A stretch of DNA of 64,000 bases from contig JBASTP010000009.1 of NCBI GenBank assembly GCA_049274945.1, positions 4,441 to 68,440 of the forward strand, given 5' to 3'. The stretch comes from Patescibacteria group bacterium (lineage in GTDB: Bacteria > Patescibacteriota > UBA1384 > GWA2-35-9 > JBASTP01). Numbering within the stretch: the first letter of the stretch is position 1; each line of letters begins with the position of its first letter. The notes beneath the pieces are model-generated. The model worked only from the letters and a program-made list of their open reading frames with translations, did no database searches and had not been told where the DNA came from. The position numbers were made by a program, and so were the translations under genes. Positions 1-64,000 of the stretch are shown one piece after another.

Positions 1-189
1 ATTTTGGCAGGGCTCCTCACCGGAGCAGTGCTGCTTCAGCAGCGGGGTACCGCCCTGGGGGGTACGTTTGCTGGTGAAGGCACGGTGTACAGTTCTCGAA
101 GGGGCGTTGAAAAATACCTGTTCTACGCCACCATTTTTCTGGCAGTCGCGTTTATTGCGGTTGCAATCCTTGGCATAATACTCGCATGA
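1..189 (+). CDS. C-terminal fragment of a membrane protein continuing from upstream of the window
   Basis: Frame-1 ORF open to the window edge; ends in a hydrophobic helix IFLAVAFIAVAILGIILA. Confidence 0.3.
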   Translation: MLAGLLTGAVLLQQRGTALGGTFAGEGTVYSSRRGVEKYLFYATIFLAVAFIAVAILGIILA

Positions 190-1544
190 TTATTTCTCCT
201 AAGCCGTGGAGGAGGTTTGGCACTCCGGGTAACCGGCTGATGAAATTTTGGCGCGCGTGGCTTACTAATATTAAACCAGTCGACCGCCTGGCGCTCCTTA
301 TCCTGGCGGTTATTTTGGTTATCAACATCACCGTGTGGCAGGTGGTGGCCGCTCGTCGCGAGCACGCCGTCGAACCAGTCCCAGGCGGTACGTTTACCGA
401 GGCGATTCTGGCCGCCAACCAAGCCGAGGTGGATAAACAGCTTTCCCGATTAACCCACACGGGCCTGGTGCGGTTTGACCAAAACCATCAAATCCAGGGG
501 GCGGTGGCAACGGCGTGGGAGATCAAAGCCGATGGCCGCGAGTATCACCTAACGCTCCAGGATAAGTTCGATGCCCCGAGCGTCCGCGACCAACTGCTTA
601 CTCAAAAAGACACTTTGTCTGACGTAGCGATCGAAGCGCCTGAGGCCCATAAACTGGTGATTACCTTAGTCCAACCGTTTGGCCCATTTCTCGAAGAACT
701 CACGAAACCTACGTTGCCATATGGTCCGTTCGTAGCTAAAAAGCGCAGCTCCCGGGAAATCACCCTGGAGCGGAATCCGGAGGCGGCGGCTCCCCAAGTA
801 CTACTGGATCGGGTGATTGTGAGTATTTACCATGATAAAGCTGATTACGAACGTGCCTGGGCAGACCGGGCCGCCATGGGGTTTATTAACGTGAAAAACG
901 GCACAACTCGCTACCGCCACCACCAACTGGTGCTGCCGCGGGAGATGGTGCTGTTTTTCAACACTGATCGCAAAACATTACTTTCAAAAGATCTCAGGAC
1001 AAAGTTGCGCAACAACGAAAATATTGGTCAAAACGTTCAATTTACAATCACTGCTTCGAGCGTCGAAGCCAGCCGAACGGCCGCCGAAGACCTAAAAAAA
1101 CGATTAGAAAATCTGGGGGCAAAAGTCGAACTTAAGTTTCTTGATTTAACCGAGCTTGAGCAAGATATCATTCCCAAGCGCGACTACGACGCCCTGCTCA
1201 TGGGCATTGATTTTGGCGCCGACCCCGACCCGTACCCGTTTTGGCACTCGTCTCAGATCGGCGGCAAGGGCCGCAATTTGTCCCAGTTTGTTAACAAAGA
1301 CGCCGATAAGCTCCTTGAGCAAGCGCGCTTGATTACCGATCCCACCGCTCGCCAGGAAAAGTATGCCGCGTTCCAAAAGGTGCTCGATCAAGAGGCGCCG
1401 GCGATCTTTCTGGGCAAGCAGGTGGTTGACTACGAGCTATCGACTAAGGTGAAGGGCGCGCAGATTGGCCAAGGGGTAACGGTTTCCGACCGCTTCAGCA
1501 ATGTGCAGGAGTGGCATTTGAAGACTAAGAGGGTGCGGAAGTAA
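186..1544 (+). CDS. ABC transporter substrate-binding protein, family 5 (oligopeptide/dipeptide type), N-terminally TM-anchored; alternative start at 240
   Basis: C-terminal block DYDALLMGIDFGADPDPYPFWHSSQ is typical of SBP_bac_5; N-terminal TM segment LALLILAVILVINITVW. Confidence 0.55.
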   Translation: MIISPKPWRRFGTPGNRLMKFWRAWLTNIKPVDRLALLILAVILVINITVWQVVAARREHAVEPVPGGTFTEAILAANQAEVDKQLSRLTHTGLVRFDQNHQIQGAVATAWEIKADGREYHLTLQDKFDAPSVRDQLLTQKDTLSDVAIEAPEAHKLVITLVQPFGPFLEELTKPTLPYGPFVAKKRSSREITLERNPEAAAPQVLLDRVIVSIYHDKADYERAWADRAAMGFINVKNGTTRYRHHQLVLPREMVLFFNTDRKTLLSKDLRTKLRNNENIGQNVQFTITASSVEASRTAAEDLKKRLENLGAKVELKFLDLTELEQDIIPKRDYDALLMGIDFGADPDPYPFWHSSQIGGKGRNLSQFVNKDADKLLEQARLITDPTARQEKYAAFQKVLDQEAPAIFLGKQVVDYELSTKVKGAQIGQGVTVSDRFSNVQEWHLKTKRVRK

Positions 1545-1567
1545 GCGATTAGATCCTCGGGTGCAGG

Positions 1568-1597
1568 TAAAAAAATCGCCCCTTGGGGGGCGATGTT
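1568..1597. terminator. Bidirectional rho-independent terminator between convergent genes
   Basis: A-run, then hairpin atcgcccc-ttgg-ggggcgat, then T-rich tail, lying between the convergent ORFs ending at 1544 and 1596. Confidence 0.6.
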
Positions 1598-2540
1598 ATG
1601 GTCTCCAAATGAGCTGAGTGGGTTTGCCGTTTTGAGGCGGGCTCATGATTGATTGAAAAGTTATCCTTGTTATTCCCGGTTCTGAAGATTGATCGGTTGC
1701 GGCGAGGATTGCCTCTCGCGCAGTGTCGGTGATCGTTACTTCTCCAGCTTCTGCGTCCTTTGCGTAGGATATCGTTGCCGATATGAGCGACGGCAGTTGC
1801 GGATCGGTCCAGCGTTTTCTGGTCATTTTGCCGTGGTGTAAGGCAGCCCGCAGTTGCAAGCCTTGACTCGCGAGAAATCCGAGTCGAAGCCAAATAGAGG
1901 CTGCCATAATTTCCATTGCCGCTAAAACTGCCATTAAGTCTGCGGGATGAGTGCACGGGCGGTAGAATAAAAAGACCAAGGTACTGCCTGGCGAAAGCAA
2001 ATGCACCCCTCGATCAGTTTGTGCAATCGCCAACGCTTGATTTCGGAACTCCAAAAATAGTTTTAAGGGAGTGCCAGCTAGGCAAAAGCACATCGCTTGA
2101 CGATTGGTGGACCACTCGTCAAGTAACGCACCAAAGCCGTCCTTGAGGGGCGAGAAAGGTTCTTGGTCATGCAACTTCTGCAACTGGATTAATGCCTCAA
2201 CTGTTTTTTCTTGGTGCAGAGCCCTGCCAATCTTTTCGCGCAGCTTGTATCCATCATCGTTATCGAGTGTTTGGGAGTAGGCAATGATGCTCGGGATCTG
2301 CGAGTGCCAGTCAATCAGCTGTGTCAATTGTCTCATCATGTACAATGCCTCTGACCAAAGCCGTTGGTCTTCGGGGTGACGGCTATTAAGTACGCGGGAT
2401 AAAATAACACCGCTCGTTGGTTCATCATTGAGCTCGAATATTCTTGCAATTCTTCCGGCAAAGGATAGTTCAAAAGGTGACTGGCAGCTTGGGCAGACGC
2501 CACCTGAGTGACCTTGCTCACCGCAATGCAGGCAGACCAT
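1596..2540 (-). CDS. Hypothetical protein with N-terminal zinc-ribbon (CxxC...CxxC)
   Basis: 314-aa ORF; N-terminus MVCLHCGEQGHSGGVCPSCQ; no recognisable family. Confidence 0.5.
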   Translation of the reverse strand: MVCLHCGEQGHSGGVCPSCQSPFELSFAGRIARIFELNDEPTSGVILSRVLNSRHPEDQRLWSEALYMMRQLTQLIDWHSQIPSIIAYSQTLDNDDGYKLREKIGRALHQEKTVEALIQLQKLHDQEPFSPLKDGFGALLDEWSTNRQAMCFCLAGTPLKLFLEFRNQALAIAQTDRGVHLLSPGSTLVFLFYRPCTHPADLMAVLAAMEIMAASIWLRLGFLASQGLQLRAALHHGKMTRKRWTDPQLPSLISATISYAKDAEAGEVTITDTAREAILAATDQSSEPGITRITFQSIMSPPQNGKPTQLIWRP

Positions 2541-2680
2541 GACTGACTCCTTTGGCTCGAATGTGAATGTTCGTTACAACTTTATATATACCATTTTTTT
2601 GGCATCTCAACCAGCCCATTGCCTCGTTTCACAAGCTAATACTTTCCTAATAAGCTGCGATCAGCTAAGATATGGCCAAT

Positions 2681-2763
2681 GCCCGCGTGGCGGAATGGCA
2701 GACGCGCTGGCTTCAGGAGCCAGTAGCCGCAAGGCTGTGGAGGTTCAACTCCTCCCGCGGGCA
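2681..2763 (+). tRNA. tRNA-Leu (anticodon CAG), type II with long variable arm
   Basis: Acceptor GCCCGCG/CGCGGGC with discriminator A; anticodon stem CTGGC/GCCAG and loop TTCAGGA; 15-nt variable arm; T-loop TTCAACT. Confidence 0.85.
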
Positions 2764-2795
2764 CATGCATAGGTGATCTCACTCTTGACAACCTG

Positions 2796-2822
2796 TATGA
2801 TAGTGTATGATACTATATGATA
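2796..2822. promoter_or_regulatory. Three direct TATGATA repeats at 10-bp phasing immediately upstream of the RHH-fusion gene (candidate operator)
   Basis: gTATGATAgtgTATGATActaTATGATAgtt ends 4 nt before the ATG at 2827. Confidence 0.4.
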
Positions 2823-2826
2823 GTTC

Positions 2827-3705
2827 ATGGAACGCGAACGGCTTACTATCACGCTGCGCAAGGACCTGCTTACCGAAGTCGACCGCACGATCGACGGTCA
2901 GCGCATCCGCAACCGATCTCACGCCATTGAGTTCCTTTTAGCGCACTCACTCACCCCGCAAGTCTCTCGGGCGATTGTGTTAGCCGGCGGCGCCGGCGTG
3001 AAGATGCGGCCACTCACCCTGGAGCTGCCCAAAGCAATGATTCCCGTGCGTGGCCGCCCGATCTTGGAGCATACCCTCGATACGCTCCGGCGGGCCGATA
3101 TTCGTAATGTTACGGTGCTCGTGGGCGCCCTGGGCGACAAGATCCGCAACCACTTTGGCGACGGTTCGGCGTTTGGTATGAAGATCGAATATGTGCAGGA
3201 AGGCAAGCGGTCGGGCACGGCCGGCGGGCTGCGCAAGGCAGCGAGCAAATCATCGGGCGAGCCGTCTTTTAGGCGAGCCTCGCCTGACGGCGGGCCGCTG
3301 CTTTTAATTTACGGCGACGTGCTGGCGGACATTGATCTTAAGGACATGATCGAGTACCACAAAGATTGCGGCGCCAAGGCCACTCTGGCGGTTACCTCGG
3401 TAGACAAGGCGACTGATTGGGGCATCGTGCGGCTGCACGGCACGCGGATTGTGAGCTTCGAGGAAAAACCAAAGAACCACGTTGGCCAGAGCCACTTGGT
3501 GAACGCCGGCGTGGCGGTGATCGAGCCAAAATTATTGGATGCTATGCCGAATGCCGGTTTTTCCATGCTCGAGCGCGACGTGTTTCCCAAGCTCGCGCGA
3601 GCCGGGCAGCTCGCCGGCTACCTCTTCGAAGGTCAGTGGTTCGATATTGCGACGCCGGAAATTTACGAAGAAGCTCTGAAGAACTGGCAGCCGGTGAAAG
3701 CGTAA
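2827..3705 (+). CDS. Sugar-phosphate nucleotidyltransferase (glucose/mannose-1-phosphate NTP-transferase family) with N-terminal ribbon-helix-helix (CopG-like) domain
   Basis: RAIVLAGGAGVKMRPLT...AMIPVRGRPILEH is the NTP-transferase G-loop; first ~45 aa (MERERLTITLRKDLLTEVDRTIDGQRIRNRSHAIEFLL) fit an RHH fold. Confidence 0.75.
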   Translation: MERERLTITLRKDLLTEVDRTIDGQRIRNRSHAIEFLLAHSLTPQVSRAIVLAGGAGVKMRPLTLELPKAMIPVRGRPILEHTLDTLRRADIRNVTVLVGALGDKIRNHFGDGSAFGMKIEYVQEGKRSGTAGGLRKAASKSSGEPSFRRASPDGGPLLLIYGDVLADIDLKDMIEYHKDCGAKATLAVTSVDKATDWGIVRLHGTRIVSFEEKPKNHVGQSHLVNAGVAVIEPKLLDAMPNAGFSMLERDVFPKLARAGQLAGYLFEGQWFDIATPEIYEEALKNWQPVKA

Positions 3706-3819
3706 ACTTCAGCTGCAAGGGTCAGTGGACGCTTGAAGCTGCGCGTTGACGCTTGAGGCACATTCACAATTTACCGGCCGGAAGGTAGCTACGCTACCAG
3801 GCCAGAAAGGGCGTGGTCA

Positions 3820-4854
3820 GTGAATTTTCTGTCCAGTTTTTTAGGATGTGGGTGTAGGCAAGTGATCTGTAATTACCCGAGTCTGGCTGACATTCCACCT
3901 GAGGAGATCCCTAGGGTATTTGACCTCAGCCTTGAAGCAGAGGCGATCAGGGTCAAACCCGGAGGCTACAACGCCCATGTTATCATGATCCAGACCAAGC
4001 ACGGCAATCCTGATGTCGTCACCAAGCTTTATGGCGACAAAAAACGGGGATTCACCGAAGAGCAGGCAAGGATTGTTGCGTCTCACCTCGTCCACTATAG
4101 GATTTTGCTGACTGATTTCGGAATAGTCATCCCCCAGATGTGCGACATAGCAATCAGTGAGAACAGTGAGACAGGCATCTGGTGGGTGGTGGAAACCGAA
4201 CACTATTCCGGTTCAGACCAGCTGGCGGTGATCCGTACTGGAGCGCTCGAAAGGGTCGAGTGGGTGGTCAGGACCATGCTCGAGAGTTCGCTGCCATTTC
4301 TAACGACGGGCGAGCCGTTACCGATAGGTTTAGACCCACTACCTTCGAACTTCTGCATTTCTGAAGGTGAGACTGTCTTGACCTACGTTGATTTCATGCC
4401 GGTACGTTACGTCGAGGCCGGTGGCAGGGCGCTCGTTGAGTGGCCAGAGCCCACGACAGAACTCGGCTACAAGTTGGGGTTCTGGAAGCACTACATGGCA
4501 GTTGGTCTACTCACCGTAATGTTGACTCAGTTGTGTCGATATCGGCCTGAGTTCAGACCGCATTTCAAACGGGTCATCCTTGAGTTCCTACAACGCAATC
4601 GCGTTGGAAGGATTGCCGAGGAACTTGTCAGCTCACCAGGCTGGGAGATACGACGGACGCCAAACCTCCAAGAATTGGAAGAGCTGGTCGCTCAAAACGT
4701 CTACCACGCGCGTAATCTTGCGTGTGAATTGGCCTTCATAGGGCAGATCTCTCAGGAACAGCTCTCGGAGCTGTTCCGACTCTCTCACTTTGAAGACTCT
4801 TTTACTCTCCCGAAAATTCAATCAGTCGCGGCAGCGATTGCGGCCTTTCTCTGA
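3820..4854 (+). CDS. Hypothetical protein (possible kinase-like fold; weak)
   Basis: 344-aa ORF; followed by a convergent PHP gene; architecture resembles ORF 10980..11930. Confidence 0.45.
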   Translation: MNFLSSFLGCGCRQVICNYPSLADIPPEEIPRVFDLSLEAEAIRVKPGGYNAHVIMIQTKHGNPDVVTKLYGDKKRGFTEEQARIVASHLVHYRILLTDFGIVIPQMCDIAISENSETGIWWVVETEHYSGSDQLAVIRTGALERVEWVVRTMLESSLPFLTTGEPLPIGLDPLPSNFCISEGETVLTYVDFMPVRYVEAGGRALVEWPEPTTELGYKLGFWKHYMAVGLLTVMLTQLCRYRPEFRPHFKRVILEFLQRNRVGRIAEELVSSPGWEIRRTPNLQELEELVAQNVYHARNLACELAFIGQISQEQLSELFRLSHFEDSFTLPKIQSVAAAIAAFL

Positions 4855-4875
4855 TTTTCCTGGGTCCGATAACAC

Positions 4876-5763
4876 TCAGCTGGCCACAACATTGTGGCCA
4901 GCTTTTTTGTCAAGGTAGGTCAAGAACCCAGTGAACTCATCCTCGACTAAGCCAGTTTGGCCTAGGCTGATTTCCGGGTGGTGGATTTCGCCGTGCCAGT
5001 CGCTGCCACCGGTAATTGCCAGGTTGTGGCTTTTGGCGAGCTCAATGAAGTGGGTTACATCAGATTTACTATGACTGCTATGACGTACCTCGAGGCCATC
5101 CAATCCCCCGACGGTTAGCTGTTTTACAAGTGAAACGACGATTTCCTTGACCTGTTCGGTATTGTGGCTGCTTCGTTTGACATCGCCTGGGTGCCCTAGT
5201 ACCGCAATCCCACCAGCCCGGTGTATCAGATCAACCACTTGTTGAGGTTTTGGTACCCAATCACCGTAGGGGAGCCAGGCTGGTCCAGAGCGGCCGATTA
5301 ACTTTTGAGCTTCTTTAAGATCGAGATCATGTCTGGTCATTAATTCCTGAACTATATTGTATCTAGTTACCAGTTTTCCTTGACGCCGCTTAAGGAGTTT
5401 ATTGAAATCGATGGTGTAGTCGGTATGGCGTTTGAGTTTTTCTACGATTTTTATTGCTCGTTGTTCATAGCCTTTCCGAATCGGCTCAATAGCTTCGGCC
5501 AGTAAGCCACCTTCAAATTTTTTCGAATAACCTAGGATATGAATATCGATGCCTTGATGTTGACTTGTGATTTCAATCCCTTGGCAAGTCCACAATCCTA
5601 ACCGAGCTGCCTCGGAAATGGCCTGATCGAAGTGACCAATGCTGTTGTGGTCCGTCAGGACGACACCCTTGAGCCCGGCCTTCTTCGCTCTCTCAAAAAC
5701 GGTGGTAACATTGTAATCACCATCTGAATAGTCGGAATGGCAATGGAGATCGTAGGGATACAT
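4876..5763 (-). CDS. PHP-domain metal-dependent phosphoesterase (TrpH/YciV-like)
   Basis: Starts MYPYDLHCHSDYSDGDY...GLKGVVLTDHNS; C-terminal GGSDWHG motif. The ORF extends upstream to 5985, but the PHP domain begins at the Met at 5763. Confidence 0.8.
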   Translation of the reverse strand: MYPYDLHCHSDYSDGDYNVTTVFERAKKAGLKGVVLTDHNSIGHFDQAISEAARLGLWTCQGIEITSQHQGIDIHILGYSKKFEGGLLAEAIEPIRKGYEQRAIKIVEKLKRHTDYTIDFNKLLKRRQGKLVTRYNIVQELMTRHDLDLKEAQKLIGRSGPAWLPYGDWVPKPQQVVDLIHRAGGIAVLGHPGDVKRSSHNTEQVKEIVVSLVKQLTVGGLDGLEVRHSSHSKSDVTHFIELAKSHNLAITGGSDWHGEIHHPEISLGQTGLVEDEFTGFLTYLDKKAGHNVVAS

Positions 5764-6002
5764 TGCCGAAATTATACCATAAACATTACAAAAAAATGAC
5801 CGGGCGGGGCAGGTCATGGGTGGTAGAGGAGAAAAGAGTGAAAGAAGATTGGCAGTCACAAATGGGCGAGCGCCAGGGAGGTTATGGCTTTGGCGTGATC
5901 GTGGTTCCCTGATGATTTTATCGAGTGTTCGGTTGACTCGGCAGGATTCGGCGTCCCATAATCCGGTTTGTAGGTCAACTCGCATTTTGCTATGCTAATC
6001 AA

Positions 6003-6950
6003 ATGATCATTACTACAAAAAAGCTTTTCGAAGTCGCGTATCAAAAGTTCGCGATTGGGGCGTACAACATCAATAACCTCGAGCAGGCGGTGGGGCTCTT
6101 TCGCGGCAATGTGGAATCCAAGGCGCCGTTTATCATTCAGCTCTCGCGGGGCGCCCGCAAGTATACCGACAAAAAATTGCTTGAGGCCATTATCCGCGAG
6201 TGCGACAAGCTGTACCCCGAAGCGATTTTTGCCGTCCACCTTGACCACGGCGACGAGGATGCTGCCCACGATGCGATTGATTCCGGCTTTTATTCATCGG
6301 TGATGATTGACGCCTCGGACAAGCCGTTTGAGGAAAACGTGGCGATTAGCAAGCGCGTGGTTGACCATGCTCATGCCAAAGGCTTGGTGGTGGAGGCAGA
6401 GCTCGGGCGGCTCGGTGGCGTGGAAGAGGACATTGTAGGCGATGAATCAAATGTATTCCTAACCGACCCTGCCCAGGCTCAAGAATTCGTTAAGCGTACG
6501 CAATGTGACTCCTTGGCGGTGGCGATTGGCACCTCGCACGGCGCGTACAAATTTGCCGGCGCTCAAAAAGTCCATTTTGACCGGCTCGAGGCGATTGCCA
6601 AGGAGTTGCCCGGTTTTCCCCTGGTAATGCACGGCAGCTCATCGGTGCCACAGGATGAAGTGGCGCGCGTGAACGCCGCGGGCGGAACCCTCAAGGGTGC
6701 TAAGGGCGTGGACGAAAACGATTTTGCCAAAGCGGCAAAACTGGGCGTTACCAAAGTCAACATCGACACCGATGGCCGCCTCCTATGGACCCGCGTTCAC
6801 CGCGAGTACTTCCGCGATCACCCCGAAGGGATTGACTTCCGCGACCCGGGCAAGATTTTTATAGCAGAGTACGCCAAGTTGATTGCTCACAAAAACGAGG
6901 TGCTCGGCTCGGCTGGAAAAATAGAAGAAGTTCGAAAGGCGTTGAGCTAA
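6003..6950 (+). CDS. fba: Fructose-1,6-bisphosphate aldolase, class II
   Basis: N-terminus KKLFEVAYQKFAIGAYNINNLEQ, AVHLDHGDE, and the GTSHGAYKF and MHGSS metal/phosphate-binding motifs. Confidence 0.9.
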   Translation: MIITTKKLFEVAYQKFAIGAYNINNLEQAVGLFRGNVESKAPFIIQLSRGARKYTDKKLLEAIIRECDKLYPEAIFAVHLDHGDEDAAHDAIDSGFYSSVMIDASDKPFEENVAISKRVVDHAHAKGLVVEAELGRLGGVEEDIVGDESNVFLTDPAQAQEFVKRTQCDSLAVAIGTSHGAYKFAGAQKVHFDRLEAIAKELPGFPLVMHGSSSVPQDEVARVNAAGGTLKGAKGVDENDFAKAAKLGVTKVNIDTDGRLLWTRVHREYFRDHPEGIDFRDPGKIFIAEYAKLIAHKNEVLGSAGKIEEVRKALS

Positions 6951-6992
6951 TAAGCTATTGAGTTAAATAGGCTAACGGCTAATAGTAAAAAA

Positions 6993-7361
6993 ATGGCGAG
7001 TGATTTTACTGAATTAAGGATTTGGCAAAGAGCCTCAGAACTAGCTACTAAGATCTATAATCTCACTAAAGGATTCCCTAAAGAGGAATTGTATGGACTA
7101 ACAAGTCAGTTAAGGAGAGCTGCCATTTCAGTGCCCGCAAATATTGCTGAAGGGTATGGTCGCCGGAATAAGCAAGAGATCATTCAATTCGTATTAATTA
7201 GTAGAGGTTCTCTTGCGGAGGTTAGGAGCCATATTGCCGTTGCAAAAAACCTAGGTTTTCTTCCTTTGCATGACGCGAATGAAATAGATCAGGAATATCA
7301 GGGTTTAGCTAAAGGTATTAATGTTTTCCTAAAATCTTTCAGAAACTCAAAGCCTATCTAG
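6993..7361 (+). CDS. Four-helix-bundle protein (23S rRNA intervening-sequence protein family)
   Basis: TELRIWQRA...LPKEELYGLTSQLRRAAISVPANIAEGYGR matches that family; the gene is markedly AT-rich versus its neighbours. Confidence 0.8.
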   Translation: MASDFTELRIWQRASELATKIYNLTKGFPKEELYGLTSQLRRAAISVPANIAEGYGRRNKQEIIQFVLISRGSLAEVRSHIAVAKNLGFLPLHDANEIDQEYQGLAKGINVFLKSFRNSKPI

Positions 7362-8156
7362 CTAATAGCTTAAAGCCTTAATGGCTTGCAGAATCTCTTG
7401 ATGGATCAAGCCATTACTCGCCGTGAGGGTAACTTTTTTTTCGGTATCCAGGCTGATTGGCTCGGAAACCGTTACCTTGCCGCCGGCCTCGGCAACCAGG
7501 AGCATACCGCCGGCGATATCATGGGTGTTGATCCGCGCCACGGTGAAAAAATCAACTCTGCCGGCGGCCACGCTGGCAAGGTTGAGCACGGTTGATCCGA
7601 GGACGCGAAACCGTTTGATTTGCGGGCCAAGGATGTTCAGGGCTTTAAGCAGGACGGCATTATTATGGCCGGCTTCGATGATCCCAAATGATTGGGCCAA
7701 TTTGTCAGTTTTTGACACTGTGATTTTGAATGGTTTGCCGTCGCCGCTTGCAAGGTAGGCACCCTTGCCTTTTTGGGCGTAAAACAGCTCACCTTCAACC
7801 GGCGCCGATATTGCGGCAACCACTGGCTGCTTGCCCTTGAGCAGGGCAATGGAAATGGAAAAGTAGGGCAGCCCCGCGGCAAAGTTACCGGTGCCGTCGA
7901 GTGGATCGATTACCCAGGTGTAAGGGGAATCTTTTTTAATAAAGCCGGTTTCCTCGGCGAGGATATTGTGGCTCCCAAAGTTTGCCTGGATAATTTTAAT
8001 AATTGCTCGCTCGGCCTCTAGATCGGCCTCGGTTACAATATCTTTCGGGTTACCACCTTTCATTTCAACCGTTTCGATCTTGCGGAAATGCTTAAGTAAA
8101 ATCTCCGCCGCTTTGTTTACGGCATTCAGGGCAACGTTGAGCTCGTTTGATACCAT
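7362..8156 (-). CDS. Inositol monophosphatase family protein (SuhB/CysQ-like)
   Basis: WVIDPLDGTGNFAAGLPYFSISIAL signature. Confidence 0.85.
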   Translation of the reverse strand: MVSNELNVALNAVNKAAEILLKHFRKIETVEMKGGNPKDIVTEADLEAERAIIKIIQANFGSHNILAEETGFIKKDSPYTWVIDPLDGTGNFAAGLPYFSISIALLKGKQPVVAAISAPVEGELFYAQKGKGAYLASGDGKPFKITVSKTDKLAQSFGIIEAGHNNAVLLKALNILGPQIKRFRVLGSTVLNLASVAAGRVDFFTVARINTHDIAGGMLLVAEAGGKVTVSEPISLDTEKKVTLTASNGLIHQEILQAIKALSY

Positions 8157-8161
8157 AGGGC

Positions 8162-9775
8162 TTGATTGTAGCAGGTTTTTTCGCTATAATCTACGCAGTT
8201 ATGAATACCCTTCAACAACGTTTCCCGAAAGTTTACCAGGACTTTTTTTCGCAGTGTACCAAGGTGGCCTCCGCACCGCACTCGTTTTTTTGGTTTGGCG
8301 ATTTGACCGGGTTATGGGGCGGTAAGACGATAATCCAAAAACTGCCAATGCGGTTTTATGTGGGACTGCAGCCGATTAACAAAAATCGCTTCGAGGTAGA
8401 CCCAGAGTTTACCGCCTATAGCCGCATGAGCGATCAGTTTGAGACGGTGCGGTTTGATGAGTTTGTGGTGAAACGCCTGTCAACCTACGGGGTCGCCAAC
8501 CTACGAGGTTGGCGTTTGCGTTTTTTTTCGGAAGTTTCGATTGGCGTGTCGCTTGGCGCCGTTGGTGCCCTCGCCGCCTGCGTAGCCAGTCTCAAACAGT
8601 TAACCCTTAGGGTTGGCGAACCAAGAACCCTAAGGGTTAGGTATTCGGATAAGTTATTTCATGAGGCGTGGGAAATTGCCCGGTTGCTGCAAGATAACAA
8701 ATCTTCGGGCGCCAGCGCCTACGCTGCCCTTACCGAATCAGCTTACCCGATTGTTTTTTCTTCCACCTGGCCCACGTTTTCCGCCAAACCAATTGGCCCA
8801 GGGAGCGCGCCAAGTGATGATCCTGTCTGGCCGATTGATTTCGCGCTGGTATTTTCCGGCAAGATTGTTAAGGGCGAGGCGGTAGTGCGAAGCATCGAGT
8901 CGGCCAGAGATCAGCTCGTTAACGGCGGCTGGCAGACGTATCTTAACATGCTCGATCTTGTGAGCGCCGAAGGCGCCAAAGCGCTCGGGCAGCTCCTCAA
9001 AAAAGGCACGTCTGAGGCAGCGATCGAGCGACTGTTTGACCTTATGAATCAGTACCAGAACTTGCTCCACTTCGTGAATCTTTCAACACCGCAGCTTGAC
9101 ATGATTTATGGGAGTGTCCACCGGATCGCCAACAAATCGGCGAATCAAGTTGGCTCGGGCGCCAAAATTACTGGTTTGGGCAAGGGCGGCGAAATGTTGG
9201 TGGCTTTGCCATATGGCGAGCACCGCAAAGAGCTCGAAGCCTGGACTAACGAGGCCGGTTACTCGCTCGACTACGCTTCCTGGCGCGACGGTTTTTCGTC
9301 CGAGGGTGTGGTGGTAGAACAGGACATCGAGGCTGGCAAGCGTTCAGGGTTCCTCAAGGGCGATCTTGTGAAAGTTCACACTTGGCAAGAACATCACCAC
9401 CAAACTAGCCTAGAAGAATATACCAAAGTAAAACCTAAGTCATTCGATCTCTTGCTCGATCAGATAACCAATCGAGTCTATATCAAGGGTAAACCAGTAG
9501 ACTCAACCAAGTTGCCCTCGCAAAAAGCCGTGGTGACGATTGTTGGCAAGCTGCTGCAAACTGATACCTGGCAACTGGCCAATTCGGAAATCCCTTTGCC
9601 CACCTATGCCCAATCCCGCTACGACCTCCACGGCAAGGTGGTGATTCCGTTTGTAAAAGCGCTCAAGGTATCGGCGGCTGACTTCAGTCTGAAGTTGAGC
9701 GGCGGACTCTACGACGACTATACCTTGAAGTTAGAAGCCAATCGCCTTAAAATTTGTTTGGTGATGAGGTTTTGA
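8162..9775 (+). CDS. Divergent GHMP-kinase-superfamily-like protein with long C-terminal extension
   Basis: Three GHMP-like blocks: APHSFFWFGDLTGLWGG (motif I-like), SIGVSLGAVGALAACVAS (motif II-like) and SGAKITGLGKGGEMLV (motif III-like). Confidence 0.45.
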   Translation: MIVAGFFAIIYAVMNTLQQRFPKVYQDFFSQCTKVASAPHSFFWFGDLTGLWGGKTIIQKLPMRFYVGLQPINKNRFEVDPEFTAYSRMSDQFETVRFDEFVVKRLSTYGVANLRGWRLRFFSEVSIGVSLGAVGALAACVASLKQLTLRVGEPRTLRVRYSDKLFHEAWEIARLLQDNKSSGASAYAALTESAYPIVFSSTWPTFSAKPIGPGSAPSDDPVWPIDFALVFSGKIVKGEAVVRSIESARDQLVNGGWQTYLNMLDLVSAEGAKALGQLLKKGTSEAAIERLFDLMNQYQNLLHFVNLSTPQLDMIYGSVHRIANKSANQVGSGAKITGLGKGGEMLVALPYGEHRKELEAWTNEAGYSLDYASWRDGFSSEGVVVEQDIEAGKRSGFLKGDLVKVHTWQEHHHQTSLEEYTKVKPKSFDLLLDQITNRVYIKGKPVDSTKLPSQKAVVTIVGKLLQTDTWQLANSEIPLPTYAQSRYDLHGKVVIPFVKALKVSAADFSLKLSGGLYDDYTLKLEANRLKICLVMRF

Positions 9776-9788
9776 AGCAACTTGACAA

Positions 9789-10769
9789 TTGGAAGGAGGT
9801 GGAACTGACATGGAAAGCTCAGCTGATGTTTTGTTTGATGAGCAATGGCCGATCATTGCCCAGGTCCAGACGATTCTCGATACGCGACGGGCATTGCCTA
9901 CGCACTGGTGGGAGCAGATTAGATTTGATAGCAGCCTGGCAAGGTTGGTCTCAAAGTCAGTTGGCGCTGGCTTTTATGACAGCATCCTCTATGAGGACGG
10001 TGTTAGCCTGCAACGATCGCTTTCGTCGCTGATCGGCCAGTACCGGATCAGGCAGCCTGAGATTACGAGGGTTGAACAACAGGTTGGTCAACTCAGGCTG
10101 GTCTGCAAGTATGACTCATTTGTCAACTACACCACGGAACGCTACAACCTTAAGGGTTTAGCACGGATTTACCGATCAGTGCTGGCAGGGCTGACTAGTT
10201 ATCCTGAGCTCGTTTCATACCTCGGAGAGGAGCTCAACCAACCCTCGGTCGTGGTTGATCTCTGTTGCGGCACCGGTCAGATTAGCCATTCCCTGTTCGG
10301 TAAGGTAGCCTGCCAGCGGATCTGCCTCGACCTGTCTCCGGGTATGTTACAAGACGGATTGCGGTCTGGGTATCTGGACACAAGCTACCCGTACTGTGCA
10401 AACGCTGAGCAACTGCCGCTCAGGCAGCGGGCGGTTAACCTGATGCTACTGATTTTTGGGCTCGATACCGTCGAGCGCCCTCGGCAGGTGTTAGTGGAGA
10501 TTAGCCGGGTGCTGGCGCCAGCTGGCAAGCTCTTGCTCGTCACGCCGTTGCCGTTCCGCTACACCTCTGATGGTATTCACTTCGTTACCCCGGATGATCG
10601 CGTTGGTCCTGGCGAAGACTGGCTTGAAGATCTCACGGCCCTAGCAATCTGCCTGGAAAGCGTTGACCTGCGTATCTACCGCTGGGGAGTCTCAACCTAC
10701 TACCACAGCGACATCCGCGGGCTCAAGCAATCGGCTGCCTTCACTTTCTTGATTGACCACTTTCACTAA
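9789..10769 (+). CDS. Class I SAM-dependent methyltransferase
   Basis: Motif I VVDLCCGTGQIS; post-I acidic residue; LAPAGKLLLVTP. Confidence 0.7.
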   Translation: MEGGGTDMESSADVLFDEQWPIIAQVQTILDTRRALPTHWWEQIRFDSSLARLVSKSVGAGFYDSILYEDGVSLQRSLSSLIGQYRIRQPEITRVEQQVGQLRLVCKYDSFVNYTTERYNLKGLARIYRSVLAGLTSYPELVSYLGEELNQPSVVVDLCCGTGQISHSLFGKVACQRICLDLSPGMLQDGLRSGYLDTSYPYCANAEQLPLRQRAVNLMLLIFGLDTVERPRQVLVEISRVLAPAGKLLLVTPLPFRYTSDGIHFVTPDDRVGPGEDWLEDLTALAICLESVDLRIYRWGVSTYYHSDIRGLKQSAAFTFLIDHFH

Positions 10770-10799
10770 CCCTGCACCAGCCGGCGCAGGGGTTTTTTT
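10770..10799 (+). terminator. Rho-independent terminator
   Basis: ccctgcaccagccggcgcaggg hairpin followed by ttttttt. Confidence 0.6.
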
Positions 10800-10979
10800 G
10801 TCAACTGACGGCTGTTTCCATACTTTTCCGGGCAGAAATGGTCAAACTTAGGAATTAAAGGGTCGCGGAGATTTTAAAAGTCCGCGGCCCTATTTTTGTA
10901 TATTTTTTCAATTTTTTTCTAGGCGGTGGAGTTTAGTGTTAGTAGCACGTTCTTGCACAACAAGGAAGAAGGTGAATAG

Positions 10980-11930
10980 ATGACTGGTGAGCTCGTGGTG
11001 CCCAAGCCGTATCGAGCTTACACGCTCGAATGGCGCAAATCTTCGGGCTATGCTGATATTTATTGTTTGGCCAACGGGACTTCCAGAGTCGTTGCCAAGC
11101 GCATCAAGAGGAACAATGGTGATTCAGGGTTCCTCGGGATGTGTACGGTCACCGAAAAGTTTAGAACAACCCTCGCTGACGTTGGAGTACCGGTGCCCGA
11201 GCTATATGAGTTTCATCAAGTGTCAAACGGAGAGTCGCCCGACGTCTGGCACATCGTATCATACGCTGGAGAAGATCTGCTCGCCCAGCTCATCAACCAC
11301 CCCCACCGCGCGCAAGAAATGGTAACGCACGTTCTCGCGGCAATCGAAGGGGTTCTCTCTCAAACCAATCGCACCTTGGGCCTTGATCCGAGGTTGTCGA
11401 ATTTTGGTGACACCTACTTCGATCTGTTTCCTCCGCTGATTGTGTTGTCTGGGATGCCGTATGTCCACTACCCCAATCCCACCGATCCGAAACTCATCGA
11501 GCGGGAATTGGAGCGTAAGTTTACGCCCGAGGGGATCGTTCGCCGGTTGCGGTTTGAGCTGATGGTGCACAACCCCCAATGGGACCGACTTATTTCAGCA
11601 ACGGTGAGTCGGATCTACTGCGAACCGTTACGTTCACGGTTGACTGACTACCTAAGCCAATTGCCAGACAATCGAGTGGACCCTGAGACCAAGGACCGGA
11701 GTCAGATCGGCGAGTTAATCCACCGCTGCATAGCGGTTGACGACATTGACTCGCTACGGGAAATTGCGGCGAAGATTATTCCGGTATCAAATGGCCGCCA
11801 CGTAACGATGAACGATGTTTTTCACCTCACGAGCCATTTCCATAGTTCCAGCAACTATCCAGCTTCTCGAGCCCAACGGCTTGAGATGTTCCTCACAATG
11901 ATGGAAACCTACCTTTCCTCAAAGGGTTAG
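10980..11930 (+). CDS. Hypothetical protein (possible kinase-like fold; weak)
   Basis: 316-aa ORF; convergent with PHP gene 11927..12829; no confident family. Confidence 0.45.
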   Translation: MTGELVVPKPYRAYTLEWRKSSGYADIYCLANGTSRVVAKRIKRNNGDSGFLGMCTVTEKFRTTLADVGVPVPELYEFHQVSNGESPDVWHIVSYAGEDLLAQLINHPHRAQEMVTHVLAAIEGVLSQTNRTLGLDPRLSNFGDTYFDLFPPLIVLSGMPYVHYPNPTDPKLIERELERKFTPEGIVRRLRFELMVHNPQWDRLISATVSRIYCEPLRSRLTDYLSQLPDNRVDPETKDRSQIGELIHRCIAVDDIDSLREIAAKIIPVSNGRHVTMNDVFHLTSHFHSSSNYPASRAQRLEMFLTMMETYLSSKG

Positions 11931-12829
11931 CCGCGTTCGGCTACCCTTTTTTGTATCTGACGAGTTATGAGCTTGAATTCGTTCATGGTGACGCCACCAT
12001 CCCCCAGATATCGGTCCGGGCTTTTAACAAATCCATGCCAGTCAGAACCACCGGTCTCAAGCAACTTATACTGTTTAGCGAGTTTACGGTAATGTTGTAG
12101 TTGTTTAGGCGTGTGTTTGGCGGATCTGACCTCGAGCGCATCCAAACCATGATGAGCCAGGTTGGGTATAAGTTTTTCAATGAGTTCTTCGAGCTTGTTA
12201 TTTGGAAGATCGTTGAATCCACGGTAGTTGCCGGGATGGGCCAGCGTGGCAATGCCACCGGCGTTATGGATAAGCGTTATTGCTTTTGCCGGCGACATCG
12301 CCCAAGCCGCGGTGCCAACTGGGACATAGGCGGCACCGCCACCGTGCATTAATTCCCGAGCTTCACCGAGCGGAATGTTTCGTTCTTTGGCAATGGCGGT
12401 TGAAATGTGGTACTTGACCACAACTAGTCCATTTGGCAATGTGCGAGCAATATCCTCATACTTTAGCTTGGTGGCGCCAGAGCCCCGGAGTTTTGCAAGC
12501 ATCGTTTCCGCTCTCTCCTTCATACCTTCGAGCGTTTCATGGAGACCACTGTTGAGCACCGCTAGGTTAAAGTTGTTGCTATAACCAATGATGTGAACTT
12601 CCATGCGTTTATATTTGGTCGAGATTTCAACTCCTTCAAGGGTCTGGAGAGAGAATTTGTTCGCCAGGCGCCGGTAGGTCCCGCCGAGTCCTTTCGTCAC
12701 GTCGTGCTCAGTAAGCACGATCCCTTTTAGTCCAGCTCGCTTCGCCTCGCGAAAGACTCGGGTAGGTGGATAATCTCCGTCAGACCAATTAGAGTGCACG
12801 TGCAGGTCGCATGGAAATTTTGGTTTCAT
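11927..12829 (-). CDS. PHP-domain metal-dependent phosphoesterase (TrpH/YciV-like), paralog of 4876..5763
   Basis: CDLHVHSNWSDGDY...GLKGIVLTEHD and ETGGSDWHG; roughly 40% identical to the other PHP protein. Confidence 0.8.
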   Translation of the reverse strand: MKPKFPCDLHVHSNWSDGDYPPTRVFREAKRAGLKGIVLTEHDVTKGLGGTYRRLANKFSLQTLEGVEISTKYKRMEVHIIGYSNNFNLAVLNSGLHETLEGMKERAETMLAKLRGSGATKLKYEDIARTLPNGLVVVKYHISTAIAKERNIPLGEARELMHGGGAAYVPVGTAAWAMSPAKAITLIHNAGGIATLAHPGNYRGFNDLPNNKLEELIEKLIPNLAHHGLDALEVRSAKHTPKQLQHYRKLAKQYKLLETGGSDWHGFVKSPDRYLGDGGVTMNEFKLITRQIQKRVAERG

Positions 12830-12883
12830 AACGTAATTTTCTCCTATTTTTCTATAAAGAAAAAGCGGGGAGTACCCGCAGTA

Positions 12884-13816
12884 TTAATAGTTGAATAGTT
12901 TGATGATTTGGCGGGCAGCCCGGTCGACATCATCGTTGACTACATAGACATCGATCGATTGAGCAGTGTCTGCTAGGTGCCGGACGGCTCGTTCTAGTCG
13001 CCGCATCAGGGCATCTTCGGTAACCGTTCCCTTGGAAGATCTTTGGGAACGTTCCTCGGCAGAGCGTGTCCTCGCCCGCCGAGCCATTTCCTCGAGCGAC
13101 GGCGGTAGTAGAAAAACCAAGACAAATGGGATATCGTGCAATGCAGCCTCGGTTTTAATATTTCTCGCTGTCCCCGCACCCGAATCAATGTAGAATTGTT
13201 CACCTCGTGATAATGCTTCAAGAAGCTGCTGTTTTGGTATGCCAGCTTTGTTCTCAATAGCCCCAGTGGCTTTATCAATAGCTTCGGTCGGGCAGAGGAT
13301 TTCGCCTGCCGCCTTCTGGCGTTCGTATTCATCATCGCTCAAAAAGATGTAATCAACGCCTTCAACCTCACCAGGTCTCGGAGCTCTCGTATTGACGCGC
13401 GGCAGACGGCGAATGCCCGCATCCTCGAGTTTTTTGCCAACAGTGCCTTTGCCTGCTCCGGATGGAGCAGTCAGCACCAAAAACCGAGGGGCAACATCAC
13501 GCCGCTCAAATTGCTCTAAGGTGAATCGCTCGAGGTTGCTTGGGATTGTATTTGGCTGGTGTTCATCCAACTTGTGCTGCTGCGCTACGCTAATGAGTGC
13601 AGCATTCCAAGCTTGAATTAGTTGATTCATGGTTTGCTCCATAACAAGGTACTGGGTCGAACGGACCTCTGTTAGTTTATACTTTTCGTGTTGAGATGTC
13701 AACCTTATTACACCCACACCGCCAAAATGGCACCCGATACCGCCAGCACGATTAGGTGGTAGCTTAAACGCAGCTCTGGCTAATACGGCGAGATAGTTAA
13801 TAGTGACATCAGTCAT
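12884..13816 (-). CDS. gmk: Guanylate kinase with ~100-aa N-terminal extension (true start may be internal)
   Basis: P-loop LVLTAPSGAGKGTVGKKL; RLPRVNTRAPRPGEVEGVDYIFLS matches the GMP-binding region. Confidence 0.7.
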   Translation of the reverse strand: MTDVTINYLAVLARAAFKLPPNRAGGIGCHFGGVGVIRLTSQHEKYKLTEVRSTQYLVMEQTMNQLIQAWNAALISVAQQHKLDEHQPNTIPSNLERFTLEQFERRDVAPRFLVLTAPSGAGKGTVGKKLEDAGIRRLPRVNTRAPRPGEVEGVDYIFLSDDEYERQKAAGEILCPTEAIDKATGAIENKAGIPKQQLLEALSRGEQFYIDSGAGTARNIKTEAALHDIPFVLVFLLPPSLEEMARRARTRSAEERSQRSSKGTVTEDALMRRLERAVRHLADTAQSIDVYVVNDDVDRAARQIIKLFNY

Positions 13817-13914
13817 TGATAATTCCTCTCAACTTTACTGCTTGACCTTTGTATGATTATATTCCCCAGGGGCTGATTTTTTCAAGATAATTTGGTAAAA
13901 TAGCTGAGAATAAT

Positions 13915-13999
13915 GCCCAGGTGGTGAAACCCGGTAAACACGCTAGCTCGAGGAGCTAGTGCCCGCAAGGGCTTGGAGGTTCAAATCCTCTCCTGGGCA
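13915..13999 (+). tRNA. Type-II tRNA, best read as tRNA-Leu (anticodon GAG) with unusual C at position 33
   Basis: Acceptor GCCCAGG/CCTGGGC with discriminator A; anticodon stem CTAGC/GCTAG and loop TCGAGGA; hairpinned variable arm GCCCGCAAGGGC; T-loop TTCAAAT. Confidence 0.65.
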
Positions 14000-14044
14000 C
14001 ACAGGTAATCGAACCTGAATAATTGAGCGGTTAAGAAAGGAATT

Positions 14045-14263
14045 GTGATGGTTACTATGAGTGAACAAGCTGCTGATATTTCCACCTGGCCGATCGAGTT
14101 TCTTGACAAGCAGGCTACTTGCCCTTGCGGGGCAACCGTTAGTTTGCACATTAATCACGATCAAGGCTCCGAAAAACGGTTCGACGGCCATTTGATGGTT
14201 CGGGATGAGGGAGCACCGAGACCCTGCCCTTACCACGGCAAGCCAATATCCCAAGAGCAATAA
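14045..14263 (+). CDS. Small Cys-containing hypothetical protein (72 aa)
   Basis: CPCG...CPYHG spacing; followed by a terminator-like hairpin. Confidence 0.3.
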   Translation: MMVTMSEQAADISTWPIEFLDKQATCPCGATVSLHINHDQGSEKRFDGHLMVRDEGAPRPCPYHGKPISQEQ

Positions 14264-14291
14264 CCCGGCTCTTTTTCCACTCCCCCCAAGC

Positions 14292-14314
14292 CACCGCCCA
14301 GCGGCGGCTTTTTT
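14292..14314 (+). terminator. Rho-independent terminator
   Basis: ccgcc-cagc-ggcgg hairpin followed by ttttttt. Confidence 0.5.
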
Positions 14315-14321
14315 TGGCCGG

Positions 14322-14350
14322 ATTGAAGGAATCAAAAAATTCGCGTAAAA
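14322..14350 (+). promoter_or_regulatory. Sigma70-like promoter for the tRNA-Phe/tRNA-Val transcription unit
   Basis: TTGAAG, 17-nt spacer, TAAAAT, positioned ~20 nt upstream of tRNA-Phe. Confidence 0.4.
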
Positions 14351-14371
14351 TACCCACTAGATTGACAATAT

Positions 14372-14443
14372 GCCTGGGTAGCTCAGTGGTAGAGCGCATC
14401 CCTGAAGAGGATGGCGTCGGTGGTTCAATTCCGCCCCCAGGCA
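14372..14443 (+). tRNA. tRNA-Phe (anticodon GAA)
   Basis: GCCTGGGTAGCTCAGTGGTAGAGC...; anticodon loop CTGAAGA; T-arm GGTGGTTCAATTCCGCC; acceptor CCCAGGC plus A. Confidence 0.9.
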
Positions 14444-14456
14444 CATTCGGTCGCTT

Positions 14457-14512
14457 AGCCCCGACGATTCGAGAAAAATTCTGATGTCGGGGTCCCGACC
14501 GGAGCGTCGGGA
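14457..14512. repeat. Double-hairpin palindromic element, copy A (CCCCGAC-loop-GTCGGGG then TCCCGAC-loop-GTCGGGA)
   Basis: Two adjacent perfect 7-bp stems in the tRNA-Phe/tRNA-Val spacer; the same stems recur at 47878..47932. Confidence 0.5.
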
Positions 14513-14536
14513 CTCAATTAGGCCCGTTAGATTCTT

Positions 14537-14608
14537 GCTCACTTAGCTCAGCGGTAGAGCATCTGGTTTACATCCAGAGGGTCGTAGGTTCGAATCCTAC
14601 AGTGAGCA
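14537..14608 (+). tRNA. tRNA-Val (anticodon TAC)
   Basis: GCTCACTTAGCTCAGCGGTAGAGC; anticodon loop TTTACAT; T-arm GTAGGTTCGAATCCTAC; acceptor AGTGAGC plus A. Confidence 0.9.
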
Positions 14609-14619
14609 CAATTCCTCTA

Positions 14620-15000
14620 ATGATTGATTATTTTAGTTCTTTTTTTCTCGATCCGATTCCGCCCACGAGCGGCTTTCTCGTTGTGCCGGCGCTCCTATTC
14701 CTTGGCCTCATAGGAGCCGGCCTCCGTCTTTCGTTCAAGTTCAAGCCGATCCACGGGCTCCAGGAAAAACTCCGGGGCTACTGGTCCAACGCGGTTTGGA
14801 CAACTGGCATATTGGGATTCGTTGCGCTGGGCTTCCGGTACTTGGGTACCCCTTGGCTTGGCTCAAATCTTGTGCTAGGATTGATTATCGTAACCTTCGG
14901 CGCGTGGGCTCTCATAGTTTACGCCTGGCAGCGCAAGGGCTACCGCGAAGAATTAGAGCTACTGGAACGCCGCAAGATTCACGAAAAATATTTACCTTAA
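14620..15000 (+). CDS. Small integral membrane protein (about 126 aa, 3 TM)
   Basis: ORF track starts it at a GTG inside tRNA-Val; the ATG at 14620 (MIDYFSSFFLDPIPP...) is more plausible; hydrophobic throughout. Confidence 0.45.
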   Translation: MIDYFSSFFLDPIPPTSGFLVVPALLFLGLIGAGLRLSFKFKPIHGLQEKLRGYWSNAVWTTGILGFVALGFRYLGTPWLGSNLVLGLIIVTFGAWALIVYAWQRKGYREELELLERRKIHEKYLP

Positions 15001-15005
15001 ATCCC

Positions 15006-16142
15006 ATGACCAAGACAAAACCAATTACCGGAATGGCTGATCTCCTGGAAGCCCACGGCGCCGCCGTGGTGCCGTTTCGTAGTCAAGAGGTAGTTGAGGT
15101 TACGATCACCGCGATCACCAAATCGAAAATTTGGGTGGATGTTGCAAATCTCACCACCGGCTTTATTCCCGATCGAGAGTTCAGTTTCGATGTTTCAACG
15201 CTCAAGGTGGGTGACACGGTGCTCGCCCAGGTGATCATGCCCGAAAACGAAGATGGCTACGTGATCTTTTCGCTCCGCCGCGCCGACCGCGAGCGCATCT
15301 GGCGCACCCTCGAGGAAAAGCACGGTAGCGGCGATCCGCTCGCCGTCCGGGTAACCGCGGCCAATCGCGGCGGCCTGATTGTTGACTTTGCCGGAATCGA
15401 AGGTTTTCTGCCGGTTTCCCACCTCGCCTCGAATCACTATCCTAAAGTCGAGGGCGGCGACACCACTAAGATTCTCACTAAGCTCCGCGAGCTCATGAAC
15501 CAAGATCTCCAAGTCAAGGTGATCAACTTTGATCGCACCGCGGGCAAGCTGATTTTTTCCGAACGCGCCGCCGGCGATGAAAAAATGGAGCAGGCGATCA
15601 GCCGTCTCAAGGTGGAAGATATTGTTAAAGTTACCATCTCCGGCATTGTGGATTTTGGCCTCTTTGTTCGTTTTAAACCCACTGGCCTGGAAGAAGATGT
15701 GGAAGGGTTAATCCACATCTCCGAGGTGAGCTGGGAGCGCGTGGACGATTTAGGTAAGCGGTTCAAGGTGGGTGAAAAAATCGATGCTAAGGTAATTTCA
15801 CTCGAAGACGGCCGGGTCTCCTTCTCGCTCAAGCGGCTGGGGGAAGATCCGTGGGAAAAGGGTGCGGCCAAGCTCACGGTTGGCACTAAACTTAAGGGCG
15901 AGGTCACCCGGGTTACGCCGTTTGGCAGTTTTGTGAAACTCGGCCCTGGGGTGGAAGGGTTAGTCCACCGCGACGCAACCACTAAACCACTGGAAGTTGG
16001 CTCAAGCCACCAATTTACGATTGTGGAAGTAGATGCCAACGCTCACAAAGTTTCGCTCTCCATGAAAGAGGCTAAATCAGCCGCCAAGGCCTTGCCTAAA
16101 CCGAAGAAAACTGCTACAAAGAAAGTGGCCGCTAAGGCCTGA
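15006..16142 (+). CDS. rpsA: 30S ribosomal protein S1 (four S1 domains, Lys/Ala-rich tail)
   Basis: Repeated S1-fold blocks (GFIPDREFS..., GLIVDFAGIEGFLPVSHLA..., GIVDFGLFVRF...GLIHISEVSW, VTRVTPFGSFVKL...GLVHRD). The ATG at 15006 follows the stop of the upstream ORF; the ORF-track start at 14796 would overlap it. Confidence 0.85.
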   Translation: MTKTKPITGMADLLEAHGAAVVPFRSQEVVEVTITAITKSKIWVDVANLTTGFIPDREFSFDVSTLKVGDTVLAQVIMPENEDGYVIFSLRRADRERIWRTLEEKHGSGDPLAVRVTAANRGGLIVDFAGIEGFLPVSHLASNHYPKVEGGDTTKILTKLRELMNQDLQVKVINFDRTAGKLIFSERAAGDEKMEQAISRLKVEDIVKVTISGIVDFGLFVRFKPTGLEEDVEGLIHISEVSWERVDDLGKRFKVGEKIDAKVISLEDGRVSFSLKRLGEDPWEKGAAKLTVGTKLKGEVTRVTPFGSFVKLGPGVEGLVHRDATTKPLEVGSSHQFTIVEVDANAHKVSLSMKEAKSAAKALPKPKKTATKKVAAKA

Positions 16143-16164
16143 CGTTCTCTTACAAATGAGGTGA

Positions 16165-17886
16165 TTGGTTATGTCCAAACGAGTACCGCTTGCGCTCGCA
16201 GTGGTTCTGGTTATTGTTGGATTGAGGAGCGGCGCTCCCCAAGACTCAGAAAACCCCTACCGTTGGTCTCGGCCGGTGCGAGGGACTATCCATAGTCATT
16301 CGATTTACAGCAACGACCTTACCTTTCAGATGCGCGGGATGGTCAAAGATCTTGACCACCGCTTTTCCGAAGACGTCGAGGCGATGATTAAGCGAGCTGA
16401 GCGGCTCGGGCTCAACTTTTTGTTGCTCCAGGACCACGGCGAAAAGCTGGCCCTCGGTCACTGGTACCATGAGGGTGAGCTTGAACGCAATAGCGATAGG
16501 GTTAACTTCGCCGGCGGCCCTAGCTACGGCCTGCTCTGGGTGGTGCGGGGATTCGAATGGACCCAAGGCAGCTTGGTTGATTCCAAGCCAGTGCCTCACA
16601 AGGCGCGCGAGGGCGAGATCAACCATGTTGGCGTGTTCCGGACAGAAGACTTTACCGGCACTTCGCTGCGGCCAGAAACCGGCATGCCGGTCAGCTCAAA
16701 TCTAGCAGCGCTCTATCGTTGGTTGCTTATGCACGATCCAAACAAAGTCTTCTGCTCGTTCAATCACCCGAGCTATGGCTCAAGCCAGTTCAACGACTTC
16801 GCCATTCCCGCTGGCATGGAACATATTGTAGATTATTTTCGGATGATCGAGGTCGGCTCCGGTTCGTCGATTTTCTACGAGGGGCCTGACAAGCTCGAAA
16901 GGCATTACCAAAAAGCGCTCCAGCGCGGCTGGCGACTCATGCCGGCAATCGGCGCTGACAATCCAGGCAAGTTGACTTACCAAAATGCCCGCAAACGCCA
17001 CACCGCGGTCTGGGTGGATAACGTGCGGGGCCAGCACCCATTTTTCGACCACGTCCGGGAGTGTTGCGGCTTTGCGAGCGAGGACGAGGACGCGGTGGCT
17101 GAGTTGTGGTTCACCGGCGTGCACGACGCAATGGGGTTCGATCGTCGCAACCCGGTGATGGGGCAGCGCGATTGGCTCTACTGCGATGTTTACCCGCCGA
17201 CGCTCAATTACCGCGTATACGATCAAGGTAAGGCCGAAGGTTGGCGCCAGATTAAGATCGTTCGCGTGCGGCAAAATCAGATTGATGAGTCCACGGTCGG
17301 TCGCATCGAGGGTCGTCTCGTCATCGAACCGAGCTTTGACGATATTTGTTTTTACCTCAAGGCACAGCAGCTCGATGGCGACATGCTGCTGACTGCCCCG
17401 ATTTGGGTGACCAACCGGCAGCTGCTCGTAAGTGGCGCGGTCACTCACCCCTGGCTTGGCGTGCTGCGCTGGGAACTCCATGGCATTCGCCAGGGCGAGC
17501 GCAACGGCCATCCGGTCATGCCGCCCATCCAGCCAGAACTCAGGTTGCGGGCTAGCCAGCTGGCCATCCCGGAAGATTGGCAGCTTAGGATCGACTGGGT
17601 GAAACCGACCCCCAACCGCGACATTAGCGCGGCATACTATCAGACAGTTAGACCGACCGTGATTGACCGTGCGAATCTCACCCTCTTTCCTCCTACCGAA
17701 TTTGCGACGTCTCCGTTCAAGGACCGCTGTGGGGGTCAGTTTCCAGACCCGGCGTCGAGTGCAAATCTGGACGAAGGCGATACTCGCTACCACATCAATC
17801 TCTATTGGTACTCGTCAAGCTCCGGAGCAGAGTCAGCGCCAGTTTTGACGATCCCTTTTTACATCAGACCGCTCAACTTCCGTTGA
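16165..17886 (+). CDS. Secreted hypothetical protein with N-terminal PHP-like metal-binding block
   Basis: Signal peptide MVMSKRVPLALAVVLVIVGLRSGAP; RGTIHSHSIYSNDLTF...LGLNFLLLQDHGE resembles the start of a PHP domain. Confidence 0.55.
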   Translation: MVMSKRVPLALAVVLVIVGLRSGAPQDSENPYRWSRPVRGTIHSHSIYSNDLTFQMRGMVKDLDHRFSEDVEAMIKRAERLGLNFLLLQDHGEKLALGHWYHEGELERNSDRVNFAGGPSYGLLWVVRGFEWTQGSLVDSKPVPHKAREGEINHVGVFRTEDFTGTSLRPETGMPVSSNLAALYRWLLMHDPNKVFCSFNHPSYGSSQFNDFAIPAGMEHIVDYFRMIEVGSGSSIFYEGPDKLERHYQKALQRGWRLMPAIGADNPGKLTYQNARKRHTAVWVDNVRGQHPFFDHVRECCGFASEDEDAVAELWFTGVHDAMGFDRRNPVMGQRDWLYCDVYPPTLNYRVYDQGKAEGWRQIKIVRVRQNQIDESTVGRIEGRLVIEPSFDDICFYLKAQQLDGDMLLTAPIWVTNRQLLVSGAVTHPWLGVLRWELHGIRQGERNGHPVMPPIQPELRLRASQLAIPEDWQLRIDWVKPTPNRDISAAYYQTVRPTVIDRANLTLFPPTEFATSPFKDRCGGQFPDPASSANLDEGDTRYHINLYWYSSSSGAESAPVLTIPFYIRPLNFR

Positions 17887-17892
17887 CTTTGG

Positions 17893-17920
17893 CCCGGCGA
17901 CTTTACGCCGGGTTTTTTTT
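17893..17920 (+). terminator. Rho-independent terminator
   Basis: cccggcg-actttac-cgccggg followed by tttttttt. Confidence 0.8.
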
Positions 17921-17939
17921 CTGCTACTCTAGCTAGATT

Positions 17940-18413
17940 ATGGTAATCATCTCAAAATCCGAGGATCGGTTTGAAATTAAAACCAAGACATCAACCATCA
18001 CCACGGGCGAAACTGTTTCGATTAACGGCGTCGAACTGGTGGGGCCGGGCGAGTACGAAATCGGCGATTGCAAAATTCTCGGCATCCCCCCATCGGTGTA
18101 CCTCATCGAATCGGAAGATTTGCGCATCGCCTACCTTGATCGGCTTTCAGATATGTTGAGTGAAGATCAAATCGAGGCGCTCTCCGAGCCCGATATTCTT
18201 TTTGTGCCAACCGGCGGGAGCGGCACGCTCGATCCCAAATCCGCGGAGCGGCTGGTGGCGCTCATCGATCCAAAAATTGTGATTCCCATGCTGGGAGATA
18301 TTGCGTCAGTTGTTAAGCAGCTCGGTGGCACATCGGAAGAGCTCAGCCAGTTAAAAATTACCCGCCAAAGCTTGCCCCAAGACGGGCGCCGTGTCGTGGT
18401 ACTAAAGCCATGA
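17940..18413 (+). CDS. Small MBL-fold-like hydrolase (Lactamase_B_3/UlaG-like, weak)
   Basis: 157 aa; LFVPTGGSGTLDPKSAERLVALIDPKIVIPM resembles the C-terminus of short MBL-fold proteins; translationally coupled (ATGA) to nrnA. Confidence 0.45.
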   Translation: MVIISKSEDRFEIKTKTSTITTGETVSINGVELVGPGEYEIGDCKILGIPPSVYLIESEDLRIAYLDRLSDMLSEDQIEALSEPDILFVPTGGSGTLDPKSAERLVALIDPKIVIPMLGDIASVVKQLGGTSEELSQLKITRQSLPQDGRRVVVLKP

Positions 18414-19381
18414 ACGGAGCGTTAGCTCAAGTTGTTGATCTCATTACCAATCTCGATCGTATCTTACTATTGGTCCACCTCGAGCCCGATGGCGACACGC
18501 TCGCTTCTTCACTCGCCCTCGCGGCATCCATCCGCCAGCTCGGCAAATCGGTGGTAGTGGCTGGCCGCGATCCGGTGCCGGGCGTGTTCCAATTTTTGCC
18601 CGGCGCCTACACCATTACCAACGATTTTCTGCTTTCTGACTACGAGCTCGTGGCCGTGATCGACTGCGGCGATCTGAGGCGCACCGGATTTCCGGAACGG
18701 CTTATTCAGTTTGCCAAAACCAAAGGGCGGTTAGTAAACATTGATCATCACGGAAGATCTGATCTTCATAAAATTGCGAATGTTAATTTTTGGGATCCTC
18801 AGGCCTGCGCCGCCGGCCAGTTGGTAATAGCAATAATAGACGGATTGGGTGCCGACATCACCGGCGACATTGCCACGTGCCTGCTCACCGCGATTTATAC
18901 CGACACCGGCGGGTTTCGCCACGCCAACACCACCCCCTCAACGTTGCGCCTCGCCGCGCGCCTTTTGAACGAGGGCGCGCGGTTACGAGAGATCACCGAG
19001 CATTTACTTAACTCAAAATCAATTGCCTCGCTTCGCCTGCTGGGCCTCGTGCTCTCGCGGATCAAACGGTTCCGCAAACTGGGCCTCGTGTCTTCGTTCG
19101 TTACCCACCACGACCTCGAGCGGCTGGGGGGTTCGCCAACCGATTTGGCGGGGGCGGTCAACGTGATTGGCCAAACGCCCGGCGCCAAGGCCTCAATTCT
19201 CTTTACTGAAGTTGACGACGGCAAGCTTAAGGCCTCAATCCGCACCGAGACCGATGGCGTTGACGTTTCCCAGTTCGCCGAGATTTTTGGCGGCGGCGGC
19301 CACCGCCGCGCCTCGGGTTTTCTAATCGATGGCAAAATTATCCGTAAAGGCAGGAAGTTTGAAATCGACCTCCCAAGCTAA
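18410..19381 (+). CDS. nrnA: DHH/DHHA1 phosphoesterase (NrnA-like oligoribonuclease / pAp phosphatase)
   Basis: LLVHLEPDGDTLASSLALA (DHH motif), IDHHGRSD, C-terminal GGGGHRRASG (DHHA1). Confidence 0.8.
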   Translation: MNGALAQVVDLITNLDRILLLVHLEPDGDTLASSLALAASIRQLGKSVVVAGRDPVPGVFQFLPGAYTITNDFLLSDYELVAVIDCGDLRRTGFPERLIQFAKTKGRLVNIDHHGRSDLHKIANVNFWDPQACAAGQLVIAIIDGLGADITGDIATCLLTAIYTDTGGFRHANTTPSTLRLAARLLNEGARLREITEHLLNSKSIASLRLLGLVLSRIKRFRKLGLVSSFVTHHDLERLGGSPTDLAGAVNVIGQTPGAKASILFTEVDDGKLKASIRTETDGVDVSQFAEIFGGGGHRRASGFLIDGKIIRKGRKFEIDLPS

Positions 19382-20009
19382 CCTCGTTGCCGAAACGATC
19401 GCCACTTACGATAGAACGGCGGACGTTTACGCGGCCGGCACCGTGGATGAAGTTCGCAAAACCCGCCCAATGGCCGAGTGGTTTATCGAACGGTTAGGTG
19501 GCAAAAAGGTTATTGAAATTGGTTGCGGCCCGGGCTACGATGCCAAGCATTTTTCCGAGCACGGGCTCGCACTCACGGCCATCGATCTTTCGGCTGGCTT
19601 TGTGGCGATGGCTGCCAAACGCGCCCCAAAAGCGCGCGTATTGAAGATGGACATGCGTCACCTCAAATTCCCGCCCCATGGGTTTGACGGCATTTGGGCA
19701 ATGGCATCATTTCTCCACGTGCCCAAATTAGAGGGCGAAAAAACCCTGCGTGGCTTTAAGCGCGTGCTCAAGCCCGGCGGGTTGCTGTTTATTTCCGTAA
19801 AAATCGGCCAGGGTGAAAAAGTGATCAGCAAGAAACGCTACGGTGGCGGTGTTCGCAACCACGGCGGCATTAAGTTTTTCGCCTATTACAGCGAGCGAGG
19901 TTTTAAACAATTACTCAAACGCTGCGGGTTTACCATTCTCAAAACCGCGATCACCAAAAACCGCTACGAAGACCCGTTCATTAACGTATTTGCGAAAAAG
20001 GACCTCTAG
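19329..20009 (+). CDS. Class I SAM-dependent methyltransferase (start uncertain; alternative ATG at 19470)
   Basis: KVIEIGCGPGYDAKHF motif I, LKPGGLLFISV; the 5' 53 nt overlap nrnA. Confidence 0.7.
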   Translation: MAKLSVKAGSLKSTSQANLVAETIATYDRTADVYAAGTVDEVRKTRPMAEWFIERLGGKKVIEIGCGPGYDAKHFSEHGLALTAIDLSAGFVAMAAKRAPKARVLKMDMRHLKFPPHGFDGIWAMASFLHVPKLEGEKTLRGFKRVLKPGGLLFISVKIGQGEKVISKKRYGGGVRNHGGIKFFAYYSERGFKQLLKRCGFTILKTAITKNRYEDPFINVFAKKDL

Positions 20010-20253
20010 CTATTTCCGCTTGCGGGTTTTGGCGTCGCGGATGAGCACTCCGCCTTTAACGCGGCTCACATTTAGCTTTTGCTTGCGCCGCCACCCGAGT
20101 GAATTTACGAGAGCCTTGGGCAAAGTAATGTAGTTCGTGTATTTACCCAGTTCTCCAATTTTTCTGACGTATGCCATGCTATATAGGGTACTATATAATA
20201 CTTATATACTATATTATATAGTATCTCCCGATCGTCGTCAACTCCATAATAAC

Positions 20254-21435
20254 TTAACGCTCGTAGGTTGTGGGTTTCGAGAATGATCCGCTGCCTGAGC
20301 AGCTAGCTTGGGTGAGTTCGACTTGCATGGTGGTGGCGTTCGTTAGCTGGATAAGTAACGATCCGCTGCGGGCGATATTGCCAGAGCCCGGTTGGGCATC
20401 GGTCTGGTAGCAGTACACGGTGCCATCGGGTTTTACCTCACTAAACTCGCGATTGATCGTGCCCTCGTGTTTTGGCATAAACGCAATCTTAGTGGGGCTA
20501 CCAATCACTCCGCCGATCGAAGCAATACCCACTGATGGATCAAAGTTATCGTGAACGAGGGCAATACTTTTATCCCAGTTACCCGGTTGATCAATCAGAT
20601 CGCTGGCTTTTACGCCGGTAATCCAGTCGCCTTGGGCCGTTCCTGGAACGTCCTGGTTCACCTCGCCGCAGCGCGGTTCGATGGTGCGTTTGGTTCGAGA
20701 CGACCCGAGTTTTTCATAGAGTGTGGCTTTAGTGGCTTCGTCAAACAAATCGAGCGGGCACACGAAGTGCAGGGCATCGGAGCGGTAGCGTTTGGGGTTA
20801 GCGTAGGGCTTGCCCGATTGCCGCCGATCAACCGCTTGAATGTCCAGGCCGGTTGCCGTGCCGCCCCCGGCGGTGCCGATGATTTCTCCAGCTTTCATGG
20901 CGTAGTTTAATTGGGCGCGGCAGTAGGTGTAGTCGTCGCCGGGCCGGGGCACCTGGGTATCACACGAGGGCCTCGCGGCTTCAAACGCCGCCTGCAATTG
21001 CGGCGAAATGCTCGTAACGTGGCCAAAGTTTAACCGCACGTCTTTGCACGCGGTAATATCGAGGGCGTAGTCATCGCTCCAAACCGCGCCTTGTTTTTTG
21101 GCGGTATTGTGATTGATCGATTGGACAACAATATCGCCCGGGGCGCGCACGGGCCTATCGTAGGCCGGATCGATGGTGTTGTTTTCTTTAATTACCACGT
21201 AGATGTGGTCGGTGGGGACGGTGTGGTCGGGCGGGCTCAAGTTACCCAGTGGGGTGATCGAAAGAAAATCTGTTGGGGCAATCGGGGAAGCGGTAAACAT
21301 GCCGCCAGGGGCGCACTCTGGCCCACCAATGGTATTTACTAGTTTAGGTGTACGCCGGCGTAGTTCACCGACCACCATCGTAAAAAATACCGCGACCAAG
21401 ATAACAACTAACCCAACGACAATTTTTTTGAGCAT
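20254..21435 (-). CDS. Membrane-anchored/secreted hypothetical protein
   Basis: N-terminal TM MLKKIVVGLVVILVAVFFTMVV; 393 aa, Gly/Thr/Ser-rich extracytoplasmic part; no family recognised. Confidence 0.55.
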   Translation of the reverse strand: MLKKIVVGLVVILVAVFFTMVVGELRRRTPKLVNTIGGPECAPGGMFTASPIAPTDFLSITPLGNLSPPDHTVPTDHIYVVIKENNTIDPAYDRPVRAPGDIVVQSINHNTAKKQGAVWSDDYALDITACKDVRLNFGHVTSISPQLQAAFEAARPSCDTQVPRPGDDYTYCRAQLNYAMKAGEIIGTAGGGTATGLDIQAVDRRQSGKPYANPKRYRSDALHFVCPLDLFDEATKATLYEKLGSSRTKRTIEPRCGEVNQDVPGTAQGDWITGVKASDLIDQPGNWDKSIALVHDNFDPSVGIASIGGVIGSPTKIAFMPKHEGTINREFSEVKPDGTVYCYQTDAQPGSGNIARSGSLLIQLTNATTMQVELTQASCSGSGSFSKPTTYER

Positions 21436-21502
21436 TCCCCCTCCTCGTTTCTTTGAGTGTACTGCAAGTTTTGATGCTACTCAATCCGCATGATTGCTGC
21501 AC

Positions 21503-21530
21503 AAAAAAAGCGGTCGCCGGAGGCGACCGC
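21503..21530 (-). terminator. Rho-independent terminator (minus strand) downstream of purB and a small ORF
   Basis: gcggtcgcc-gga-ggcgaccgc hairpin with an A-run on the + strand (T-run on the - strand). Confidence 0.6.
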
Positions 21531-21556
21531 CGATGCAATGGCGGAAGAAAGAGTGG

Positions 21557-21796
21557 TTACTCGCGAACGGCGAGACGGAGGAGATTCCGGTCGGTGAAAA
21601 AGTTCACGATTGTCAACCGATCTGGCAAGTGGGCAATCTCGATTAGCGAAAGCTTTCTATGGAACGCACACTCGTAGGCTTTTCTCGCTGCAGAAATGAA
21701 CGTTTCGTCACCACAGACCACGCCCCAGACTTCGCACCCGATGATTTCAGTAGTGAATGCGCCTTCGCGATGAGAGTTCCAATCGATATTTTCCAT
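21557..21796 (-). CDS. Small hypothetical protein (79 aa) between purB and its terminator
   Basis: ORF placed exactly between the purB stop and the minus-strand terminator; no homology recognised. Confidence 0.3.
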   Translation of the reverse strand: MENIDWNSHREGAFTTEIIGCEVWGVVCGDETFISAARKAYECAFHRKLSLIEIAHLPDRLTIVNFFTDRNLLRLAVRE

Positions 21797-21808
21797 AGCA
21801 AGCTCGTC

Positions 21809-23287
21809 TCACTTTCCGAGGATTTCCCGATACAGCACACCCTCGTTTCGCAGGAGATATTCAAAATCGAATACTCTGTTCCACTGCGCTTGCGCCGTTG
21901 CGTCTTCGAATATTGCCGCTAAGCATTCATTCCACCGCCCAACAGTAGCTTGGTCGACTGCCAGTTGGTCCGAGGTGCGCAACTGTGCGTGTAAAATTAA
22001 CGTCTGGATTGATACCGGTTCTGGCAAAAGTAGCAATTCCTGCATCCCAGCTTGGGCGTTGGCAAGCGATGAAGATCGTTCATTCCGGAGTTGCCTTGCT
22101 GCCTCCGATGGCTCAAAAACATTGGCGGCCGCGAGCTTAACAATTCGGTAGGAATCCTCTGCGGTTAAGCCATGTTGTTCGCCGAACTCCTCAAGTATTT
22201 CTTTGGCCACCGAGGCGGCGTAGGTGCCGCGCGATTCGACGATCTCGAGAAGCATGACATCTGGCCGAACTACCAAACCCTCGAGCACCCGCACCATCGT
22301 CGAAACAGAATGAACGGTAACGTGGCACAAATCGGCCCAAGCCACCCGCTCGACCGATGATTGTTCAATGGCGCGCTCCTCCCACGTGATGGCGTTGCCT
22401 TCGATCATTTCCAAGAAGCCTTTCGCCATCCGCCACATGCCCTCGATCTTTTCCGTGTTGATGGTGTTTTTCTTGTGGGGCATGGCAGAGGAACCGGTTT
22501 GTTTTTTGCCGAATGGTTCCTGGACGATGGGGTAACCACTGCGGGCTGCCAGGCGGATATCAAGCGCAATCTGCTGGAGCGCGGTGACAAGGTCGTAAAC
22601 TGCTCGACCGAGCGGCAGAAAGAGGCTCCGAGGCAGAATCTGGGTAGCGCCGTAGTAGGGCTCGAGCTTGAGGATTTTTAGCGCCTCGCGCTCTACCTCG
22701 GGTGAAACGCCAGTGTAGTTACCTACTGCGCCAGAGAGTTTGGAATATTTGAGTTCGGTAATTGCCCTATCTAACGCTCGCAGCGCACTATTTAGCAATC
22801 GGAACCAGGAAAGGCAGCGCTTGCCGAAGCTCTGCAAGTCGGCCCACTGGCCATGGGTTCGGCCGATCATTGGCGTGTAGCGGTACTCATGGGCAAGATC
22901 TCGTAAGACATTCAAGGCTGTATGGCTGATTTCTGCAATGTGTAAACCAGCTTCCTTAAGCGTCAGCACGAAGCCTGATTCCTCGGTGTCGTACGAGGTA
23001 AGTCCCTGGTGCCAGAACTTTTGGAGTGGGACTGGTATCCACCGGAGTCTTTCATCCAGCCAGGCCTGCAGGTCGTGGTGGATTTGCCCTTCGCGATCGT
23101 GCCACCAGTTAATGTCGCATGGCCGACTGTTCAGCATCATGAATACCGCGTTGTAAGTACCTTTTGGGTAGTTTCCCAGTTTTTCCTGAGCGGCGATCAC
23201 CGCGAGTTCGGTTTTCTGCCAACCGGCCACTTTGTGCTCTTCAGAGAAGATTTCACTGATTCTAGGATGAGCGTATCGTTTGATCAT
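21809..23287 (-). CDS. purB: Adenylosuccinate lyase
   Basis: MIKRYAHPRISEIFSEE N-terminus, TPMIGRTHGQWA, fumarate-lyase signature GSSAMPHKKNTINTE. Confidence 0.85.
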   Translation of the reverse strand: MIKRYAHPRISEIFSEEHKVAGWQKTELAVIAAQEKLGNYPKGTYNAVFMMLNSRPCDINWWHDREGQIHHDLQAWLDERLRWIPVPLQKFWHQGLTSYDTEESGFVLTLKEAGLHIAEISHTALNVLRDLAHEYRYTPMIGRTHGQWADLQSFGKRCLSWFRLLNSALRALDRAITELKYSKLSGAVGNYTGVSPEVEREALKILKLEPYYGATQILPRSLFLPLGRAVYDLVTALQQIALDIRLAARSGYPIVQEPFGKKQTGSSAMPHKKNTINTEKIEGMWRMAKGFLEMIEGNAITWEERAIEQSSVERVAWADLCHVTVHSVSTMVRVLEGLVVRPDVMLLEIVESRGTYAASVAKEILEEFGEQHGLTAEDSYRIVKLAAANVFEPSEAARQLRNERSSSLANAQAGMQELLLLPEPVSIQTLILHAQLRTSDQLAVDQATVGRWNECLAAIFEDATAQAQWNRVFDFEYLLRNEGVLYREILGK

Positions 23288-23390
23288 TTATAGCTCAACT
23301 CCTTCTGTTGTCACGGTGCGGGACGATAACGTCACCCCTATTATGCCAAAATGATAAAAATATACTAGAGTACAGGTTCTGCAGATTTTT

Positions 23391-23474
23391 TGGTGCCGGG
23401 GGCGAGATTCGAACTCGCAAGCCTTTCGGCAAGGGATTTTAAGTCCCTCGTGTATACCATTCCACCACCCCGGC
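23391..23474 (-). tRNA. tRNA-Leu (anticodon TAA), type II, CCA encoded
   Basis: Reverse complement reads GCCGGGGTGGTGGAATGGTATACAC G AGGGA CTTAAAA TCCCT ...GCGAGTTCGAATCTCGC CCCCGGC ACCA. Confidence 0.9.
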
Positions 23475-23517
23475 TAAACGAATTTTATCGAACATTAACT
23501 CCTGATACAATAAGGTA

Positions 23518-23766
23518 ATGATCTTTTTTACAAAGCACGCCCGCGAGAAATTTAAAGTTCTCAAGGCGCACAAGTTTTCGGTAACGCGATCCAAGGTGAT
23601 GAAAACTTTGCGTGATCCTGACCACATCGACCGCTCGCGTTTTCCAATCCTGATTGCCGAGCGTGGATTTGACGAACAGAGGGTGTTACGGGTAGTATAT
23701 AAACGAGAAGGGAACGATATTACTGTTATCACATTTTACCCAGCAAAAAGGGGTCGCTATGAATAA
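23518..23766 (+). CDS. DUF4258-family protein (putative toxin of a DUF4258/DUF2283 pair)
   Basis: FTKHAREKFKVLKAHKFSVTRSKVMKTL...VLRVVYKREGNDITVITFYPAKRG matches the DUF4258 pattern (HA.eR...gis..ev...l / ViTvY). Confidence 0.65.
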   Translation: MIFFTKHAREKFKVLKAHKFSVTRSKVMKTLRDPDHIDRSRFPILIAERGFDEQRVLRVVYKREGNDITVITFYPAKRGRYE

Positions 23767-23995
23767 ACCACACCCAAAAATCCGTTATGAATCCCAAGCC
23801 GATGTGCTGAGTTATGAGCTTACCAAAGAGCCGATTGACCATGCGGAGGAAATTGGCAATTTTATTGTTCACTTTACCGAAGATAACTCCCCGGTATTGG
23901 TGGAAATCTTGAACGCGCGGGAGTTCTTGGATAGTTCGGGCAGCTTAGTTCACAAGGGTTCTCAGAAATCTTCAAAACTGGCCCCAGTACGATAA
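23759..23995 (+). CDS. DUF2283-family protein (putative antitoxin partner)
   Basis: IRYESQADVLSYELTKEPIDHAEEIGNFIVHFTEDNSPVLVEILNAREF matches DUF2283 (MKITYDxEADaLYIxL...GIEIL); overlaps upstream gene by 8 nt. Confidence 0.65.
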   Translation: MNKPHPKIRYESQADVLSYELTKEPIDHAEEIGNFIVHFTEDNSPVLVEILNAREFLDSSGSLVHKGSQKSSKLAPVR

Positions 23996-24017
23996 TTTCT
24001 GCTACAATCGTACTACG

Positions 24018-24686
24018 ATGCAACGAGTCTTGATTAAGTGGTCTATGACGGTGGTGGTGCTCTTTGTGGCAATGTTGGCATTGTTCAACGTACGGCCCGG
24101 TCTTTTTGCCGACGCTGTCTATCCTCTAAAGTTCAAAAGCGAGATTGTGGCTGCCGCAGAAGAGTTCCACCTACGCCGCACCTTGATCGCCGCGCTGATT
24201 TTCACCGAAAGCCGATTTAAGGAAGGGTGTCCTAAATCAAATCGGGGGGCAATCGGGCTAACCCAAATGCTGCCCTCTACTGCCGCTGGGGTAGCTCAAA
24301 ATCTGGGAGTGGCGGATTTTTCAGTGCAAAAACTCTGTTCTGATCCAAGTCTCGCGATTCGGCTCGGAACGGCTTATTTGCGCTCGGCTTACGACCGGGC
24401 AATTGGCAAGGGTGCAACTCCCGAACTCGCCGAGCGAGTGGCGCTCGCCCACTATAATGGCGGCCCGCGGGCCGCGGACGTGCTGCTTGCGACCAATAAG
24501 ACTGCCGGGCTAGCCAACGAAACAAGGAAGTTTGTGCCTCTTGTGCTCGATCGGGAGAAAGTATATCTCGAACTCTACGGCGATGATTGGGGCGGGGAAG
24601 TGGAAGAACCGTTTGCCTTTAAACCGGGCCAGAACATCTTTAACTTACTTGATCCTAACAAGCTTGCAGCATTTCTAGGTTCGTGA
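24018..24686 (+). CDS. Lytic transglycosylase (SLT domain), membrane anchored
   Basis: ALIFTESRFKEGCPKSNRGAIGLTQMLPSTAAG...AYLRSAYD...ALAHYNGGP. Confidence 0.8.
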   Translation: MQRVLIKWSMTVVVLFVAMLALFNVRPGLFADAVYPLKFKSEIVAAAEEFHLRRTLIAALIFTESRFKEGCPKSNRGAIGLTQMLPSTAAGVAQNLGVADFSVQKLCSDPSLAIRLGTAYLRSAYDRAIGKGATPELAERVALAHYNGGPRAADVLLATNKTAGLANETRKFVPLVLDREKVYLELYGDDWGGEVEEPFAFKPGQNIFNLLDPNKLAAFLGS

Positions 24687-26311
24687 TGACATCGCAAGAT
24701 ATTCGTGACAAATTTGTAGCGTTTTTCAAGGAGAAAGGACACACCGAACTACCTGCTTCTTCGCTCGTACCTACCGATCCATCGGTGCTGTTTACCACTG
24801 CCGGGATGCAGCAATTTAAGGAGTGGTTTGTTAAACCCGAACTCGCCAAGCATAAACGGGTGGTGACGATTCAACCGTGCCTGCGCACCTCGGATATCGA
24901 AGCAGTGGGCGACGAGACTCACCTAACTTATTTTGAAATGCTCGGCAATTTTTCGTTTGGTGTTTACGGTAAAAAAGAAGCCATCGAATATGCGCTCGAA
25001 TGGTTCAGAAAAGATTTCGGAGTTGAGGAATCAATGCTCACTTTTTCTTACTTCGGCGGCGAGGGGGTATTGGAGGAAGATAGCGAATCACGAGCAATAC
25101 TGTTTGACCGGCTCGACCCCAAGTCGATAGAAAAAAAGGGAAGAAGCGACAATTTTTGGGGTCCGACCGGGGATACTGGGCCATGTGGGCCGACCGTAGA
25201 GTTCTATTACAAAGGCATCGAAATTTGGAATCTGGTATTTAATGAATATTTTTTCGACGGGAACAATTATAAAAAACTGGAAAAACTGGGCATCGATACC
25301 GGTGCCGGATTGGAGAGAATTGCAGCGACGTTAAACGGCTTCGAAAGTGTTTTCGAAACCGATGAGCTAAAAGCCCTCTTGGATATACTCCCCGAGGGCG
25401 ACCTGCGCTCGCGGCGGATTATTGTTGACCACGTCCGGGCGATCAACGGTTTGATAGGAGACGGGGTTATACCATCGAACAAAGCCCAGGGCGCGGTGCT
25501 GCGCCGGCTCATTCGCCGCGCGTTTACCCACGGCCGGCTGATTAGCGCGGACGATGATTTAGTAGCACAGTTGGTTAGTAGCACTGTAGCACGGATAGTG
25601 AAAACCGAGGTTGAAAAATTTTCCCAAACTCTGAAACAATCTATGAAAATCTATTCTCGAATTCTCGAGAAATCAAGAAAAGAAATTTCTGGTGAAGATG
25701 CTTTCCTACTCAAGGAAAGTTATGGCTTACCTGTCGAGTTAACGCAGGAATTGGCTCGCAAAGATGGTTATTCTGTTGACATGGCTGGTTTTCAACTTTA
25801 TGAATTAAAACATGTCGAGGCATCTGCCATGAGCTCTCCTGTCAAATTCAAAGGTGGGCTTGTTGAAAGAACCCCGGAAACAACTCGCTTGCACACAGCC
25901 CACCACTTATTACTCGCCGCGTTGCGAAAGGTGCTTGGCGAGCATGTAGTGCAGCGCGGGTCCAATATTACATCTGATCGTCTCCGAATCGATTTCTCAC
26001 ACCCCCGAGGCGTGAAGGAGGAAGAATTACGTAAAGTTGAAAAGTTGGTTAATCAATGGATTAAAGACGATCTTGAAGTTACGCGCGAAGAAATGTCGTT
26101 GCAAGAAGCGTTCAAAAAAGGCGCCCTGGGCGAATTCGGCGCGACCTATCCGGAAAAAGTGAGTGTGTATAGCATTGGTAATCCTCCAGTGTCGGTCGAA
26201 ATTTGCGGCGGGCCTCATGTGACAAAAACATCAGAAATCGGCAAGTTTAGAATAGTGAAAGAAGAATCATCGGGGTCTGGCATTAGACGGATAAGGGCAG
26301 TCCTTGACTAG
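24683..26311 (+). CDS. alaS: Alanine--tRNA ligase, compact form (catalytic + tRNA-recognition + editing domains, no C-Ala domain)
   Basis: FVAFFKEKGHTELPASSLVP...SVLFTTAGMQQFK...RVVTIQPCLRTSDIEAVGDETHLTYFEMLGNFSFG; editing-domain HTAHHLL...ICGGPHV; only 542 aa. Confidence 0.8.
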   Translation: MMTSQDIRDKFVAFFKEKGHTELPASSLVPTDPSVLFTTAGMQQFKEWFVKPELAKHKRVVTIQPCLRTSDIEAVGDETHLTYFEMLGNFSFGVYGKKEAIEYALEWFRKDFGVEESMLTFSYFGGEGVLEEDSESRAILFDRLDPKSIEKKGRSDNFWGPTGDTGPCGPTVEFYYKGIEIWNLVFNEYFFDGNNYKKLEKLGIDTGAGLERIAATLNGFESVFETDELKALLDILPEGDLRSRRIIVDHVRAINGLIGDGVIPSNKAQGAVLRRLIRRAFTHGRLISADDDLVAQLVSSTVARIVKTEVEKFSQTLKQSMKIYSRILEKSRKEISGEDAFLLKESYGLPVELTQELARKDGYSVDMAGFQLYELKHVEASAMSSPVKFKGGLVERTPETTRLHTAHHLLLAALRKVLGEHVVQRGSNITSDRLRIDFSHPRGVKEEELRKVEKLVNQWIKDDLEVTREEMSLQEAFKKGALGEFGATYPEKVSVYSIGNPPVSVEICGGPHVTKTSEIGKFRIVKEESSGSGIRRIRAVLD

Positions 26312-26359
26312 CGTGCTAGTGTGCTATAGTAAACTCATACGCAAGGAAAAGGAAGGGGA

Positions 26360-29300
26360 ATGCTACAACATGCTTGGGAACGGTTGAGGATGAGCGGCCG
26401 AGTGGCGCTCAGGTTGGCGTTGGTCGGTGGTTCGTTTTTATTGTTTACGACACTCCTGGGTATTACGATACCCACTAACGATGCAAGGCAGCTCGGCAAA
26501 GAATCAGCTGCGGAAGACGCCATCACCAGAGATCTCAATGAATTGAACGGCACGCAAACGCTGGTAGAAGGCCAACTGGTTATCAACAAGGAATCTGCCG
26601 CCCCAACGAGCGGCCAGGAAATTCGTAAGTCAATTACCCTTTCGTCCGGCAACACCGTTGATCTCAAAACAAATCAGGATGAGCGTTTCTCAATTATTGA
26701 AGCAAGGCCAGACATCACCACGTTCGCTGCGGCTGGCGGCGGTAGCAGCATCGTGACCTCAACTCCGCCCGAAGCGATACCGGAAAAAATTGATCCTGAG
26801 CTTGTGGCAGAGTTTGAGGCGGGCAGCAAGCAAGAGCCGGTGATTATTGAACTTAACAATATTGAGCCGCCGGAGTCCGGCGACAACTCCCAAGAAGGCA
26901 AGCAGAAAAAAGAAAAGCTCAAGCAGGCTGAGCAGAAACTAGGGAAGACGCTTGGTCGGAGTGGTGATGTCAAACAAGAGCTCGATTTGCAGATCGCGAG
27001 CGCCGTAGCGGCCACGGTTGACAAAAAGGGTCTCGCCAAGCTCACTGCCGATCCTTCGGTCAAGCGCATTGAGTTAGATCGCGAGGTCAAAGCAGTGCTC
27101 GATACCTCACTTGACGAGATCAAGGTTAAGGATGTGTGGCCTTCGTTTGATCGGAACAATCAAACGATGACTGGCGTGGGCAAGCGGGTTGCGATCATTG
27201 ACACCGGCGTTGACTACCGTCACGGCGATTTAGGAGGTTGCCTGGGTGCCAATTGCAAAGTGATCGGCGGGTATGATTTTGTCAACAATGACGCCGATCC
27301 TCTGGATGACCACGGCCACGGCACCCATGTGGCGGCCACCGCGGCTGGCAAGGGCACGTTGAATGGCGTTGCGCCAGATGCCAAGATCCTCGCCTACAAA
27401 GTACTGAACCAGTACGGTTCGGGATCATGGTCTAACGTGATTGCGGCAATCGGGCGAGCGACTGACCCAAACAATGATGGTAATACCGCCGACCACGCTG
27501 ACGTGGCGAATATGAGTTTGGGTGGTTCTGGTAATCCTGATGATGCGATCAGTCGGGCAGTTGATAACTCATCAGCCGTCGGGGTGGTTCATGCGATTGC
27601 CGCCGGCAATTCTGGCTCGAGCCCAAGCACGATCGGGACGCCCGGCACTGCTCGATCCGCCATCACAGTGGCTGCTTCCTGTAAGGCTGCTCAGGTCGGC
27701 GTTTACGGGTACTGTGCCACGCCGATCGCCAGCTTTAGTTCTCGCGGCCCGCTGGTCTGGAACGGCGAGGACATCCAAAAGCCGGACCTTGCCGCGCCCG
27801 GGGTTTACATTTGTGCCGCTTACATTGCCGCCGGCAGCTGTGCGAGCGGTTCTTACACCCGACTGTCCGGCACCTCGATGGCCACGCCTCACGTTGCCGG
27901 GGCCGCTGCCTTAGCTCGGCAGGCCTACCCGGACTATACGCCCGCCCAAATTAAGCAGCTTCTGAAAAGCACGGCGCGTTCGCTCGGCGGCAGCCTAACA
28001 TACAACGATCAAGGCGCTGGCTTGATTGATGTTAAAGCGGCGATTCCAGCCAATACTCAACTGACAGCGAGTCCATTGCGTTGGCAAGCGGTGAGCAACC
28101 CGAGTGTAAAACTTTCGACTTCGGAGCAAACGTTTTCGGTTACCCCAACGGTGCCGGAAATTTCCGCGCTTGCGGTAACCCACACGCTGTCCCAGCCCGG
28201 TATCACGCTGGCGTTTGACACCACCACCCTCCTCGTCTCGGGGCAAGGTAGCGCCACACTCAAGGCAACCGTAATCGTGGACAACGATCTTGTTAAATCC
28301 GGCAGCTACCAAGCCAATATCGTGCTCGCCGAATCCGGCACGACCAAAGGAATTATTCCGATCGACATAACGGTCAAGCCGACGATCACGTTTGGTTCAA
28401 CTGCCGAGATTAACTACACCGTTGATAATCCGAGCCTGACGACCTGGACTTCGCCGATCAAACCGCTGACCATCACCAATCTAAGAGCTGACATTGCCCT
28501 GAGTGTAACGGCTAGCGTGGTTGGTTTCCCTGGTAATGTTACCTTAAAGAGTAACCCATCGCCGATCCTAGTGGGAGCCGGCGCTCAAGCGAGCGTAGAC
28601 ACCTGGCTTGAAGTGGCTAACACCGGACTTGCCAATGGCACCTACCGCGGCAGCGTTAAGTTAGAATCCACTTCTGGTTCAACAATGGTGCCGGCCTCAT
28701 TCACCAAGTTCTATGTTCTGGAGATCAAGGACCCAACCAACTCGATCGTGGGCGGGACGCTCTGGATCCACGACCGCCAAGCCACTCAGTACTCGCGCTC
28801 CATGACCACAAACTCAACCACTCTCTACTTGAATGCCGCCGGCCCCTACGATATCGTGGCGTTCTATCCCCAAGTGTACGACACTGACGGTCGTCATATG
28901 TACACGGTGTTCAAAGAAGGGGTGGGCTTGGCTGCCACCGGCCAGGCGTCGGTCGCGATCAGCCGATCTGACGCCAAAAACGAAGTCAAGCTCGTGCCCA
29001 CTGATTCGGACGGCAACCGGGTTGCAAAGCTTTATGATATGAGCTACGGCATCGTCTATCTGTCCCGTCCAAGTTTGACTTCGTATGGGTCTTTGGCGGG
29101 CAGCGAATTTTCACCCGATGTCACCAAGCACTACTACTCGGATGTGAGCACGAACTACCAGGTTTTCCACCAGTTCATCAACCCGCCCTACACGCCGGCT
29201 GCCAAGGTGCACCTCTACTACGACGGTTTCAAGAGTTTGAGCGGCAACCAAACCACGGCCAACGCCGCCGCAGATTTCAAGAGTCTCCGTCACGAACTTT

Positions 29301-31315
29301 CCGTCAACCGAGCCGATGGTTCAATCGCGCCTCAACTGACAAGCTGCCTCATGTCAATATCCTGTATTGCGAACGGGTCGTATCCTGCCGCCTCACTGCC
29401 TTTGAGTCAAACCTTCTACTCGCTGACGCCGCCGACGCTCGCACCACCCAATGACACGAGGTACTATCTCAGATCAGATATCAATCGCACCGGTTGCGTG
29501 GCCGGCGAGACCTGCCATTCGGCCTTTATCACACCGTGGTTGGATATCATAAACCAAAAACGGCGGCTGTTTGACCCACTGCCCGCAATACAAGATGGCA
29601 CGATCTATAACGGCCTTGGACCGGTTTTTCCGGCAATCAAGTTTTTGAACGCCGCGAGCGGTATCAACCTCTACCCTTATTTTTACGGACCAAGGGCCGC
29701 GTTCTTGCGGCAGGACTACTCGGTCGGCGAGTACGACCCGATTAGCTACCAGATGGTCAACCAGCAGGGCTCGCTGATTTCCCAAGGAACCCTGCCGCGG
29801 CTGTCGCTCACAAGCGGCATTACTCCTTCCACTCCCTATGGCCCATTGCTCAACCTAGCTCCGAGCGGCGGCACTCTGGATTTCAAGATTGACTTGTTTG
29901 GCTACCGGGTTCGCAACCAAGCGATGAAAGCCAAGTTTTCGGCCAAGTTCAACCTTGCCTCAACCGATTCGAACCCGCCGGCGATCAAACGGCTCTACTT
30001 TTTTACGGGCGGCAAGCGCAGCGAACTCTACGAACCGGGATTGAATAACCGTCTCGAATTCGAGCTCGATCCGATCGGCGGCTCGATCACCCAGGCCAAG
30101 GTCTCTTACGCCACCGACGGCGTGAGCTTTACGCCACTGCCGGTGCAAGGCAGCTTTGGCAGCTACGCGGTTGATCTGCCAAACCTTCCGGCTGCGACCA
30201 AGCTGAGCTTGCAGATAGAAGGATCGGATGCGGCTGCGAACAGCTTGAGTTACACCTTCGAGTTGCCGGCCAACCTCGACCAGATCAAGCCGACCACTCG
30301 ATTCAGCAACCTCTTAGCCAACGCTTACTTATCCAAGATCGCCAGCATTATTGCCTCGGCAAGCGACGATCGCGGCATCGCCAAAGTTGAGCTCTACCGC
30401 TCGAGCGTGCTGATTGGTAGCAAGGCCGAGCCGCCCTTCGAGATTCCTTGGGACACTCGGGCGGTAACCGATGGCAGCTACACTTTGCAGCTCAAAGCGT
30501 ACGACGGCGCGGGCAACACTGCCACGGCCGACCTTGCTGTTACCGTTGACAACACCCCGCCGATCATCTACCAAATCAGCCAGCCGGGCGATACGTTAAC
30601 CAAGGGCGTGGCCGAGCTCGTTACCAGCTACTACGATCGGTTCGGGGTCACTAAGGTTGAGTATGACATTGACGGCGCCTACCACGGCCGAGCCACAGCC
30701 TTCCCCTGGATTGTCTATTGGGATACTCGCTCGCTTGCGAGCGGCTCGAGCCACTCGATTGTGTCTAAGGTCTACGACTATGCGGGCAATGTTTCGACCT
30801 CACCGGCTAAGCGAGTAACAGTGTATGATGCGCTACCGATCGTTTCGCCGCCGTCATCACCGGCCCCTGCTCCAGCTCCGCCGCCATCAGTCCCTTCGAG
30901 GAGTGCTCCGTCAGGAGAATCAAGACCGTCCCAACCATCGCCAAGCCAACCGGCGGCAGACGCACCAGCTCCGTCTCAACCCCAACAAGTTTCAGGCGGT
31001 CCGGCACCTGCTCCAGCACCGCCGCCAGCTCCGCCGCGTAAGCTCCGGCCGCTCAACAAAAAAGACCAGCGGCTTAAGTCCACGATCGAGCGTCAGCTCA
31101 AGAGCGCGGAAGGCCAAGTAAGCAAGTTCGAGGGACAACTTGGCGGTTTTCGCGCCAAGGAAGCCCAGCTTGCCGGCCAGCCGCAAACAGGCCGAGTCGC
31201 TCGTCAACTTCGTTCGGTGAGATCGAGTATCTCTCGGGCCGAACAAAGTTTAAACGCCGCCCGCGCCAAACGGTCTGAAGTCAGCTCTCGATTCGATAAG
31301 TTGATTTATTATTGA
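26360..31315 (+). CDS. Giant secreted subtilisin-like serine protease (peptidase S8) with long beta-rich extension, Pro-rich linker and C-terminal coiled-coil tail
   Basis: Catalytic triad blocks VAIIDTGVDYRH (Asp), DDHGHGTHVAATAAG (His), LSGTSMATPHVAGAAALARQ (Ser); N-terminal TM/signal; PPSSPAPAPAPPPSVPS...PAPAPAPPPAPP linker; 1651 aa. Confidence 0.85.
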   Translation: MLQHAWERLRMSGRVALRLALVGGSFLLFTTLLGITIPTNDARQLGKESAAEDAITRDLNELNGTQTLVEGQLVINKESAAPTSGQEIRKSITLSSGNTVDLKTNQDERFSIIEARPDITTFAAAGGGSSIVTSTPPEAIPEKIDPELVAEFEAGSKQEPVIIELNNIEPPESGDNSQEGKQKKEKLKQAEQKLGKTLGRSGDVKQELDLQIASAVAATVDKKGLAKLTADPSVKRIELDREVKAVLDTSLDEIKVKDVWPSFDRNNQTMTGVGKRVAIIDTGVDYRHGDLGGCLGANCKVIGGYDFVNNDADPLDDHGHGTHVAATAAGKGTLNGVAPDAKILAYKVLNQYGSGSWSNVIAAIGRATDPNNDGNTADHADVANMSLGGSGNPDDAISRAVDNSSAVGVVHAIAAGNSGSSPSTIGTPGTARSAITVAASCKAAQVGVYGYCATPIASFSSRGPLVWNGEDIQKPDLAAPGVYICAAYIAAGSCASGSYTRLSGTSMATPHVAGAAALARQAYPDYTPAQIKQLLKSTARSLGGSLTYNDQGAGLIDVKAAIPANTQLTASPLRWQAVSNPSVKLSTSEQTFSVTPTVPEISALAVTHTLSQPGITLAFDTTTLLVSGQGSATLKATVIVDNDLVKSGSYQANIVLAESGTTKGIIPIDITVKPTITFGSTAEINYTVDNPSLTTWTSPIKPLTITNLRADIALSVTASVVGFPGNVTLKSNPSPILVGAGAQASVDTWLEVANTGLANGTYRGSVKLESTSGSTMVPASFTKFYVLEIKDPTNSIVGGTLWIHDRQATQYSRSMTTNSTTLYLNAAGPYDIVAFYPQVYDTDGRHMYTVFKEGVGLAATGQASVAISRSDAKNEVKLVPTDSDGNRVAKLYDMSYGIVYLSRPSLTSYGSLAGSEFSPDVTKHYYSDVSTNYQVFHQFINPPYTPAAKVHLYYDGFKSLSGNQTTANAAADFKSLRHELSVNRADGSIAPQLTSCLMSISCIANGSYPAASLPLSQTFYSLTPPTLAPPNDTRYYLRSDINRTGCVAGETCHSAFITPWLDIINQKRRLFDPLPAIQDGTIYNGLGPVFPAIKFLNAASGINLYPYFYGPRAAFLRQDYSVGEYDPISYQMVNQQGSLISQGTLPRLSLTSGITPSTPYGPLLNLAPSGGTLDFKIDLFGYRVRNQAMKAKFSAKFNLASTDSNPPAIKRLYFFTGGKRSELYEPGLNNRLEFELDPIGGSITQAKVSYATDGVSFTPLPVQGSFGSYAVDLPNLPAATKLSLQIEGSDAAANSLSYTFELPANLDQIKPTTRFSNLLANAYLSKIASIIASASDDRGIAKVELYRSSVLIGSKAEPPFEIPWDTRAVTDGSYTLQLKAYDGAGNTATADLAVTVDNTPPIIYQISQPGDTLTKGVAELVTSYYDRFGVTKVEYDIDGAYHGRATAFPWIVYWDTRSLASGSSHSIVSKVYDYAGNVSTSPAKRVTVYDALPIVSPPSSPAPAPAPPPSVPSRSAPSGESRPSQPSPSQPAADAPAPSQPQQVSGGPAPAPAPPPAPPRKLRPLNKKDQRLKSTIERQLKSAEGQVSKFEGQLGGFRAKEAQLAGQPQTGRVARQLRSVRSSISRAEQSLNAARAKRSEVSSRFDKLIYY

Positions 31316-31376
31316 GCGTGACAAGCGAAGATTCTCCGTTTACAATTGACGAGTAACTTTTTTTTGGCAGTCCGAT

Positions 31377-33017
31377 ATGGATCAAGAATACAAATACGAC
31401 TATTTGATTTTAGGAACGGGCATGTCGGCGCTCACCGCCGGCGCGCTGCTGGCGAACGCCGGTTATAAAGTGTGCATGCTCGAAGCCCACGACATTCCCG
31501 GCGGTTACGCCCAATCGTTCAAATGGGGCGATTTTTACTTTTGCGGCCAGGTGCACTACATTTGGGGGTGCGGCCCGGGCGGCAAAATCAACACGTTTCT
31601 TAAAAAGCTCGGCCTGGAAAACGATATCACCTTTGAGCTCTACGACATCAATGGTTACGATCGGGTGGGTTTGCCGGATGGCAAGATTGTTTCCATCCCC
31701 AACGGTTTTGACGAACTGGCCGAAAATATTGAAAAAGCCTACCCCGGCCAAAAGGCCAACGTCCAAAAGTTTACCAAAACTTTGCTCGATATTCGCGCGG
31801 AACTGCGCCGGATTCCCGACCGTAAAATTGCCTGGTGGGAATATGTAACCAAAATCTGGGGGTTCCCCAATCTCATAAAATACCGCAACAGTACGCTCCA
31901 AGATATCTTTGACGAATGTAAGCTAAGTCCGGAGGCCCAGGCCGTCCTGGCAGGCAACGCCGGCGATTTTATGCTGCCTCCCAAAGAGCTTTCGATTTTT
32001 CCCTACGCGGCGCTGTTTTGCGGCTACAATGGCGGCGCCTACTACCCAACTAAACATTATAAATACATGATCGATCGGATCGCCCAATCGATCACCGGGC
32101 ACCGCGGCTGCCACATTTTCTACGAAACGCTCGTGACGAAAATCAATGTTGAGGGCGATCGGGTAACGAGCGTCGAAACGCAAGATGGCCGAACCTTTAC
32201 CGCGCGAACCATTATTTGCAACATCGATCCCAAAGCCGCCGCCAAGATGATTGGATATGATAAACTCCCAGCCCGTTACACGCGCAAACTCAACTATACC
32301 TACTCGGGTTCTTCACTTATGGTGTACCTTGCGCTCAAGGATATCGATCTCGTGAAATCCGGTTTGGGCCGGTGGAACTTGTGGCACCTTGGCCAGTGGG
32401 ATGTTAATAAAATCTGGGATGATCAGAAAAAGGGCGACTTTAGCCACCCGTGGTTTTTTATGTCAACACCTACCTTGCATTCCAAAGCCCCCGGCACCGC
32501 GCCTGCCGGACATGAGATTGTTGAGATTGCCACCTATACTGAGCACGTAGACTGGAAGGCGCTCCACGATCAAGATTACAAGGCCTACGAAGCCAAAAAA
32601 AATGCCTTGGTTGAAAAGCTCCTTGATATTATTGAAGCACGCTATATCCCTAATATCCGCAAACACATCGTGGTTAAGCTTCCCGGCAGTCCTACCTCCA
32701 ACGAAGAGTGGGCGTGGGCGCCCATGGGCAACGCCTATGGGCAAACCATGACGCCCAAAGAAATCGGCATCCGCCGTTTTCCCATGGATACGCCGTTTAC
32801 CAACTTCTACTTTTGCAATGCCACGGCCGGCTATGCCAGCATCTACGCCACGGTCGGTAATGGCATCAGCCTCTATGCCAAACTGACCGGCGATGATTTT
32901 TACCACCTCTCCGATGGTCCGACCGACGAGGAGTTTGCTGCTCAAGCACGAGCAATGAGTTCGGCGGCCCGTTTACCAGATCGCGCCGCTCCCTCGGTCC
33001 AAGGAGCGTTCAAGTAG
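31377..33017 (+). CDS. FAD-dependent oxidoreductase, phytoene-desaturase/amine-oxidase family (CrtI-like)
   Basis: YDYLILGTGMSALTAGALLANAGYKVCMLEAHDIPGGYA dinucleotide-binding N-terminus; 546 aa. Confidence 0.75.
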   Translation: MDQEYKYDYLILGTGMSALTAGALLANAGYKVCMLEAHDIPGGYAQSFKWGDFYFCGQVHYIWGCGPGGKINTFLKKLGLENDITFELYDINGYDRVGLPDGKIVSIPNGFDELAENIEKAYPGQKANVQKFTKTLLDIRAELRRIPDRKIAWWEYVTKIWGFPNLIKYRNSTLQDIFDECKLSPEAQAVLAGNAGDFMLPPKELSIFPYAALFCGYNGGAYYPTKHYKYMIDRIAQSITGHRGCHIFYETLVTKINVEGDRVTSVETQDGRTFTARTIICNIDPKAAAKMIGYDKLPARYTRKLNYTYSGSSLMVYLALKDIDLVKSGLGRWNLWHLGQWDVNKIWDDQKKGDFSHPWFFMSTPTLHSKAPGTAPAGHEIVEIATYTEHVDWKALHDQDYKAYEAKKNALVEKLLDIIEARYIPNIRKHIVVKLPGSPTSNEEWAWAPMGNAYGQTMTPKEIGIRRFPMDTPFTNFYFCNATAGYASIYATVGNGISLYAKLTGDDFYHLSDGPTDEEFAAQARAMSSAARLPDRAAPSVQGAFK

Positions 33018-34276
33018 TCCCCGGCGAAGTAGATCCCTCCCTCGCCTTGGTGGTGGCGGGTAAAATTACTGACCACGGAAACAGTGCCATGTTCGAATGT
33101 TGGCATAGCGGCCGGCCAGCGAACTAGATCGTGAAAGAAGACTTCTTTTGATCGCTCGCGAGCTTCCGGACAAACTGTGAATAACGCTCGTCGTACAATC
33201 CGATTAATCTCCTGATCACTTTTCTTAAGGAGTTGCTGGGCCGCTTCGTCGTGGAGATAAACATTAAGGAGAGTGTGATTGTCTCGCACTAACTCTTGGC
33301 CTTTTCGGCCCTCAAAAATACAGCAGCTGATGATTTGGTTTTCCACAAACGGGACATAGATGCACTGGGTGGTGTCGGAGAATAGATCGAGCGGGACGCG
33401 GTATGACAGCACAATGCTAGCGGCGTACTTACTTGCTTTAAGCATGGTTTTTTGGGCAGCGGTTGGGTTTGAGAGTAGTCTTAGCGCCGCCGGCGCCGGG
33501 CACGCCAACACCACCGCCGAAAAGTGCTCGTCTTTTCCATCTATTCGGATTCGACACTCGTTTTTGATTGAACTAACGCCCTCGATTTTAGCTCGATATC
33601 GGACGGTAAGTTTTCTGGCTAATGCTTTGGGAATCGCTGACATCCCGCCCCTCGGATGCCGGGCAGTGAAGTTGCCTTTTGTTTTCATCATGGTAAGCAT
33701 ACCAAAGACAACCGCGGTGCTCATCGCAGCGGACCGGTAGAAATGGAGGGCGGCGGTAAGGGGATCAATGAGATAATCAACCACCTCATCGCCCATCTCT
33801 CGCCGGAGGTAGCTGCCCGCCGGCTCAAAATCCAAGGTCGGCCGGATCGTTGAGAGATCAAAAAAATTGCCCGGGCCCGATCGAAATAGGCTTTTGAGCA
33901 GCCATTTCACAAGACGGAGCCGAGCAGGCAACGAAATAACATTCAGCCGAAAAACACCCAAGGGGCCGCGCGCGCCGTAGCGGTAGGTTTTGCCGCTACG
34001 GATTACCCGATGGCGGCTGCCCGATATCATCGGAGTTAATGCAACACCGAACTCCGCCGCATAGGATTTCAGCTGATGGTAATCCTCGCTCAAAAAGGTC
34101 GCCCCTGGATTGAACTGGAAGCCGTTTTTGAAGCGCGTTGCCATACGACCGCCAGGGACTCCGGTTTTTTCATAAACCACCACGGTAAAACCAGCATTTT
34201 TTAGCTCATAAGCCGCGGTAAGCCCGGCAATGCCTGCGCCAATTACCGCTACTCGAGTTTCCGCGTGTTGCTTCAT
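32942..34276 (-). CDS. FAD-dependent oxidoreductase, amine-oxidase/protoporphyrinogen-oxidase-like
   Basis: RVAVIGAGIAGLTAAYELKNAGFTVVVYEKTGVPGGRMAT; 3' end overlaps the preceding gene by ~75 nt. Confidence 0.75.
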   Translation of the reverse strand: MKQHAETRVAVIGAGIAGLTAAYELKNAGFTVVVYEKTGVPGGRMATRFKNGFQFNPGATFLSEDYHQLKSYAAEFGVALTPMISGSRHRVIRSGKTYRYGARGPLGVFRLNVISLPARLRLVKWLLKSLFRSGPGNFFDLSTIRPTLDFEPAGSYLRREMGDEVVDYLIDPLTAALHFYRSAAMSTAVVFGMLTMMKTKGNFTARHPRGGMSAIPKALARKLTVRYRAKIEGVSSIKNECRIRIDGKDEHFSAVVLACPAPAALRLLSNPTAAQKTMLKASKYAASIVLSYRVPLDLFSDTTQCIYVPFVENQIISCCIFEGRKGQELVRDNHTLLNVYLHDEAAQQLLKKSDQEINRIVRRALFTVCPEARERSKEVFFHDLVRWPAAMPTFEHGTVSVVSNFTRHHQGEGGIYFAGDYLNAPWTEGAARSGKRAAELIARA

Positions 34277-34317
34277 CTTTGCAGTGTACCGAAAAGTCCG
34301 TATACTTTACTAGACGT

Positions 34318-35259
34318 ATGACGATCTATGATCTACTCATTATTGGCGCCGGGCCAGCCGGCATCGAAGCCGCCCTCCAGGCCGCGGCGCGCGGTCTTAG
34401 CTATTTGCTAATCGATAAGTTCGACGCCGGCTCGCTGATTGAGCAGACCATGAATAACAAAAAGTTCTACCAGATTTATGGCCGAAACGTCGATCTTTTG
34501 AAAGGTACTCTTGCCTTTCCCGATCGTGCCAAAGGGTACGAGCTCGTTGCGCTCTGGAAGCAGCAAGTCGCGCCGCTCGCGTTCCACAAAAACGAGTCGC
34601 TCAAGACCATTACCCGTTCTGGCCAGGAACCATTTGTCGTTACTACCACCAAAGATCAGTATCAGGCCCGGTATGTGCTCCTTACGAGCGGCACGTTCGA
34701 ACATCACAAAACCCTCCAAGTGGATGGCGAGCACGGCAACCCAAAAGTCCACTACACCCTCGACTACTACCAGGACTACCGCGACCAGGCGGTGGTAGTG
34801 GTGGGCGGCGGCAACACGGCGCTCGAGACCGCGATTTATTTTGGCGATGCCAACAAGGTAACTTTGCTCGTTCGTCGGGACCGTTTTACCGAGAGCGCGA
34901 CCGAGGCAAACCAGATGGCGATCCGCGAGTTGGTACAAAAAGGTACGCTGCACGTGGTCTACCATGCCGCGGTTATGCAGATTACGCCCCAGGAGATAGC
35001 CGTCCAAACCGGCCAAGGCCCACTCACGCTACCGTACGATTTGCTTTTTGTTCATATTGGTTTTGAAAAGCCAACCGATTTTCTAGCAAGCCTTGGCCTG
35101 CAGGTGCGTAACGGCGAGCCGGTGTACAACGAAAAGTTTGAGTCTAACATCCCGGGCCTCTACATTGCCGGTGCGCTCACCGGCTCGGATTCAATCGTAG
35201 AATGCGCCAACCAAACCTACCAAGTCGTCCACCAGTTGCCTAATTCCCCTGGCATTTAG
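34318..35259 (+). CDS. Pyridine nucleotide-disulfide oxidoreductase (thioredoxin-reductase-like)
   Basis: YDLLIIGAGPAGIEAALQAA FAD site and VVVVGGGNTALETAIYF NAD(P) site; start placed at the ATG at 34318 (MTIYDLL). Confidence 0.75.
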   Translation: MTIYDLLIIGAGPAGIEAALQAAARGLSYLLIDKFDAGSLIEQTMNNKKFYQIYGRNVDLLKGTLAFPDRAKGYELVALWKQQVAPLAFHKNESLKTITRSGQEPFVVTTTKDQYQARYVLLTSGTFEHHKTLQVDGEHGNPKVHYTLDYYQDYRDQAVVVVGGGNTALETAIYFGDANKVTLLVRRDRFTESATEANQMAIRELVQKGTLHVVYHAAVMQITPQEIAVQTGQGPLTLPYDLLFVHIGFEKPTDFLASLGLQVRNGEPVYNEKFESNIPGLYIAGALTGSDSIVECANQTYQVVHQLPNSPGI

Positions 35260-35278
35260 CCTCACGATTGGGTATACT
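35250..35278 (+). promoter_or_regulatory. Conserved sigma70-like promoter of cassette copy 1 (TGGCAT-17-TATACT)
   Basis: Near-identical to the element at 37799..37827, including the shared GCATTTAGCCT core. Confidence 0.4.
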
Positions 35279-35321
35279 ATAGCTGCAACAAATCTGAAAA
35301 AAACGGAAAGTGAACTTCCTT

Positions 35322-35444
35322 ATGGAAATGGAAGAATGGGACTGGGAACACACTATTTTTGGGAGGATTCTCCTGCTCTTTGCGAGCATTATTGGGTTTA
35401 CCGCATGGGACATTTACTGGTCACTCTTCAGTGAGCGGCGGTGA
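35322..35444 (+). CDS. 40-aa hydrophobic micropeptide (cassette copy 1)
   Basis: MEMEEWDWEHTIFGRILLLFASIIGFTAWDIYWSLFSERR; paralog of peptide 37880..38005; stop overlaps the next start region. Confidence 0.45.
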   Translation: MEMEEWDWEHTIFGRILLLFASIIGFTAWDIYWSLFSERR

Positions 35445-35449
35445 ACTCC

Positions 35450-35776
35450 ATGATATCGATCATAACCAAGTATCGGCATAGGCGTCGAAGACAAGTCAGT
35501 GCGCAAATCAATTTTCCACCGGATCAATACCAAGGCCCCTGGATATGGAATAAGGTGGTTGGAGCATTTCTGGTTGCGGTTGCGGGGGCGCTTCTTTTCA
35601 ATTACTTTTTGCCATGGTCCATCATAACGTTTTTTTTGGAACCTCTCCGATATCCAATCGCATACGTAGCTCGCGTGTGCGATTTTTGTTATTTGCATTA
35701 TCAGCAGAGTAGTGTCAATATATATCTTGACCTTGCAGTTGGTCTCGCCCTTAAACAATTGACGGGAGATGATTAA
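35450..35776 (+). CDS. Small 2-3-TM membrane protein (cassette copy 1)
   Basis: QGPWIWNKVVGAFLVAVAGALLFNYFLPW parallels YGFWTWDRIFFGLLVASVGSLITLFFGPYW in 38015..38356. Confidence 0.5.
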   Translation: MISIITKYRHRRRRQVSAQINFPPDQYQGPWIWNKVVGAFLVAVAGALLFNYFLPWSIITFFLEPLRYPIAYVARVCDFCYLHYQQSSVNIYLDLAVGLALKQLTGDD

Positions 35777-36884
35777 TATGTTTTTGCCCGGTGAATCGCA
35801 ATTGCTCGACGTAATGACTCGTGTTGCCGCTCAGAAGGATCATGGGATTGGCCACGTCCTGCGCGTTGGCTGCTACGTTCGGCTGATTATGGAAAAGACA
35901 GGGGGCTTTACGCCGGAAGCTTGTGAGCGAGTAGAGATGATTGCCCGCATCCACGACATTGGCAACACCGTGATCCTCGATACGATCCTGGATAAACAAG
36001 ACCCTCTAATCGATTGGGAACGATTGGAAATTGCCCAACATTCGGTAGCCGGTTGTGAAATGTTAGGCAATGTTTTTCATGAATTTTTGCCAATGATCCG
36101 CCACCATCATGAAAATTGGGACGCGAGCGGTTATCCCGATCACCTGGCTGGCGAACGAATTCCGCCTATGGCCCGGATTCTGCGGATGGCTGACGCCTTT
36201 GACGCCATGACCAGTTGGCGGCCGTACCGCATAAATCCGATCAATGTTGATCAAGCTATCCAGCAATTAAGAACCAAAGCCGGAATCGAGTTTGACCCAA
36301 AGCTCGTGCCAGTATTTGCGGACCAGGTTGATAAAATCAGCGCCATCATCAAGTGGATAGGCAATAGTACGCCACTCCATCATGACAGTCGTCTGGCGAT
36401 TGACTTTAACGTTATTGCTGGAGGGGCGGCCCTTACTGACGCATGGCATAGTAAGAGCCATGCGTTCCTAAATTTTCCGGAGAATCCCGGCGTGGTTGAC
36501 TTGCTTCGGGAACTTTCCTGCCGCTACTTCCGGGGTTGGGTTTTTATCTGGCCAAACTCGTCGAGAGAATGGAATGATCACAAGCAAGACCAGTGGTTAC
36601 GCCACCACCATGTTTTCGATCGCGCCTGCATTGCAAATTGGTCACTGGACTATTATATGTGTAATGTTGTTACAGCGTGCCGAGATTCGGCAATCTCACA
36701 CTTCATCGGATATGATCCAGAAACCCTCAAAAAACTATTGGGAATAGTGCCGAACTTATACCTTTTCAGACGAGATTCACTTCGCATCCCTGTCGACTTA
36801 AGGATTAAGGTTGCTAACTCAACCCAGCAACTCACTAATTCGATCATCCAACCCTGGCCCATGGCAATTCCTCCAGAGGCGTAA
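35769..36884 (+). CDS. HD-GYP domain protein (c-di-GMP phosphodiesterase family) with uncharacterised ~170-aa C-terminal domain
   Basis: HDIGNTVI ... HHHENWDASGYPDHLAGERIPPMARILRMADAFDAMTSWRPYR is the HD-GYP signature. Confidence 0.8.
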   Translation: MINMFLPGESQLLDVMTRVAAQKDHGIGHVLRVGCYVRLIMEKTGGFTPEACERVEMIARIHDIGNTVILDTILDKQDPLIDWERLEIAQHSVAGCEMLGNVFHEFLPMIRHHHENWDASGYPDHLAGERIPPMARILRMADAFDAMTSWRPYRINPINVDQAIQQLRTKAGIEFDPKLVPVFADQVDKISAIIKWIGNSTPLHHDSRLAIDFNVIAGGAALTDAWHSKSHAFLNFPENPGVVDLLRELSCRYFRGWVFIWPNSSREWNDHKQDQWLRHHHVFDRACIANWSLDYYMCNVVTACRDSAISHFIGYDPETLKKLLGIVPNLYLFRRDSLRIPVDLRIKVANSTQQLTNSIIQPWPMAIPPEA

Positions 36885-36992
36885 CGCCACGACGCCCAAG
36901 CACCTTTACGGTGCTCTTTTTTGTCCTCTCAGGCGTACATAGAGGCGTACATACGATTTTTATCCCGCTCGTCGGGTAAGAAACCCCAAAGA

Positions 36993-37760
36993 CACTTCCG
37001 AAGTGGGAATAGGTTACACATTGGTACATTTTTGACAATTGTTGTATGTTAGACTTATGGCACGCCGAAAAGAAATACTCGCAACCGGAGAAATTTACCA
37101 TGTGTTCAATAGGTCGATAGACAATAAAACTATTTTCAACTCCTCAATAGAGTTAAACCGCTTTTTGAATTTAATAAGGTTCTATGGATGTCTCAGGCCA
37201 ATCCGATTCTCTAAATTAACCGTCCAGCAACGAGAACTAATGATCAAGAAAAACGGTGGCGAGCCAATTGTTGAAATCATCTGTTATTGCTTGATGCCTA
37301 ATCATTTTCACTTATTGCTTAAACAGCTAAATGAAGGAGGCATTACCTCTTTTTTACGAAAAATCAGTGATGGATACAGTCGTTACTTTAATCTCATTCA
37401 TCACCGTGCTGGACCATTATTTCAAAACAATTTTAAAGCAGTCAGAATAGCTACTAACGAACAATTGCTCCATGTTTCTCGATACATTCATCTTAACCCT
37501 CTCACTGCCTATTTAGTTAATAATCTTGACGACTATCGTTGGTCTTCTTACCACGAATATATTAGCAGTAGTGACCTGAGGAATAGTGATTTCACCTGCA
37601 ACAAGAAATTAATTCTGGATCAATTCAAAAAGAAGTCCGGTTATCGAGCATTTGTGTTAGACAATGCGAATTACCAGAAAAAGTTAAAGGAAATCCAATA
37701 TCTTCTTATCGAGAATCCGACATAATTACCGAAGTGACACCTGAAGACACTTCGGAAGTG
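36993..37760 (+). mobile_element. REP-associated tyrosine transposase (RAYT) unit: gene plus flanking CACTTC(C/G)GAAGTG palindromes
   Basis: Palindrome CACTTCCGAAGTG at 36993..37005; hairpin CCGAAGTG-acacctgaaga-CACTTCGG at 37729..37756 immediately after the stop; AT-rich gene. Confidence 0.55.
37039..37725 (+). CDS. IS200/IS605-like Y1 HUH transposase of the RAYT (TnpA-REP) type
   Basis: HUH motif CYCLMPNHFHLLLK and catalytic-Tyr motif SRYIHLNPLTAYLV (compare E. coli RAYT HMHCIW / YIYINPVKHGWV). Confidence 0.8.
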   Translation: MLYVRLMARRKEILATGEIYHVFNRSIDNKTIFNSSIELNRFLNLIRFYGCLRPIRFSKLTVQQRELMIKKNGGEPIVEIICYCLMPNHFHLLLKQLNEGGITSFLRKISDGYSRYFNLIHHRAGPLFQNNFKAVRIATNEQLLHVSRYIHLNPLTAYLVNNLDDYRWSSYHEYISSSDLRNSDFTCNKKLILDQFKKKSGYRAFVLDNANYQKKLKEIQYLLIENPT

Positions 37761-37798
37761 TCCGGAATCACCAGGATCAGCATTCGCGCTTCTGCGGC

Positions 37799-37827
37799 TT
37801 GCATTTAGCCTGGAAATTGGTTACAGT
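37799..37827 (+). promoter_or_regulatory. Conserved sigma70-like promoter of cassette copy 2 (TTGCAT-17-TACAGT)
   Basis: Shares the GCATTTAGCCT core and downstream CTGAAAAA / GAAAGTGA blocks with copy 1. Confidence 0.4.
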
Positions 37828-37879
37828 GTGTGGGCAATCAACCTGAAAAATAGAAAGTGAGGTATTCCTAGTGGGCGAG

Positions 37880-38005
37880 ATGCAATGGAACCGGGAACAC
37901 GGTGTCTTGGGGACGCTGCTCCTGGGCTTCTTGAGCCTTATTTGGTTTTCTGCGTACGAGATTTACTGCTATCTTGTACCGCGCGGTGGTAATAACCGGA
38001 GGTGA
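37880..38005 (+). CDS. 41-aa hydrophobic micropeptide (cassette copy 2)
   Basis: MQWNREHGVLGTLLLGFLSLIWFSAYEIYCYLVPRGGNNRR; paralog of 35322..35444. Confidence 0.45.
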   Translation: MQWNREHGVLGTLLLGFLSLIWFSAYEIYCYLVPRGGNNRR

Positions 38006-38014
38006 CTGAATGCA

Positions 38015-38356
38015 ATGAAACCTTGGTATAAATCCCCACATACCATACGCCTTCCCGACACCTTCCCGGAGGGGGAAGAGTATTATGGATTCTGGACCTG
38101 GGACAGGATTTTTTTCGGCCTCCTGGTCGCCTCGGTTGGGTCGCTGATTACCCTGTTTTTCGGCCCGTACTGGTTTGAGCATCTCTGGCATACCGGTTCA
38201 ATCGTCTGCGGTTTTGCCTGGAGTTTTCTGCTGATGTGCAAAAGCAAGGTTCCTTGGCAGGAACGATTTGGGATGTGGCTTTTCGGAGCGGCGTTGATTG
38301 GCGCCATAATATATCTCGCCCTCATTATTTACGGCATTCAGGCCGCAAGCGCATAG
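38015..38356 (+). CDS. Small 3-TM membrane protein (cassette copy 2)
   Basis: 113 aa; paralog of 35450..35776; chosen over the overlapping minus-strand ORFs. Confidence 0.5.
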   Translation: MKPWYKSPHTIRLPDTFPEGEEYYGFWTWDRIFFGLLVASVGSLITLFFGPYWFEHLWHTGSIVCGFAWSFLLMCKSKVPWQERFGMWLFGAALIGAIIYLALIIYGIQAASA

Positions 38357-38371
38357 CGCTGTGCGGTTTTT

Positions 38372-39658
38372 TTGTTGCCTGAACTGGCATATAATGATGG
38401 AAGGATGGGACTGCTGAATATCTTTTCGGGTAAAGGCCTGGCCAATTGGGCGATCTCGCTTGACATCGGCACCGAGTTTATTAAGAGTATGATTTTTGAG
38501 GTCAAGGACGGCAAAGCGCACATTAAGGGCGTGGGCCGGAGCCGCCAAAAACTTTCGGACATGCAGGGCGGGGTGGTCACCGATATCGCCGGGGTAATTG
38601 GGAGCTGCGAAAAATCGCTCGAGTTGGCAGTTGAACAGGCTAAGGTGCTCCCCAAGCAAGTGATCATTGGGATTGCCGGGGAGCTCGTGAAAGGCACCAC
38701 CACTGCGGTTCACTACGAACGGGCTAAACCGAAAAGCCAGATTGACTTACCCGAACTCAAAGAGATTATCACCAAAATCCAGCGGCAGGCGTTCGACAAG
38801 GCGCGGCGCACCCTGGCCTGGGAAACCGGCCATGCCGAGATCGACGTGCGCCTGGTGAATGCGGCAATCGTGGATGTAAAAATCGACGGCTATAAAGTAA
38901 CCAATCCCTTGGGATTCCAGGGTAAGGATGTGGAGGTGGGGGTATTCAACGCCTTCGCGCCGATTGTCCACCTGGGCGCACTCCAGACGATCGCCGAAGA
39001 GCTCCAGCTCGATTTGCTCTCCGTCGCCCCGGAGCCGTACGCCGTGGCCCGAGCGGTGTCGGAGGACGAGTCCGTTGAGTTCTCGGCAATTTTTGTGGAC
39101 ATTGGCGGCGGCACCACCGACGTGGCACTGGTGCGCGCCGGCGGAATCGAGGGTACCAAGATGTTTGCCATGGGCGGCCGCACCTTCACGAAGCGGATTG
39201 CGGAGGAGCTGGGCGTGCCGTTCCAAAAAGCCGAGGAGCTCAAACTGGAATATTCAGATAAAAGTTTGCCGAGCGTAAAAACCAAGCAGATTGCCGAGTT
39301 TCTCGAACTCGATTGCGATGTGTGGGTTGAGGGGCTCAGAATCGTGCTCGAGGAGTTTGGCGCAACCGACCTGCTGCCCTCCCGAATATTGCTGTGCGGC
39401 GGCTCCTCCCAGCTGCCCGATATCTACCAGAGACTCTCTGCCAAAGAGTGGGTGAAGGATTTGCCCTTTGCCCGCAAGCCGGTGGTGCAGTTTATCAAAG
39501 CGGCAGAAGTATCACGCGTGGTAGACGACACCGGGTCGGAGCGGGACGCCGCCGACATCACGCCTATGGCGCTCGCAAACCTGGCGACCGATCTGGTTGG
39601 CCACCCGGCACCGGTTGAGGGTGTATTATCAAAAGTAGTGGAAACGCTGAGAAGCTGA
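38372..39658 (+). CDS. ftsA: Cell division protein FtsA (actin-like ATPase)
   Basis: ISLDIGTEFIKSMIFE (phosphate 1), VDIGGGTTDVALVRAG (phosphate 2), LLCGGSSQLP (adenosine motif). Confidence 0.85.
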   Translation: MLPELAYNDGRMGLLNIFSGKGLANWAISLDIGTEFIKSMIFEVKDGKAHIKGVGRSRQKLSDMQGGVVTDIAGVIGSCEKSLELAVEQAKVLPKQVIIGIAGELVKGTTTAVHYERAKPKSQIDLPELKEIITKIQRQAFDKARRTLAWETGHAEIDVRLVNAAIVDVKIDGYKVTNPLGFQGKDVEVGVFNAFAPIVHLGALQTIAEELQLDLLSVAPEPYAVARAVSEDESVEFSAIFVDIGGGTTDVALVRAGGIEGTKMFAMGGRTFTKRIAEELGVPFQKAEELKLEYSDKSLPSVKTKQIAEFLELDCDVWVEGLRIVLEEFGATDLLPSRILLCGGSSQLPDIYQRLSAKEWVKDLPFARKPVVQFIKAAEVSRVVDDTGSERDAADITPMALANLATDLVGHPAPVEGVLSKVVETLRS

Positions 39659-39696
39659 GCCAACGGCTCATCCTGAGCGAAGTCGAAGGATAAAGA

Positions 39697-41271
39697 ATGG
39701 ACGATTTTATTTACCTAGAACCAGACGAAGAGATCCCGACCATCCTCAAGAAGCTCAAAAAGAGCGCCAGCGAGTCGGTGGGATTGGTGGTGCCGCGCGG
39801 CTCGATCACCCTGCAGTCGGCGATCAATTTAAAGCTCCTCAAGCAAGAAGCGGTGAAGCTCGGCAAGGACATTGCGATTGTTACGGCAGATTCAATCGGC
39901 CAGCACCTGGCGGCGCAAGCCGGGCTCACGGTGTTTGAGTCGGTTAAAAGCAACCAGCCGATTGCGATGCGCAAGCGCGCGAGTGAGGATGAGCCAAAAT
40001 TGGGCGAGCCGGCCGAGCAAAAGCAAAATGGCCCGGCTGGCGTAAACGTCCGCCACTTCCAGACGGAAACCATTGAGCCTGAAAAACAGTATGTTGAGCC
40101 CGAGCGCACCCACGCACCGCTACCGGCCCGCCGGCGGGTAAAGGGAGCCGTGGTGGTGGCCATCGCCCTGGTTGTTCTCCTTCTTTATACCTTTATTGTG
40201 CCGCGCGTCACGATTACCGTGGAGGTGCTCGGCGAGCCGCTCGAGCGGGAGCTCACCTTGAGCGCGGCAACGGTTTCAGGCGCCGGCGAACAGGTGGTTC
40301 CGGCGACGCTCGAGGAGGCCACCAAGGAGCGAACCCAGACGTTCAAAACCACCGGCCAAAAGAACGTGGGCGAAAAGACCAAGGGCACGATCACCTTAAA
40401 TAACGCGTGGTCTTCCGATAATGTGTCGCTTGCCGCTGGCACTAAGCTCACGAGCAATGGGATAGCGTTTCGGCTCACCCAGGCGGTAATAATCCCGGGG
40501 GCATCGGTGAGTTTGGTGGCCGGCCAGGCCCAAACCAACCCGGGCAAAATCGACGGCGCGATCGAGGCCGAGGGATCGGGCGAAGCCGGCAACGTTGCGC
40601 CGGGCAAGTTCACCATTACCTCAATTGAAGCGATTAAACAAAGCAAGATCTACGGCGAGTCAACCACCAAACTCACCGGCGGCTCATCGCGGTTCATTGG
40701 CGTGGTGTCCGAGGAAGATCTGAAAACCGCCCGCACCACCCTCGAAGGCGAACTCAAAAACGAGCTCAAGGAAAGTATTGTCAGTAAAGCCGCCGGCCGC
40801 ATTGCGCTCGATCAAGCGGTCAAGCTCGAACAAATTGACGAGAAATCAAGTAAGCAAGTGGATGAGGAAGCGGGAGAGTTCGAACTCAAGCTCAAGGGTA
40901 ACCTCAAGGCGATTGTTTTTACCGAAGAAGATTTCCGCAAAGCATTCTTAAACGATCTAGCGCAGGAGATAGGCGAGGACCACGAGGTGGTGTTTGGGCC
41001 GTCAGACGAAATCACCACCACGGTAGAGGAAGCTGATTTTGAGAATGGCCGGCTCCAGTTGCGGGGGTTACTGAAAAGTCAGATCGCGCCCAAAATTGAC
41101 CAAGCGCAGTTAAAACAGACGATTCGTTTTAAGTCGTTCCCGGGCACCGAAAAAATCATCCGCGATTTGCCGCAAGTCAGCAATGTCGAAATCAGCATCT
41201 CACCGCGCGCTTCCCTTAAGCGGATTCCGCTTTTGCCCACCAACGTGAAGTTCGATATCAAGCATAAATAA
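39697..41271 (+). CDS. Bitopic membrane protein of unknown function (cytoplasmic N-domain, one TM, large extracytoplasmic domain) in the division/wall cluster
   Basis: TM VVVAIALVVLLLYTFIV around residue 150; no tubulin GGGTGTG motif, so not FtsZ. Confidence 0.55.
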   Translation: MDDFIYLEPDEEIPTILKKLKKSASESVGLVVPRGSITLQSAINLKLLKQEAVKLGKDIAIVTADSIGQHLAAQAGLTVFESVKSNQPIAMRKRASEDEPKLGEPAEQKQNGPAGVNVRHFQTETIEPEKQYVEPERTHAPLPARRRVKGAVVVAIALVVLLLYTFIVPRVTITVEVLGEPLERELTLSAATVSGAGEQVVPATLEEATKERTQTFKTTGQKNVGEKTKGTITLNNAWSSDNVSLAAGTKLTSNGIAFRLTQAVIIPGASVSLVAGQAQTNPGKIDGAIEAEGSGEAGNVAPGKFTITSIEAIKQSKIYGESTTKLTGGSSRFIGVVSEEDLKTARTTLEGELKNELKESIVSKAAGRIALDQAVKLEQIDEKSSKQVDEEAGEFELKLKGNLKAIVFTEEDFRKAFLNDLAQEIGEDHEVVFGPSDEITTTVEEADFENGRLQLRGLLKSQIAPKIDQAQLKQTIRFKSFPGTEKIIRDLPQVSNVEISISPRASLKRIPLLPTNVKFDIKHK

Positions 41272-41666
41272 TGTCAGTTCTTGCAATAGATTGGGGCAGC
41301 AAGCACGTGGGCCTGGCGATTTCCTACTCCGGAGTTTATGCCAAGGAGCTCACGGTTTTATCCAATAAGCCGATATTGTTTGATGAGCTAAAAAAGCTGA
41401 TTGCCGAACATCAAGTTTCCACCATCGTGGTGGGTTTACCAAAAAATAACGACGGCTCAGAAGCGGTGATTGCGCACAACGTGCGGAGTTTTGCCACCAA
41501 GCTCAAACGGCAGTTCAAGTTGCCGGTGATGTTTGAAAACGAGCACCTTACCAGTAAAGAGGCGGTTCGGTTGCTTGAGGGCGTGGTTGACCCGGCTGAT
41601 CCGCGGATTGATGCTGCCTCGGCCAAGCTCATTCTTGAACAGTATCTTGCCGACCGTATTATATAA
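41271..41666 (+). CDS. ruvX: Holliday-junction-resolvase-like protein YqgF/RuvX (pre-16S rRNA nuclease)
   Basis: MSVLAIDWGSKHVGLAIS...TIVVGLPKNNDGSE. Confidence 0.85.
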   Translation: MSVLAIDWGSKHVGLAISYSGVYAKELTVLSNKPILFDELKKLIAEHQVSTIVVGLPKNNDGSEAVIAHNVRSFATKLKRQFKLPVMFENEHLTSKEAVRLLEGVVDPADPRIDAASAKLILEQYLADRII

Positions 41667-41690
41667 GTCTTATATACTACAGTATATCAT

Positions 41691-42668
41691 ATGCTATCTA
41701 AATATCGTAAAATTTTGATGATTGTGCTTGCCGGAGTGGCCGCCCTCGCAGTTGTTTGGTACGTACTGCTCACCGCGCTCATGGCCCGGCCGGTGTCGGG
41801 TGAGATCAAAACCGAAGTGCTTGACATCAAGCCAGGCAGCTCGAGCTGGCAGACTGCCAAGGAGCTAAAACGCAAAAGGTTGATCCGATCGTCGGCGCAG
41901 TTTTGGTTTAATCTCAAGCTCACCGGCCGGGCAGTCCAAGCAGGCATCTACTATCTTTCGCCATCACAGTCCGGGCGGGAAATCATGCGGGTGATCGCCA
42001 AGGGTGAGGTCTCTGAATACCGCATTACCATCCCCGAGGGCTGGCGGATCGAGCAAATTGGGCAACTGCTTGAGAGCCGCAACATTGTTACTGCCGCGCC
42101 GTTCAATCAAGCTGCCCAGGGCAAAGAAGGCAAACTGTTCCCCGACACGTACCGGTTGAGCCTAGGAATCTCTGCGGCGGAGATTGTCGAAAAGATGACG
42201 GCTAATTTTGCCAAGCGAATTGAAGGGCTGAAACTAACGAACGAGCATCTGATTATCGCTTCGATTGTCGAGCGCGAGGCAAAGCATGATGAGGATCGGC
42301 CCAAAATGGCCGGGGTGTACAGTAATCGCCTTAAAATCGGCATGGCGCTCGAGGCCGATCCCACGGTGCAATATGCTCTCGATACTCAACGCCTTAAAGA
42401 CTCAACGCCTCAAGGCCTCAAAACCTTTAAGTTCTGGCAACCGCCTACCGCCGACCAAAACAAAAATTTTGAATCACTCTACAACACCTACCGGCATAAG
42501 GGGCTGCCGCCGGGTCCAATTTGCAATCCCGGCCTTAAATCGATTCAAGCCGCTCTGAACCCCGAAAAGCACGACTATTACTTTTTTTTCAACCTTCAGG
42601 ATGGTTCAACGATCTATAGTAAAACCCGCGACGAGCACGACGCCAACCGCAAGAAGTACGGGGTATGA
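41691..42668 (+). CDS. mltG: Endolytic murein transglycosylase MltG (YceG family)
   Basis: N-terminal TM; TIPEGWRIEQIG; YNTYRHKGLPPGPICNPG. Confidence 0.85.
   Translation: MLSKYRKILMIVLAGVAALAVVWYVLLTALMARPVSGEIKTEVLDIKPGSSSWQTAKELKRKRLIRSSAQFWFNLKLTGRAVQAGIYYLSPSQSGREIMRVIAKGEVSEYRITIPEGWRIEQIGQLLESRNIVTAAPFNQAAQGKEGKLFPDTYRLSLGISAAEIVEKMTANFAKRIEGLKLTNEHLIIASIVEREAKHDEDRPKMAGVYSNRLKIGMALEADPTVQYALDTQRLKDSTPQGLKTFKFWQPPTADQNKNFESLYNTYRHKGLPPGPICNPGLKSIQAALNPEKHDYYFFFNLQDGSTIYSKTRDEHDANRKKYGV
42621..42668. repeat. Direct repeat 1 (last 48 nt of mltG) bounding the AbiEii-module insertion
   Basis: aaaacccgcgacgagcacgacgccaaccgcaagaagtacggggtatga repeats, with ~5 differences, at 43574..43620. 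Confidence 0.6.
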
Positions 42669-42686
42669 TATGGTATAATTAAGACT

Positions 42687-42962
42687 ATGAAAACCGCCAA
42701 GTTGCCCTCGTTTTTCCAATCAATTTTTTGGGACACCCGGCTTGCAAATATTGACTACAAAAAACATTCCCGCTATGTGATCGAGCGTGTGCTCCAGTGG
42801 GGCAGGCCCCAGCACGTACGCTGGCTACTCGGCCACTATTCGAAACGCATGATTTTGCATGTGGCAAAAACCGGGCGGGAAGTCCGCCCAGAGCGCAAAT
42901 ATTTCTGGAAGTTCTATTTAACTCACCAACGAAAAAAACGAACAAAATTATATGCACACTGA
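42687..42962 (+). CDS. Small basic hypothetical protein, candidate partner (antitoxin/regulator) of the AbiEii-like gene
   Basis: 91-aa ORF directly upstream of, and overlapping by 11 nt, the AbiEii-like gene; no family recognised; AT-rich. Confidence 0.4.
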   Translation: MKTAKLPSFFQSIFWDTRLANIDYKKHSRYVIERVLQWGRPQHVRWLLGHYSKRMILHVAKTGREVRPERKYFWKFYLTHQRKKRTKLYAH

Positions 42963-43575
42963 AGCGCTTGCTCCAAAAACAAAAAAAGCTTTCGAGCTAC
43001 TTGGAACCGTGGAGATGATCCAACAATTTTATTTGGCAGGTGGTACTGCGGCCGCATTATATCTTGGCCATCGGTCCTCCCACGATCTTGATTTTTTTTC
43101 AACTCAAAGATTTGATTCGGAATTACTAAGACTTGAACTCGAAAAGGTAGGGAATCTTGCAATCGAATTCAAAAAAAAAGATACCTTGCTAGGAAAGTTT
43201 AACGGGGTAAAAATTAGTTTTTTTTATTACCCGTACCCCTTGATTCAACCGTTGGCTTACTTTGACTCAGTTGCTATCACCAATCAAAAAGATATTGCAG
43301 CAATGAAAATTAATGCGATTGCTGGTCGCGGGATTAAACGAGATTTCATTGATCTCTACTCACTCATGGAAGCCAATCATTGGCGATTGATTGAAGTAAT
43401 AGCGTGGTTCATGAAAAAATACAAAAAATCAAATTACAACATGGTGCACGTTCTCAATGCGTTAATTTATTTTGAGGATGCTGACAAAACCCCGATTCCA
43501 AAAATGATCACACCGATTGATTGGGGAAAGATTAAAGAATATTTCCGCGATGCGGTCAAAGAAATTGAACTGTAA
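42952..43575 (+). CDS. AbiEii/AbiGii-family nucleotidyltransferase (type IV toxin-antitoxin toxin-like; DUF1814)
   Basis: FYLAGGTAAALYLGHRSSHDLDFFS matches the family hallmark (GGTAL...R.SxDLDF); strongly AT-rich versus flanks. Confidence 0.7.
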   Translation: MHTEALAPKTKKAFELLGTVEMIQQFYLAGGTAAALYLGHRSSHDLDFFSTQRFDSELLRLELEKVGNLAIEFKKKDTLLGKFNGVKISFFYYPYPLIQPLAYFDSVAITNQKDIAAMKINAIAGRGIKRDFIDLYSLMEANHWRLIEVIAWFMKKYKKSNYNMVHVLNALIYFEDADKTPIPKMITPIDWGKIKEYFRDAVKEIEL

Positions 43576-43620
43576 AACCCGCGACGAGCACAACGCGAAC
43601 CGCAGAAGTATGGGGTCTGA
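43574..43620. repeat. Direct repeat 2: degenerate pseudo-copy of the mltG 3' end
   Basis: aaaacccgcgacgagcacaacgcgaaccgcagaagtatggggtctga; a 1-nt deletion breaks the frame. Confidence 0.6.
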
Positions 43621-43664
43621 TCTGCCTTTGACATATTCCTAAATTTTGCTACACTGGCTCTACC

Positions 43665-44708
43665 ATGCTCAACCGTCTGTTCGGTGTTTTTTCTCACGAC
43701 ATGGGTATAGATCTTGGTACAGCCAATACGCTGGTCTATGTGAGGGGAAAAGGGATTGTGATCAACGAGCCGTCCGTGGTGGCGATCAACCAAAAAACCA
43801 AGCAAATTCTGGCGATCGGCGAGGAAGCGCGGAAGATGGTGGGGCGTACGCCGGCCCACATTGTGGCAATTCGACCGCTCGTTGACGGTGTGGTCTCGGA
43901 TTTCGAGGTGACCCAAGAGATGCTCAAATATTTTATCGGTAAAGTGCACGACGAACGCTTTTCTTTGTTTCCCCGCCCCCGCGTCGTGATTGGCATTCCC
44001 TATGGCGTTACCGAGGTGGAGCGCCGTGCGGTGGAAGAAGCGGCCATCAATGCCGGCGCCCGCGAGGTATTCCTCATTGAGGAACCGCTTGCCGCGGCGA
44101 TCGGCGCGCGGTTGCCGGTACAGGAAGCTGGTGGCTCTTTTATTGTGGACATTGGCGGCGGTACCACCGAGGTAGCGGTGATCTCGCTCGGCGGCGTGGT
44201 GGCAAGCCGCTCAATCCGGATCGCCGGCGATGAAATGGACCAAGACATTATCACTTTTGCCCGCGACCAGTACAATTTGCTGCTCGGTGAAAAAACGGCC
44301 GAGGGCATCAAGATTGCAATCGGTTCTGCCATTCCGTTGCAAGAAAAACTTGAAACGGTGATGCGGGGTCGCGACTTGGTGCTCGGACTGCCTAAAGAAG
44401 TTTCCGTGAGCTCGGATGAGATCCGCAAAGCGCTTTCCCGTTCGGTTACGACGATCGTTGACGCCGTAAAAAACACGCTTGAGGAAACGCCGCCCGAACT
44501 CGTGGCGGACATTATGCAACGGGGAATCGTGCTGGCCGGCGGCGGTGCGCTCCTGCGCGGCCTTGATAAATTGATCAAACAAGCAACCCAGATTGATGTT
44601 CATATCGCCGATGATCCGCTCACGGCCGTGGTGCGGGGAACCGGGTTAGTGCTCGAGGATCTCGATAGTCTCCGCGAAGTATTACTGCCCACGGAGTTTG
44701 CTCGTTAG
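43665..44708 (+). CDS. mreB: Rod shape-determining protein MreB
   Basis: GIDLGTANTLVYVRGKGIVINEPSVVAI; DIGGGTTEVAVISLGG; VLAGGGALLRGLDK. Confidence 0.9.
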   Translation: MLNRLFGVFSHDMGIDLGTANTLVYVRGKGIVINEPSVVAINQKTKQILAIGEEARKMVGRTPAHIVAIRPLVDGVVSDFEVTQEMLKYFIGKVHDERFSLFPRPRVVIGIPYGVTEVERRAVEEAAINAGAREVFLIEEPLAAAIGARLPVQEAGGSFIVDIGGGTTEVAVISLGGVVASRSIRIAGDEMDQDIITFARDQYNLLLGEKTAEGIKIAIGSAIPLQEKLETVMRGRDLVLGLPKEVSVSSDEIRKALSRSVTTIVDAVKNTLEETPPELVADIMQRGIVLAGGGALLRGLDKLIKQATQIDVHIADDPLTAVVRGTGLVLEDLDSLREVLLPTEFAR

Positions 44709-44711
44709 GCT

Positions 44712-45494
44712 ATGGGCCGCCCGCAGCTTATTGCTATTTTGATCGTAATTGCCGTCACGGCCGCTGTTGCTCCGGCCTCAGTGGGGCTTAATATCAAACG
44801 ATCCGGGCAACGGGTCGTTACTCCGCTTACCCGGCCTTTTGCGCAGGGCTATGCGAGCGTAGCTTCTTTTTTTCATGCCATTGCAATATTGGGATCGATC
44901 ATTCCCCAGTCAAACGATCTCAAGCGCGAGAACTTGCAACTCCAGGCGCGTCTTAGTGAGCTTGAAGAGGTGGTACGTGAAAATGATACGCTCCGCCGCG
45001 AGCTTGCTGCGCGTGAGGCTGCCAAGGAGCGGAAATTCCTCTCTGCCCAGGTGGTTGGCCATTCGTCGGTTAAATTTGTGCCGGAGCTCGTGATCGATCG
45101 AGGTGCACGCGATGGGGTAGCCCACTATCAGCCCGTCCTCGTTGCCGGCCAGCTTATTGGGGTAGTGGTGGATGCCGGTGAAACCACTGCTACGGTGCGG
45201 CTCATTACCGCCCACAATTCGGTGGTTCCGGTAATCCTTGCTAACTCCCGGGCAACCGGTTTGCTGCGCGGTGGCTTGCGTGGGCTAGTGGTGGAAGATT
45301 TGCCGACCGATGTCGAGGTACACCCCGGCGAGCCGGTGGTTACCGAAAAGATCAGCCCGTTTGAATATAAGGGGATCCAAGTTGGGACGATGGAGAAGGT
45401 GGTCAGTTCGCAGTCCGAAATTTTCCAGGTGGTTTCGGTTAACTCACCCATTGATTTCACTACGATCAGTTTTGTAACGGTGGTTATCCAATGA
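44712..45494 (+). CDS. mreC: Rod shape-determining protein MreC
   Basis: N-terminal TM, coiled coil (LKRENLQLQARLSELEE), beta-rich C-domain; position after mreB. Confidence 0.8.
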   Translation: MGRPQLIAILIVIAVTAAVAPASVGLNIKRSGQRVVTPLTRPFAQGYASVASFFHAIAILGSIIPQSNDLKRENLQLQARLSELEEVVRENDTLRRELAAREAAKERKFLSAQVVGHSSVKFVPELVIDRGARDGVAHYQPVLVAGQLIGVVVDAGETTATVRLITAHNSVVPVILANSRATGLLRGGLRGLVVEDLPTDVEVHPGEPVVTEKISPFEYKGIQVGTMEKVVSSQSEIFQVVSVNSPIDFTTISFVTVVIQ

Positions 45495-45922
45495 GTTTTT
45501 TACCATTCATTCTTGGACTAGCTGGTGGACTCCTGGGAGGGAGCCTGCCTGTCGCGATTCATACAATGCTTATTATACCGGCTTGGTACCTTGCTCACGA
45601 CAGGGTGCAGGAAGCGCTGCTTTGTGCGTTTGTTGGCGGCCTTGCCGCGGAGATATTTTCGCCCTGGCGGTTTGGCATGCTCACCATAGCCACCCTCGCA
45701 AGTGTTCTGATTACCCAGGTGATAATTACCCGGGTGCTCTCAGTTTCGGGAACCTTGCGATTGGTAGTTTCACTCCTCCTTCTCACCACTATTTTTTCGC
45801 TACCGGCCTCACTGGTAGCCGAGGGCTACCGGCTCCTCCCTATGAGTATCTTGCTCACCACCGCAGTTGGTTTTGTACTATTAGGATTATATGACGTTCG
45901 AAGACGACGGCTATATAGCTGA
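45491..45922 (+). CDS. mreD: Rod shape-determining protein MreD (by position and multi-TM topology)
   Basis: 143-aa polytopic membrane protein, ATGA-coupled to mreC, upstream of PBP2. Confidence 0.55.
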   Translation: MSFLPFILGLAGGLLGGSLPVAIHTMLIIPAWYLAHDRVQEALLCAFVGGLAAEIFSPWRFGMLTIATLASVLITQVIITRVLSVSGTLRLVVSLLLLTTIFSLPASLVAEGYRLLPMSILLTTAVGFVLLGLYDVRRRRLYS

Positions 45923-47690
45923 ATACGACCCGGCCGAATTTTTCGGCCGGGCTACCGCCGCTACCCCCTTTATGGTGGCGAGTTGGGTTATGATCGTCGT
46001 GTTTTTGATTGCGTTCGGGCGGCTGGTTGATCTCCAGATTGTCAAAGGTGCCAAAAATTTCTTTCTGGCAGAAGGTAACCGGGTGCGGGAGACTCCTATT
46101 ATCGCGCCGCGCGGTATTTTCCTTGATAGGAGCGGCGAGCCAATTATCAAAAATGTGGTGCGCTATTCGCTTGCCGTAATACCGGCAGATCTGCCGCGTG
46201 ATAAAGACAGCCGGGACAGTATCCTTACTAAGATTGCGGACGCAACTTCTATAAAGCGATCGCAGATTGATGGTCAATTTAAGGACGTTAACCGCGCAAG
46301 TTTCGACCCCGTCACCGTTGCTGATAATTTGAACAAAGAAGACGCCCTGCGCCTCGAGATTTTTTTCGGCGAGCAACCCGGAGTGATCATACAAAAAATT
46401 CCAACCCGTCAGTATGAGGATGCAGGTTTTGCGCACCTTGTTGGTACCATTGGAAAAATTTCGAAACCCGAACTCCTTAAACGACCTGACTATCGAATTA
46501 CCGACTGGATTGGTAAATCAGGCCTTGAACTGGTCTATGAAGATAAGCTTAGGGGCCACCATGGCGGCACCAAGGTGGAGGTAAATGCCAAGGGTTCGGT
46601 TGTTCGATTGATCGGCGAGGTACGGCCGGAGCGGGGTGAGGATCTTAGGCTCACCGTCGACCGTAATTTGCAGAAAGCCGGCATGGAAGCGCTCGCGAAA
46701 GTGGCGCCGAAGGGCGGCGCGCTCGTTGCCATGAATCCAAAAACCGGCGAAATTTTGGCCCTTGGTTCATTTCCCGAGTTCGATGCTAATGCCATTATCG
46801 GCGGCGACGAACCTACGATCACCAGTGTATTTAACGATGCTCGCCGGCCGCTCATTAATCGAGCGATTGCTGCCGCGTTTCCTTCGGGTTCCACCATTAA
46901 GCCATTGTGGGCGACTGCGGCGCTTTCGGAACATACGATTACCGAGAACACCAAACTCGATACTTCCGCGGGATCGATCAGAATTGGCGAGTTCGTTTTT
47001 GAAGATTGGAAAACCCACGTCACAAGTGACGTCAGGCAAGCAATCGCCGAATCGAATAACATTTTTTTCTATGCGGTGGCCGGCGGTTACCAAAACATCA
47101 AAGGGCTTGGTCCGGACAAAATGAACGAGTGGGCAAAACGTTTTGGCTTGGGGGCCGATACTGGCATTGATTTGCCGGGCGAGGTGGCCGGTTTCGTTCC
47201 CTCGGCCGAGTGGAAAAAGCGCACCACCGGTGAGCGGTGGTTCGTGGGGGATAGTTACAACCTTGGGATTGGCCAAGGTAACTTGCTCATTACGCCGCTC
47301 CAGCTTACCCGCGCGGTAGCTGCTATTACTACCGGTAAGCTGGCTCGGCCCTATATTCTTTCCGGTACCCAGGCAGAGTTTAAGGAACTTGATGCTAGGC
47401 CGGAAGTGCTTGCCACGGTACGAGAAGGCATGCGGCTGGCGGTAACCTCTGGCTCAGGGAGGCAGCTTAGCGATTTCAAAGACAAAAACGGCTCTCCGGT
47501 TGAAGCCGCCGCAAAGACGGGAACTGCCCAAGCTGGCAAGGGTGACAAAACCCACGGGTGGATGGTGGCGTTCGCGCCATACCGTGATCCGGAGATCGTA
47601 GTAGTGGCGTTTGCCGAAGAAGGCGGCGAGGGCCACGCCACCGCCGGACCAGTGATAAAAGCCATGCTTGAGCAGTGGTTCAAGCGGTGA
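45891..47690 (+). CDS. mrdA: Penicillin-binding protein 2 (class B transpeptidase)
   Basis: SGSTIKP (SxxK), ESNN (SxN), KTGTAQ (KTG); N-terminal TM. Confidence 0.85.
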   Translation: MTFEDDGYIAEYDPAEFFGRATAATPFMVASWVMIVVFLIAFGRLVDLQIVKGAKNFFLAEGNRVRETPIIAPRGIFLDRSGEPIIKNVVRYSLAVIPADLPRDKDSRDSILTKIADATSIKRSQIDGQFKDVNRASFDPVTVADNLNKEDALRLEIFFGEQPGVIIQKIPTRQYEDAGFAHLVGTIGKISKPELLKRPDYRITDWIGKSGLELVYEDKLRGHHGGTKVEVNAKGSVVRLIGEVRPERGEDLRLTVDRNLQKAGMEALAKVAPKGGALVAMNPKTGEILALGSFPEFDANAIIGGDEPTITSVFNDARRPLINRAIAAAFPSGSTIKPLWATAALSEHTITENTKLDTSAGSIRIGEFVFEDWKTHVTSDVRQAIAESNNIFFYAVAGGYQNIKGLGPDKMNEWAKRFGLGADTGIDLPGEVAGFVPSAEWKKRTTGERWFVGDSYNLGIGQGNLLITPLQLTRAVAAITTGKLARPYILSGTQAEFKELDARPEVLATVREGMRLAVTSGSGRQLSDFKDKNGSPVEAAAKTGTAQAGKGDKTHGWMVAFAPYRDPEIVVVAFAEEGGEGHATAGPVIKAMLEQWFKR

Positions 47691-47850
47691 GGTATTTTAG
47701 ACGCCTCCGTCGGGCATGGCTGCGCGCCCGCCTACCGGCAGGCAGGCGTCGGGTCCCGTCGCCACCAGGCTCCTCGCGCCAACGTGCTCGCCAAAGCCTC
47801 TCCGTCGGCTATAAATGCTTTAATAATAGGGTATTGGGTATTGACAACTA

Positions 47851-47879
47851 TTTTTTTTTGCCCATAATCAACACATAAG
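47851..47879 (+). promoter_or_regulatory. Sigma70-like promoter upstream of greA (TTGACA-17-ATAATC)
   Basis: Near-consensus -35 and -10 hexamers; the transcript would begin with the double-hairpin element. Confidence 0.45.
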
Positions 47880-47932
47880 CCCCGACGTAAAGTCGGGGTC
47901 CCGACCCCCGATTGAAGATCCGGGCGTCGGGA
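47878..47932. repeat. Double-hairpin palindromic element, copy B, in the greA leader
   Basis: CCCCGAC-gtaaa-GTCGGGG then TCCCGAC-20-nt loop-GTCGGGA; same stems as 14457..14512. Confidence 0.5.
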
Positions 47933-47960
47933 TATTCGTAAAAGTAGACATAATTTTCCA

Positions 47961-48419
47961 ATGAAAACAGTCGTTATTTCTCAATCAGGATTGGATAAAC
48001 TCAAGGAAGAAGTCCAAAATCTCAAGCAGGTGCGCCGGCCCGAGATAATCGGAAGGATCGCCCAGGCGCGCGAGTACGGCGATCTTTCAGAGAACGCCGA
48101 GTACGAGGATGCCCGCAATGAACAGTCGTTTATCGAAGGGCGGATTCAAGAGCTCGAGGATATGATCAAGCATGCTCAGGTGGTGGCGAAAGCATCGGGA
48201 AACGGGCACGTTACCATTGGTTCTACGGTCAAGGTAAAACTTGACGGGAAGCCCATGACTTTTACTCTCGTAGGATCGCAAGAGGTTGATCCTGCAACCG
48301 GAAAAATCTCAATTGAGTCACCAATCGGTAAGGCGCTCCTTGGCCACAGGGTAGGGGAGACGGTTGAGGTAGAGGTCCCCGCGGGCAAGACCCGCTACCA
48401 GATCCTTTCGATCTCGTGA
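47961..48419 (+). CDS. greA: Transcription elongation factor GreA
   Basis: ISQSGLDKLKEEVQNLKQVRRPEI...EYGDLSENAEYEDARNEQSFIEGRIQELE. Confidence 0.9.
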   Translation: MKTVVISQSGLDKLKEEVQNLKQVRRPEIIGRIAQAREYGDLSENAEYEDARNEQSFIEGRIQELEDMIKHAQVVAKASGNGHVTIGSTVKVKLDGKPMTFTLVGSQEVDPATGKISIESPIGKALLGHRVGETVEVEVPAGKTRYQILSIS

Positions 48420-48425
48420 TACGAT

Positions 48426-48484
48426 AGTAGTCAGGAGTACCAAACAAAAACCCCTGACTACTTGTTCCCTGACTACTGACTACT
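48426..48484. repeat. Hairpin (agtagtcagg / cctgactact) followed by tandem CTGACTACT repeats between greA and lysK
   Basis: cctgactact-tgttc-cctgactact-gactact; 10-bp stem with a 17-nt loop. Confidence 0.4.
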
Positions 48485-48490
48485 ATTATT

Positions 48491-49987
48491 ATGTCATTCT
48501 GGCCAGAGTATCACGCTAACCAAATTTTAAAAGAGCGAGGCAATAAGCTCGTTTTCGCAACCGGCATTACGCCGTCGGGGCCCATTCATATTGGTAATCT
48601 GCGTGAAATCCTGACGGCTGATTTTGTGGTGAAAGCGCTCGCTGATAAGGCAAAAATTACGTTCTACTATATTGCCGATGATTTTGATCCGCTGCGTAAG
48701 GTCTACCCCTTTTTAGACAAAAGCTACGAGGCTCATATTGGCAAACCATATTTTTTGATTCCTTGCCCATGCGGTAAGCACGCCTCGTACGCTGATCATT
48801 TTATGGCGCCGTTTTTAACGGCCATCAAAGAATTGGGAGTTGTAGCTAAGCTGCTACTGGTCTCGGAGCTCTACCACAGCGGCCGGTATACCGACGCAAT
48901 CATCAAGGTCATCGAGGGGCGCGAAAAAATCAAAGCAATTTTAGAAGAAACTTCGCAGCGGAAAATCGAGGAAGGGTGGTTTCCCTTTAACCCACTCTGT
49001 CGTGGCTGCCAAAAACTGCGCGGCAAGGTTACTGATTTCGATCTTACAAACCACACGGTGAGTTTTAAGTGCCCTGATTGCGGCGATAGGGGAGTAGCTG
49101 ATTTTTCCAAAGGTGAAGGTAAGCTCCCGTGGCGCATTGACTGGCCGGCCCGCTGGTGGATGCTCGGCGTCAATGTTGAACCGTCTGGCAAGGATCATGC
49201 CTCGCCGGGCGGCAGTTATGAAACAGGGGAGCGGATTGCCAAAGAAATTTTTGACTCCCCTGCCCCCTACCCTATCGTTTACGAGCGGGTCCACCTGCGC
49301 GGCGAAGGGGCGATGCATTCCTCTACCGGGCTGGCGATCGAGGCTTCGGAGATTCTGAAAGCAGTCTCCCCTACCGTCATTCGTTATTTTTTCGCTCGCT
49401 CACAATCGGAGCGCCACATTAATTTTGATCCCGGCGAGGGAGTGATCCAACTCTATGATGAGTACCGCACCCTCAAACCGTCCGATCCTGCCTACAAAAT
49501 TGCCACCGTCGAACCGTTGCCCGATGTCCCCTACCGCCACCTCGTGATGATCTACCAGGCTTCAGCAAAAAATACGGACACGGTACTCGAGGCACTTAAG
49601 CGAACTGATCATGGCGTGAAAGATACGAAAACCCTTGAGCCATTACTCAAAAGAATTGACGTGTGGCTTGAACAGTACGCGCCGGAGCGCTATAAGTTCA
49701 CCGTGCAAAAAGTACTACCCTCTGGTGCGAAAACACTCTCAGCCGAGCAAAAGCATTTTCTTAATCAGCTGCTTACTTTGGTTGAATCGAAAAAGGCCTG
49801 GACCGGTGAAGATTTACATGCCAAGATTCACGATCTTCGTAAAGGACAGGATATACCGCCAAAAGAGGCGTTTGCGGCCATTTACCAAATTTTTCTTGGG
49901 CAGGATTCCGGCCCCCAGGTGGGTTGGTTTTTGGCAGCCATGGATAGGGCGTTTGTGATCGAACGATTACAACAGGCGACAAAATAA
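48491..49987 (+). CDS. lysK: Lysine--tRNA ligase, class I (archaeal-type LysK)
   Basis: ATGITPSGPIHIGNLREILTADFV matches the class-I LysRS HIGH region (Pyrococcus SGITPSGYVHVGNFRE); zinc-knuckle CRGC...CPDCG insertion. Confidence 0.75.
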   Translation: MSFWPEYHANQILKERGNKLVFATGITPSGPIHIGNLREILTADFVVKALADKAKITFYYIADDFDPLRKVYPFLDKSYEAHIGKPYFLIPCPCGKHASYADHFMAPFLTAIKELGVVAKLLLVSELYHSGRYTDAIIKVIEGREKIKAILEETSQRKIEEGWFPFNPLCRGCQKLRGKVTDFDLTNHTVSFKCPDCGDRGVADFSKGEGKLPWRIDWPARWWMLGVNVEPSGKDHASPGGSYETGERIAKEIFDSPAPYPIVYERVHLRGEGAMHSSTGLAIEASEILKAVSPTVIRYFFARSQSERHINFDPGEGVIQLYDEYRTLKPSDPAYKIATVEPLPDVPYRHLVMIYQASAKNTDTVLEALKRTDHGVKDTKTLEPLLKRIDVWLEQYAPERYKFTVQKVLPSGAKTLSAEQKHFLNQLLTLVESKKAWTGEDLHAKIHDLRKGQDIPPKEAFAAIYQIFLGQDSGPQVGWFLAAMDRAFVIERLQQATK

Positions 49988-50008
49988 AAATAGATAAAAA
50001 ATTAAAAA

Positions 50009-50070
50009 TTATCTTATCGACTTATATACACGATCGCTTCAATAAGTCGATATAGGAAAATAGGATAAGT
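50009..50070. promoter_or_regulatory. Nested palindrome (CTTATC-GACTTAT ... ATAAGTC-GATA ... GATAAG) centred on CGATCG upstream of the PaaX-like gene; candidate operator
   Basis: TATCGACTTAT (50015..50025) and ATAAGTCGATA (50042..50052) are an 11-bp inverted repeat; outer CTTATC/GATAAG arms. Confidence 0.4.
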
Positions 50071-50074
50071 TATA

Positions 50075-50728
50075 GTGCCAGTCGAGAAAAAGCAAATCTA
50101 TCGGCAACTGGGCGTCGTATCGGTAAAATTATTATTGCTATCGCTCTTTGATGTTGCGGCACTCTTCGGAAGTTTGGATCATAGAAAACGGTATGCTCGA
50201 GCATATGACGAATATTTAACGTGGCGAGCCAAGGATTATCGCCGTTTTTATCGCCTTGTCTATCGTTTAAAAACCGCGGGGCTTATAGCAACGTATCAAG
50301 AAGGTAAACAACGATTCATAGAGTTGACACCCGAAGGAAAGCGAAAAATTGTCCACTACCTTTTTGAAGATGGGAAAGTGCCGTTGCCCAAGTCGTGGGA
50401 CGGTAAATGGCGCGTCGTAGTGTTCGACATACCGGAAAGTCAAAAGCCAGTCCGTGATGCGGTGCGCCAGTTACTCAATCGGGTTGGATTTTACCAACTG
50501 CAGCGGAGTGTTTATATCTATCCTCATGACTGCGTAGGAATTATCCGATACCTCGAACAGATCTATGATATTAACGAATATGTTCAGTTCATGGTTGCCG
50601 AACGGGTAGAAACTGAAGAAGACCTCATTGCTTTATTCCATGATCGGGGGATTATTAAACGAATAGTAAAGCTATCTGGTAAAAATAAATTAGGCAATAA
50701 CGAATCGACATATAGAAACGATCGCTGA
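50075..50728 (+). CDS. PaaX-like winged-helix regulator (Cas2-like C-terminal fold)
   Basis: WDGKWRVVVFDIPESQKPVRDAVRQLLNRVGFYQLQRSVYIYPHD matches the PaaX C-terminal domain. Confidence 0.6.
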   Translation: MPVEKKQIYRQLGVVSVKLLLLSLFDVAALFGSLDHRKRYARAYDEYLTWRAKDYRRFYRLVYRLKTAGLIATYQEGKQRFIELTPEGKRKIVHYLFEDGKVPLPKSWDGKWRVVVFDIPESQKPVRDAVRQLLNRVGFYQLQRSVYIYPHDCVGIIRYLEQIYDINEYVQFMVAERVETEEDLIALFHDRGIIKRIVKLSGKNKLGNNESTYRNDR

Positions 50729-50790
50729 AATAGGTCGATAAGCGGCTAAGATTGGTTGGAATGACCTAATCGGTTTGGTATACTTGAGCA

Positions 50791-52014
50791 ATGGTAGACA
50801 TCAAATTTATCCGAGACAATACTGAGCTAGTCAAGAAAGCACTCGCCAAAAAACATACAGTGTTTGATGTTGAAAAGCTGCTCAAGCTCGATGAGGTCCG
50901 CAAAGCAGCGCTTGCTGAAGTCGAAGCCATCCGCCATAAACTCAACGAAGCTGCCAAGGCTAAAGATCAAAAAGAAGGTAAACTTATCAAAGAAGCCCTC
51001 AAAAAAGCAGAAAGCCGTTTACAGGAAGCAGAGCACGCTTTTAACAATTTGGCAGTTCAATTTCATAACATTCCCCACGAAAGCGTGCCGAGTCAAGATC
51101 AAGGTAACAAGACGGTTGGCACTTGGGGCGCAGAACAGAACTTCGATTTCAAACCAAAAGATCACCTCGAACTTGGCGAGGCGCTCGATCTTATTGATGT
51201 TAAGCGGGCGGCGAAAGTTTCCGGCACGCGGTTTGGTTATCTCAAAAACCAGGCAGTTGAGCTCGAGTTTGCTTTGATACGCTGGGTTTTTGAAAAACTT
51301 ACTAACAAGGGATTTACGCTAATGGTTCCTCCGGTGCTCGTGCGAGAGCAGGCAATGTTTGGCACTGGATTTTTCCCCACGGAAAAAGAAGAATATTACA
51401 AAACTGCCACCGATGATTTGTATCTAGCGGGTACATCAGAGGTGCCGCTCGCTTCCTACCATGCCCAAGAAGTGCTCAATCAAAACTCGCTACCAATGAA
51501 GTATGCGGGGTTCTCAACATCGTTCCGGCGTGAAGCTGGCAGTTATGGCAAGGACACGCGCGGGATCTTTCGAGTTCATCAATTCGATAAAATTGAAATG
51601 TTTGTGTATGCCGATCCCGCTAAATCTTGGGATGAGTTTGAAGCCCTCTCCGAGATCTCAAAAGAAATATTTAGCGAACTCGGGTTGCATTTTCGCCAGG
51701 TGGTAATGAGTGGCGGCGAACTTGGTGCGCCCAATGCCAAAAAATATGATTTTGAGGTTTGGATTCCCTCGTACAACGATTTTCGTGAACTCGCCTCATG
51801 CTCGAATGATACTGATTTTCAGGCGCGTCGGTTGGATATTAAGTTTCGTGACAAATCAGGAAACACTAGCTACGTCCATACGCTAAACAATACCGCCCTG
51901 GCCATCGGCCGCACCCTTGTGGCAATTATTGAACACTATCAGCAAAAAGATGGCTCGGTCAAAGTACCGCAGGTTTTGCATAAGTATCTCTCATTTACTG
52001 AGATCAAAAAGTGA
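50791..52014 (+). CDS. serS: Serine--tRNA ligase
   Basis: N-terminal coiled-coil arm (MVDIKFIRDNTELVKKALAKK...); class II motifs FRREAGSYGKDTRGIFRVHQFDKIE and GELGAPNAKKYDFEVWIP. Confidence 0.9.
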   Translation: MVDIKFIRDNTELVKKALAKKHTVFDVEKLLKLDEVRKAALAEVEAIRHKLNEAAKAKDQKEGKLIKEALKKAESRLQEAEHAFNNLAVQFHNIPHESVPSQDQGNKTVGTWGAEQNFDFKPKDHLELGEALDLIDVKRAAKVSGTRFGYLKNQAVELEFALIRWVFEKLTNKGFTLMVPPVLVREQAMFGTGFFPTEKEEYYKTATDDLYLAGTSEVPLASYHAQEVLNQNSLPMKYAGFSTSFRREAGSYGKDTRGIFRVHQFDKIEMFVYADPAKSWDEFEALSEISKEIFSELGLHFRQVVMSGGELGAPNAKKYDFEVWIPSYNDFRELASCSNDTDFQARRLDIKFRDKSGNTSYVHTLNNTALAIGRTLVAIIEHYQQKDGSVKVPQVLHKYLSFTEIKK

Positions 52015-52343
52015 AAGTTATTATTCACGACAAAAATGTGAAGCTAAGCGGAGCCGATCGCGAGTATTGCGAGCAAAAGTTTTTAAAGTTAGAAAAGTAT
52101 GTTAACGCCGAGCCAACCATAGCCGAAGCCCATTTTGAATCCCAGCGCGGGTTGATTATGTTGCACCTTACCGTTACCCACCCTCATGAAAAAATACCCG
52201 ACCACTTTGACGAACAGGGCCATGGCTCGCGCGAGGTAGTTGATCTTGTGAAAGAACGCGCAGAGGAACACTTGCGTCGTAACCAAGAGCGTGGAAAGTC
52301 CTCCAGATTTCGCCATTTCTGGAGAAGAATTTTTAAGAGATAG
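52011..52343 (+). CDS. hpf: Ribosome hibernation promoting factor (HPF/RaiA family), GTG start
   Basis: MKVIIHDKNVKLSGADREYCEQKFLKLEKY parallels HPF N-termini; 110 aa. Confidence 0.8.
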   Translation: MKVIIHDKNVKLSGADREYCEQKFLKLEKYVNAEPTIAEAHFESQRGLIMLHLTVTHPHEKIPDHFDEQGHGSREVVDLVKERAEEHLRRNQERGKSSRFRHFWRRIFKR

Positions 52344-52390
52344 CCCTCGCAATTTGGCAAGATTTGAGTTAGAATCCGGGATAACGATAG

Positions 52391-55042
52391 ATGAAATTTC
52401 TTGAGCGTATTTTTGGTGATCCCTCACAACGAGTTGTTAAAAGGACTCGATCGGTAGTTGATCGTATCAATGCCCTCGAGCCTGACTACGAGAAATTATC
52501 CGACGCGGAATTGAAGGAACTAACGAGGAAGTTTAAAGAAAGAATAGCTAAGGGCACAACAGCTGATGAGTTGGCTCCGGAGGCTTTTGCTGCCGTGCGC
52601 GAGGCGGCCAAGCGATCAATCGGCCAGCGCCACTACGATGTGCAGCTCACCGGTGGCATGGTGCTCCACCAGGGCAAAATTGCGGAGATGAGAACCGGTG
52701 AGGGTAAAACTCTTGTGGCCACCCTGCCGCTCTACCTTAACTCACTTGCCGGCAAGGGTGTTCACCTGATTACGGTCAACGACTTTTTGGCAAAGTTTCA
52801 TGCCCAGTGGATGGGGCCGATCTATGAGGCCCTGGGTATTACGGTGGGGGCAATCGGACACGAAGCTTCGTTTATCTACCGGGGTGAGCCCCGCGAGACC
52901 GATGATCCCACCTGGCGCAACCTTTGGCCAATCTCACGCAAGGAAGCCTACTTGGCCGACATTACCTATGGCACGAACAACGAGTTTGGCTTCGACTACC
53001 TGCGCGACAATATGGTGTATTCAGCCGAGTCACGGGCACAGCGGCCGTTCCACTACGCCATCGTCGACGAGATTGATTCAATTTTGATTGATGAAGCGCG
53101 GACCCCACTCATCATCTCTGCGCCTGCCGAAGAGTCGGCTTCCTGGTACCAGCGTTTTGCCGAGCTTACCCCCAGGCTGAGGCCTGGAGAGGATGTCGAA
53201 ATCGATGAGAAGCTGCGTTCCACCACACTCACCGACCCTGGTATCAAGAAAATGGAGCAGCTCCTCGGTATGCCTAATCTGTATGATCCGCAACATGTTT
53301 CGATGGTGCACCACTTAGAACAGGCTTTGCGTGCGCAGTTTATGTACCAGAAAGACAAAGACTATGTGGTAAAAGATGGCGAAATCGTGATTGTGGATGA
53401 GTTTACCGGTCGGCTGATGCTCGGGCGGCGCTATTCAGAAGGGTTGCACCAGGCGATCGAGGCAAAGGAAAAAGTCGAGGTGAAACGCGAATCAGATACC
53501 TTGGGCACAATTTCATTCCAAAACCTTTTCCGGCTCTACCCTAAACTTGCTGGCATGACGGGAACCGCTAAGACCGAAGAAGAAGAGTTCTGGCGGATTT
53601 ACGGGCTTGAGGTGGTGGTGATCCCAACCAACCGGCCGATGGTGCGGGTGGATCACCAAGACAAGATTTATAAAACTGAGGAAGCGAAGTTCGCCGCAGT
53701 AGTGGCTGATGTTAAAGAACATTACGAGCAGGGCCAGCCGGTCTTGATCGGCACAATCTCAATTGAAAAAAACGAACAGCTCTCTAAACTCCTCAAACGC
53801 GAGGGTATCAAGCACGAGTTGCTCAACGCCAAAAACCACGAAGGTGAGGCTAAAATTATTGCCCAAGCGGGGCGCAAGGGTGCGGTAACATTGGCCACCA
53901 ACATTGCTGGCCGAGGTGTGGATATTTTACTTGGTGGCACGCCGCCTGGCGAGCAAGCCGCCACCCAAGAAGGCATGGCAACCCTGAGCAAGGATAAACG
54001 GACGATTCAAGATTGGCAGAAAGAGCACGAAGCGGTAGTCGAGGCAGGCGGGCTCCACGTGGTGGGTACCGAACGCCACGAGTCGCGCCGGATCGACAAC
54101 CAGTTGCGCGGCCGTGGCGGCCGGCAGGGCGACCCTGGCTCAAGCCAATTCTACGTTTCAATGGAAGACGATCTGATGCGTATTTTCGGCGGCGATCGGC
54201 TCAAGGCGTTAATGGATCGGCTAAAAGTGCCTGACGATATCCCAATCGAAAACTCGCTCGTTTCGAGCTCCATTGAACAGGCCCAGAAAAAAGTCGAAGG
54301 CCACAACTTCGATATTCGCAAGCACTTGCTCGAGTACGACGATGTTTTGAATAAACACCGCGAAGCGATCTACAAGAAACGCGGTTTTATTCTGGAAGGA
54401 AAAGGTAAGAACGCTGCCGGCGAGCCAATACCGCTCCACGAAGAGATTTTGGAAATCCTTGGTGATGGACGGGGTGAGTACGAGAAAAAATACGAAAAGT
54501 ACGGCGCGCAGCTGATGGACGGTTTGGAACAAACGGTTTACTTGCGGGTGATTGACACGTTTTGGATTGACCACTTGAACTTAATGTCGGATCTGCGCGA
54601 AGGGATCGGCTTGCGAGGCTACGCTCAGCGCGACCCGCTGGTCGAATATAAACAAGAAGCGTATCACCTCTACCAGCGCCTGCTACGTTCGATCGAGGAT
54701 GAAGTGGTAAATATCCTGACGAAGGTCGAAATCGCACCGCAACAAGTACCCCAACCTCAGTCCACGCCACGGCAACCTCAACAAATCCCCACGGCCGAGA
54801 AAATTGTTGAGGTAACACCTCAACCTACTGAGCCGTTAAAACCAGAACCAAAACTCCAGCCCAAGTCCTCAGGCGTAACGGTGACGGTTCGTAAAAAAGG
54901 AGAGAAGTCGATTACTCAATCACTTAATAACTCAGCCACTCAACCACTCTCACAATTACCCTCTGCTATTCCCAAAGTCGGTAGGAACGAGCCCTGTCCA
55001 TGCGGCAGCGGGAAAAAGTTTAAGCGGTGCCACGGCGCCTAA
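52391..55042 (+). CDS. secA: Preprotein translocase ATPase SecA
   Basis: [18 protein letters not shown]...; Walker [15 protein letters not shown]; DEAD-like [19 protein letters not shown]; C-terminal zinc finger [14 protein letters not shown]. Confidence 0.95.
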
Positions 55043-55052
55043 AGTAGCAGCT

Positions 55053-56039
55053 ATGAATCCAATCATTCCCCAAAAATTAAAGAGAGGCGATACCGTTGCA
55101 GTAATTGCTCCTTCTCGTTCTTTGGCAATGATTTCGCAAGAAACCCAAGATATAGCTAATCAGAGATTTGCAGAACTGGGTTTAACACTTGCCTTCGGTA
55201 AACATGTTCAAGAAAGAGACGAATTTGAATCATCAAATATAGAATCTCGTATCCAGGATCTGCACGCAGCTTTCACCGATTCTAATATCAAGGCTATTCT
55301 GACAGTCATCGGCGGTTTTAATTCCAATCAGCTCCTACGATATATTAATTGGGATTTACTTAAAGATAATCCTAAAATTTTTTGTGGCTACTCTGATATT
55401 ACGGTACTGAACAATGCGATCTTTACTAAGACTGGTCTGGTGAGCTATTCTGGGCCTCATTATTCTGCATTCGGAGAAAAGCTTTATCTCGATTACACAC
55501 TCGAATACTTTAAAAAATGTTTGATGTCCGATGAATCGTTTACTATTGAGCCGGCTAAAGATTGGTCTGATGATTTTTGGTGGAAGAATCAAGATGCTAG
55601 GGAACCAATAAAAAATGATGGCTGGCTGGTAATTAACGAAGGAAAAGCAAGCGGCACAATTCTCGGCGGAAATCTTTGTACGTTGAATCTTCTGCAGGGC
55701 ACAGAATATTTCCCATCGCTGGAAAATTCAATCCTCTTTTTAGAGGATGATGAAGAATCAATGCCATATCATTTCGATCGCGATTTGCAGTCAATTATTC
55801 ACTTGCCGGATTTTCCCAAAGTCAAAGGTTTGGTGATTGGCCGCTTCCAAAAAGCCAGCAAGATGAATAGCGAGCTACTCACAAAAATTATCAAAACGAA
55901 AAAAGAACTCGATAGCATCCCAGTGCTCGCATATGTTGATTTTGGCCATACGAGCCCCATGATTACCTTCCCAATCGGCGGAAAATTGGAAATGCAGGCG
56001 AGTGAATCCAGCTCGATCTTGCGAGTGGTAAAACATTAA
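55053..56039 (+). CDS. LD-carboxypeptidase (peptidase S66; LdcA/MccF-like)
   Basis: LKRGDTVAVIAPSRS N-terminus and S66 fold spacing; AT-rich gene. Confidence 0.75.
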   Translation: MNPIIPQKLKRGDTVAVIAPSRSLAMISQETQDIANQRFAELGLTLAFGKHVQERDEFESSNIESRIQDLHAAFTDSNIKAILTVIGGFNSNQLLRYINWDLLKDNPKIFCGYSDITVLNNAIFTKTGLVSYSGPHYSAFGEKLYLDYTLEYFKKCLMSDESFTIEPAKDWSDDFWWKNQDAREPIKNDGWLVINEGKASGTILGGNLCTLNLLQGTEYFPSLENSILFLEDDEESMPYHFDRDLQSIIHLPDFPKVKGLVIGRFQKASKMNSELLTKIIKTKKELDSIPVLAYVDFGHTSPMITFPIGGKLEMQASESSSILRVVKH

Positions 56040-56041
56040 AT

Positions 56042-56542
56042 ATGAAATTTATTTTTACAGTGAAAATTAAAGAAGGTCTAAACTGGATAGTCGCAATCCT
56101 CCGCAAGCACAAAATTCCGTTTCAAATTACAGGTGGGTTAGCTGCAAGGGTATATGGCTCAAAACGGCCGATCAACGATATTGATATAGATATTCCTGAA
56201 GAATATTTTGACCGTATCCTGAAAGATGTAAAACCATATATTATTTTTGGTCCTGCTCACTATCGAGATAAACGTTGGGATTTGCAGCTTCTCACTCTCA
56301 ACTATCATGGACAAGAAATTGATATCGGTGGTGCATATCAAACTAAGATTAATGATGCAAGAACTGGTAAATGGCGTGCGATGCCTAGCGATTTATCAAG
56401 AATAGTTAAGCACGAATTATTCGATATTACTTTGCCAGTTACTAATCCAGAGGATTTGGTAGATTATAAGCGTATGCTAGTAGGTGATCATCAAAAAGAA
56501 GATATCAGCGCTATTCTCAAATTCTTAAGAAAATCAGAATAG
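56042..56542 (+). CDS. Small nucleotidyltransferase of the ANT(2'')/Lnu(A)-like family
   Basis: FQITGGLAARVYGSKRPINDIDIDIPEE parallels ANT(2'')-Ia WIGGGWAIDARLG...HDDIDLTFP and Lnu(A) WLDGGWGVD...HRDIDID. Confidence 0.55.
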   Translation: MKFIFTVKIKEGLNWIVAILRKHKIPFQITGGLAARVYGSKRPINDIDIDIPEEYFDRILKDVKPYIIFGPAHYRDKRWDLQLLTLNYHGQEIDIGGAYQTKINDARTGKWRAMPSDLSRIVKHELFDITLPVTNPEDLVDYKRMLVGDHQKEDISAILKFLRKSE

Positions 56543-56547
56543 AGAAT

Positions 56548-56967
56548 ATGAAACTGGGCCACGTGCATATTAAAGTGCGAGACATTAAGCGAGCAGAAAC
56601 GTTTTATACCAAACTGCTGGGGTTTAAGGTGACGGAGCGATTTGAGGATCAGTATGTCTTCCTCGCCTTTGACAAAGCGCACCATGATTTAGCGCTAAAA
56701 AATGTTGGCGTTGATGCCCCTATTCCATCGCATAATTCGACCGGGCTTTACCACTTTGCATTTGAGGTGGCAAATGAGAATGAACTAAAGGCGCTATATC
56801 AAAAATTGAAACAAAACGGTATAGTGCTTACGCCCGTAGATCATGGCATATCAAAAGCATTTTATTTTTCCGATCCGGATGGTAATGGAATAGAAGTATA
56901 CGTTGATACTCGCCACAAGCGCACCGCGTGGGGCGGAAAAGAACTAGTTTTAGATTTGGAAAATTAG
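56548..56967 (+). CDS. VOC-family protein (glyoxalase / bleomycin-resistance / dioxygenase fold)
   Basis: MKLGHVHIKVRDIKRAETFYTKLLGFKV...YHFAFEV. Confidence 0.8.
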   Translation: MKLGHVHIKVRDIKRAETFYTKLLGFKVTERFEDQYVFLAFDKAHHDLALKNVGVDAPIPSHNSTGLYHFAFEVANENELKALYQKLKQNGIVLTPVDHGISKAFYFSDPDGNGIEVYVDTRHKRTAWGGKELVLDLEN

Positions 56968-57344
56968 CGCTCTAAAAGTTCTTTGATCGCGCCGAAGTAG
57001 TAATCGTCCCAGCCGTTCGCAAAACTTTTTACTTCTTCTTCTGGGAGATCGGTATGAATGAGCTCGACCCGTGTTTTGCCGTTTTCATCGGTAAGTTTGA
57101 TAGTTACCTTAGATGGTTTTTCCCAATCACCGCCAAACCAATCCTGAACCAGCTTTTTGTTTGGTACCACTTCGGTCGTGGTGCCGTGGATATCGCCGCC
57201 CCACAGGCTAAACTTGGTACCCACCTGATCGTTCATCTTCGCTGGCCCGGCACCCCAGCGATCAATAATTTTAGGGGTAACCAGCGCCTGCCACACGCTA
57301 CCAGGCGATGCGGCGATGAGGTAGGTCTTTTTAATCGTCTCCAC
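56964..57344 (-). CDS. SRPBCC-superfamily protein (AHSA1 / activator of Hsp90 ATPase-like)
   Basis: KTYLIAASPGSVWQALVTPKIIDRWGAGP...GWDDYYFGAIKELLE. Confidence 0.75.
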   Translation of the reverse strand: METIKKTYLIAASPGSVWQALVTPKIIDRWGAGPAKMNDQVGTKFSLWGGDIHGTTTEVVPNKKLVQDWFGGDWEKPSKVTIKLTDENGKTRVELIHTDLPEEEVKSFANGWDDYYFGAIKELLER

Positions 57345-57351
57345 TCATGCC

Positions 57352-59652
57352 ATGATAGTACAAAAGCTTGCTATGAGAAAGTATGCCCTCGCGTTAATTC
57401 CATTAGTTGCGATCCTTGCCTTCTGGCAAATCTACAAATTGTACCTTGGGTACGAAGATTTGGCACTGTTTTACATGCTCCAGCACCGGGCCGAGGCGTT
57501 GGCCGAACTTGCCAAGCAGCCGAACTTCAATATCTACCGCCACCATTTTTGGTTAATACCTTGGCAGTTTAAATTGTTCGACTATAATCCATTACCCTAC
57601 TATATAGTTTCGGTACTTACCTACATTGCGTCTGGTTTTATGCTCTATTGGTTTACCCGAAAGCTTGCTTCGCCTAAAAGTGCGCTCGTTGCCGCTGCCG
57701 TTTTTATGAGCGGTTACTTTGGTCTCGAGACTATTTGGTGGAGTGCGTTCAACGGCCATCAAACCTACCTGGTGATTATTTTATTGCTCGCCTCAACCGG
57801 ATTTTTGATTGAGTATGCTCAAAAGGGTAAACTACCAAACTATCTTGTGTCGCTGGTCTTGTTTGCACTTACCGTATTCCTTTTTCAGTTTCGGGCGTTT
57901 TTACTCTTTTTCCCACCGCTGATCACTCTTGGAGTATTCCGTAGGCCCGTCAAGAAGGCGATCTATGAAGCGTTGCCGTTCATCGCCATTTTTGCCCTGG
58001 CAATCGTAAAAGTTGCCGGTTCTGGGGTATCAAATATTAGTCATAGCTCAACATTGCCGATCCTCGACGGCATCAAAGCAGTAGTCGGCAATATTGGAGC
58101 ATCAGTGGTGCCGCTTAGCATATTTCTTAAGGAGGAGCTAGCAATACCGATCTATATTGTTGTTGGGCTAGCGGGAATTGGTTTGCTGGCCAAACAAGCA
58201 AAACGCTCGCAGGCTTGGGCCTGGGTGCTAGGCTATCTCATACTTACATCTGCCGCGACTGCAGGATCAGTCTTCCTGGGCGGCAGCCCAATCCTTGTAT
58301 ATGAAAACTCGGTAAGATTTATCACCCCTATTTTTTTGGGGATCGCGATTGCGATCGGCTTGAGTTACGACCACTTTGGTAAACAAAAATATACTGCCTC
58401 AATCATTTGCGGATTTATAGTGCTTAATGTCATTTTATCGAACTATTATATTGCCACACGATCCAGCCGCCACAGCGAGCTGCGCACCTTTTATATATCG
58501 CTTAAACGCGAGGTGCCTGAGTTGCCAGAAAAAGCCGTGATTCAAATTGGTTTCTTGCGCAATTCGATTGGGTCATTTACCCCAGGTTATGTGGTACCAC
58601 CGGATGCCTATATTGCCGGGCTCTATGGCAAGCACCTTGGAGACGTAAAACTATCAAGATCATTTGATGAATCAATCGAGTATTTGCGCGCTAACAGATT
58701 GAACGAGGATAACTGGTTTTTCTTTAACTACGATCAGGGAAAAATCGAAGATTTATCACCACAATTGCGTGATATTCTGAGGAGTGGCAAGGTGAATGGA
58801 CAACCATCATTCTCACCCGCACTGATTGAACTCGAGGTTCAGGCCAAATTCAAAGAAGCAGATTTTTCCTGCCCGAGCACGGCGAAAATGCTCGGGCAGC
58901 TTCACCTTAAGGCGCTACAACACCAGTGGTTCAAAAACGCGAAAGTGACTACCGTGCCGATGCTCGACGATCATAAACCTGAGCATCTCCTTGATGGTGA
59001 TTATGATACTTCCTGGACAGCGCGCGACTGGAGCCAACCGGTATTCTTCCAAGTAGAACTTCAGGAGCCCATCGCAATCGACGAGGTGCGCTGGCCCGCC
59101 TTGCCCGGCCGTCGGGCAGGGAGAATGCCAACGATATATGACATTGAACTTTCATTGGATGGCCAAACCTGGCGGAAACTTGGTACACCTCCTCTTGATA
59201 CTCCGTCGAAGTTCATTAGGGTAACGATTGATAAAACACTCGATGGGCGCTCGCCTCAAATTGACGAACTTGACATTTTTGAGAGTCCTTCGGACATTAA
59301 GTACGGTGATGACTACAAAGAGTTTGTGGAATTAAAAAAGAAACCCGTTGATTGTTTCCCGGAACTGACCACGGCCGGTAGCCTCCCGCACGCGTACGAT
59401 AGTCAGGTGACCGTTCCGATTCACTGGTTGAGTGAAGCTAATCAAACATTCCGACCGGAGCGAGAAATTAATATAACTATTCCAGCCGATGGCAAAACCC
59501 ATCGCATCAAGCTCCCTTTGAATTTCGGATTGCAGGCGGCTCGGGACCACGAGATCACCAAGATAGAAATAGGAACACCAAATCTCCCGGCCGATGTAGA
59601 ACTAAAAAATTACAAATTAATCTACCCAACTATAGCCGAACTCCTCAAATAA
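57352..59652 (+). CDS. Polytopic membrane protein (GT-C-like glycosyltransferase fold suspected) with C-terminal F5/8 type C (discoidin) domain
   Basis: About 11 predicted TM helices in the first 400 aa; DGDYDTSWTARDWSQPVFFQVELQEPIAIDEVRW matches the discoidin fold. Confidence 0.55.
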   Translation: MIVQKLAMRKYALALIPLVAILAFWQIYKLYLGYEDLALFYMLQHRAEALAELAKQPNFNIYRHHFWLIPWQFKLFDYNPLPYYIVSVLTYIASGFMLYWFTRKLASPKSALVAAAVFMSGYFGLETIWWSAFNGHQTYLVIILLLASTGFLIEYAQKGKLPNYLVSLVLFALTVFLFQFRAFLLFFPPLITLGVFRRPVKKAIYEALPFIAIFALAIVKVAGSGVSNISHSSTLPILDGIKAVVGNIGASVVPLSIFLKEELAIPIYIVVGLAGIGLLAKQAKRSQAWAWVLGYLILTSAATAGSVFLGGSPILVYENSVRFITPIFLGIAIAIGLSYDHFGKQKYTASIICGFIVLNVILSNYYIATRSSRHSELRTFYISLKREVPELPEKAVIQIGFLRNSIGSFTPGYVVPPDAYIAGLYGKHLGDVKLSRSFDESIEYLRANRLNEDNWFFFNYDQGKIEDLSPQLRDILRSGKVNGQPSFSPALIELEVQAKFKEADFSCPSTAKMLGQLHLKALQHQWFKNAKVTTVPMLDDHKPEHLLDGDYDTSWTARDWSQPVFFQVELQEPIAIDEVRWPALPGRRAGRMPTIYDIELSLDGQTWRKLGTPPLDTPSKFIRVTIDKTLDGRSPQIDELDIFESPSDIKYGDDYKEFVELKKKPVDCFPELTTAGSLPHAYDSQVTVPIHWLSEANQTFRPEREINITIPADGKTHRIKLPLNFGLQAARDHEITKIEIGTPNLPADVELKNYKLIYPTIAELLK

Positions 59653-59667
59653 GGGTAAAATATCGCT

Positions 59668-60606
59668 ATGGCACGATACCTGATAACCGGTGCAGCTGGT
59701 TTTGTGGGTGCTAATCTGGTGCGCCTCCTTGTTGGTAAGGGTACCGTTTTTTGCACCACCCATCCCAAAGATAATCTTTGGCGGCTTAATGATATTAAAA
59801 AGAAGATTTCTCTAGTACCACTTGATTTGGCCGATTTTGATGCGGTGCGAAGAGCCGTGAAAACCATAAAGCCAGATTACATCTTCCACCTTGCGGCGTA
59901 CGGCACCTATCCTTCTCAGCGAGACTTCCGAAAAATTTTTAATGCCAATACCTTGGGAACTGCCAATCTGCTAGAAGCGCTCAATCCGTTACCTTATAAA
60001 GCTTTTGTCATGACCGGCTCAAGTTCCGAATATGGTTACAAATCTAAGCCAATGAAGGAATCCGAAGTGCTTCAACCTAATTCGTTCTACTCGGCTACCA
60101 AAGGGGCGGCAACGCTGATTGCGCAAGCTTATGGAGGGGTGGAACGCAAACCTACGGTAATACTGCGGTTGTTCTCGATTTATGGCCCGTGGGAAGAGCC
60201 GGGTCGCTTTATTCCTACTGCGCTCGCAAAATGTCTAAAGGGGAATGTGCTAACGGTCACCAGTGGCAAGGAAGTACGCGATTTTGTATATATTGAGGAT
60301 ACCATCGCTGCACTACTCCTTGCCGCGAAAAAGGCTAACCAGCTTAGAGGGCAAATTTTCAACATCGGTTCAGGCAAACAAATGAAGATTACCGATGCGG
60401 CTAAAAAGATTAGCAAAATTGTTGGAACGGGTGGAAAGATTTCGATTGGCGGTTATCCAAGCCGACCCTGGGATGCTACCACTCGTTGGCAAGCAGATAC
60501 CCGCAAGTCACGGACACTACTTGGTTGGCGTCCAACAAAAAGTTTCGAGCAGGGGATAACAAAAACTGCCGACTGGCTGAAAGACTATATGGATTTATAC
60601 CAATGA
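59668..60606 (+). CDS. NAD-dependent epimerase/dehydratase (extended SDR; UDP-sugar epimerase-like)
   Basis: ITGAAGFVGANLV Rossmann motif; YSATK catalytic YxxxK. Confidence 0.85.
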   Translation: MARYLITGAAGFVGANLVRLLVGKGTVFCTTHPKDNLWRLNDIKKKISLVPLDLADFDAVRRAVKTIKPDYIFHLAAYGTYPSQRDFRKIFNANTLGTANLLEALNPLPYKAFVMTGSSSEYGYKSKPMKESEVLQPNSFYSATKGAATLIAQAYGGVERKPTVILRLFSIYGPWEEPGRFIPTALAKCLKGNVLTVTSGKEVRDFVYIEDTIAALLLAAKKANQLRGQIFNIGSGKQMKITDAAKKISKIVGTGGKISIGGYPSRPWDATTRWQADTRKSRTLLGWRPTKSFEQGITKTADWLKDYMDLYQ

Positions 60607-61412
60607 CTATTACGCAGCTTACTAAATTAACGCGCACGATGCGGCGCGAGATTATCGAGATTTCCCACCAAAACCACGGCAGTCATGTTGGTTCGTCGTT
60701 TTCGATCATCGATATTCTGTCAGCCCTTTATTTTATGGTGATGCGGGTATATCCAAAGCAGCCCTGGCACTCTAACCGAGATCGATTTGTGCTTTCGAAA
60801 GGCCACGCCGCACTGGCACTCTACACCGTACTCGCCCACCGGGGGTTTTTTTCGCCAAAACTGCTCCAAACATTTCTAAAGGATGGCAGCTTGTTGGTTG
60901 GTCATCCAGAGGGTAGAACTCTTCCTGGGGTTGAAGCTACCACTGGCTCGCTCGGCCACGGTTTATCGGTTGCCGACGGCATGGCCTTGGCGGCAAAACG
61001 GAGCGGTAAGCGTAACCGGGTATTTGTGCTCCTGTCCGATGGTGAGTGCGATGAAGGCGAGGTGTGGGAAGCAGCGCTTTTCGCGGCCCACCATAAGCTC
61101 GACAACCTTACCGTGATCATTGACTACAACAAACTTCAGGCGCTTGGCAATACTAATACGGTGCTCGAGCTGGAGCCGTTTGCCAGCAAGTGGGAAAGTT
61201 TTGGATTTTCAGTGCGACAACACGGTGGCCATAACCTGGCAACCCTTACTAAAACTCTTAGCCGGCTGCCGTTTAGGCGCGGTAAACCCTCGGTGCTCAT
61301 CGCTCAAACTACCATGGGTAAAGGGGTGTCCTTTATGGAAGATCAACTGGCTTGGCACTACCTCGAGCCAACCAAGCAGCACCTGGACCGCGCCGAGCAG
61401 GAGTTACAATGA
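60603..61412 (+). CDS. Transketolase, N-terminal (TPP-binding) subunit of a split enzyme
   Basis: HVGSSFSIIDILSALYF, LSKGHAALALYTVLA, GSLGHGLSVADGMALA; start at the ATG at 60603 overlapping the epimerase stop (ATGA). Confidence 0.85.
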   Translation: MTITQLTKLTRTMRREIIEISHQNHGSHVGSSFSIIDILSALYFMVMRVYPKQPWHSNRDRFVLSKGHAALALYTVLAHRGFFSPKLLQTFLKDGSLLVGHPEGRTLPGVEATTGSLGHGLSVADGMALAAKRSGKRNRVFVLLSDGECDEGEVWEAALFAAHHKLDNLTVIIDYNKLQALGNTNTVLELEPFASKWESFGFSVRQHGGHNLATLTKTLSRLPFRRGKPSVLIAQTTMGKGVSFMEDQLAWHYLEPTKQHLDRAEQELQ

Positions 61413-62323
61413 GAAATGATTTACTTGCGCTCCTCATAAAGAAAGTAGCGAGTGATAAGTCCGTGGTGTTCATCGTAGGAGATCTTGGGTTCGGTGTGGT
61501 TGAACCCTTTATGAAGCAGTTTCCCAAACAATTTCTCAATGCCGGGGTAGCGGAAGGTAATATGGTGGGAGTCGCCGCTGGAATGGCGCTCGAAGGATTC
61601 ACCCCGGTTTGCTACACCATTGGTACGTTTATGAGCCTGCGGCCACTTGAACAAATTCGTGATGATGTTTGCGTACGCAATCTGAATGTAAAGTTTATTG
61701 GCATCGGTGCTGGGTACGGTTACTCAATCTATGGCCCAACCCACCACAGCAACGACGATATTGGTGTTTTAAGGAATCTACCGAACATGGTAATTCTTTC
61801 TCCAGCTGATCCCCTGGAGCTTAAGGGGGCCTTTAGGGCAATGTTTAGTTATAAAGGCCCGGTGTATCTTAGATTACCGCGACGTTCGGTTGAACCGGTC
61901 CATGCTAGGCTGCCTCGTTTCAAGCTTGGGGGATCAATTATTGTTAAGCCGGGTAAGGACCGTTTTATCTTTGCTACCGGTACCATGGTTACTAACGCGC
62001 TCGAGGCCGCCAAACACCTTGACGAGCAGGGCAAGCCGACCGGCGTAGTTTCGTTTCCTACGATCAAACCGATCGACCGCAATTTCATTATTAACGTTGC
62101 CAAGCGAGCCAAACTCATTGTGACATTAGAGCCACATAGCATTATCGGTGGTTTAGGTTCCGCGGTTGCTGAAGTACTAGCCGAGGTGCCAACTAAGGGC
62201 TGGTTCAAGCGGTTGGGCTACCCGGATCAGTTTGTCCATGTGTCGGGTTCTGAAAAATACTTGGAAAAAAAATTTGGCCTCGATCCCGCTTCGGTAGCAG
62301 CTCATATTACTAAGCTTTCTTGA
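61409..62323 (+). CDS. Transketolase, C-terminal (pyrimidine-binding) subunit
   Basis: FLNAGVAEGNMVGVAAGMALEG, YGPTHHSNDDIGVLRNLPNM; the ATG at 61409 overlaps the N-subunit stop (ATGA). Confidence 0.85.
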   Translation: MRNDLLALLIKKVASDKSVVFIVGDLGFGVVEPFMKQFPKQFLNAGVAEGNMVGVAAGMALEGFTPVCYTIGTFMSLRPLEQIRDDVCVRNLNVKFIGIGAGYGYSIYGPTHHSNDDIGVLRNLPNMVILSPADPLELKGAFRAMFSYKGPVYLRLPRRSVEPVHARLPRFKLGGSIIVKPGKDRFIFATGTMVTNALEAAKHLDEQGKPTGVVSFPTIKPIDRNFIINVAKRAKLIVTLEPHSIIGGLGSAVAEVLAEVPTKGWFKRLGYPDQFVHVSGSEKYLEKKFGLDPASVAAHITKLS

Positions 62324-63087
62324 TGGAAGAGTTACACTACGACGAAATGAGCCGGCTCGAGGAGTCACACTGGTGGCACCTGGCGCGGCAGCAAATTATT
62401 CCCGATTGGCTCGGCAGACAGCTCGGCGAGCTGGGATTCAAACGCGACTCGAAAATTCTTGATCTTGGCTGCGGCACCGGTAAGATCCTCAACATTCTGA
62501 AGCAATTTGGTGAGACCACCGGACTCGATTCGTCTCATAAGGCAATCGCCTATGCTAAGTCCAAAGGCGCAGGCAAGCTAGTGGTTGGCGATGCTACAAA
62601 ATTGCCCTTCAAAAAAGAGAGTTTTGATGTGGTAAGCGGCATGGAGCTCCTTGAACATATCAAAGATGATTCTGGCGCTCTTAAGGAATGGCGGCGGGTG
62701 CTTAAACCCAACGGTGTGCTTTTTTTAACCTGCCCGGCCTACATGTGGATGTGGGGCCCGGCTGATAAGTTTGCTCATCATGAAAGGCGGTATACCCGCG
62801 GGCAGCTGGTTACCTTACTAAAGCGCAACGGTTTTCGGCCAGTCAGGGCAAGTTACTTTAATACCATACTCTTTCCCGGGGTGGCACTCATTAGGCTTGC
62901 GCGTAAACCGTTTGTTAAGCTCGACACTATGAAAGGTGAAGATCTTGCAAAAGCGTTTGATTTTCATATTGGCCCAAAGTTTTTAGGCCGTTACCTCTAC
63001 TCGCTGTTTTCGCTTGAACGTTATTTGCTGCGCTGGTTTAATCTGCCATTTGGCGTATCGATCATAGTGTTAGCCCAAAAACAATGA
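62320..63087 (+). CDS. Class I SAM-dependent methyltransferase
   Basis: ILDLGCGTGKILNIL motif I; VLKPNGVLFLT. Confidence 0.75.
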   Translation: MMEELHYDEMSRLEESHWWHLARQQIIPDWLGRQLGELGFKRDSKILDLGCGTGKILNILKQFGETTGLDSSHKAIAYAKSKGAGKLVVGDATKLPFKKESFDVVSGMELLEHIKDDSGALKEWRRVLKPNGVLFLTCPAYMWMWGPADKFAHHERRYTRGQLVTLLKRNGFRPVRASYFNTILFPGVALIRLARKPFVKLDTMKGEDLAKAFDFHIGPKFLGRYLYSLFSLERYLLRWFNLPFGVSIIVLAQKQ

Positions 63088-63815
63088 AAGCCATTCGACA
63101 AGCTCAGGCTAAACAACTCTCACTCGTTTTGCCGATTCACAATCACGCTGATTTTGTTGAAAAAGTTATCAAAAAAACCGACCGAGTGCTTGCGGATGCG
63201 GGGTTGGACTTCGAGTTGATTCTTGTTGAAAACGGCTCAACCGATGGAAGTTTAGAGGTTTGCAGGAAACTCGCCCGTGAGAATAAGCGCATTAAACTTT
63301 TGCGAACACAAGCTGGCTACGGCCGCGCTATTATCAAAGGCCTAAAAAATTCGCGGGGAACTATTGTAGGCTATTCCGAAGCAAACGGGCTCATTTATCC
63401 TAATGTTATTCCCTACCTGGTTTGGTTACTGGAAGATAGGCACTGCGATCTTGCTAAGGGGTTGCGAGTCGAACGCGAGAGCACGTTCCGGGCCGTTCAA
63501 TCAAAGATTTACAATGCTCTCGCTAACTTAATGTTTGGGTTATCGCTCAAGGATGCCAACACCTGCCCAAAATTATTTCCCCGTAGCTACCTCAAGGTGT
63601 TTATGCTCGAACATCCCCAGTCATTTATCGATCTGGAAATCATGATTAAGGCAAAAGAGCTGGGGTTAAAAATCTTTGAGGTACCGATTCCCTACCTCGC
63701 CCGGGCCGGCGGCAAATCGCTCACCAATTGGGGTACGGCCTGGCAGTTTATTGCCAACATGGTATCGTGGCGGTTTAGTAAGTTAAGAGTATGGCGAAGC
63801 AAGCTAAAAAAATAA
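63084..63815 (+). CDS. Family 2 glycosyltransferase (DPM1-like)
   Basis: LSLVLPIHNHADFV...LILVENGSTDGS. Confidence 0.8.
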   Translation: MKAIRQAQAKQLSLVLPIHNHADFVEKVIKKTDRVLADAGLDFELILVENGSTDGSLEVCRKLARENKRIKLLRTQAGYGRAIIKGLKNSRGTIVGYSEANGLIYPNVIPYLVWLLEDRHCDLAKGLRVERESTFRAVQSKIYNALANLMFGLSLKDANTCPKLFPRSYLKVFMLEHPQSFIDLEIMIKAKELGLKIFEVPIPYLARAGGKSLTNWGTAWQFIANMVSWRFSKLRVWRSKLKK

Positions 63816-64000
63816 TTACCGTAGCGATCGGTTCAACGAGCCCGGTCAAGCTTAAAGCAACCGAGCTTGCGTTCACCGAAGCTTTCGGAAAAGTTACAGT
63901 GCTAGCAGTTGAAACTAACTCCGGGGTGCGCGATCAGCCGATCACCCGGGCCGAAGCGTTGGAAGGCGCAACCAATCGGGCAAAAGCCGCCCTGCAAAAG
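63790..64000 (+). CDS. Inosine/xanthosine triphosphatase-like (YjjX family), 5' part only; continues past window end
   Basis: KIITVAIGSTSPVKLKATELAFTEAFG...NSGVRDQPITRAEALEGATNRAKAA parallels the YjjX N-terminus. Confidence 0.5.

What the first reader, a model, noticed from the sequence alone, without database searches (positions are those of the whole stretch)
2681..3705. Ribbon-helix-helix domain fused to a sugar-1-phosphate nucleotidyltransferase, preceded by three phased TATGATA repeats
The first ~45 residues fit a CopG/Arc-type RHH DNA-binding fold, followed by a complete NTP-transferase domain. Four nucleotides upstream of the ATG lie three TATGATA repeats at exact 10-bp spacing (2796..2822). 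Tandem repeats of this kind are how RHH dimers bind DNA. Together these suggest an autoregulated enzyme-repressor fusion, located directly after tRNA-Leu(CAG).
Basis: partly seen in the sequence, partly recalled or inferred. Interest (0 to 1): 0.55.

Follow-up and report, generated by a model that had tools for sequence, protein, structure and literature searches.

The report
Self-regulating sugar-nucleotide enzyme fused to repressor
A sugar-activating enzyme of an uncultured Patescibacteria (CPR) bacterium carries a small NikR-like DNA-binding domain, and its own promoter holds three copies of that domain's likely binding site; comparative evidence suggests a widespread, undescribed repressor family that may also control sugar metabolism genes.

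Summary
tRNA-Leu(CAG) lies at 2681-2764, TTGACA at 2785-2790, and three TATGATA heptads at 2796, 2806 and 2816. The ATG is at 2827 and opens a 292-aa ORF.

Residues 1-45 are a ribbon-helix-helix (RHH) domain; the closest solved relative is the E. coli NikR RHH. Residues 49-285 are a sugar-1-phosphate nucleotidyltransferase (NTase) with most catalytic residues kept, but Lys at the canonical Arg position.

The fusion is conserved in more than 100 full-length Patescibacteria proteins and at 374 genomic stretches.

- In 32 of 80 orthologous loci, 2-3 (G)TATGAT units lie within 200 nt upstream of the gene, always at a 10-bp period.
- Two close relatives keep all three heptads while the spacers differ.
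- The same operator precedes neighbouring PFK, FBP aldolase/phosphatase, GAPDH-like, PfkB and DUF6206 kinase-like genes.
- A side clade has lost the catalytic motifs but keeps the RHH domain and its operator.

Best reading: an autorepressing enzyme-repressor fusion, comparable to PutA, BirA and NikR. It probably senses sugar phosphates or NDP-sugars and probably controls a small carbohydrate regulon.

DNA binding, the ligand and the enzyme activity are all untested. I found no description of this fusion in the searchable literature.

The parts
2681..2764 (+). tRNA-Leu(CAG). This is upstream context only and is not part of the regulatory unit.
   Evidence: ARAGORN and Rfam tRNA at 56.5 bits. 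It is present upstream in relative L082 but not in L083.
2785..2790 (+). -35 hexamer TTGACA of the gene's promoter.
   Evidence: Promoter scan. It is invariant in the alignment with L082 and L083. A TTGAC hexamer precedes the repeats in most orthologs.
2795..2822 (+). Putative operator: three palindromic heptads TATGATA (2796-2802, 2806-2812, 2816-2822) at a 10-bp period. The first two are preceded by G, giving GTATGA, the E. coli NikR half-site. The array overlaps the spacer, the -10 region and the likely transcription start.
   Evidence: for the sequence and the chance test. Conservation in orthologs. NikR operator GTATGA-N16-TCATAC: PMC7055735.
2806..2814 (+). Candidate -10 region: either TATGAT at 2806-2811 (15-nt spacer) or GATACT at 2809-2814 (18-nt spacer). 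Either choice leaves a leader of about 6-10 nt with no Shine-Dalgarno sequence.
   Evidence: Consensus scan and reading of the sequence. The transcription start is inferred only.
2827..3705 (+). CDS of the RHH-nucleotidyltransferase fusion, 292 aa. It is identical to an NCBI MAG protein annotated only as 'sugar phosphate nucleotidyltransferase [Patescibacteria group bacterium]'.
   Evidence: P0001, 100% identity.
2827..2961 (+). Ribbon-helix-helix DNA-binding domain, aa 1-45. The beta-strand is R5-L-T7-I-T9-L, followed by helices 12-21 and 30-42. A linker of about 5 residues follows.
2971..3681 (+). Sugar-1-phosphate nucleotidyltransferase domain, aa 49-285. The signature is GGAGVKMRPLTLELPK, and YGD, EEKPK and WFDIATPE are conserved. 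A lineage-specific low-confidence insertion covers aa 142-153.
   Evidence: Pfam NTP_transferase E = 1e-35; PDB sequence and fold matches; invariant columns; AF2 model.
3820..4854 (+). Conserved downstream neighbour, a DUF6206-like protein that is probably a protein-kinase-like-fold small-molecule kinase and a possible pathway partner. It has no operator of its own in this window.
   Evidence: The same family lies downstream in 12 of 47 orthologous loci and in L081-L083. DUF6206 hits in 10 of 12 members. A profile hits a protein kinase at E = 0.014 across the G-loop, the Lys and the D-x4-N loop.

Best explanation
The gene encodes a two-domain protein in which a NikR-like RHH domain is joined by a linker of about 5 residues to a sugar-1-phosphate nucleotidyltransferase.

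RHH domains pair into dimers whose two-stranded beta-sheet reads a major groove. Each dimer would sit on one palindromic TATGATA heptad. The enzyme domains would hold neighbouring dimers one helical turn apart, so that 2-3 dimers bind cooperatively on the same face of the DNA.

The array lies between the -35 hexamer and the start codon. Bound protein would therefore exclude RNA polymerase, and the gene would repress itself. Occupancy is probably tuned by what the enzyme domain binds: NTP, sugar-1-phosphate or the NDP-sugar product. This resembles how BirA, PutA and NikR couple ligand state to operator binding.

In related genomes the same operator precedes glycolytic and gluconeogenic genes and sugar-kinase genes. 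The family therefore probably acts as a carbohydrate-state regulator in Patescibacteria, not only as an autoregulator.

Shown here: the domain identities, the repeat array, and its family-specific conservation and promoter overlap. Inferred: DNA binding by this protein, repression, the ligand, and catalytic activity.
For: **RHH identity.**
- The profile hits the NikR RHH at E = 3e-4.
- RHH_1 is found in 30 of 32 members.
- The predicted topology is strand-helix-helix.
- PGAP names contig-end fragments of the same gene 'ribbon-helix-helix protein, CopG family'.

**Fusion conserved.**
- More than 100 full-length homologs of 275-290 aa carry the N-terminus RLTITLxKDLLxxVDxxIDGxRIRNRSHAIEYLL.
- 374 genomic stretches in the species-level genome collection encode it.

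**Operator specificity.**
- In 428 kb of orthologous loci, 33 of 51 exact TATGA-N5-TATGA pairs lie within 200 nt upstream of this gene, in 32 of 80 loci. All are at exactly 10 bp, although 9-11 bp was allowed.
- The palindromic-heptad test gives 25 of 80 against 7 of 284 control regions, p = 1e-12. Five of the seven controls are the same or a shared intergenic region.
- Relatives with 83% and 90% protein identity keep TTGACA and all three heptads while the spacers differ.
- A DNA-only scan of metagenomes for TTGAC-N4-18-GTATGAT-N3-GTATGAT returned 80 loci. In 16 of them this gene family follows directly.

**Match between protein and site.**
- The E. coli NikR half-site is GTATGA (PMC7055735).
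- The strand aligned to NikR's QRVTITL is ERLTITL.
- Some orthologs carry inverted GTATGATA-N2-TATCATAC instead of direct repeats, as expected for a symmetric dimer on a palindromic heptad.
- An unrelated stand-alone RHH/ParD protein with the strand ERLTITL has the same operator before its gene.

**Regulatory role is selected.** A side clade (L095, L107, L139, L152, L088) keeps the RHH domain and its own-promoter operator. It has deleted the MRPxTxExPK signature and mutated the metal-binding Asp.

**Regulon.**
- The operator precedes PfkB, PFK (three independent loci), FBPase_3, a type II GAPDH-like gene, a HAD hydrolase, DUF6206, and GH63-like and GH100-like hydrolases.
- Neighbouring genes are enriched for glpX, ROK, PFK, GAPDH, PGI and PGM.

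**No RNA-level alternative.** Rfam finds only the tRNA, and the fold z-score is 0.07.
Against: - No experiment exists. Every sequence comes from metagenome-assembled genomes.
- Only about 40% of orthologs have a recognisable operator at their own promoter. Microgenomates or Gottesmanbacteria versions sit directly behind uppS with an ordinary TATAAT promoter and no repeats.
- Within this 64-kb window no other convincing operator exists. The FBA gene at 6003 has none. The site at 42663 precedes a DUF6922-AbiEii pair and looks like an ordinary extended -10 promoter.
- The heptad resembles a -10 hexamer (TATGAT against TATAAT), so part of its conservation could be promoter function.
- The window's own N-terminus is below Pfam's gathering score, and Foldseek on the isolated domain was not significant.
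- The pseudoenzyme clade has the strand K-I-A-I-T but the same operator. A simple R/T/T reading code is therefore not sufficient.
- The canonical catalytic Arg of GxGTRL is Lys here, and Asn in 13 of 114 homologs, so activity is uncertain.
Confidence: 0.78

Rival explanations
1. The protein is essentially a transcription factor. On this view the nucleotidyltransferase domain in the window's protein is a ligand sensor and oligomerisation scaffold with little or no catalytic turnover, as in the pseudoenzyme clade. This changes the mechanism but not the DNA-binding claim.
For: - The position of the canonical catalytic Arg is Lys in 95, Asn in 13 and Arg in only 2 of 114 homologs.
- No NCBIfam equivalog model comes near its cut-off; the best is 146 bits against 440.
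- A related clade has clearly lost the catalytic motifs while keeping the RHH domain and its operator.
Against: - In the main clade, including this protein, R61, P62, P68, K69, D164, K214 and D273 are invariant, along with most other substrate-contacting positions.
- Lys can replace Arg as a phosphate ligand.
- The gene is often paired with a kinase-like gene or with uppS, which fits a working pathway enzyme.
Confidence: 0.3
2. The phased heptads are promoter elements (tandem -10-like hexamers or UP-like AT-rich DNA), or they are the site of a different regulator. The RHH domain would then serve another purpose, such as oligomerisation.
For: - TATGAT is one mismatch from TATAAT.
- In many orthologs one heptad coincides with the predicted -10.
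- About half of the orthologs lack the array.
- A conserved DnaA-box-like TGTGGATA lies beside the -35 in many of these promoters, which shows that other factors may act there.
Against: - Generic promoter elements would not be confined to this gene family and its sugar-metabolism neighbours: 25 of 80 against 7 of 284 control upstream regions.
- They would not keep an exact 10-bp period.
- They would not occur as inverted palindromes in some lineages.
- The half-site equals that of the closest solved RHH relative, NikR.
- The RHH domain is the most conserved part of the protein, with R28, R30, S31, H32, A33 and E35 invariant.
Confidence: 0.1
3. The N-terminal extension and the repeats are an annotation or assembly artefact, or a chance resemblance, and the protein is an ordinary nucleotidyltransferase.
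For: Public annotation gives only 'sugar phosphate nucleotidyltransferase', and precomputed Pfam lists no RHH domain.
Against: - The extension is present and highly conserved in more than 100 independent assemblies and at 374 genomic stretches.
- The repeat pattern occurred 0 times in 100 shuffles.
- Structure and profile evidence support an RHH fold.
Confidence: 0.02

Closest known systems
NikR (nickel-responsive repressor, E. coli; PDB 1q5v, 2hzv)
   Same: - It has an N-terminal RHH domain followed by a ligand-binding oligomerisation domain.
- Its operator half-site is GTATGA (PMC7055735), identical to the G+heptad core found here.
- The beta-strand motif R-x-T-I-T-L is shared.
   Different: - The C-terminal domain here is a nucleotidyltransferase, not the ACT-like nickel-binding tetramerisation domain.
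- The half-sites here are direct repeats, or a tight palindrome, one helical turn apart and in 2-3 copies. In NikR two inverted half-sites are separated by 16 bp.
- No metal-binding residues are present.
PutA (proline utilisation A; RHH domain PDB 2rbf)
   Same: - It is an RHH domain fused N-terminally to metabolic enzyme domains.
- It represses its own (put) promoter by binding several short repeated sites.
- Its substrate state controls repression.
   Different: - PutA's enzymes are proline dehydrogenase and P5C dehydrogenase, and its switch is redox-dependent membrane association.
- Its site is GTTGCA.
- PutA is more than 1300 aa, against 292 aa here.
- PutA is a proteobacterial protein, whereas this family is found in Patescibacteria.
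BirA and NadR (enzyme-repressors that make a nucleotidylated product)
   Same: They follow the same logic. An adenylyl- or nucleotidyl-transferring enzyme is also a repressor, and its substrate or product state sets operator occupancy. In BirA the signal is biotinyl-AMP. NadR contains an NMN adenylyltransferase domain.
   Different: - Their DNA-binding domains are winged-helix or HTH, not RHH.
- Their catalytic folds are unrelated to this one.
- Their regulons concern biotin or NAD, not sugars.
MurU, GDP-mannose pyrophosphorylase (VTC1/GMPPB) and tlr0611-type sugar-1-phosphate nucleotidyltransferases
   Same: - The fold and signature motifs of residues 49-285 match.
- Foldseek gives E of about 1e-22 to 1e-24, TM about 0.7 and 29-31% identity; phmmer gives E = 1e-25 to 1e-33.
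- MurU is paired with the anomeric sugar kinase AmgK (from my own knowledge). This resembles the pairing with a kinase-like DUF6206 gene here.
   Different: - None of these enzymes has a DNA-binding domain.
- This family has Lys in place of the canonical Arg of GxGTRL.
- It lacks the C-terminal left-handed beta-helix domain of GMPP.
- No NCBIfam model reaches its cut-off, so the sugar and nucleotide specificity are unknown.
Arc, CopG and omega-type RHH repressors
   Different: Those are small stand-alone proteins or antitoxins with no enzyme or sensor domain.

Membership tests
Ribbon-helix-helix (CopG/Arc/MetJ/NikR) DNA-binding domain superfamily | An N-terminal module of about 45 residues with beta-strand, helix, helix topology. 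| tested here: met
   AF2 gives an extended segment at residues 1-11, then H12-21 and H30-42, with pLDDT 85-94 for the isolated domain. The strand itself can only form in a dimer, so it is not scored as a strand in the monomer model.
Ribbon-helix-helix (CopG/Arc/MetJ/NikR) DNA-binding domain superfamily | Sequence or fold similarity to established RHH proteins. | tested here: met
   - The profile hits NikR at E = 3e-4 and CopG at E = 0.07.
- Pfam RHH_1 matches 30 of 32 members, best E = 9e-6. The window's own sequence scores 16.7 bits, below the 20.5-bit cut-off.
- Foldseek alone was not significant.
Ribbon-helix-helix (CopG/Arc/MetJ/NikR) DNA-binding domain superfamily | Dimerisation into a two-stranded antiparallel sheet that binds repeated DNA sub-sites. 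| not testable with these tools
   There is only indirect support. Palindromic heptads at a 10-bp period are conserved at the family's own promoters. No multimer or DNA-complex prediction was available.
Sugar-1-phosphate nucleotidyltransferase (Pfam NTP_transferase, PF00483) | Rossmann-like alpha/beta fold and a domain match above the curated threshold. | tested here: met
   PF00483 scores 124 bits against a cut-off of 21.2. Foldseek gives TM about 0.7 to 8x7s, 7x8j and 4y7t.
Sugar-1-phosphate nucleotidyltransferase (Pfam NTP_transferase, PF00483) | Catalytic signature G-x-G-x-R...P-K together with the metal and sugar-binding Asp, Glu and Lys residues. | tested here: inconclusive
   The signature here is GGAGVKMRPLTLELPK, with Lys at the canonical Arg position. 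Across 114 homologs that position is K in 95, N in 13 and R in 2. R61, P68, K69, D164, K214 and D273 are invariant.
Sugar-1-phosphate nucleotidyltransferase (Pfam NTP_transferase, PF00483) | Catalysis of NTP + sugar-1-phosphate to NDP-sugar + PPi, with a defined specificity. | not testable with these tools
   No NCBIfam equivalog reaches its cut-off. The mannose-1-P guanylyltransferase model scores 146 against 440, and MurU scores 119 against 250.
NikR family | A C-terminal ACT-like tetramerisation domain with a His/Cys nickel site. | tested here: not met
   The C-terminal domain is a nucleotidyltransferase. Only the RHH module and the half-site resemble NikR, so this protein is not a NikR family member.
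Autoregulated enzyme-repressor fusions (PutA type) | A DNA-binding domain and an enzyme in one polypeptide, with the cognate repeated sites in the protein's own promoter. | tested here: met
   The architecture is shown. The repeats overlap this gene's own promoter and are conserved in orthologs. Actual repression was not tested.

The most novel reading that the evidence does not exclude
The family may be a previously unrecognised, lineage-wide regulator of central carbohydrate metabolism in Patescibacteria. In this reading an NDP-sugar pyrophosphorylase reads its own substrate or product pool. Through a NikR-like RHH domain it then represses its own gene together with PFK, FBP aldolase/phosphatase, GAPDH, sugar kinases and glycoside hydrolases. 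Some lineages would have converted it into a pure pseudoenzyme sensor. That would give the first defined transcription factor, operator and regulon for these largely uncultured bacteria with reduced genomes.
Probability: 0.4. Interest if true: 0.8.

Novelty: new variant of a known kind. Interest (0 to 1): 0.66.

Why it matters
Transcriptional regulation in Patescibacteria (CPR) is almost uncharted. These organisms are mostly uncultured and have small genomes.

This finding offers a conserved protein, a precise operator ((G)TATGAT repeated at 10 bp) and a candidate regulon of glycolytic, gluconeogenic and sugar-salvage genes. All of it can be tested in vitro with a 292-aa protein and a 40-bp DNA fragment.

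It adds a new architecture, RHH plus sugar nucleotidyltransferase, to the short list of enzymes that are also repressors (PutA, BirA, NadR). It also shows both the bifunctional form and the pseudoenzyme form within one family, which illustrates how metabolic enzymes can become sensors.

On the practical side, public annotation misses the DNA-binding domain entirely. Hundreds of these genes are labelled only as nucleotidyltransferases.

Tried and rejected
- **RNA-level explanation** (riboswitch or leader structure): Rfam at a permissive E-value finds only the tRNA. The fold of 2765-2860 is no better than shuffles, z = 0.07. Rejected.
- **Other operators in the window:**
  - 42663 (GTATGATATGGTATAAT) precedes a DUF6922-AbiEii toxin-antitoxin pair and looks like an ordinary extended -10 promoter.
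  - 34316 overlaps the start codon of a pyridine-nucleotide oxidoreductase gene.
  - The class II FBA gene at 6003 has no heptads upstream.
  - No regulon member besides the gene itself could be shown in this window.
- **Literature:** three searches found no paper on an RHH-nucleotidyltransferase fusion in CPR or on DUF6206. I could not retrieve the NikR-DNA complex paper to cite the base-contacting residues Arg3, Thr5 and Thr7. That detail therefore rests on my own recollection.
- **Searches that added little:**
  - The search for homologous proteins with the 49-aa profile returned only contig-end fragments.
  - The same tool with the DUF6206-like ORF returned only the ORF itself.
- **tRNA adjacency as a functional feature:** rejected, because it is not conserved in the 90%-identical relative L083.
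Full report
**1. Observation**

- tRNA-Leu(CAG) occupies 2681-2764 (ARAGORN; Rfam).
- A perfect TTGACA lies at 2785-2790.
- TATGATA occurs exactly at 2796, 2806 and 2816. TRF reports period 10 and 3.1 copies.
- Four bases after the last heptad, the ATG at 2827 opens a 292-aa ORF that ends at 3705.

The array is not a chance event. The three-heptad pattern, even with 3 mismatches allowed, never occurred in 100 dinucleotide-preserving shuffles.

The heptad is a palindrome around its central G/C. The opposite strand matches the pattern with exactly three mismatches, one at the centre of each heptad.

The window comes from a Patescibacteria (CPR) metagenome-assembled genome. The protein is 100% identical to an NCBI entry annotated only as 'sugar phosphate nucleotidyltransferase'.

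**2. The protein**

Residues 49-285 are a nucleotidyltransferase domain.
- They match Pfam NTP_transferase at E = 1e-35.
- The nearest solved relatives by sequence and fold are a cyanobacterial UGPase-like protein (8x7s), plant and human GDP-mannose pyrophosphorylases, and MurU.
- No NCBIfam equivalog model comes near its cut-off, so the sugar and nucleotide specificity are open.

Residues 1-45 are an RHH domain.
- The window's own sequence scores only 16.7 bits against RHH_1 (cut-off 20.5). However, 30 of 32 family N-termini hit RHH_1, best E = 9e-6.
- A family profile hits the RHH domain of E. coli NikR at E = 3e-4 over 43 residues, and also CopG.
- AlphaFold2 predicts an extended segment followed by helices 12-21 and 30-42, with high confidence.
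- Foldseek ranked RHH proteins first but without significance.

**3. The fusion is a family**

The full-length search returned more than 100 proteins of 275-290 aa covering 98-100% of the query. All come from Patescibacteria lineages, and all share the N-terminus RLTITLxKDLLxxVDxxIDGxRIRNRSHAIEYLL.

Within the family alignment, R28, R30, S31, H32, A33 and E35 of the RHH domain are invariant, as are the main nucleotidyltransferase positions.

A back-translated IR[NS]RSHAIE pattern found 374 confirmed stretches in the species-level genome collection.

**4. The repeats are conserved and family-specific**

Many orthologs carry two or three (G)TATGAT units directly upstream, after a TTGAC -35 hexamer.
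- Across 80 orthologous loci (428 kb, both strands) there are 51 exact TATGA-N(4-6)-TATGA pairs. Of these, 33 lie within 200 nt upstream of this gene, in 32 loci. All 33 have a 10-bp period.
- A palindromic-heptad test gives 25 of 80 own promoters against 7 of 284 control upstream regions (Fisher p = 1e-12). Five of the seven controls are the same or a divergent shared intergenic region, and the other two are PFK genes.
- In relatives with 83% and 90% protein identity, TTGACA and all three heptads are conserved while the inter-heptad bases and the flanks differ. One of these relatives lacks the tRNA.
- Some lineages have an inverted arrangement, GTATGATA-N2-TATCATAC, instead of direct repeats. 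This is expected if a two-fold symmetric dimer reads a palindromic heptad.
- An independent DNA-only scan of 241 million metagenome records used the pattern TTGAC-N(4-18)-GTATGAT-N3-GTATGAT. It returned 80 loci, and in 16 of them an RHH-nucleotidyltransferase gene follows directly.

**5. Link between domain and site**

The E. coli NikR operator is GTATGA-N16-TCATAC (PMC7055735). That half-site equals the G+heptad core found here.

The strand aligned to NikR's QRVTITL is ERLTITL. From memory, the NikR-DNA complex (2hzv) uses Arg3, Thr5 and Thr7 of that strand for base contacts. I could not retrieve a paper to cite this.

An unrelated stand-alone RHH/ParD protein on a 67% GC contig has the strand ERLTITL and the same GTATGAT-N3-GTATGAT site before its gene.

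There is one caveat. The pseudoenzyme clade has the strand K-I-A-I-T but the same operator.

**6. Promoter geometry**

Three arrangements are seen:
- the first heptad coincides with the -10 (TTGACA-N16/17-TATGAT);
- the heptads straddle the -10 (TTGACN-N10-TATGAT, the commonest form);
- as in this window, the first heptad lies in the spacer and the second at the -10.

In every case the array overlaps the core promoter, which is the arrangement expected for a repressor.

In this window the leader would be 10 nt or shorter and has no Shine-Dalgarno sequence. This is inferred, since no transcription start data exist.

**7. Beyond autoregulation**

The same operator precedes other genes in the fetched loci:
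- a PfkB kinase (L005);
- PFK (L036, L045, L113);
- FBP aldolase/phosphatase and a type II GAPDH-like gene (L047);
- a HAD hydrolase (L057);
- the DUF6206 family (L026, L102, L116);
- alanine dehydrogenase (L120);
- GH63/trehalase-like and GH100-like hydrolases (L157, L144).

Neighbouring genes of the orthologs are enriched for glpX FBPase, ROK, PfkB, PFK, GAPDH, PGI, PGM and, in Microgenomates, uppS.

In this window and its close relatives the gene order is RHH-NTase, then DUF6206, then PHP on the minus strand, then class II FBA.

The DUF6206-like neighbour appears to be a kinase.
- It has a near-invariant Lys, a D-x4-N loop and a further invariant Asp.
- Its 89-sequence profile aligns to the G-loop, the Lys and the catalytic loop of a protein kinase at E = 0.014, and to choline kinase at E = 0.21.
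- I read it as a protein-kinase-like-fold small-molecule kinase. It could feed the nucleotidyltransferase, as AmgK feeds MurU. This is inference.

**8. A pseudoenzyme clade**

Five proteins recovered by the operator scan (L095, L107, L139, L152, L088) keep the RHH domain and the operator at their own promoter. Their enzyme domain is degraded: a 10-residue deletion removes MRPxTxExPK, WFDxGTP becomes WCNVRN, and YGD becomes YCH in two of them.

The DNA-binding role is therefore maintained where catalysis is lost. This argues that regulation is a selected function of the family.

In the main clade the catalytic positions are conserved. The exception is the canonical Arg, which is Lys in 95, Asn in 13 and Arg in 2 of 114 homologs.

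**9. Mechanism proposed**

RHH dimers sit on successive heptads one helical turn apart, held by nucleotidyltransferase oligomers through a 5-residue linker. Cooperative occupancy blocks RNA polymerase. Substrate or product binding in the enzyme domain changes occupancy.

The domains, the array and its specific conservation are shown. Binding, the direction of regulation, the effector and catalysis are inferred.

Confidence is 0.78 that this is an autoregulatory DNA-binding fusion acting on the heptads. It is about 0.4 for the wider carbohydrate-regulon reading.

**10. Comparison and novelty**

- The protein works like NikR in its RHH domain and half-site. It is not a NikR family member, because it lacks the nickel-binding domain.
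- It works like PutA in being an RHH-enzyme autorepressor.
- It works like BirA and NadR in being a nucleotidyl-transferring enzyme-repressor, but its DNA-binding fold differs.
- Three literature searches found no description of this architecture, and public annotation omits the RHH domain.

I class it as a new variant of a known kind.

**11. Weaknesses**

- Only about 40% of orthologs show the operator at their own promoter.
- No second site could be shown in this 64-kb window.
- The heptad resembles a -10 box.
- All data come from metagenomes.

Noticed in passing
L011, L015, L020, L021, L038, L050, L066, L072 (own promoters); L026, L047, L057 (neighbour promoters); window 53917 only: A DnaA-box-like octamer, TGTGGATA(A), or its complement, sits 5-6 nt upstream of the -35 hexamer in many operator-bearing promoters. 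Of its 34 occurrences in 428 kb, 15 lie within 250 nt upstream of the RHH-NTase gene, and several more lie before the operator-bearing neighbour genes. It is absent from this window's promoter. It may be a second factor's site or a DnaA-dependent input.
   Followed up: partly
L095:726-1514(-), L107:9849-10673, L139:7293-8105, L152:2614-3459(-), L088:7702-8334: A side clade of the family keeps the RHH domain and its own-promoter operator but has lost the nucleotide-binding signature (a 10-aa deletion of MRPxTxExPK) and the metal-binding Asp. It looks like a pseudoenzyme-type repressor.
   Followed up: partly
window 3820-4854 (+): This conserved downstream partner gene belongs to DUF6206, which has no annotated function. 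It has a near-invariant Lys, a D-x4-N loop and a second invariant Asp, and a borderline profile match to protein kinases (E = 0.014) and choline kinase. It is probably a kinase-like-fold small-molecule kinase. NCBI calls its start 14 codons further downstream, giving 330 aa.
   Followed up: partly
L141:4648-4929(-) and the operator 23 nt upstream: On a 67% GC metagenome contig, a stand-alone 94-aa RHH_1/ParD-type protein has the strand ERLTITL. It is preceded by TTGAC-N-GGTATGATCAAGTATGAT, the same site as in the Patescibacteria family.
   Followed up: partly
window 42663-42679 (+), ORFs 42687-42962 and 42952-43575: GTATGATATGGTATAAT lies 8 nt upstream of a DUF6922 plus AbiEii (type IV toxin-antitoxin nucleotidyltransferase) gene pair. 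It is most likely an ordinary extended -10 promoter that happens to resemble the operator.
   Followed up: partly
window 34316-34332 (+): The operator-like GTATGACGATCTATGAT overlaps the probable ATG start (MTIYDLLIIGAGPAG...) of a pyridine nucleotide-disulphide oxidoreductase gene. It has one mismatch in each half, and its significance is unknown.
   Followed up: no
L036, L045, L055, L061, L077, L078 (between the operator and the ATG): In a subset of orthologs the operator lies 70-180 nt upstream of the start codon. The long leader contains lineage-specific hairpins, for example L061 GGTAGGTTGGTAGG...CCTACC and L045 GTGAACAAACATTGTTTGTTCAC, which may form a second regulatory layer.
   Followed up: no
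window 6003-6950 (+), 7362-8156 (-), 4876-5985 (-): A class II fructose-bisphosphate aldolase, an inositol-monophosphatase/FBPase-family protein and a PHP-domain protein lie just downstream, in an order shared with close relatives. None has the heptad array upstream.
   Followed up: partly
window 3250-3285 (aa 142-153 of the fusion protein): The nucleotidyltransferase domain carries an insertion of about 11 residues (SKSSGEPSFRRASPDGG) with pLDDT below 50. It appears at full length only in the window's protein; the next relatives are 285-288 aa, and most homologs are 275-282 aa against 292 aa here.
   Followed up: no
L001, L004, L006, L007, L014, L016, L041, L049, L065, L075: In Microgenomates or Gottesmanbacteria-type genomes the gene follows undecaprenyl-diphosphate synthase (uppS) after a gap of 16-130 nt. 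It has no heptad array, only a TATAAT-like box inside the end of uppS. This suggests a different regulatory arrangement, or targets located elsewhere.
   Followed up: partly

What the first reader, a model, noticed from the sequence alone, without database searches (positions are those of the whole stretch)
3820..5763. Two paralogous convergent gene pairs: hypothetical ~330-aa protein followed by a TrpH-like PHP phosphoesterase
Pair 1 is 3820..4854(+) with 4876..5763(-). Pair 2 is 10980..11930(+) with 11927..12829(-). The PHP proteins are clear paralogs, sharing HxHSxxSDGDY...GLKG(V/I)VLT(D/E)H and a C-terminal GGSDWHG. The partner proteins have similar length and weakly similar blocks (TYVDFMP / TYFDLFP). 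A conserved convergent pairing implies a functional link, for example substrate generation and hydrolysis. This adds to an unusual density of nucleotide phosphatases in the window: SuhB, NrnA, a secreted PHP-like protein and YjjX.
Basis: inference. Interest (0 to 1): 0.5.

Follow-up and report, generated by a model that had tools for sequence, protein, structure and literature searches.

The report
Kinase-like genes paired with PHP phosphoesterases
In this ultra-small (Patescibacteria) bacterium, two very distant copies of an unstudied kinase-like enzyme each sit tail-to-tail with a metal-dependent phosphate-removing enzyme, and in other genomes the same kinase-like family mostly keeps company with enzymes that make activated sugars, so it is a modest, untested lead to a precursor-activation pathway.

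Summary
The two PHP proteins are 35% identical (E 1e-61). The two partners are distant homologues (22% identity, E 2e-9).

The partners belong to one uncharacterised family of about 333 clusters, only weakly related to Pfam DUF6206. AlphaFold models (pLDDT 95.5 and 92.8) show a protein-kinase-like fold with the catalytic Lys, Asp-x4-Asn and Mg-binding Asp intact. They lie on opposite sides of the deepest split in a midpoint-rooted tree, so this is not a recent tandem duplication.

The tail-to-tail PHP pairing recurs in two other genomes, as a three-gene module: RHH-nucleotidyltransferase → kinase-like ← PHP. It is not universal. About 11 of 18 family loci have a sugar-1-phosphate-type nucleotidyltransferase nearby. 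Thirteen of 18 have some phosphohydrolase nearby: PHP, EndoQ-like PHP, PP2C (once fused), HD, His_Phos_1, NUDIX, EEP or Inositol_P. A TrmB-like regulator is also frequent.

My best reading is small-molecule kinases that feed a nucleotidyltransferase, with the PHP supplying a phosphatase step, similar in logic to MupP–AmgK–MurU. Confidence is about 0.35. The substrate is unknown and nothing has been tested biochemically. Interest is moderate.

The parts
2827..3705 (+). Nucleotidyltransferase of the sugar-1-phosphate type, with an N-terminal extension of about 45 aa that looks like a ribbon-helix-helix domain. It lies co-directionally, 115-156 bp upstream of kinase-like gene 1.
   Evidence: Pfam NTP_transferase, E 9.5e-36. 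The best NCBIfam hits are mannose-1-P guanylyltransferase, archaeal GlmU and MurU, all below their cut-offs. Orthologues at 44-52% identity sit directly upstream of family members in L010, L012, L017, L018 and L023. The GGAGVKMRPLT motif is read directly from the sequence. The RHH call is my reading of the sequence and is untested.
3862..4854 (+). Kinase-like gene 1 (PKL1, 330 aa from GTG 3862; the open frame begins at 3820). Predicted catalytic residues: K55 (4024), D158 (4333), N163 (4348), D177 (4390).
4878..4903 (+). Terminator-like hairpin (11-bp stem followed by a T run) just after the PKL1 stop codon. It lies inside the last codons of PHP1.
   Evidence: sequence. This is a consensus match only.
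4876..5763 (-). PHP1, a TrpH/YciV-type PHP phosphoesterase (295 aa), convergent with PKL1.
   Evidence: Pfam PHP 52 bits. NCBIfam 3',5'-nucleoside bisphosphate phosphatase 125 bits (cut-off 400) and RNase RNM 103 bits (cut-off 375). PDB relatives 3e0f, 7ug9 and 2yb1. All metal ligands present.
7362..8156 (-). Inositol-monophosphatase-family (SuhB-like) gene. Genes of this family recur near kinase-like family members in other genomes.
   Evidence: Not run through Pfam here. It is 32% identical (E 4e-40) to the gene Pfam-annotated Inositol_P next to the family member in L015/L016. L010 also carries an Inositol_P gene.
8162..9775 (+). GHMP-kinase-like protein (537 aa), first gene of the co-directional run GHMP-like → methyltransferase → PKL2.
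   Evidence: Weak NCBIfam mevalonate kinase match to the C-terminal part only (E 7e-8). No Pfam hit. An orthologue at 83% identity has the same gene order in L001.
9789..10769 (+). SAM-dependent methyltransferase directly upstream of PKL2.
   Evidence: Pfam Methyltransf_11/25. An orthologue at 52% identity has the same gene order in L001. A methyltransferase also lies next to the family member in L019-L022.
10980..11930 (+). Kinase-like gene 2 (PKL2, 316 aa). Predicted catalytic residues: K40 (11097), D136 (11385), N141 (11400), D148 (11421). R260 (11757) is invariant in the family.
11928..11943 (+). Terminator-like hairpin followed by a T run, starting at the PKL2 stop codon and lying inside the 3' end of PHP2.
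   Evidence: This is a consensus match only.
11927..12829 (-). PHP2, a TrpH/YciV-type PHP phosphoesterase (300 aa), convergent with PKL2 and overlapping it by 4 bp.
   Evidence: Pfam PHP 34.7 bits. NCBIfam 148 bits (cut-off 400) and 119 bits (cut-off 375). PDB relatives 7ug9 and 2yb1. All metal ligands present.
12884..13816 (-). Guanylate-kinase-like protein (310 aa, with an N-terminal extension of about 100 aa) downstream of PHP2.
   Evidence: Pfam Guanylate_kin, E 2.8e-13. TIGR03263 scores 97 bits against a cut-off of 160. Homologues at 32-40% identity lie next to family members in L010 and L013.

Best explanation
PKL1 and PKL2 are two anciently diverged, catalytically competent members of an uncharacterised protein-kinase-like family. 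So far it has been seen in Patescibacteria MAGs and in unclassified metagenome contigs.

I propose that they are ATP-dependent small-molecule kinases. Each would phosphorylate a sugar or an alcohol-type head group. A neighbouring nucleotidyltransferase would then convert the phosphorylated product into an NDP- or CDP-activated cell-envelope precursor.

The adjacent TrpH-like PHP enzymes would supply the phosphatase step of the same route. That step could come first, stripping a phosphate from the wrong position to release the kinase substrate. This would be a mutase bypass: X-6-P → X → X-1-P → NDP-X, as in MupP–AmgK–MurU. Alternatively, it could come last, dephosphorylating the product after transfer.

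**Shown:** the homology, the fold, the intact catalytic residues, the intact trinuclear metal site, and the recurrence of the gene neighbourhoods.

**Inferred:** kinase activity, the class of substrate, the order of the steps, and any coupling to the PHP enzymes.
For: **Fold and active site**
- The models have pLDDT 95.5 and 92.8.
- Lys, G-x-D-x4-N-F and the Asp of Y-x-D-x-F-P-P are invariant or nearly so across 90 and across 143 family members, and are present in both window proteins.
- The catalytic loop GLDPRLSNF lines up with HGDPKITNF of an APH-family kinase.

**Nucleotidyltransferase link**
- An NTP_transferase lies immediately upstream and co-directional in the window, L010, L012, L017, L018 and L023.
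- It also lies within a few genes in L003, L006 (two copies), L011b, L013 and L019-L022.
- L019-L022 is a tight operon: CDP-OH_P_transf, NTP_transferase, His_Phos_1, kinase-like gene, methyltransferase.

**Phosphatase link**
- A TrpH-like PHP gene lies convergent and downstream in the window (twice), L011 and L018.
- An EndoQ-like protein of the PHP superfamily (TIGR00375) lies co-directional and downstream in L002, L011b and L014-L016.
- A PP2C gene is adjacent in L003 and L005, and is fused to the kinase-like domain in P0036.
- An HD-domain gene follows in L009.
- The phosphohydrolase changes family from locus to locus while the kinase-like gene stays. This suggests a phosphatase step is needed.
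- PHP2 belongs to the same PHP clade as the type-1-associated PHPs, yet it sits beside a kinase-like gene from the other half of the tree. This looks like a second, independent association.

**Sugar context**
- A TrmB-like regulator lies beside seven or more loci.
- GlmS lies in L018 and a class II FBPase in L006.
- Class II FBA and a SuhB-like gene lie between the two pairs in the window.

**Precedent for the logic:** MupP, AmgK and MurU (PMC5371407).
Against: - There is no biochemical evidence of any kind.
- The PHP genes are convergent with the kinase-like genes, not co-transcribed with them.
- The PHP adjacency holds in only 4 of about 15 informative loci. Three of those four are orthologous type-1 loci, which could simply have inherited their gene order.
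- All characterised TrpH-type PHP enzymes act on nucleotides or RNA (pAp and other 3',5'-bisphosphates, 5'-3' exonuclease), not on sugar phosphates (PMC9410882, PMC7261194).
- Both window PHPs retain part of the 5'-phosphate pocket.
- A PP2C fusion is more typical of protein phosphorylation.
- In L003 and L007 a separate APH-family kinase is present and could itself be the sugar kinase.
- PKL2 has no nucleotidyltransferase within five genes.
- An EndoQ-like neighbour does not fit a sugar pathway easily.
- All sampled loci come from related, small genomes, so they are not independent observations.
Confidence: 0.35

Rival explanations
1. The kinase-like proteins are atypical protein (Ser/Thr or Tyr) kinases, and the neighbouring phosphohydrolases are their opposing protein phosphatases. 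On this view each pair is a regulatory switch, as in Stk/Stp or BY-kinase/CpsB, and the switch controls envelope-precursor enzymes encoded nearby.
For: - P0036 is a PP2C::kinase-like fusion, and PP2C genes lie adjacent in L003 and L005.
- PP2C enzymes are, from established knowledge, nearly always protein phosphatases.
- The PHP superfamily contains protein tyrosine phosphatases (PMC10816263).
Against: - The longest structural alignments are to small-molecule kinases.
- The sequence shows no APE or activation-segment motif.
- The window PHPs are of the TrpH type with an insertion domain, not the short CpsB/YwqE type.
- This reading does not explain the tight co-directional coupling to a nucleotidyltransferase, or the operon with CDP-OH_P_transf and His_Phos_1.
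Confidence: 0.2
2. The pairs have no direct functional link. PHP1 and PHP2 are housekeeping nucleotide/RNA enzymes (pAp phosphatase, RNase AM or nanoRNase type). Their position beside the kinase-like genes reflects inherited gene order in related, compact genomes, plus one chance or neutral rearrangement.
For: - The genes are convergent, and each kinase-like gene has its own terminator-like hairpin.
- The adjacency is absent in most loci.
- Wider synteny is conserved between the window and L006: S1 protein, a membrane protein, a Lactamase_B_3 gene and an SBP-like gene.
- The best family matches for the PHPs are nucleotide and RNA enzymes.
Against: - The adjacency survives at only 31-36% kinase-like identity and 36-43% PHP identity.
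- It occurs with kinase-like genes from both halves of the family tree.
- A second PHP-superfamily type (TIGR00375) follows the kinase-like gene co-directionally in three further loci.
- Thirteen of 18 loci have some phosphohydrolase within two genes.
- The random expectation for the double adjacency is 6e-4 or lower.
Confidence: 0.2
3. The system is nucleotide-centred. The kinase-like proteins phosphorylate a nucleoside or nucleotide, for example at the 3' position. The TrpH-like PHP enzymes remove that phosphate or trim short RNAs. The whole would work in nucleotide salvage or signalling together with the guanylate-kinase-like, NUDIX, SpoT-like HD and NrnA-like neighbours.
For: - Characterised TrpH-type enzymes hydrolyse 3',5'-bisphosphonucleotides and 5'-phosphorylated RNA (PMC9410882; PMC7261194 and PMC11528712).
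- Both PHPs keep Arg110 of the RNase AM 5'-phosphate pocket. At position 141, PHP1 keeps Arg and PHP2 has Lys.
- GMK-like genes neighbour the family in the window, L010 and L013.
- NUDIX lies in L014-L016 and a SpoT-like HD in L009.
- An NrnA-like gene lies in the window.
- Type-2 members carry a conserved basic motif, RKF..G.LRRLRF.
Against: - Arg107, the base-stacking Phe161 and Arg201 are not conserved in either PHP.
- To my knowledge, no kinase-like-fold nucleotide 3'-kinase is known.
- This reading does not explain the TrmB, GlmS, FBA/FBPase and CDP-alcohol transferase contexts.
- GMK and NrnA may simply be housekeeping genes that happen to lie nearby.
Confidence: 0.15

Closest known systems
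Pfam DUF6206 (PF19709), a family of unknown function
   Same: It is the only sequence family that detects the partner proteins at all. PKL2 matches at E 1.4e-4. Of 90 family members, 61 hit it at E ≤ 1e-3. The match covers the N-lobe through the catalytic loop.
   Different: The window proteins fall below the gathering cut-off: PKL2 scores 21.6 bits against 30.4, and PKL1 does not hit. The best E-value among the 90 scanned members was only 1.1e-8, so this looks like a sister group rather than membership. DUF6206 is itself uncharacterised, and I found no paper that mentions it.
APH / choline-kinase-type small-molecule kinases of the protein-kinase-like superfamily (APH(3'), MPH, amicoumacin kinase AmiN, LicA, NahK, AmgK)
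   Different: There is no Pfam APH hit. The catalytic loop reads G-[LI]-D rather than H-x-D. Sequence identity is 7-16%. The C-terminal helical domain, with its invariant Arg, is only partly matched. The substrate is unknown.
MupP–AmgK–MurU anabolic MurNAc recycling route of Pseudomonas (PMC5371407)
   Same: The logic is the same: a phosphatase, a kinase-fold anomeric kinase and a nucleotidyltransferase together convert a sugar phosphate into an NDP-sugar. In the window, the nucleotidyltransferase's third-best NCBIfam hit is MurU.
   Different: The phosphatase here is a PHP, not a HAD enzyme. The kinase is not an AmgK/APH family member. The MurU match is 119 bits against a cut-off of 250. The resemblance lies in gene content only and is not tested.
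TrpH/YciV-type PHP enzymes: Cv1693 3',5'-nucleoside bisphosphate phosphatase (2yb1), E. coli RNase AM (7ug9), BAD_1165 (3e0f)
   Same: The alignments run the full length, including the insertion domain. All nine metal ligands are conserved. E-values to these structures are 1e-17 to 1e-28.
   Different: Both proteins are far below the NCBIfam equivalog cut-offs. Of the five substrate-contacting residues reported for RNase AM (R107, R110, R141, F161, R201), PHP1 keeps two. PHP2 keeps one and has a conservative Lys at a second.
Stk/Stp-type kinase–PP2C phosphatase gene pairs
   Same: A kinase-fold gene is adjacent to, or fused with, a PP2C phosphatase in L003, L005 and P0036.
   Different: That arrangement is not present in the window, where PHP takes the place of PP2C. 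The kinase-like protein lacks the motifs of the Hanks-kinase activation segment.

Membership tests
Protein-kinase-like (PKL) fold superfamily | Bilobal kinase fold | tested here: met
Protein-kinase-like (PKL) fold superfamily | ATP-anchoring Lys in strand β3 | tested here: met
   K40 (PKL2) and K55 (PKL1) are present. The Lys is conserved in 97% of 143 family members.
Protein-kinase-like (PKL) fold superfamily | Catalytic loop D-x4-N, followed by a Mg-binding Asp (the DFG equivalent) | tested here: met
   D136, N141 and D148 in PKL2; D158, N163 and D177 in PKL1. The Asn and the second Asp are invariant, and the first Asp is 99% conserved.
Protein-kinase-like (PKL) fold superfamily | His two residues before the catalytic Asp (HxD / HRD / HGD) | tested here: not met
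   Both window proteins read G-L-D, and the family consensus is G-[IL]-D.
Pfam DUF6206 (PF19709) | Score at or above the gathering cut-off of 30.4 bits | tested here: not met
   PKL2 scores 21.6 bits. PKL1 has no hit at E ≤ 0.1.
Pfam APH (PF01636) / AmgK-type anomeric kinases | Significant match to the family profile | tested here: not met
   There is no Pfam or NCBIfam hit. hhalign against an APH protein aligns only the 13-residue catalytic loop, with probability 1%.
PHP domain, TrpH/YciV subfamily | PHP domain above the Pfam cut-off, with the complete set of ligands for the trinuclear metal centre | tested here: met
   PHP1 scores 52 bits and PHP2 34.7 bits, against a cut-off of 26.4. Ligands in PHP1: H7, H9, D14, H39, E64, H75, H191, D255, H257. 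The equivalents are present in PHP2 (compared with PMC9410882).
PHP domain, TrpH/YciV subfamily | Insertion domain between the two halves of the barrel; full-length similarity to 2yb1, 7ug9 and 3e0f | tested here: met
   The alignments span residues 4-268 of the queries against 4-266 of the solved chains.
3',5'-nucleoside bisphosphate phosphatase (NF041577) / RNase RNM (NF047791) equivalogs | Score at or above the curated cut-off (400 and 375 bits) | tested here: not met
   PHP1 scores 125 and 103 bits. PHP2 scores 148 and 119 bits.
3',5'-nucleoside bisphosphate phosphatase / RNase AM | 5'-phosphate and base pocket: R107, R110, R141, F161, plus R201 (E. coli numbering) | tested here: inconclusive
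   By pairwise alignment, PHP1 has Y, R, R, A, D at these positions and PHP2 has M, R, K, A, N. The alignment in the insertion domain is uncertain.
MupP–AmgK–MurU-type salvage module | Kinase product is the substrate of the adjacent nucleotidyltransferase, and the phosphatase supplies the kinase substrate | not testable with these tools
   Only the gene order (nucleotidyltransferase → kinase-like ← PHP) is shown, in three genomes.
Known anti-phage defence systems (PADLOC) | Match to any defence-protein model | tested here: not met
   There were no hits for either kinase-like protein, either PHP, or the GHMP-like and GMK-like neighbours.

The most novel reading that the evidence does not exclude
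The kinase-like family and its interchangeable phosphohydrolase partner (TrpH-like PHP, EndoQ-like PHP, PP2C including one fusion, SpoT-like HD, His_Phos_1) form a previously unrecognised kinase/phosphatase couple in Patescibacteria. The couple would write and erase a phosphate on a nucleotide-type or envelope-precursor metabolite. On this reading it is a regulatory or signalling cycle, for example a 3'-phosphorylated nucleotide made by a kinase-fold enzyme, rather than a linear biosynthetic step.
Probability: 0.08. Interest if true: 0.75.

Novelty: new variant of a known kind. Interest (0 to 1): 0.4.

Why it matters
Patescibacteria have tiny genomes with many missing pathways, and a large share of their conserved genes have no assigned function.

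This work gives a fold and a probable chemistry (ATP-dependent phosphotransfer) to a family of about 333 sequence clusters. Every named member I checked is annotated only as 'hypothetical protein'. It also defines a recurring three-gene module (RHH-nucleotidyltransferase → kinase-like ← PHP). These proteins could be expressed and assayed directly.

If the module proves to be a phosphatase/kinase/nucleotidyltransferase route to an activated sugar or head group, it would show how these bacteria build or salvage envelope precursors without the standard enzymes. It would also extend the substrate range of TrpH-type PHP enzymes beyond nucleotides.

If the pairing is only inherited gene order, the result is still an ordinary but useful fold annotation.

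Tried and rejected
**Recent segmental duplication: rejected.**
- blastn between the two regions finds only one 56-nt match at 71% identity.
- The kinase-like proteins lie on opposite sides of the midpoint root of the family tree.

**Defence system: rejected.** There are no PADLOC hits. The rest of the window is ordinary chromosome: aminoacyl-tRNA synthetases, SecA, MreBC, PBP2.

**Sequence search of the PDB with the family profile.** It returned only spurious matches to helical or designed proteins.

**hhalign of the family profile against an APH kinase.** Not significant.

**The search for related loci**
- With seven sequences it used a single pattern and returned two loci from each of the genome and metagenome collections.

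**Third homologous-protein search, with the profile.** It scored only 8000 candidates and returned 7 proteins.

**AlphaFold-database fold search.** Not available.

**Literature**
- No paper mentions DUF6206.
- A search for MurU in Patescibacteria papers matched only the author names Murugkar and Murugapiran.
- No paper links AmgK with the candidate phyla radiation.

**Other elements in the window.** The window has no TrmB, TIGR00375, PP2C, APH or EEP homologue by BLAST, and no third kinase-like paralogue.

Neither was found among the ORFs I scanned. Three large ORFs have no Pfam hit: 16165..17886, 20254..21435 and 39697..41271. Small ORFs were not scanned.
Full report
**1. What is in the sequence**

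The window comes from a 79.7-kb contig of a 'Patescibacteria group bacterium' MAG, locus tags WAP74_03430 and WAP74_03465.

The four ORFs exist as described:
- Partner 1 is 3820..4854(+). NCBI starts it at GTG 3862, giving 330 aa.
- PHP1 is 4876..5763(-).
- Partner 2 is 10980..11930(+).
- PHP2 is 11927..12829(-).

Pair 1 is separated by 21 bp, and pair 2 overlaps by 4 bp. Each + strand gene is followed at once by a terminator-like hairpin and a T run. These lie at 4878-4903 (11-bp stem) and 11928-11943, inside the last codons of the convergent PHP gene.

**2. The PHP proteins**

They are 35% identical, E 1e-61. Both pass the Pfam PHP cut-off.

Both align over their full length, insertion domain included, with the solved TrpH/YciV-type enzymes. 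These are 3e0f, 7ug9 (RNase AM) and 2yb1 (the Cv1693 3',5'-bisphosphate nucleotidase).

All nine ligands of the trinuclear metal site are present (compared with PMC9410882).

They are not equivalogs of the characterised enzymes. They score 103-148 bits against cut-offs of 375-400.

Five substrate-contacting residues are reported for RNase AM: R107, R110, R141, F161 and R201. By alignment, PHP1 has Y, R, R, A, D at these positions and PHP2 has M, R, K, A, N. The family assignment is therefore safe. The substrate is open.

**3. The partner proteins**

They are homologous: 22% identity over 260 aa, pairwise E 2e-9.

In a 5.8-billion-protein index, PKL2 has only two relatives besides itself. PKL1 has none.

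A profile search of 1.84 billion representatives found 333 clusters, 230 of them at E ≤ 1e-10. Named members are all annotated as 'hypothetical protein', for example in Candidatus Kerfeldbacteria.

Pfam DUF6206 is the only related model, and it is weak. PKL2 scores 21.6 bits against a cut-off of 30.4, and PKL1 does not hit. Of 90 members, 61 hit at E ≤ 1e-3.

Conserved positions are a Lys (K40 / K55), G-x-D-x4-N-F (D136, N141 / D158, N163), Y-x-D-x-F-P-P (D148 / D177) and an Arg (R260 / R284).

The TYVDFMP / TYFDLFP block is the DFG-equivalent Mg site.

The loop reads G-L-D rather than the usual H-x-D. There is no APE or activation segment in the sequence.

**4. Are the two pairs one duplicated module?**

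No. The closest relatives of PKL1 are P0048, P0063, P0064, P0077 and P0042, at 31-36% identity. The closest relatives of PKL2 are P0002, P0003 and P0005-P0007, at 37-79%.

In a midpoint-rooted neighbour-joining tree of 143 members, their last common ancestor is the root.

A Kerfeldbacteria contig also carries two paralogues, a type-1 member (P0064) and P0059. P0059 groups with the type-2 half of the tree, but outside the clade that holds PKL2 and its close relatives.

The PHPs tell a different story. PHP1, PHP2 and the PHPs of L011 and L018 are all 35-43% identical to each other.

There is no DNA-level similarity between the two regions. The window holds only two kinase-like genes.

**5. Neighbourhoods elsewhere**

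I examined 18 family genes on 23 fetched loci. Many contigs are short.

*Type-1 clade*
- The window, L011+L012 (Kerfeldbacteria, P0064) and L018 (P0042) share a three-gene module: RHH-nucleotidyltransferase → kinase-like ← TrpH-like PHP.
- L010 has nucleotidyltransferase → kinase-like ← guanylate-kinase-like ← Inositol_P.
- L017 has nucleotidyltransferase → kinase-like.
- L009 has kinase-like ← SpoT-like HD.
- L019-L022 form an operon: methyltransferases, CTP_transf_3, CDP-OH_P_transf, NTP_transferase, His_Phos_1, kinase-like, methyltransferase.

*The other half of the tree*
- L001 repeats the window's GHMP-like → methyltransferase → PKL2 order.
- L002, L011b and L014-L016 have TrmB → (NTP_transferase or NUDIX) → kinase-like → TIGR00375. 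The last is an EndoQ-like protein of the PHP superfamily.
- L003 and L005 have TrmB → kinase-like → PP2C → APH → EEP → NTP_transferase.
- In L007 and L008 the kinase-like domain is fused to an N-terminal PP2C domain (P0036), between an APH gene and an EEP gene.
- L006 has the kinase-like gene between two nucleotidyltransferase genes, next to a class II FBPase.
- L013 has GMK-like, EEP, TrmB, kinase-like and NTP_transferase.
- L023 has nucleotidyltransferase → kinase-like ← AI-2E-family transporter-like gene, identified from its sequence.

*Tally*
- NTP_transferase lies within about three genes in roughly 11 of 18 loci.
- TrpH-like PHP is the immediate downstream neighbour in 4 of about 15 informative loci.
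- A PHP-superfamily protein is the downstream neighbour in 7 of about 15.
- Some phosphohydrolase lies within two genes in 13 of 18.
- TrmB lies beside seven or more loci.

**6. Interpretation**

The kinase fold and the intact active sites are well supported.

The most consistent partner is a nucleotidyltransferase of the sugar-1-phosphate type. It is often directly upstream and co-directional. This is the classic arrangement of kinase plus nucleotidyltransferase activation routes. From my own knowledge, examples are AmgK/MurU, LicA/LicC and NahK with a uridylyltransferase.

A phosphohydrolase is nearly always nearby, but its family changes from locus to locus. I read that as non-orthologous displacement of a required phosphatase step.

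In the Pseudomonas MurNAc route, a phosphatase (MupP), an anomeric kinase (AmgK) and a nucleotidyltransferase (MurU) act in series (PMC5371407). The window module has the same three activities, built from different protein families.

The sugar context fits: TrmB, GlmS in L018, FBPase in L006, and FBA and a SuhB-like gene between the two pairs in the window. I put this reading at about 0.35.

The rivals are set out in the report sections:
- a protein kinase/phosphatase switch, favoured by the PP2C fusion and the Bud32/RIO hits;
- a nucleotide-centred system, favoured by what TrpH enzymes are known to do and by the GMK, NUDIX, HD and NrnA neighbours;
- no functional link, favoured by the convergent orientation, the minority of loci with the adjacency, and the relatedness of the genomes.

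**7. Limits**

- The neighbourhood sample is small and was not drawn at random.
- The genomes are related, and many contigs are truncated.
- No substrate can be read from these data.

**8. Verdict**

The fold prediction is confirmed.

The functional-link idea is partly supported. It needs to be reframed around a three-gene module that includes the upstream nucleotidyltransferase.

This is an uncharacterised variant within a well-known enzyme superfamily, in a lineage full of unknowns. It is a reasonable experimental lead of moderate interest, not a surprise.

Noticed in passing
window 2827-2970 (N-terminus of the 2827..3705 protein); also L012 3-884: The nucleotidyltransferase carries an N-terminal extension of about 45 aa, RLTITLRKDLLTEVDRTIDGQRIRNRSHAIEFLL. 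It reads like a ribbon-helix-helix (CopG/Arc-type) DNA-binding domain. The same extension is present in the L012 orthologue, which suggests an enzyme fused to its own repressor. The RHH call is from the sequence only and is untested.
   Followed up: partly
window 4878-4903 and 11928-11943: Both kinase-like genes end with a + strand terminator-like hairpin and T run that lies inside the 3' coding end of the convergent PHP gene. The two transcripts of each pair would therefore overlap antisense by some tens of bases.
   Followed up: partly
L007 8001-9773 and L008 2279-4051 (protein P0036): This is a 590-aa fusion of an N-terminal PP2C/SpoIIE-like phosphatase with the kinase-like domain. It is flanked by an APH-family kinase gene and an Exo_endo_phos gene. 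The same four genes occur unfused in L003.
   Followed up: partly
L002 1951-2256; L011 4903-6231; L014 1700-3094 (the same gene in L015 and L016): A protein of 442-464 aa follows the kinase-like gene co-directionally in three separate loci. It is EndoQ-like (NCBIfam TIGR00375, Pfam MJ0043_C), with a PHP-type N-terminus (YADLHIHS). It scores 149-162 bits against a cut-off of 326.
   Followed up: partly
window 2681-2764 and 13915-14000 (also 14372-14444 and 14537-14609): The whole block from the nucleotidyltransferase to the guanylate-kinase-like gene (2827-13816) is bracketed by two tRNA-Leu genes (CAG and GAG). tRNA-Phe and tRNA-Val follow. GC content is not unusual there.
   Followed up: no
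window 8162-9775: This 537-aa protein matches only the C-terminal part of GHMP (mevalonate) kinases. Its phosphate-binding motif looks degenerate (SIGVSLGAVGALAA), and it has a C-terminal extension of about 170 aa. It is conserved at 83% identity with the same gene order in L001.
   Followed up: partly
window 12884-13816: This guanylate-kinase-like protein has an N-terminal extension of about 100 aa and scores below the TIGR03263 cut-off (97 against 160 bits). Homologues recur next to kinase-like family members in L010 and L013.
   Followed up: partly
window 36000-38000 and 42952-43575: A low-GC stretch (0.446) holds an IS200-like Y1 transposase ORF (37039..37725). An HD_5 protein lies upstream (35769..36884). 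An AbiEii-type nucleotidyltransferase toxin ORF lies at 42952..43575, just before mreB.
   Followed up: no
window 6993-7361: A gene for a 23S rRNA intervening-sequence protein (PF05635, four-helix bundle) sits between the class II aldolase gene and the SuhB-like gene.
   Followed up: no
window 1596-2540(-), 16165-17886, 20254-21435(-), 26360-31315, 39697-41271: Four of these large ORFs have no Pfam family. The first begins with a zinc-ribbon-like motif, CLHCGEQGHSGGVCPSC. The 1651-aa ORF at 26360..31315 was not scanned.
   Followed up: no
L006 (867-kb contig Ga0082335_1000007) compared with the window: Several window genes have counterparts near the family member in L006. These are the S1-domain protein, a small membrane protein, a Lactamase_B_3 protein and an SBP_bac_5-like protein. 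This shows that part of the shared neighbourhood is plain synteny.
   Followed up: partly
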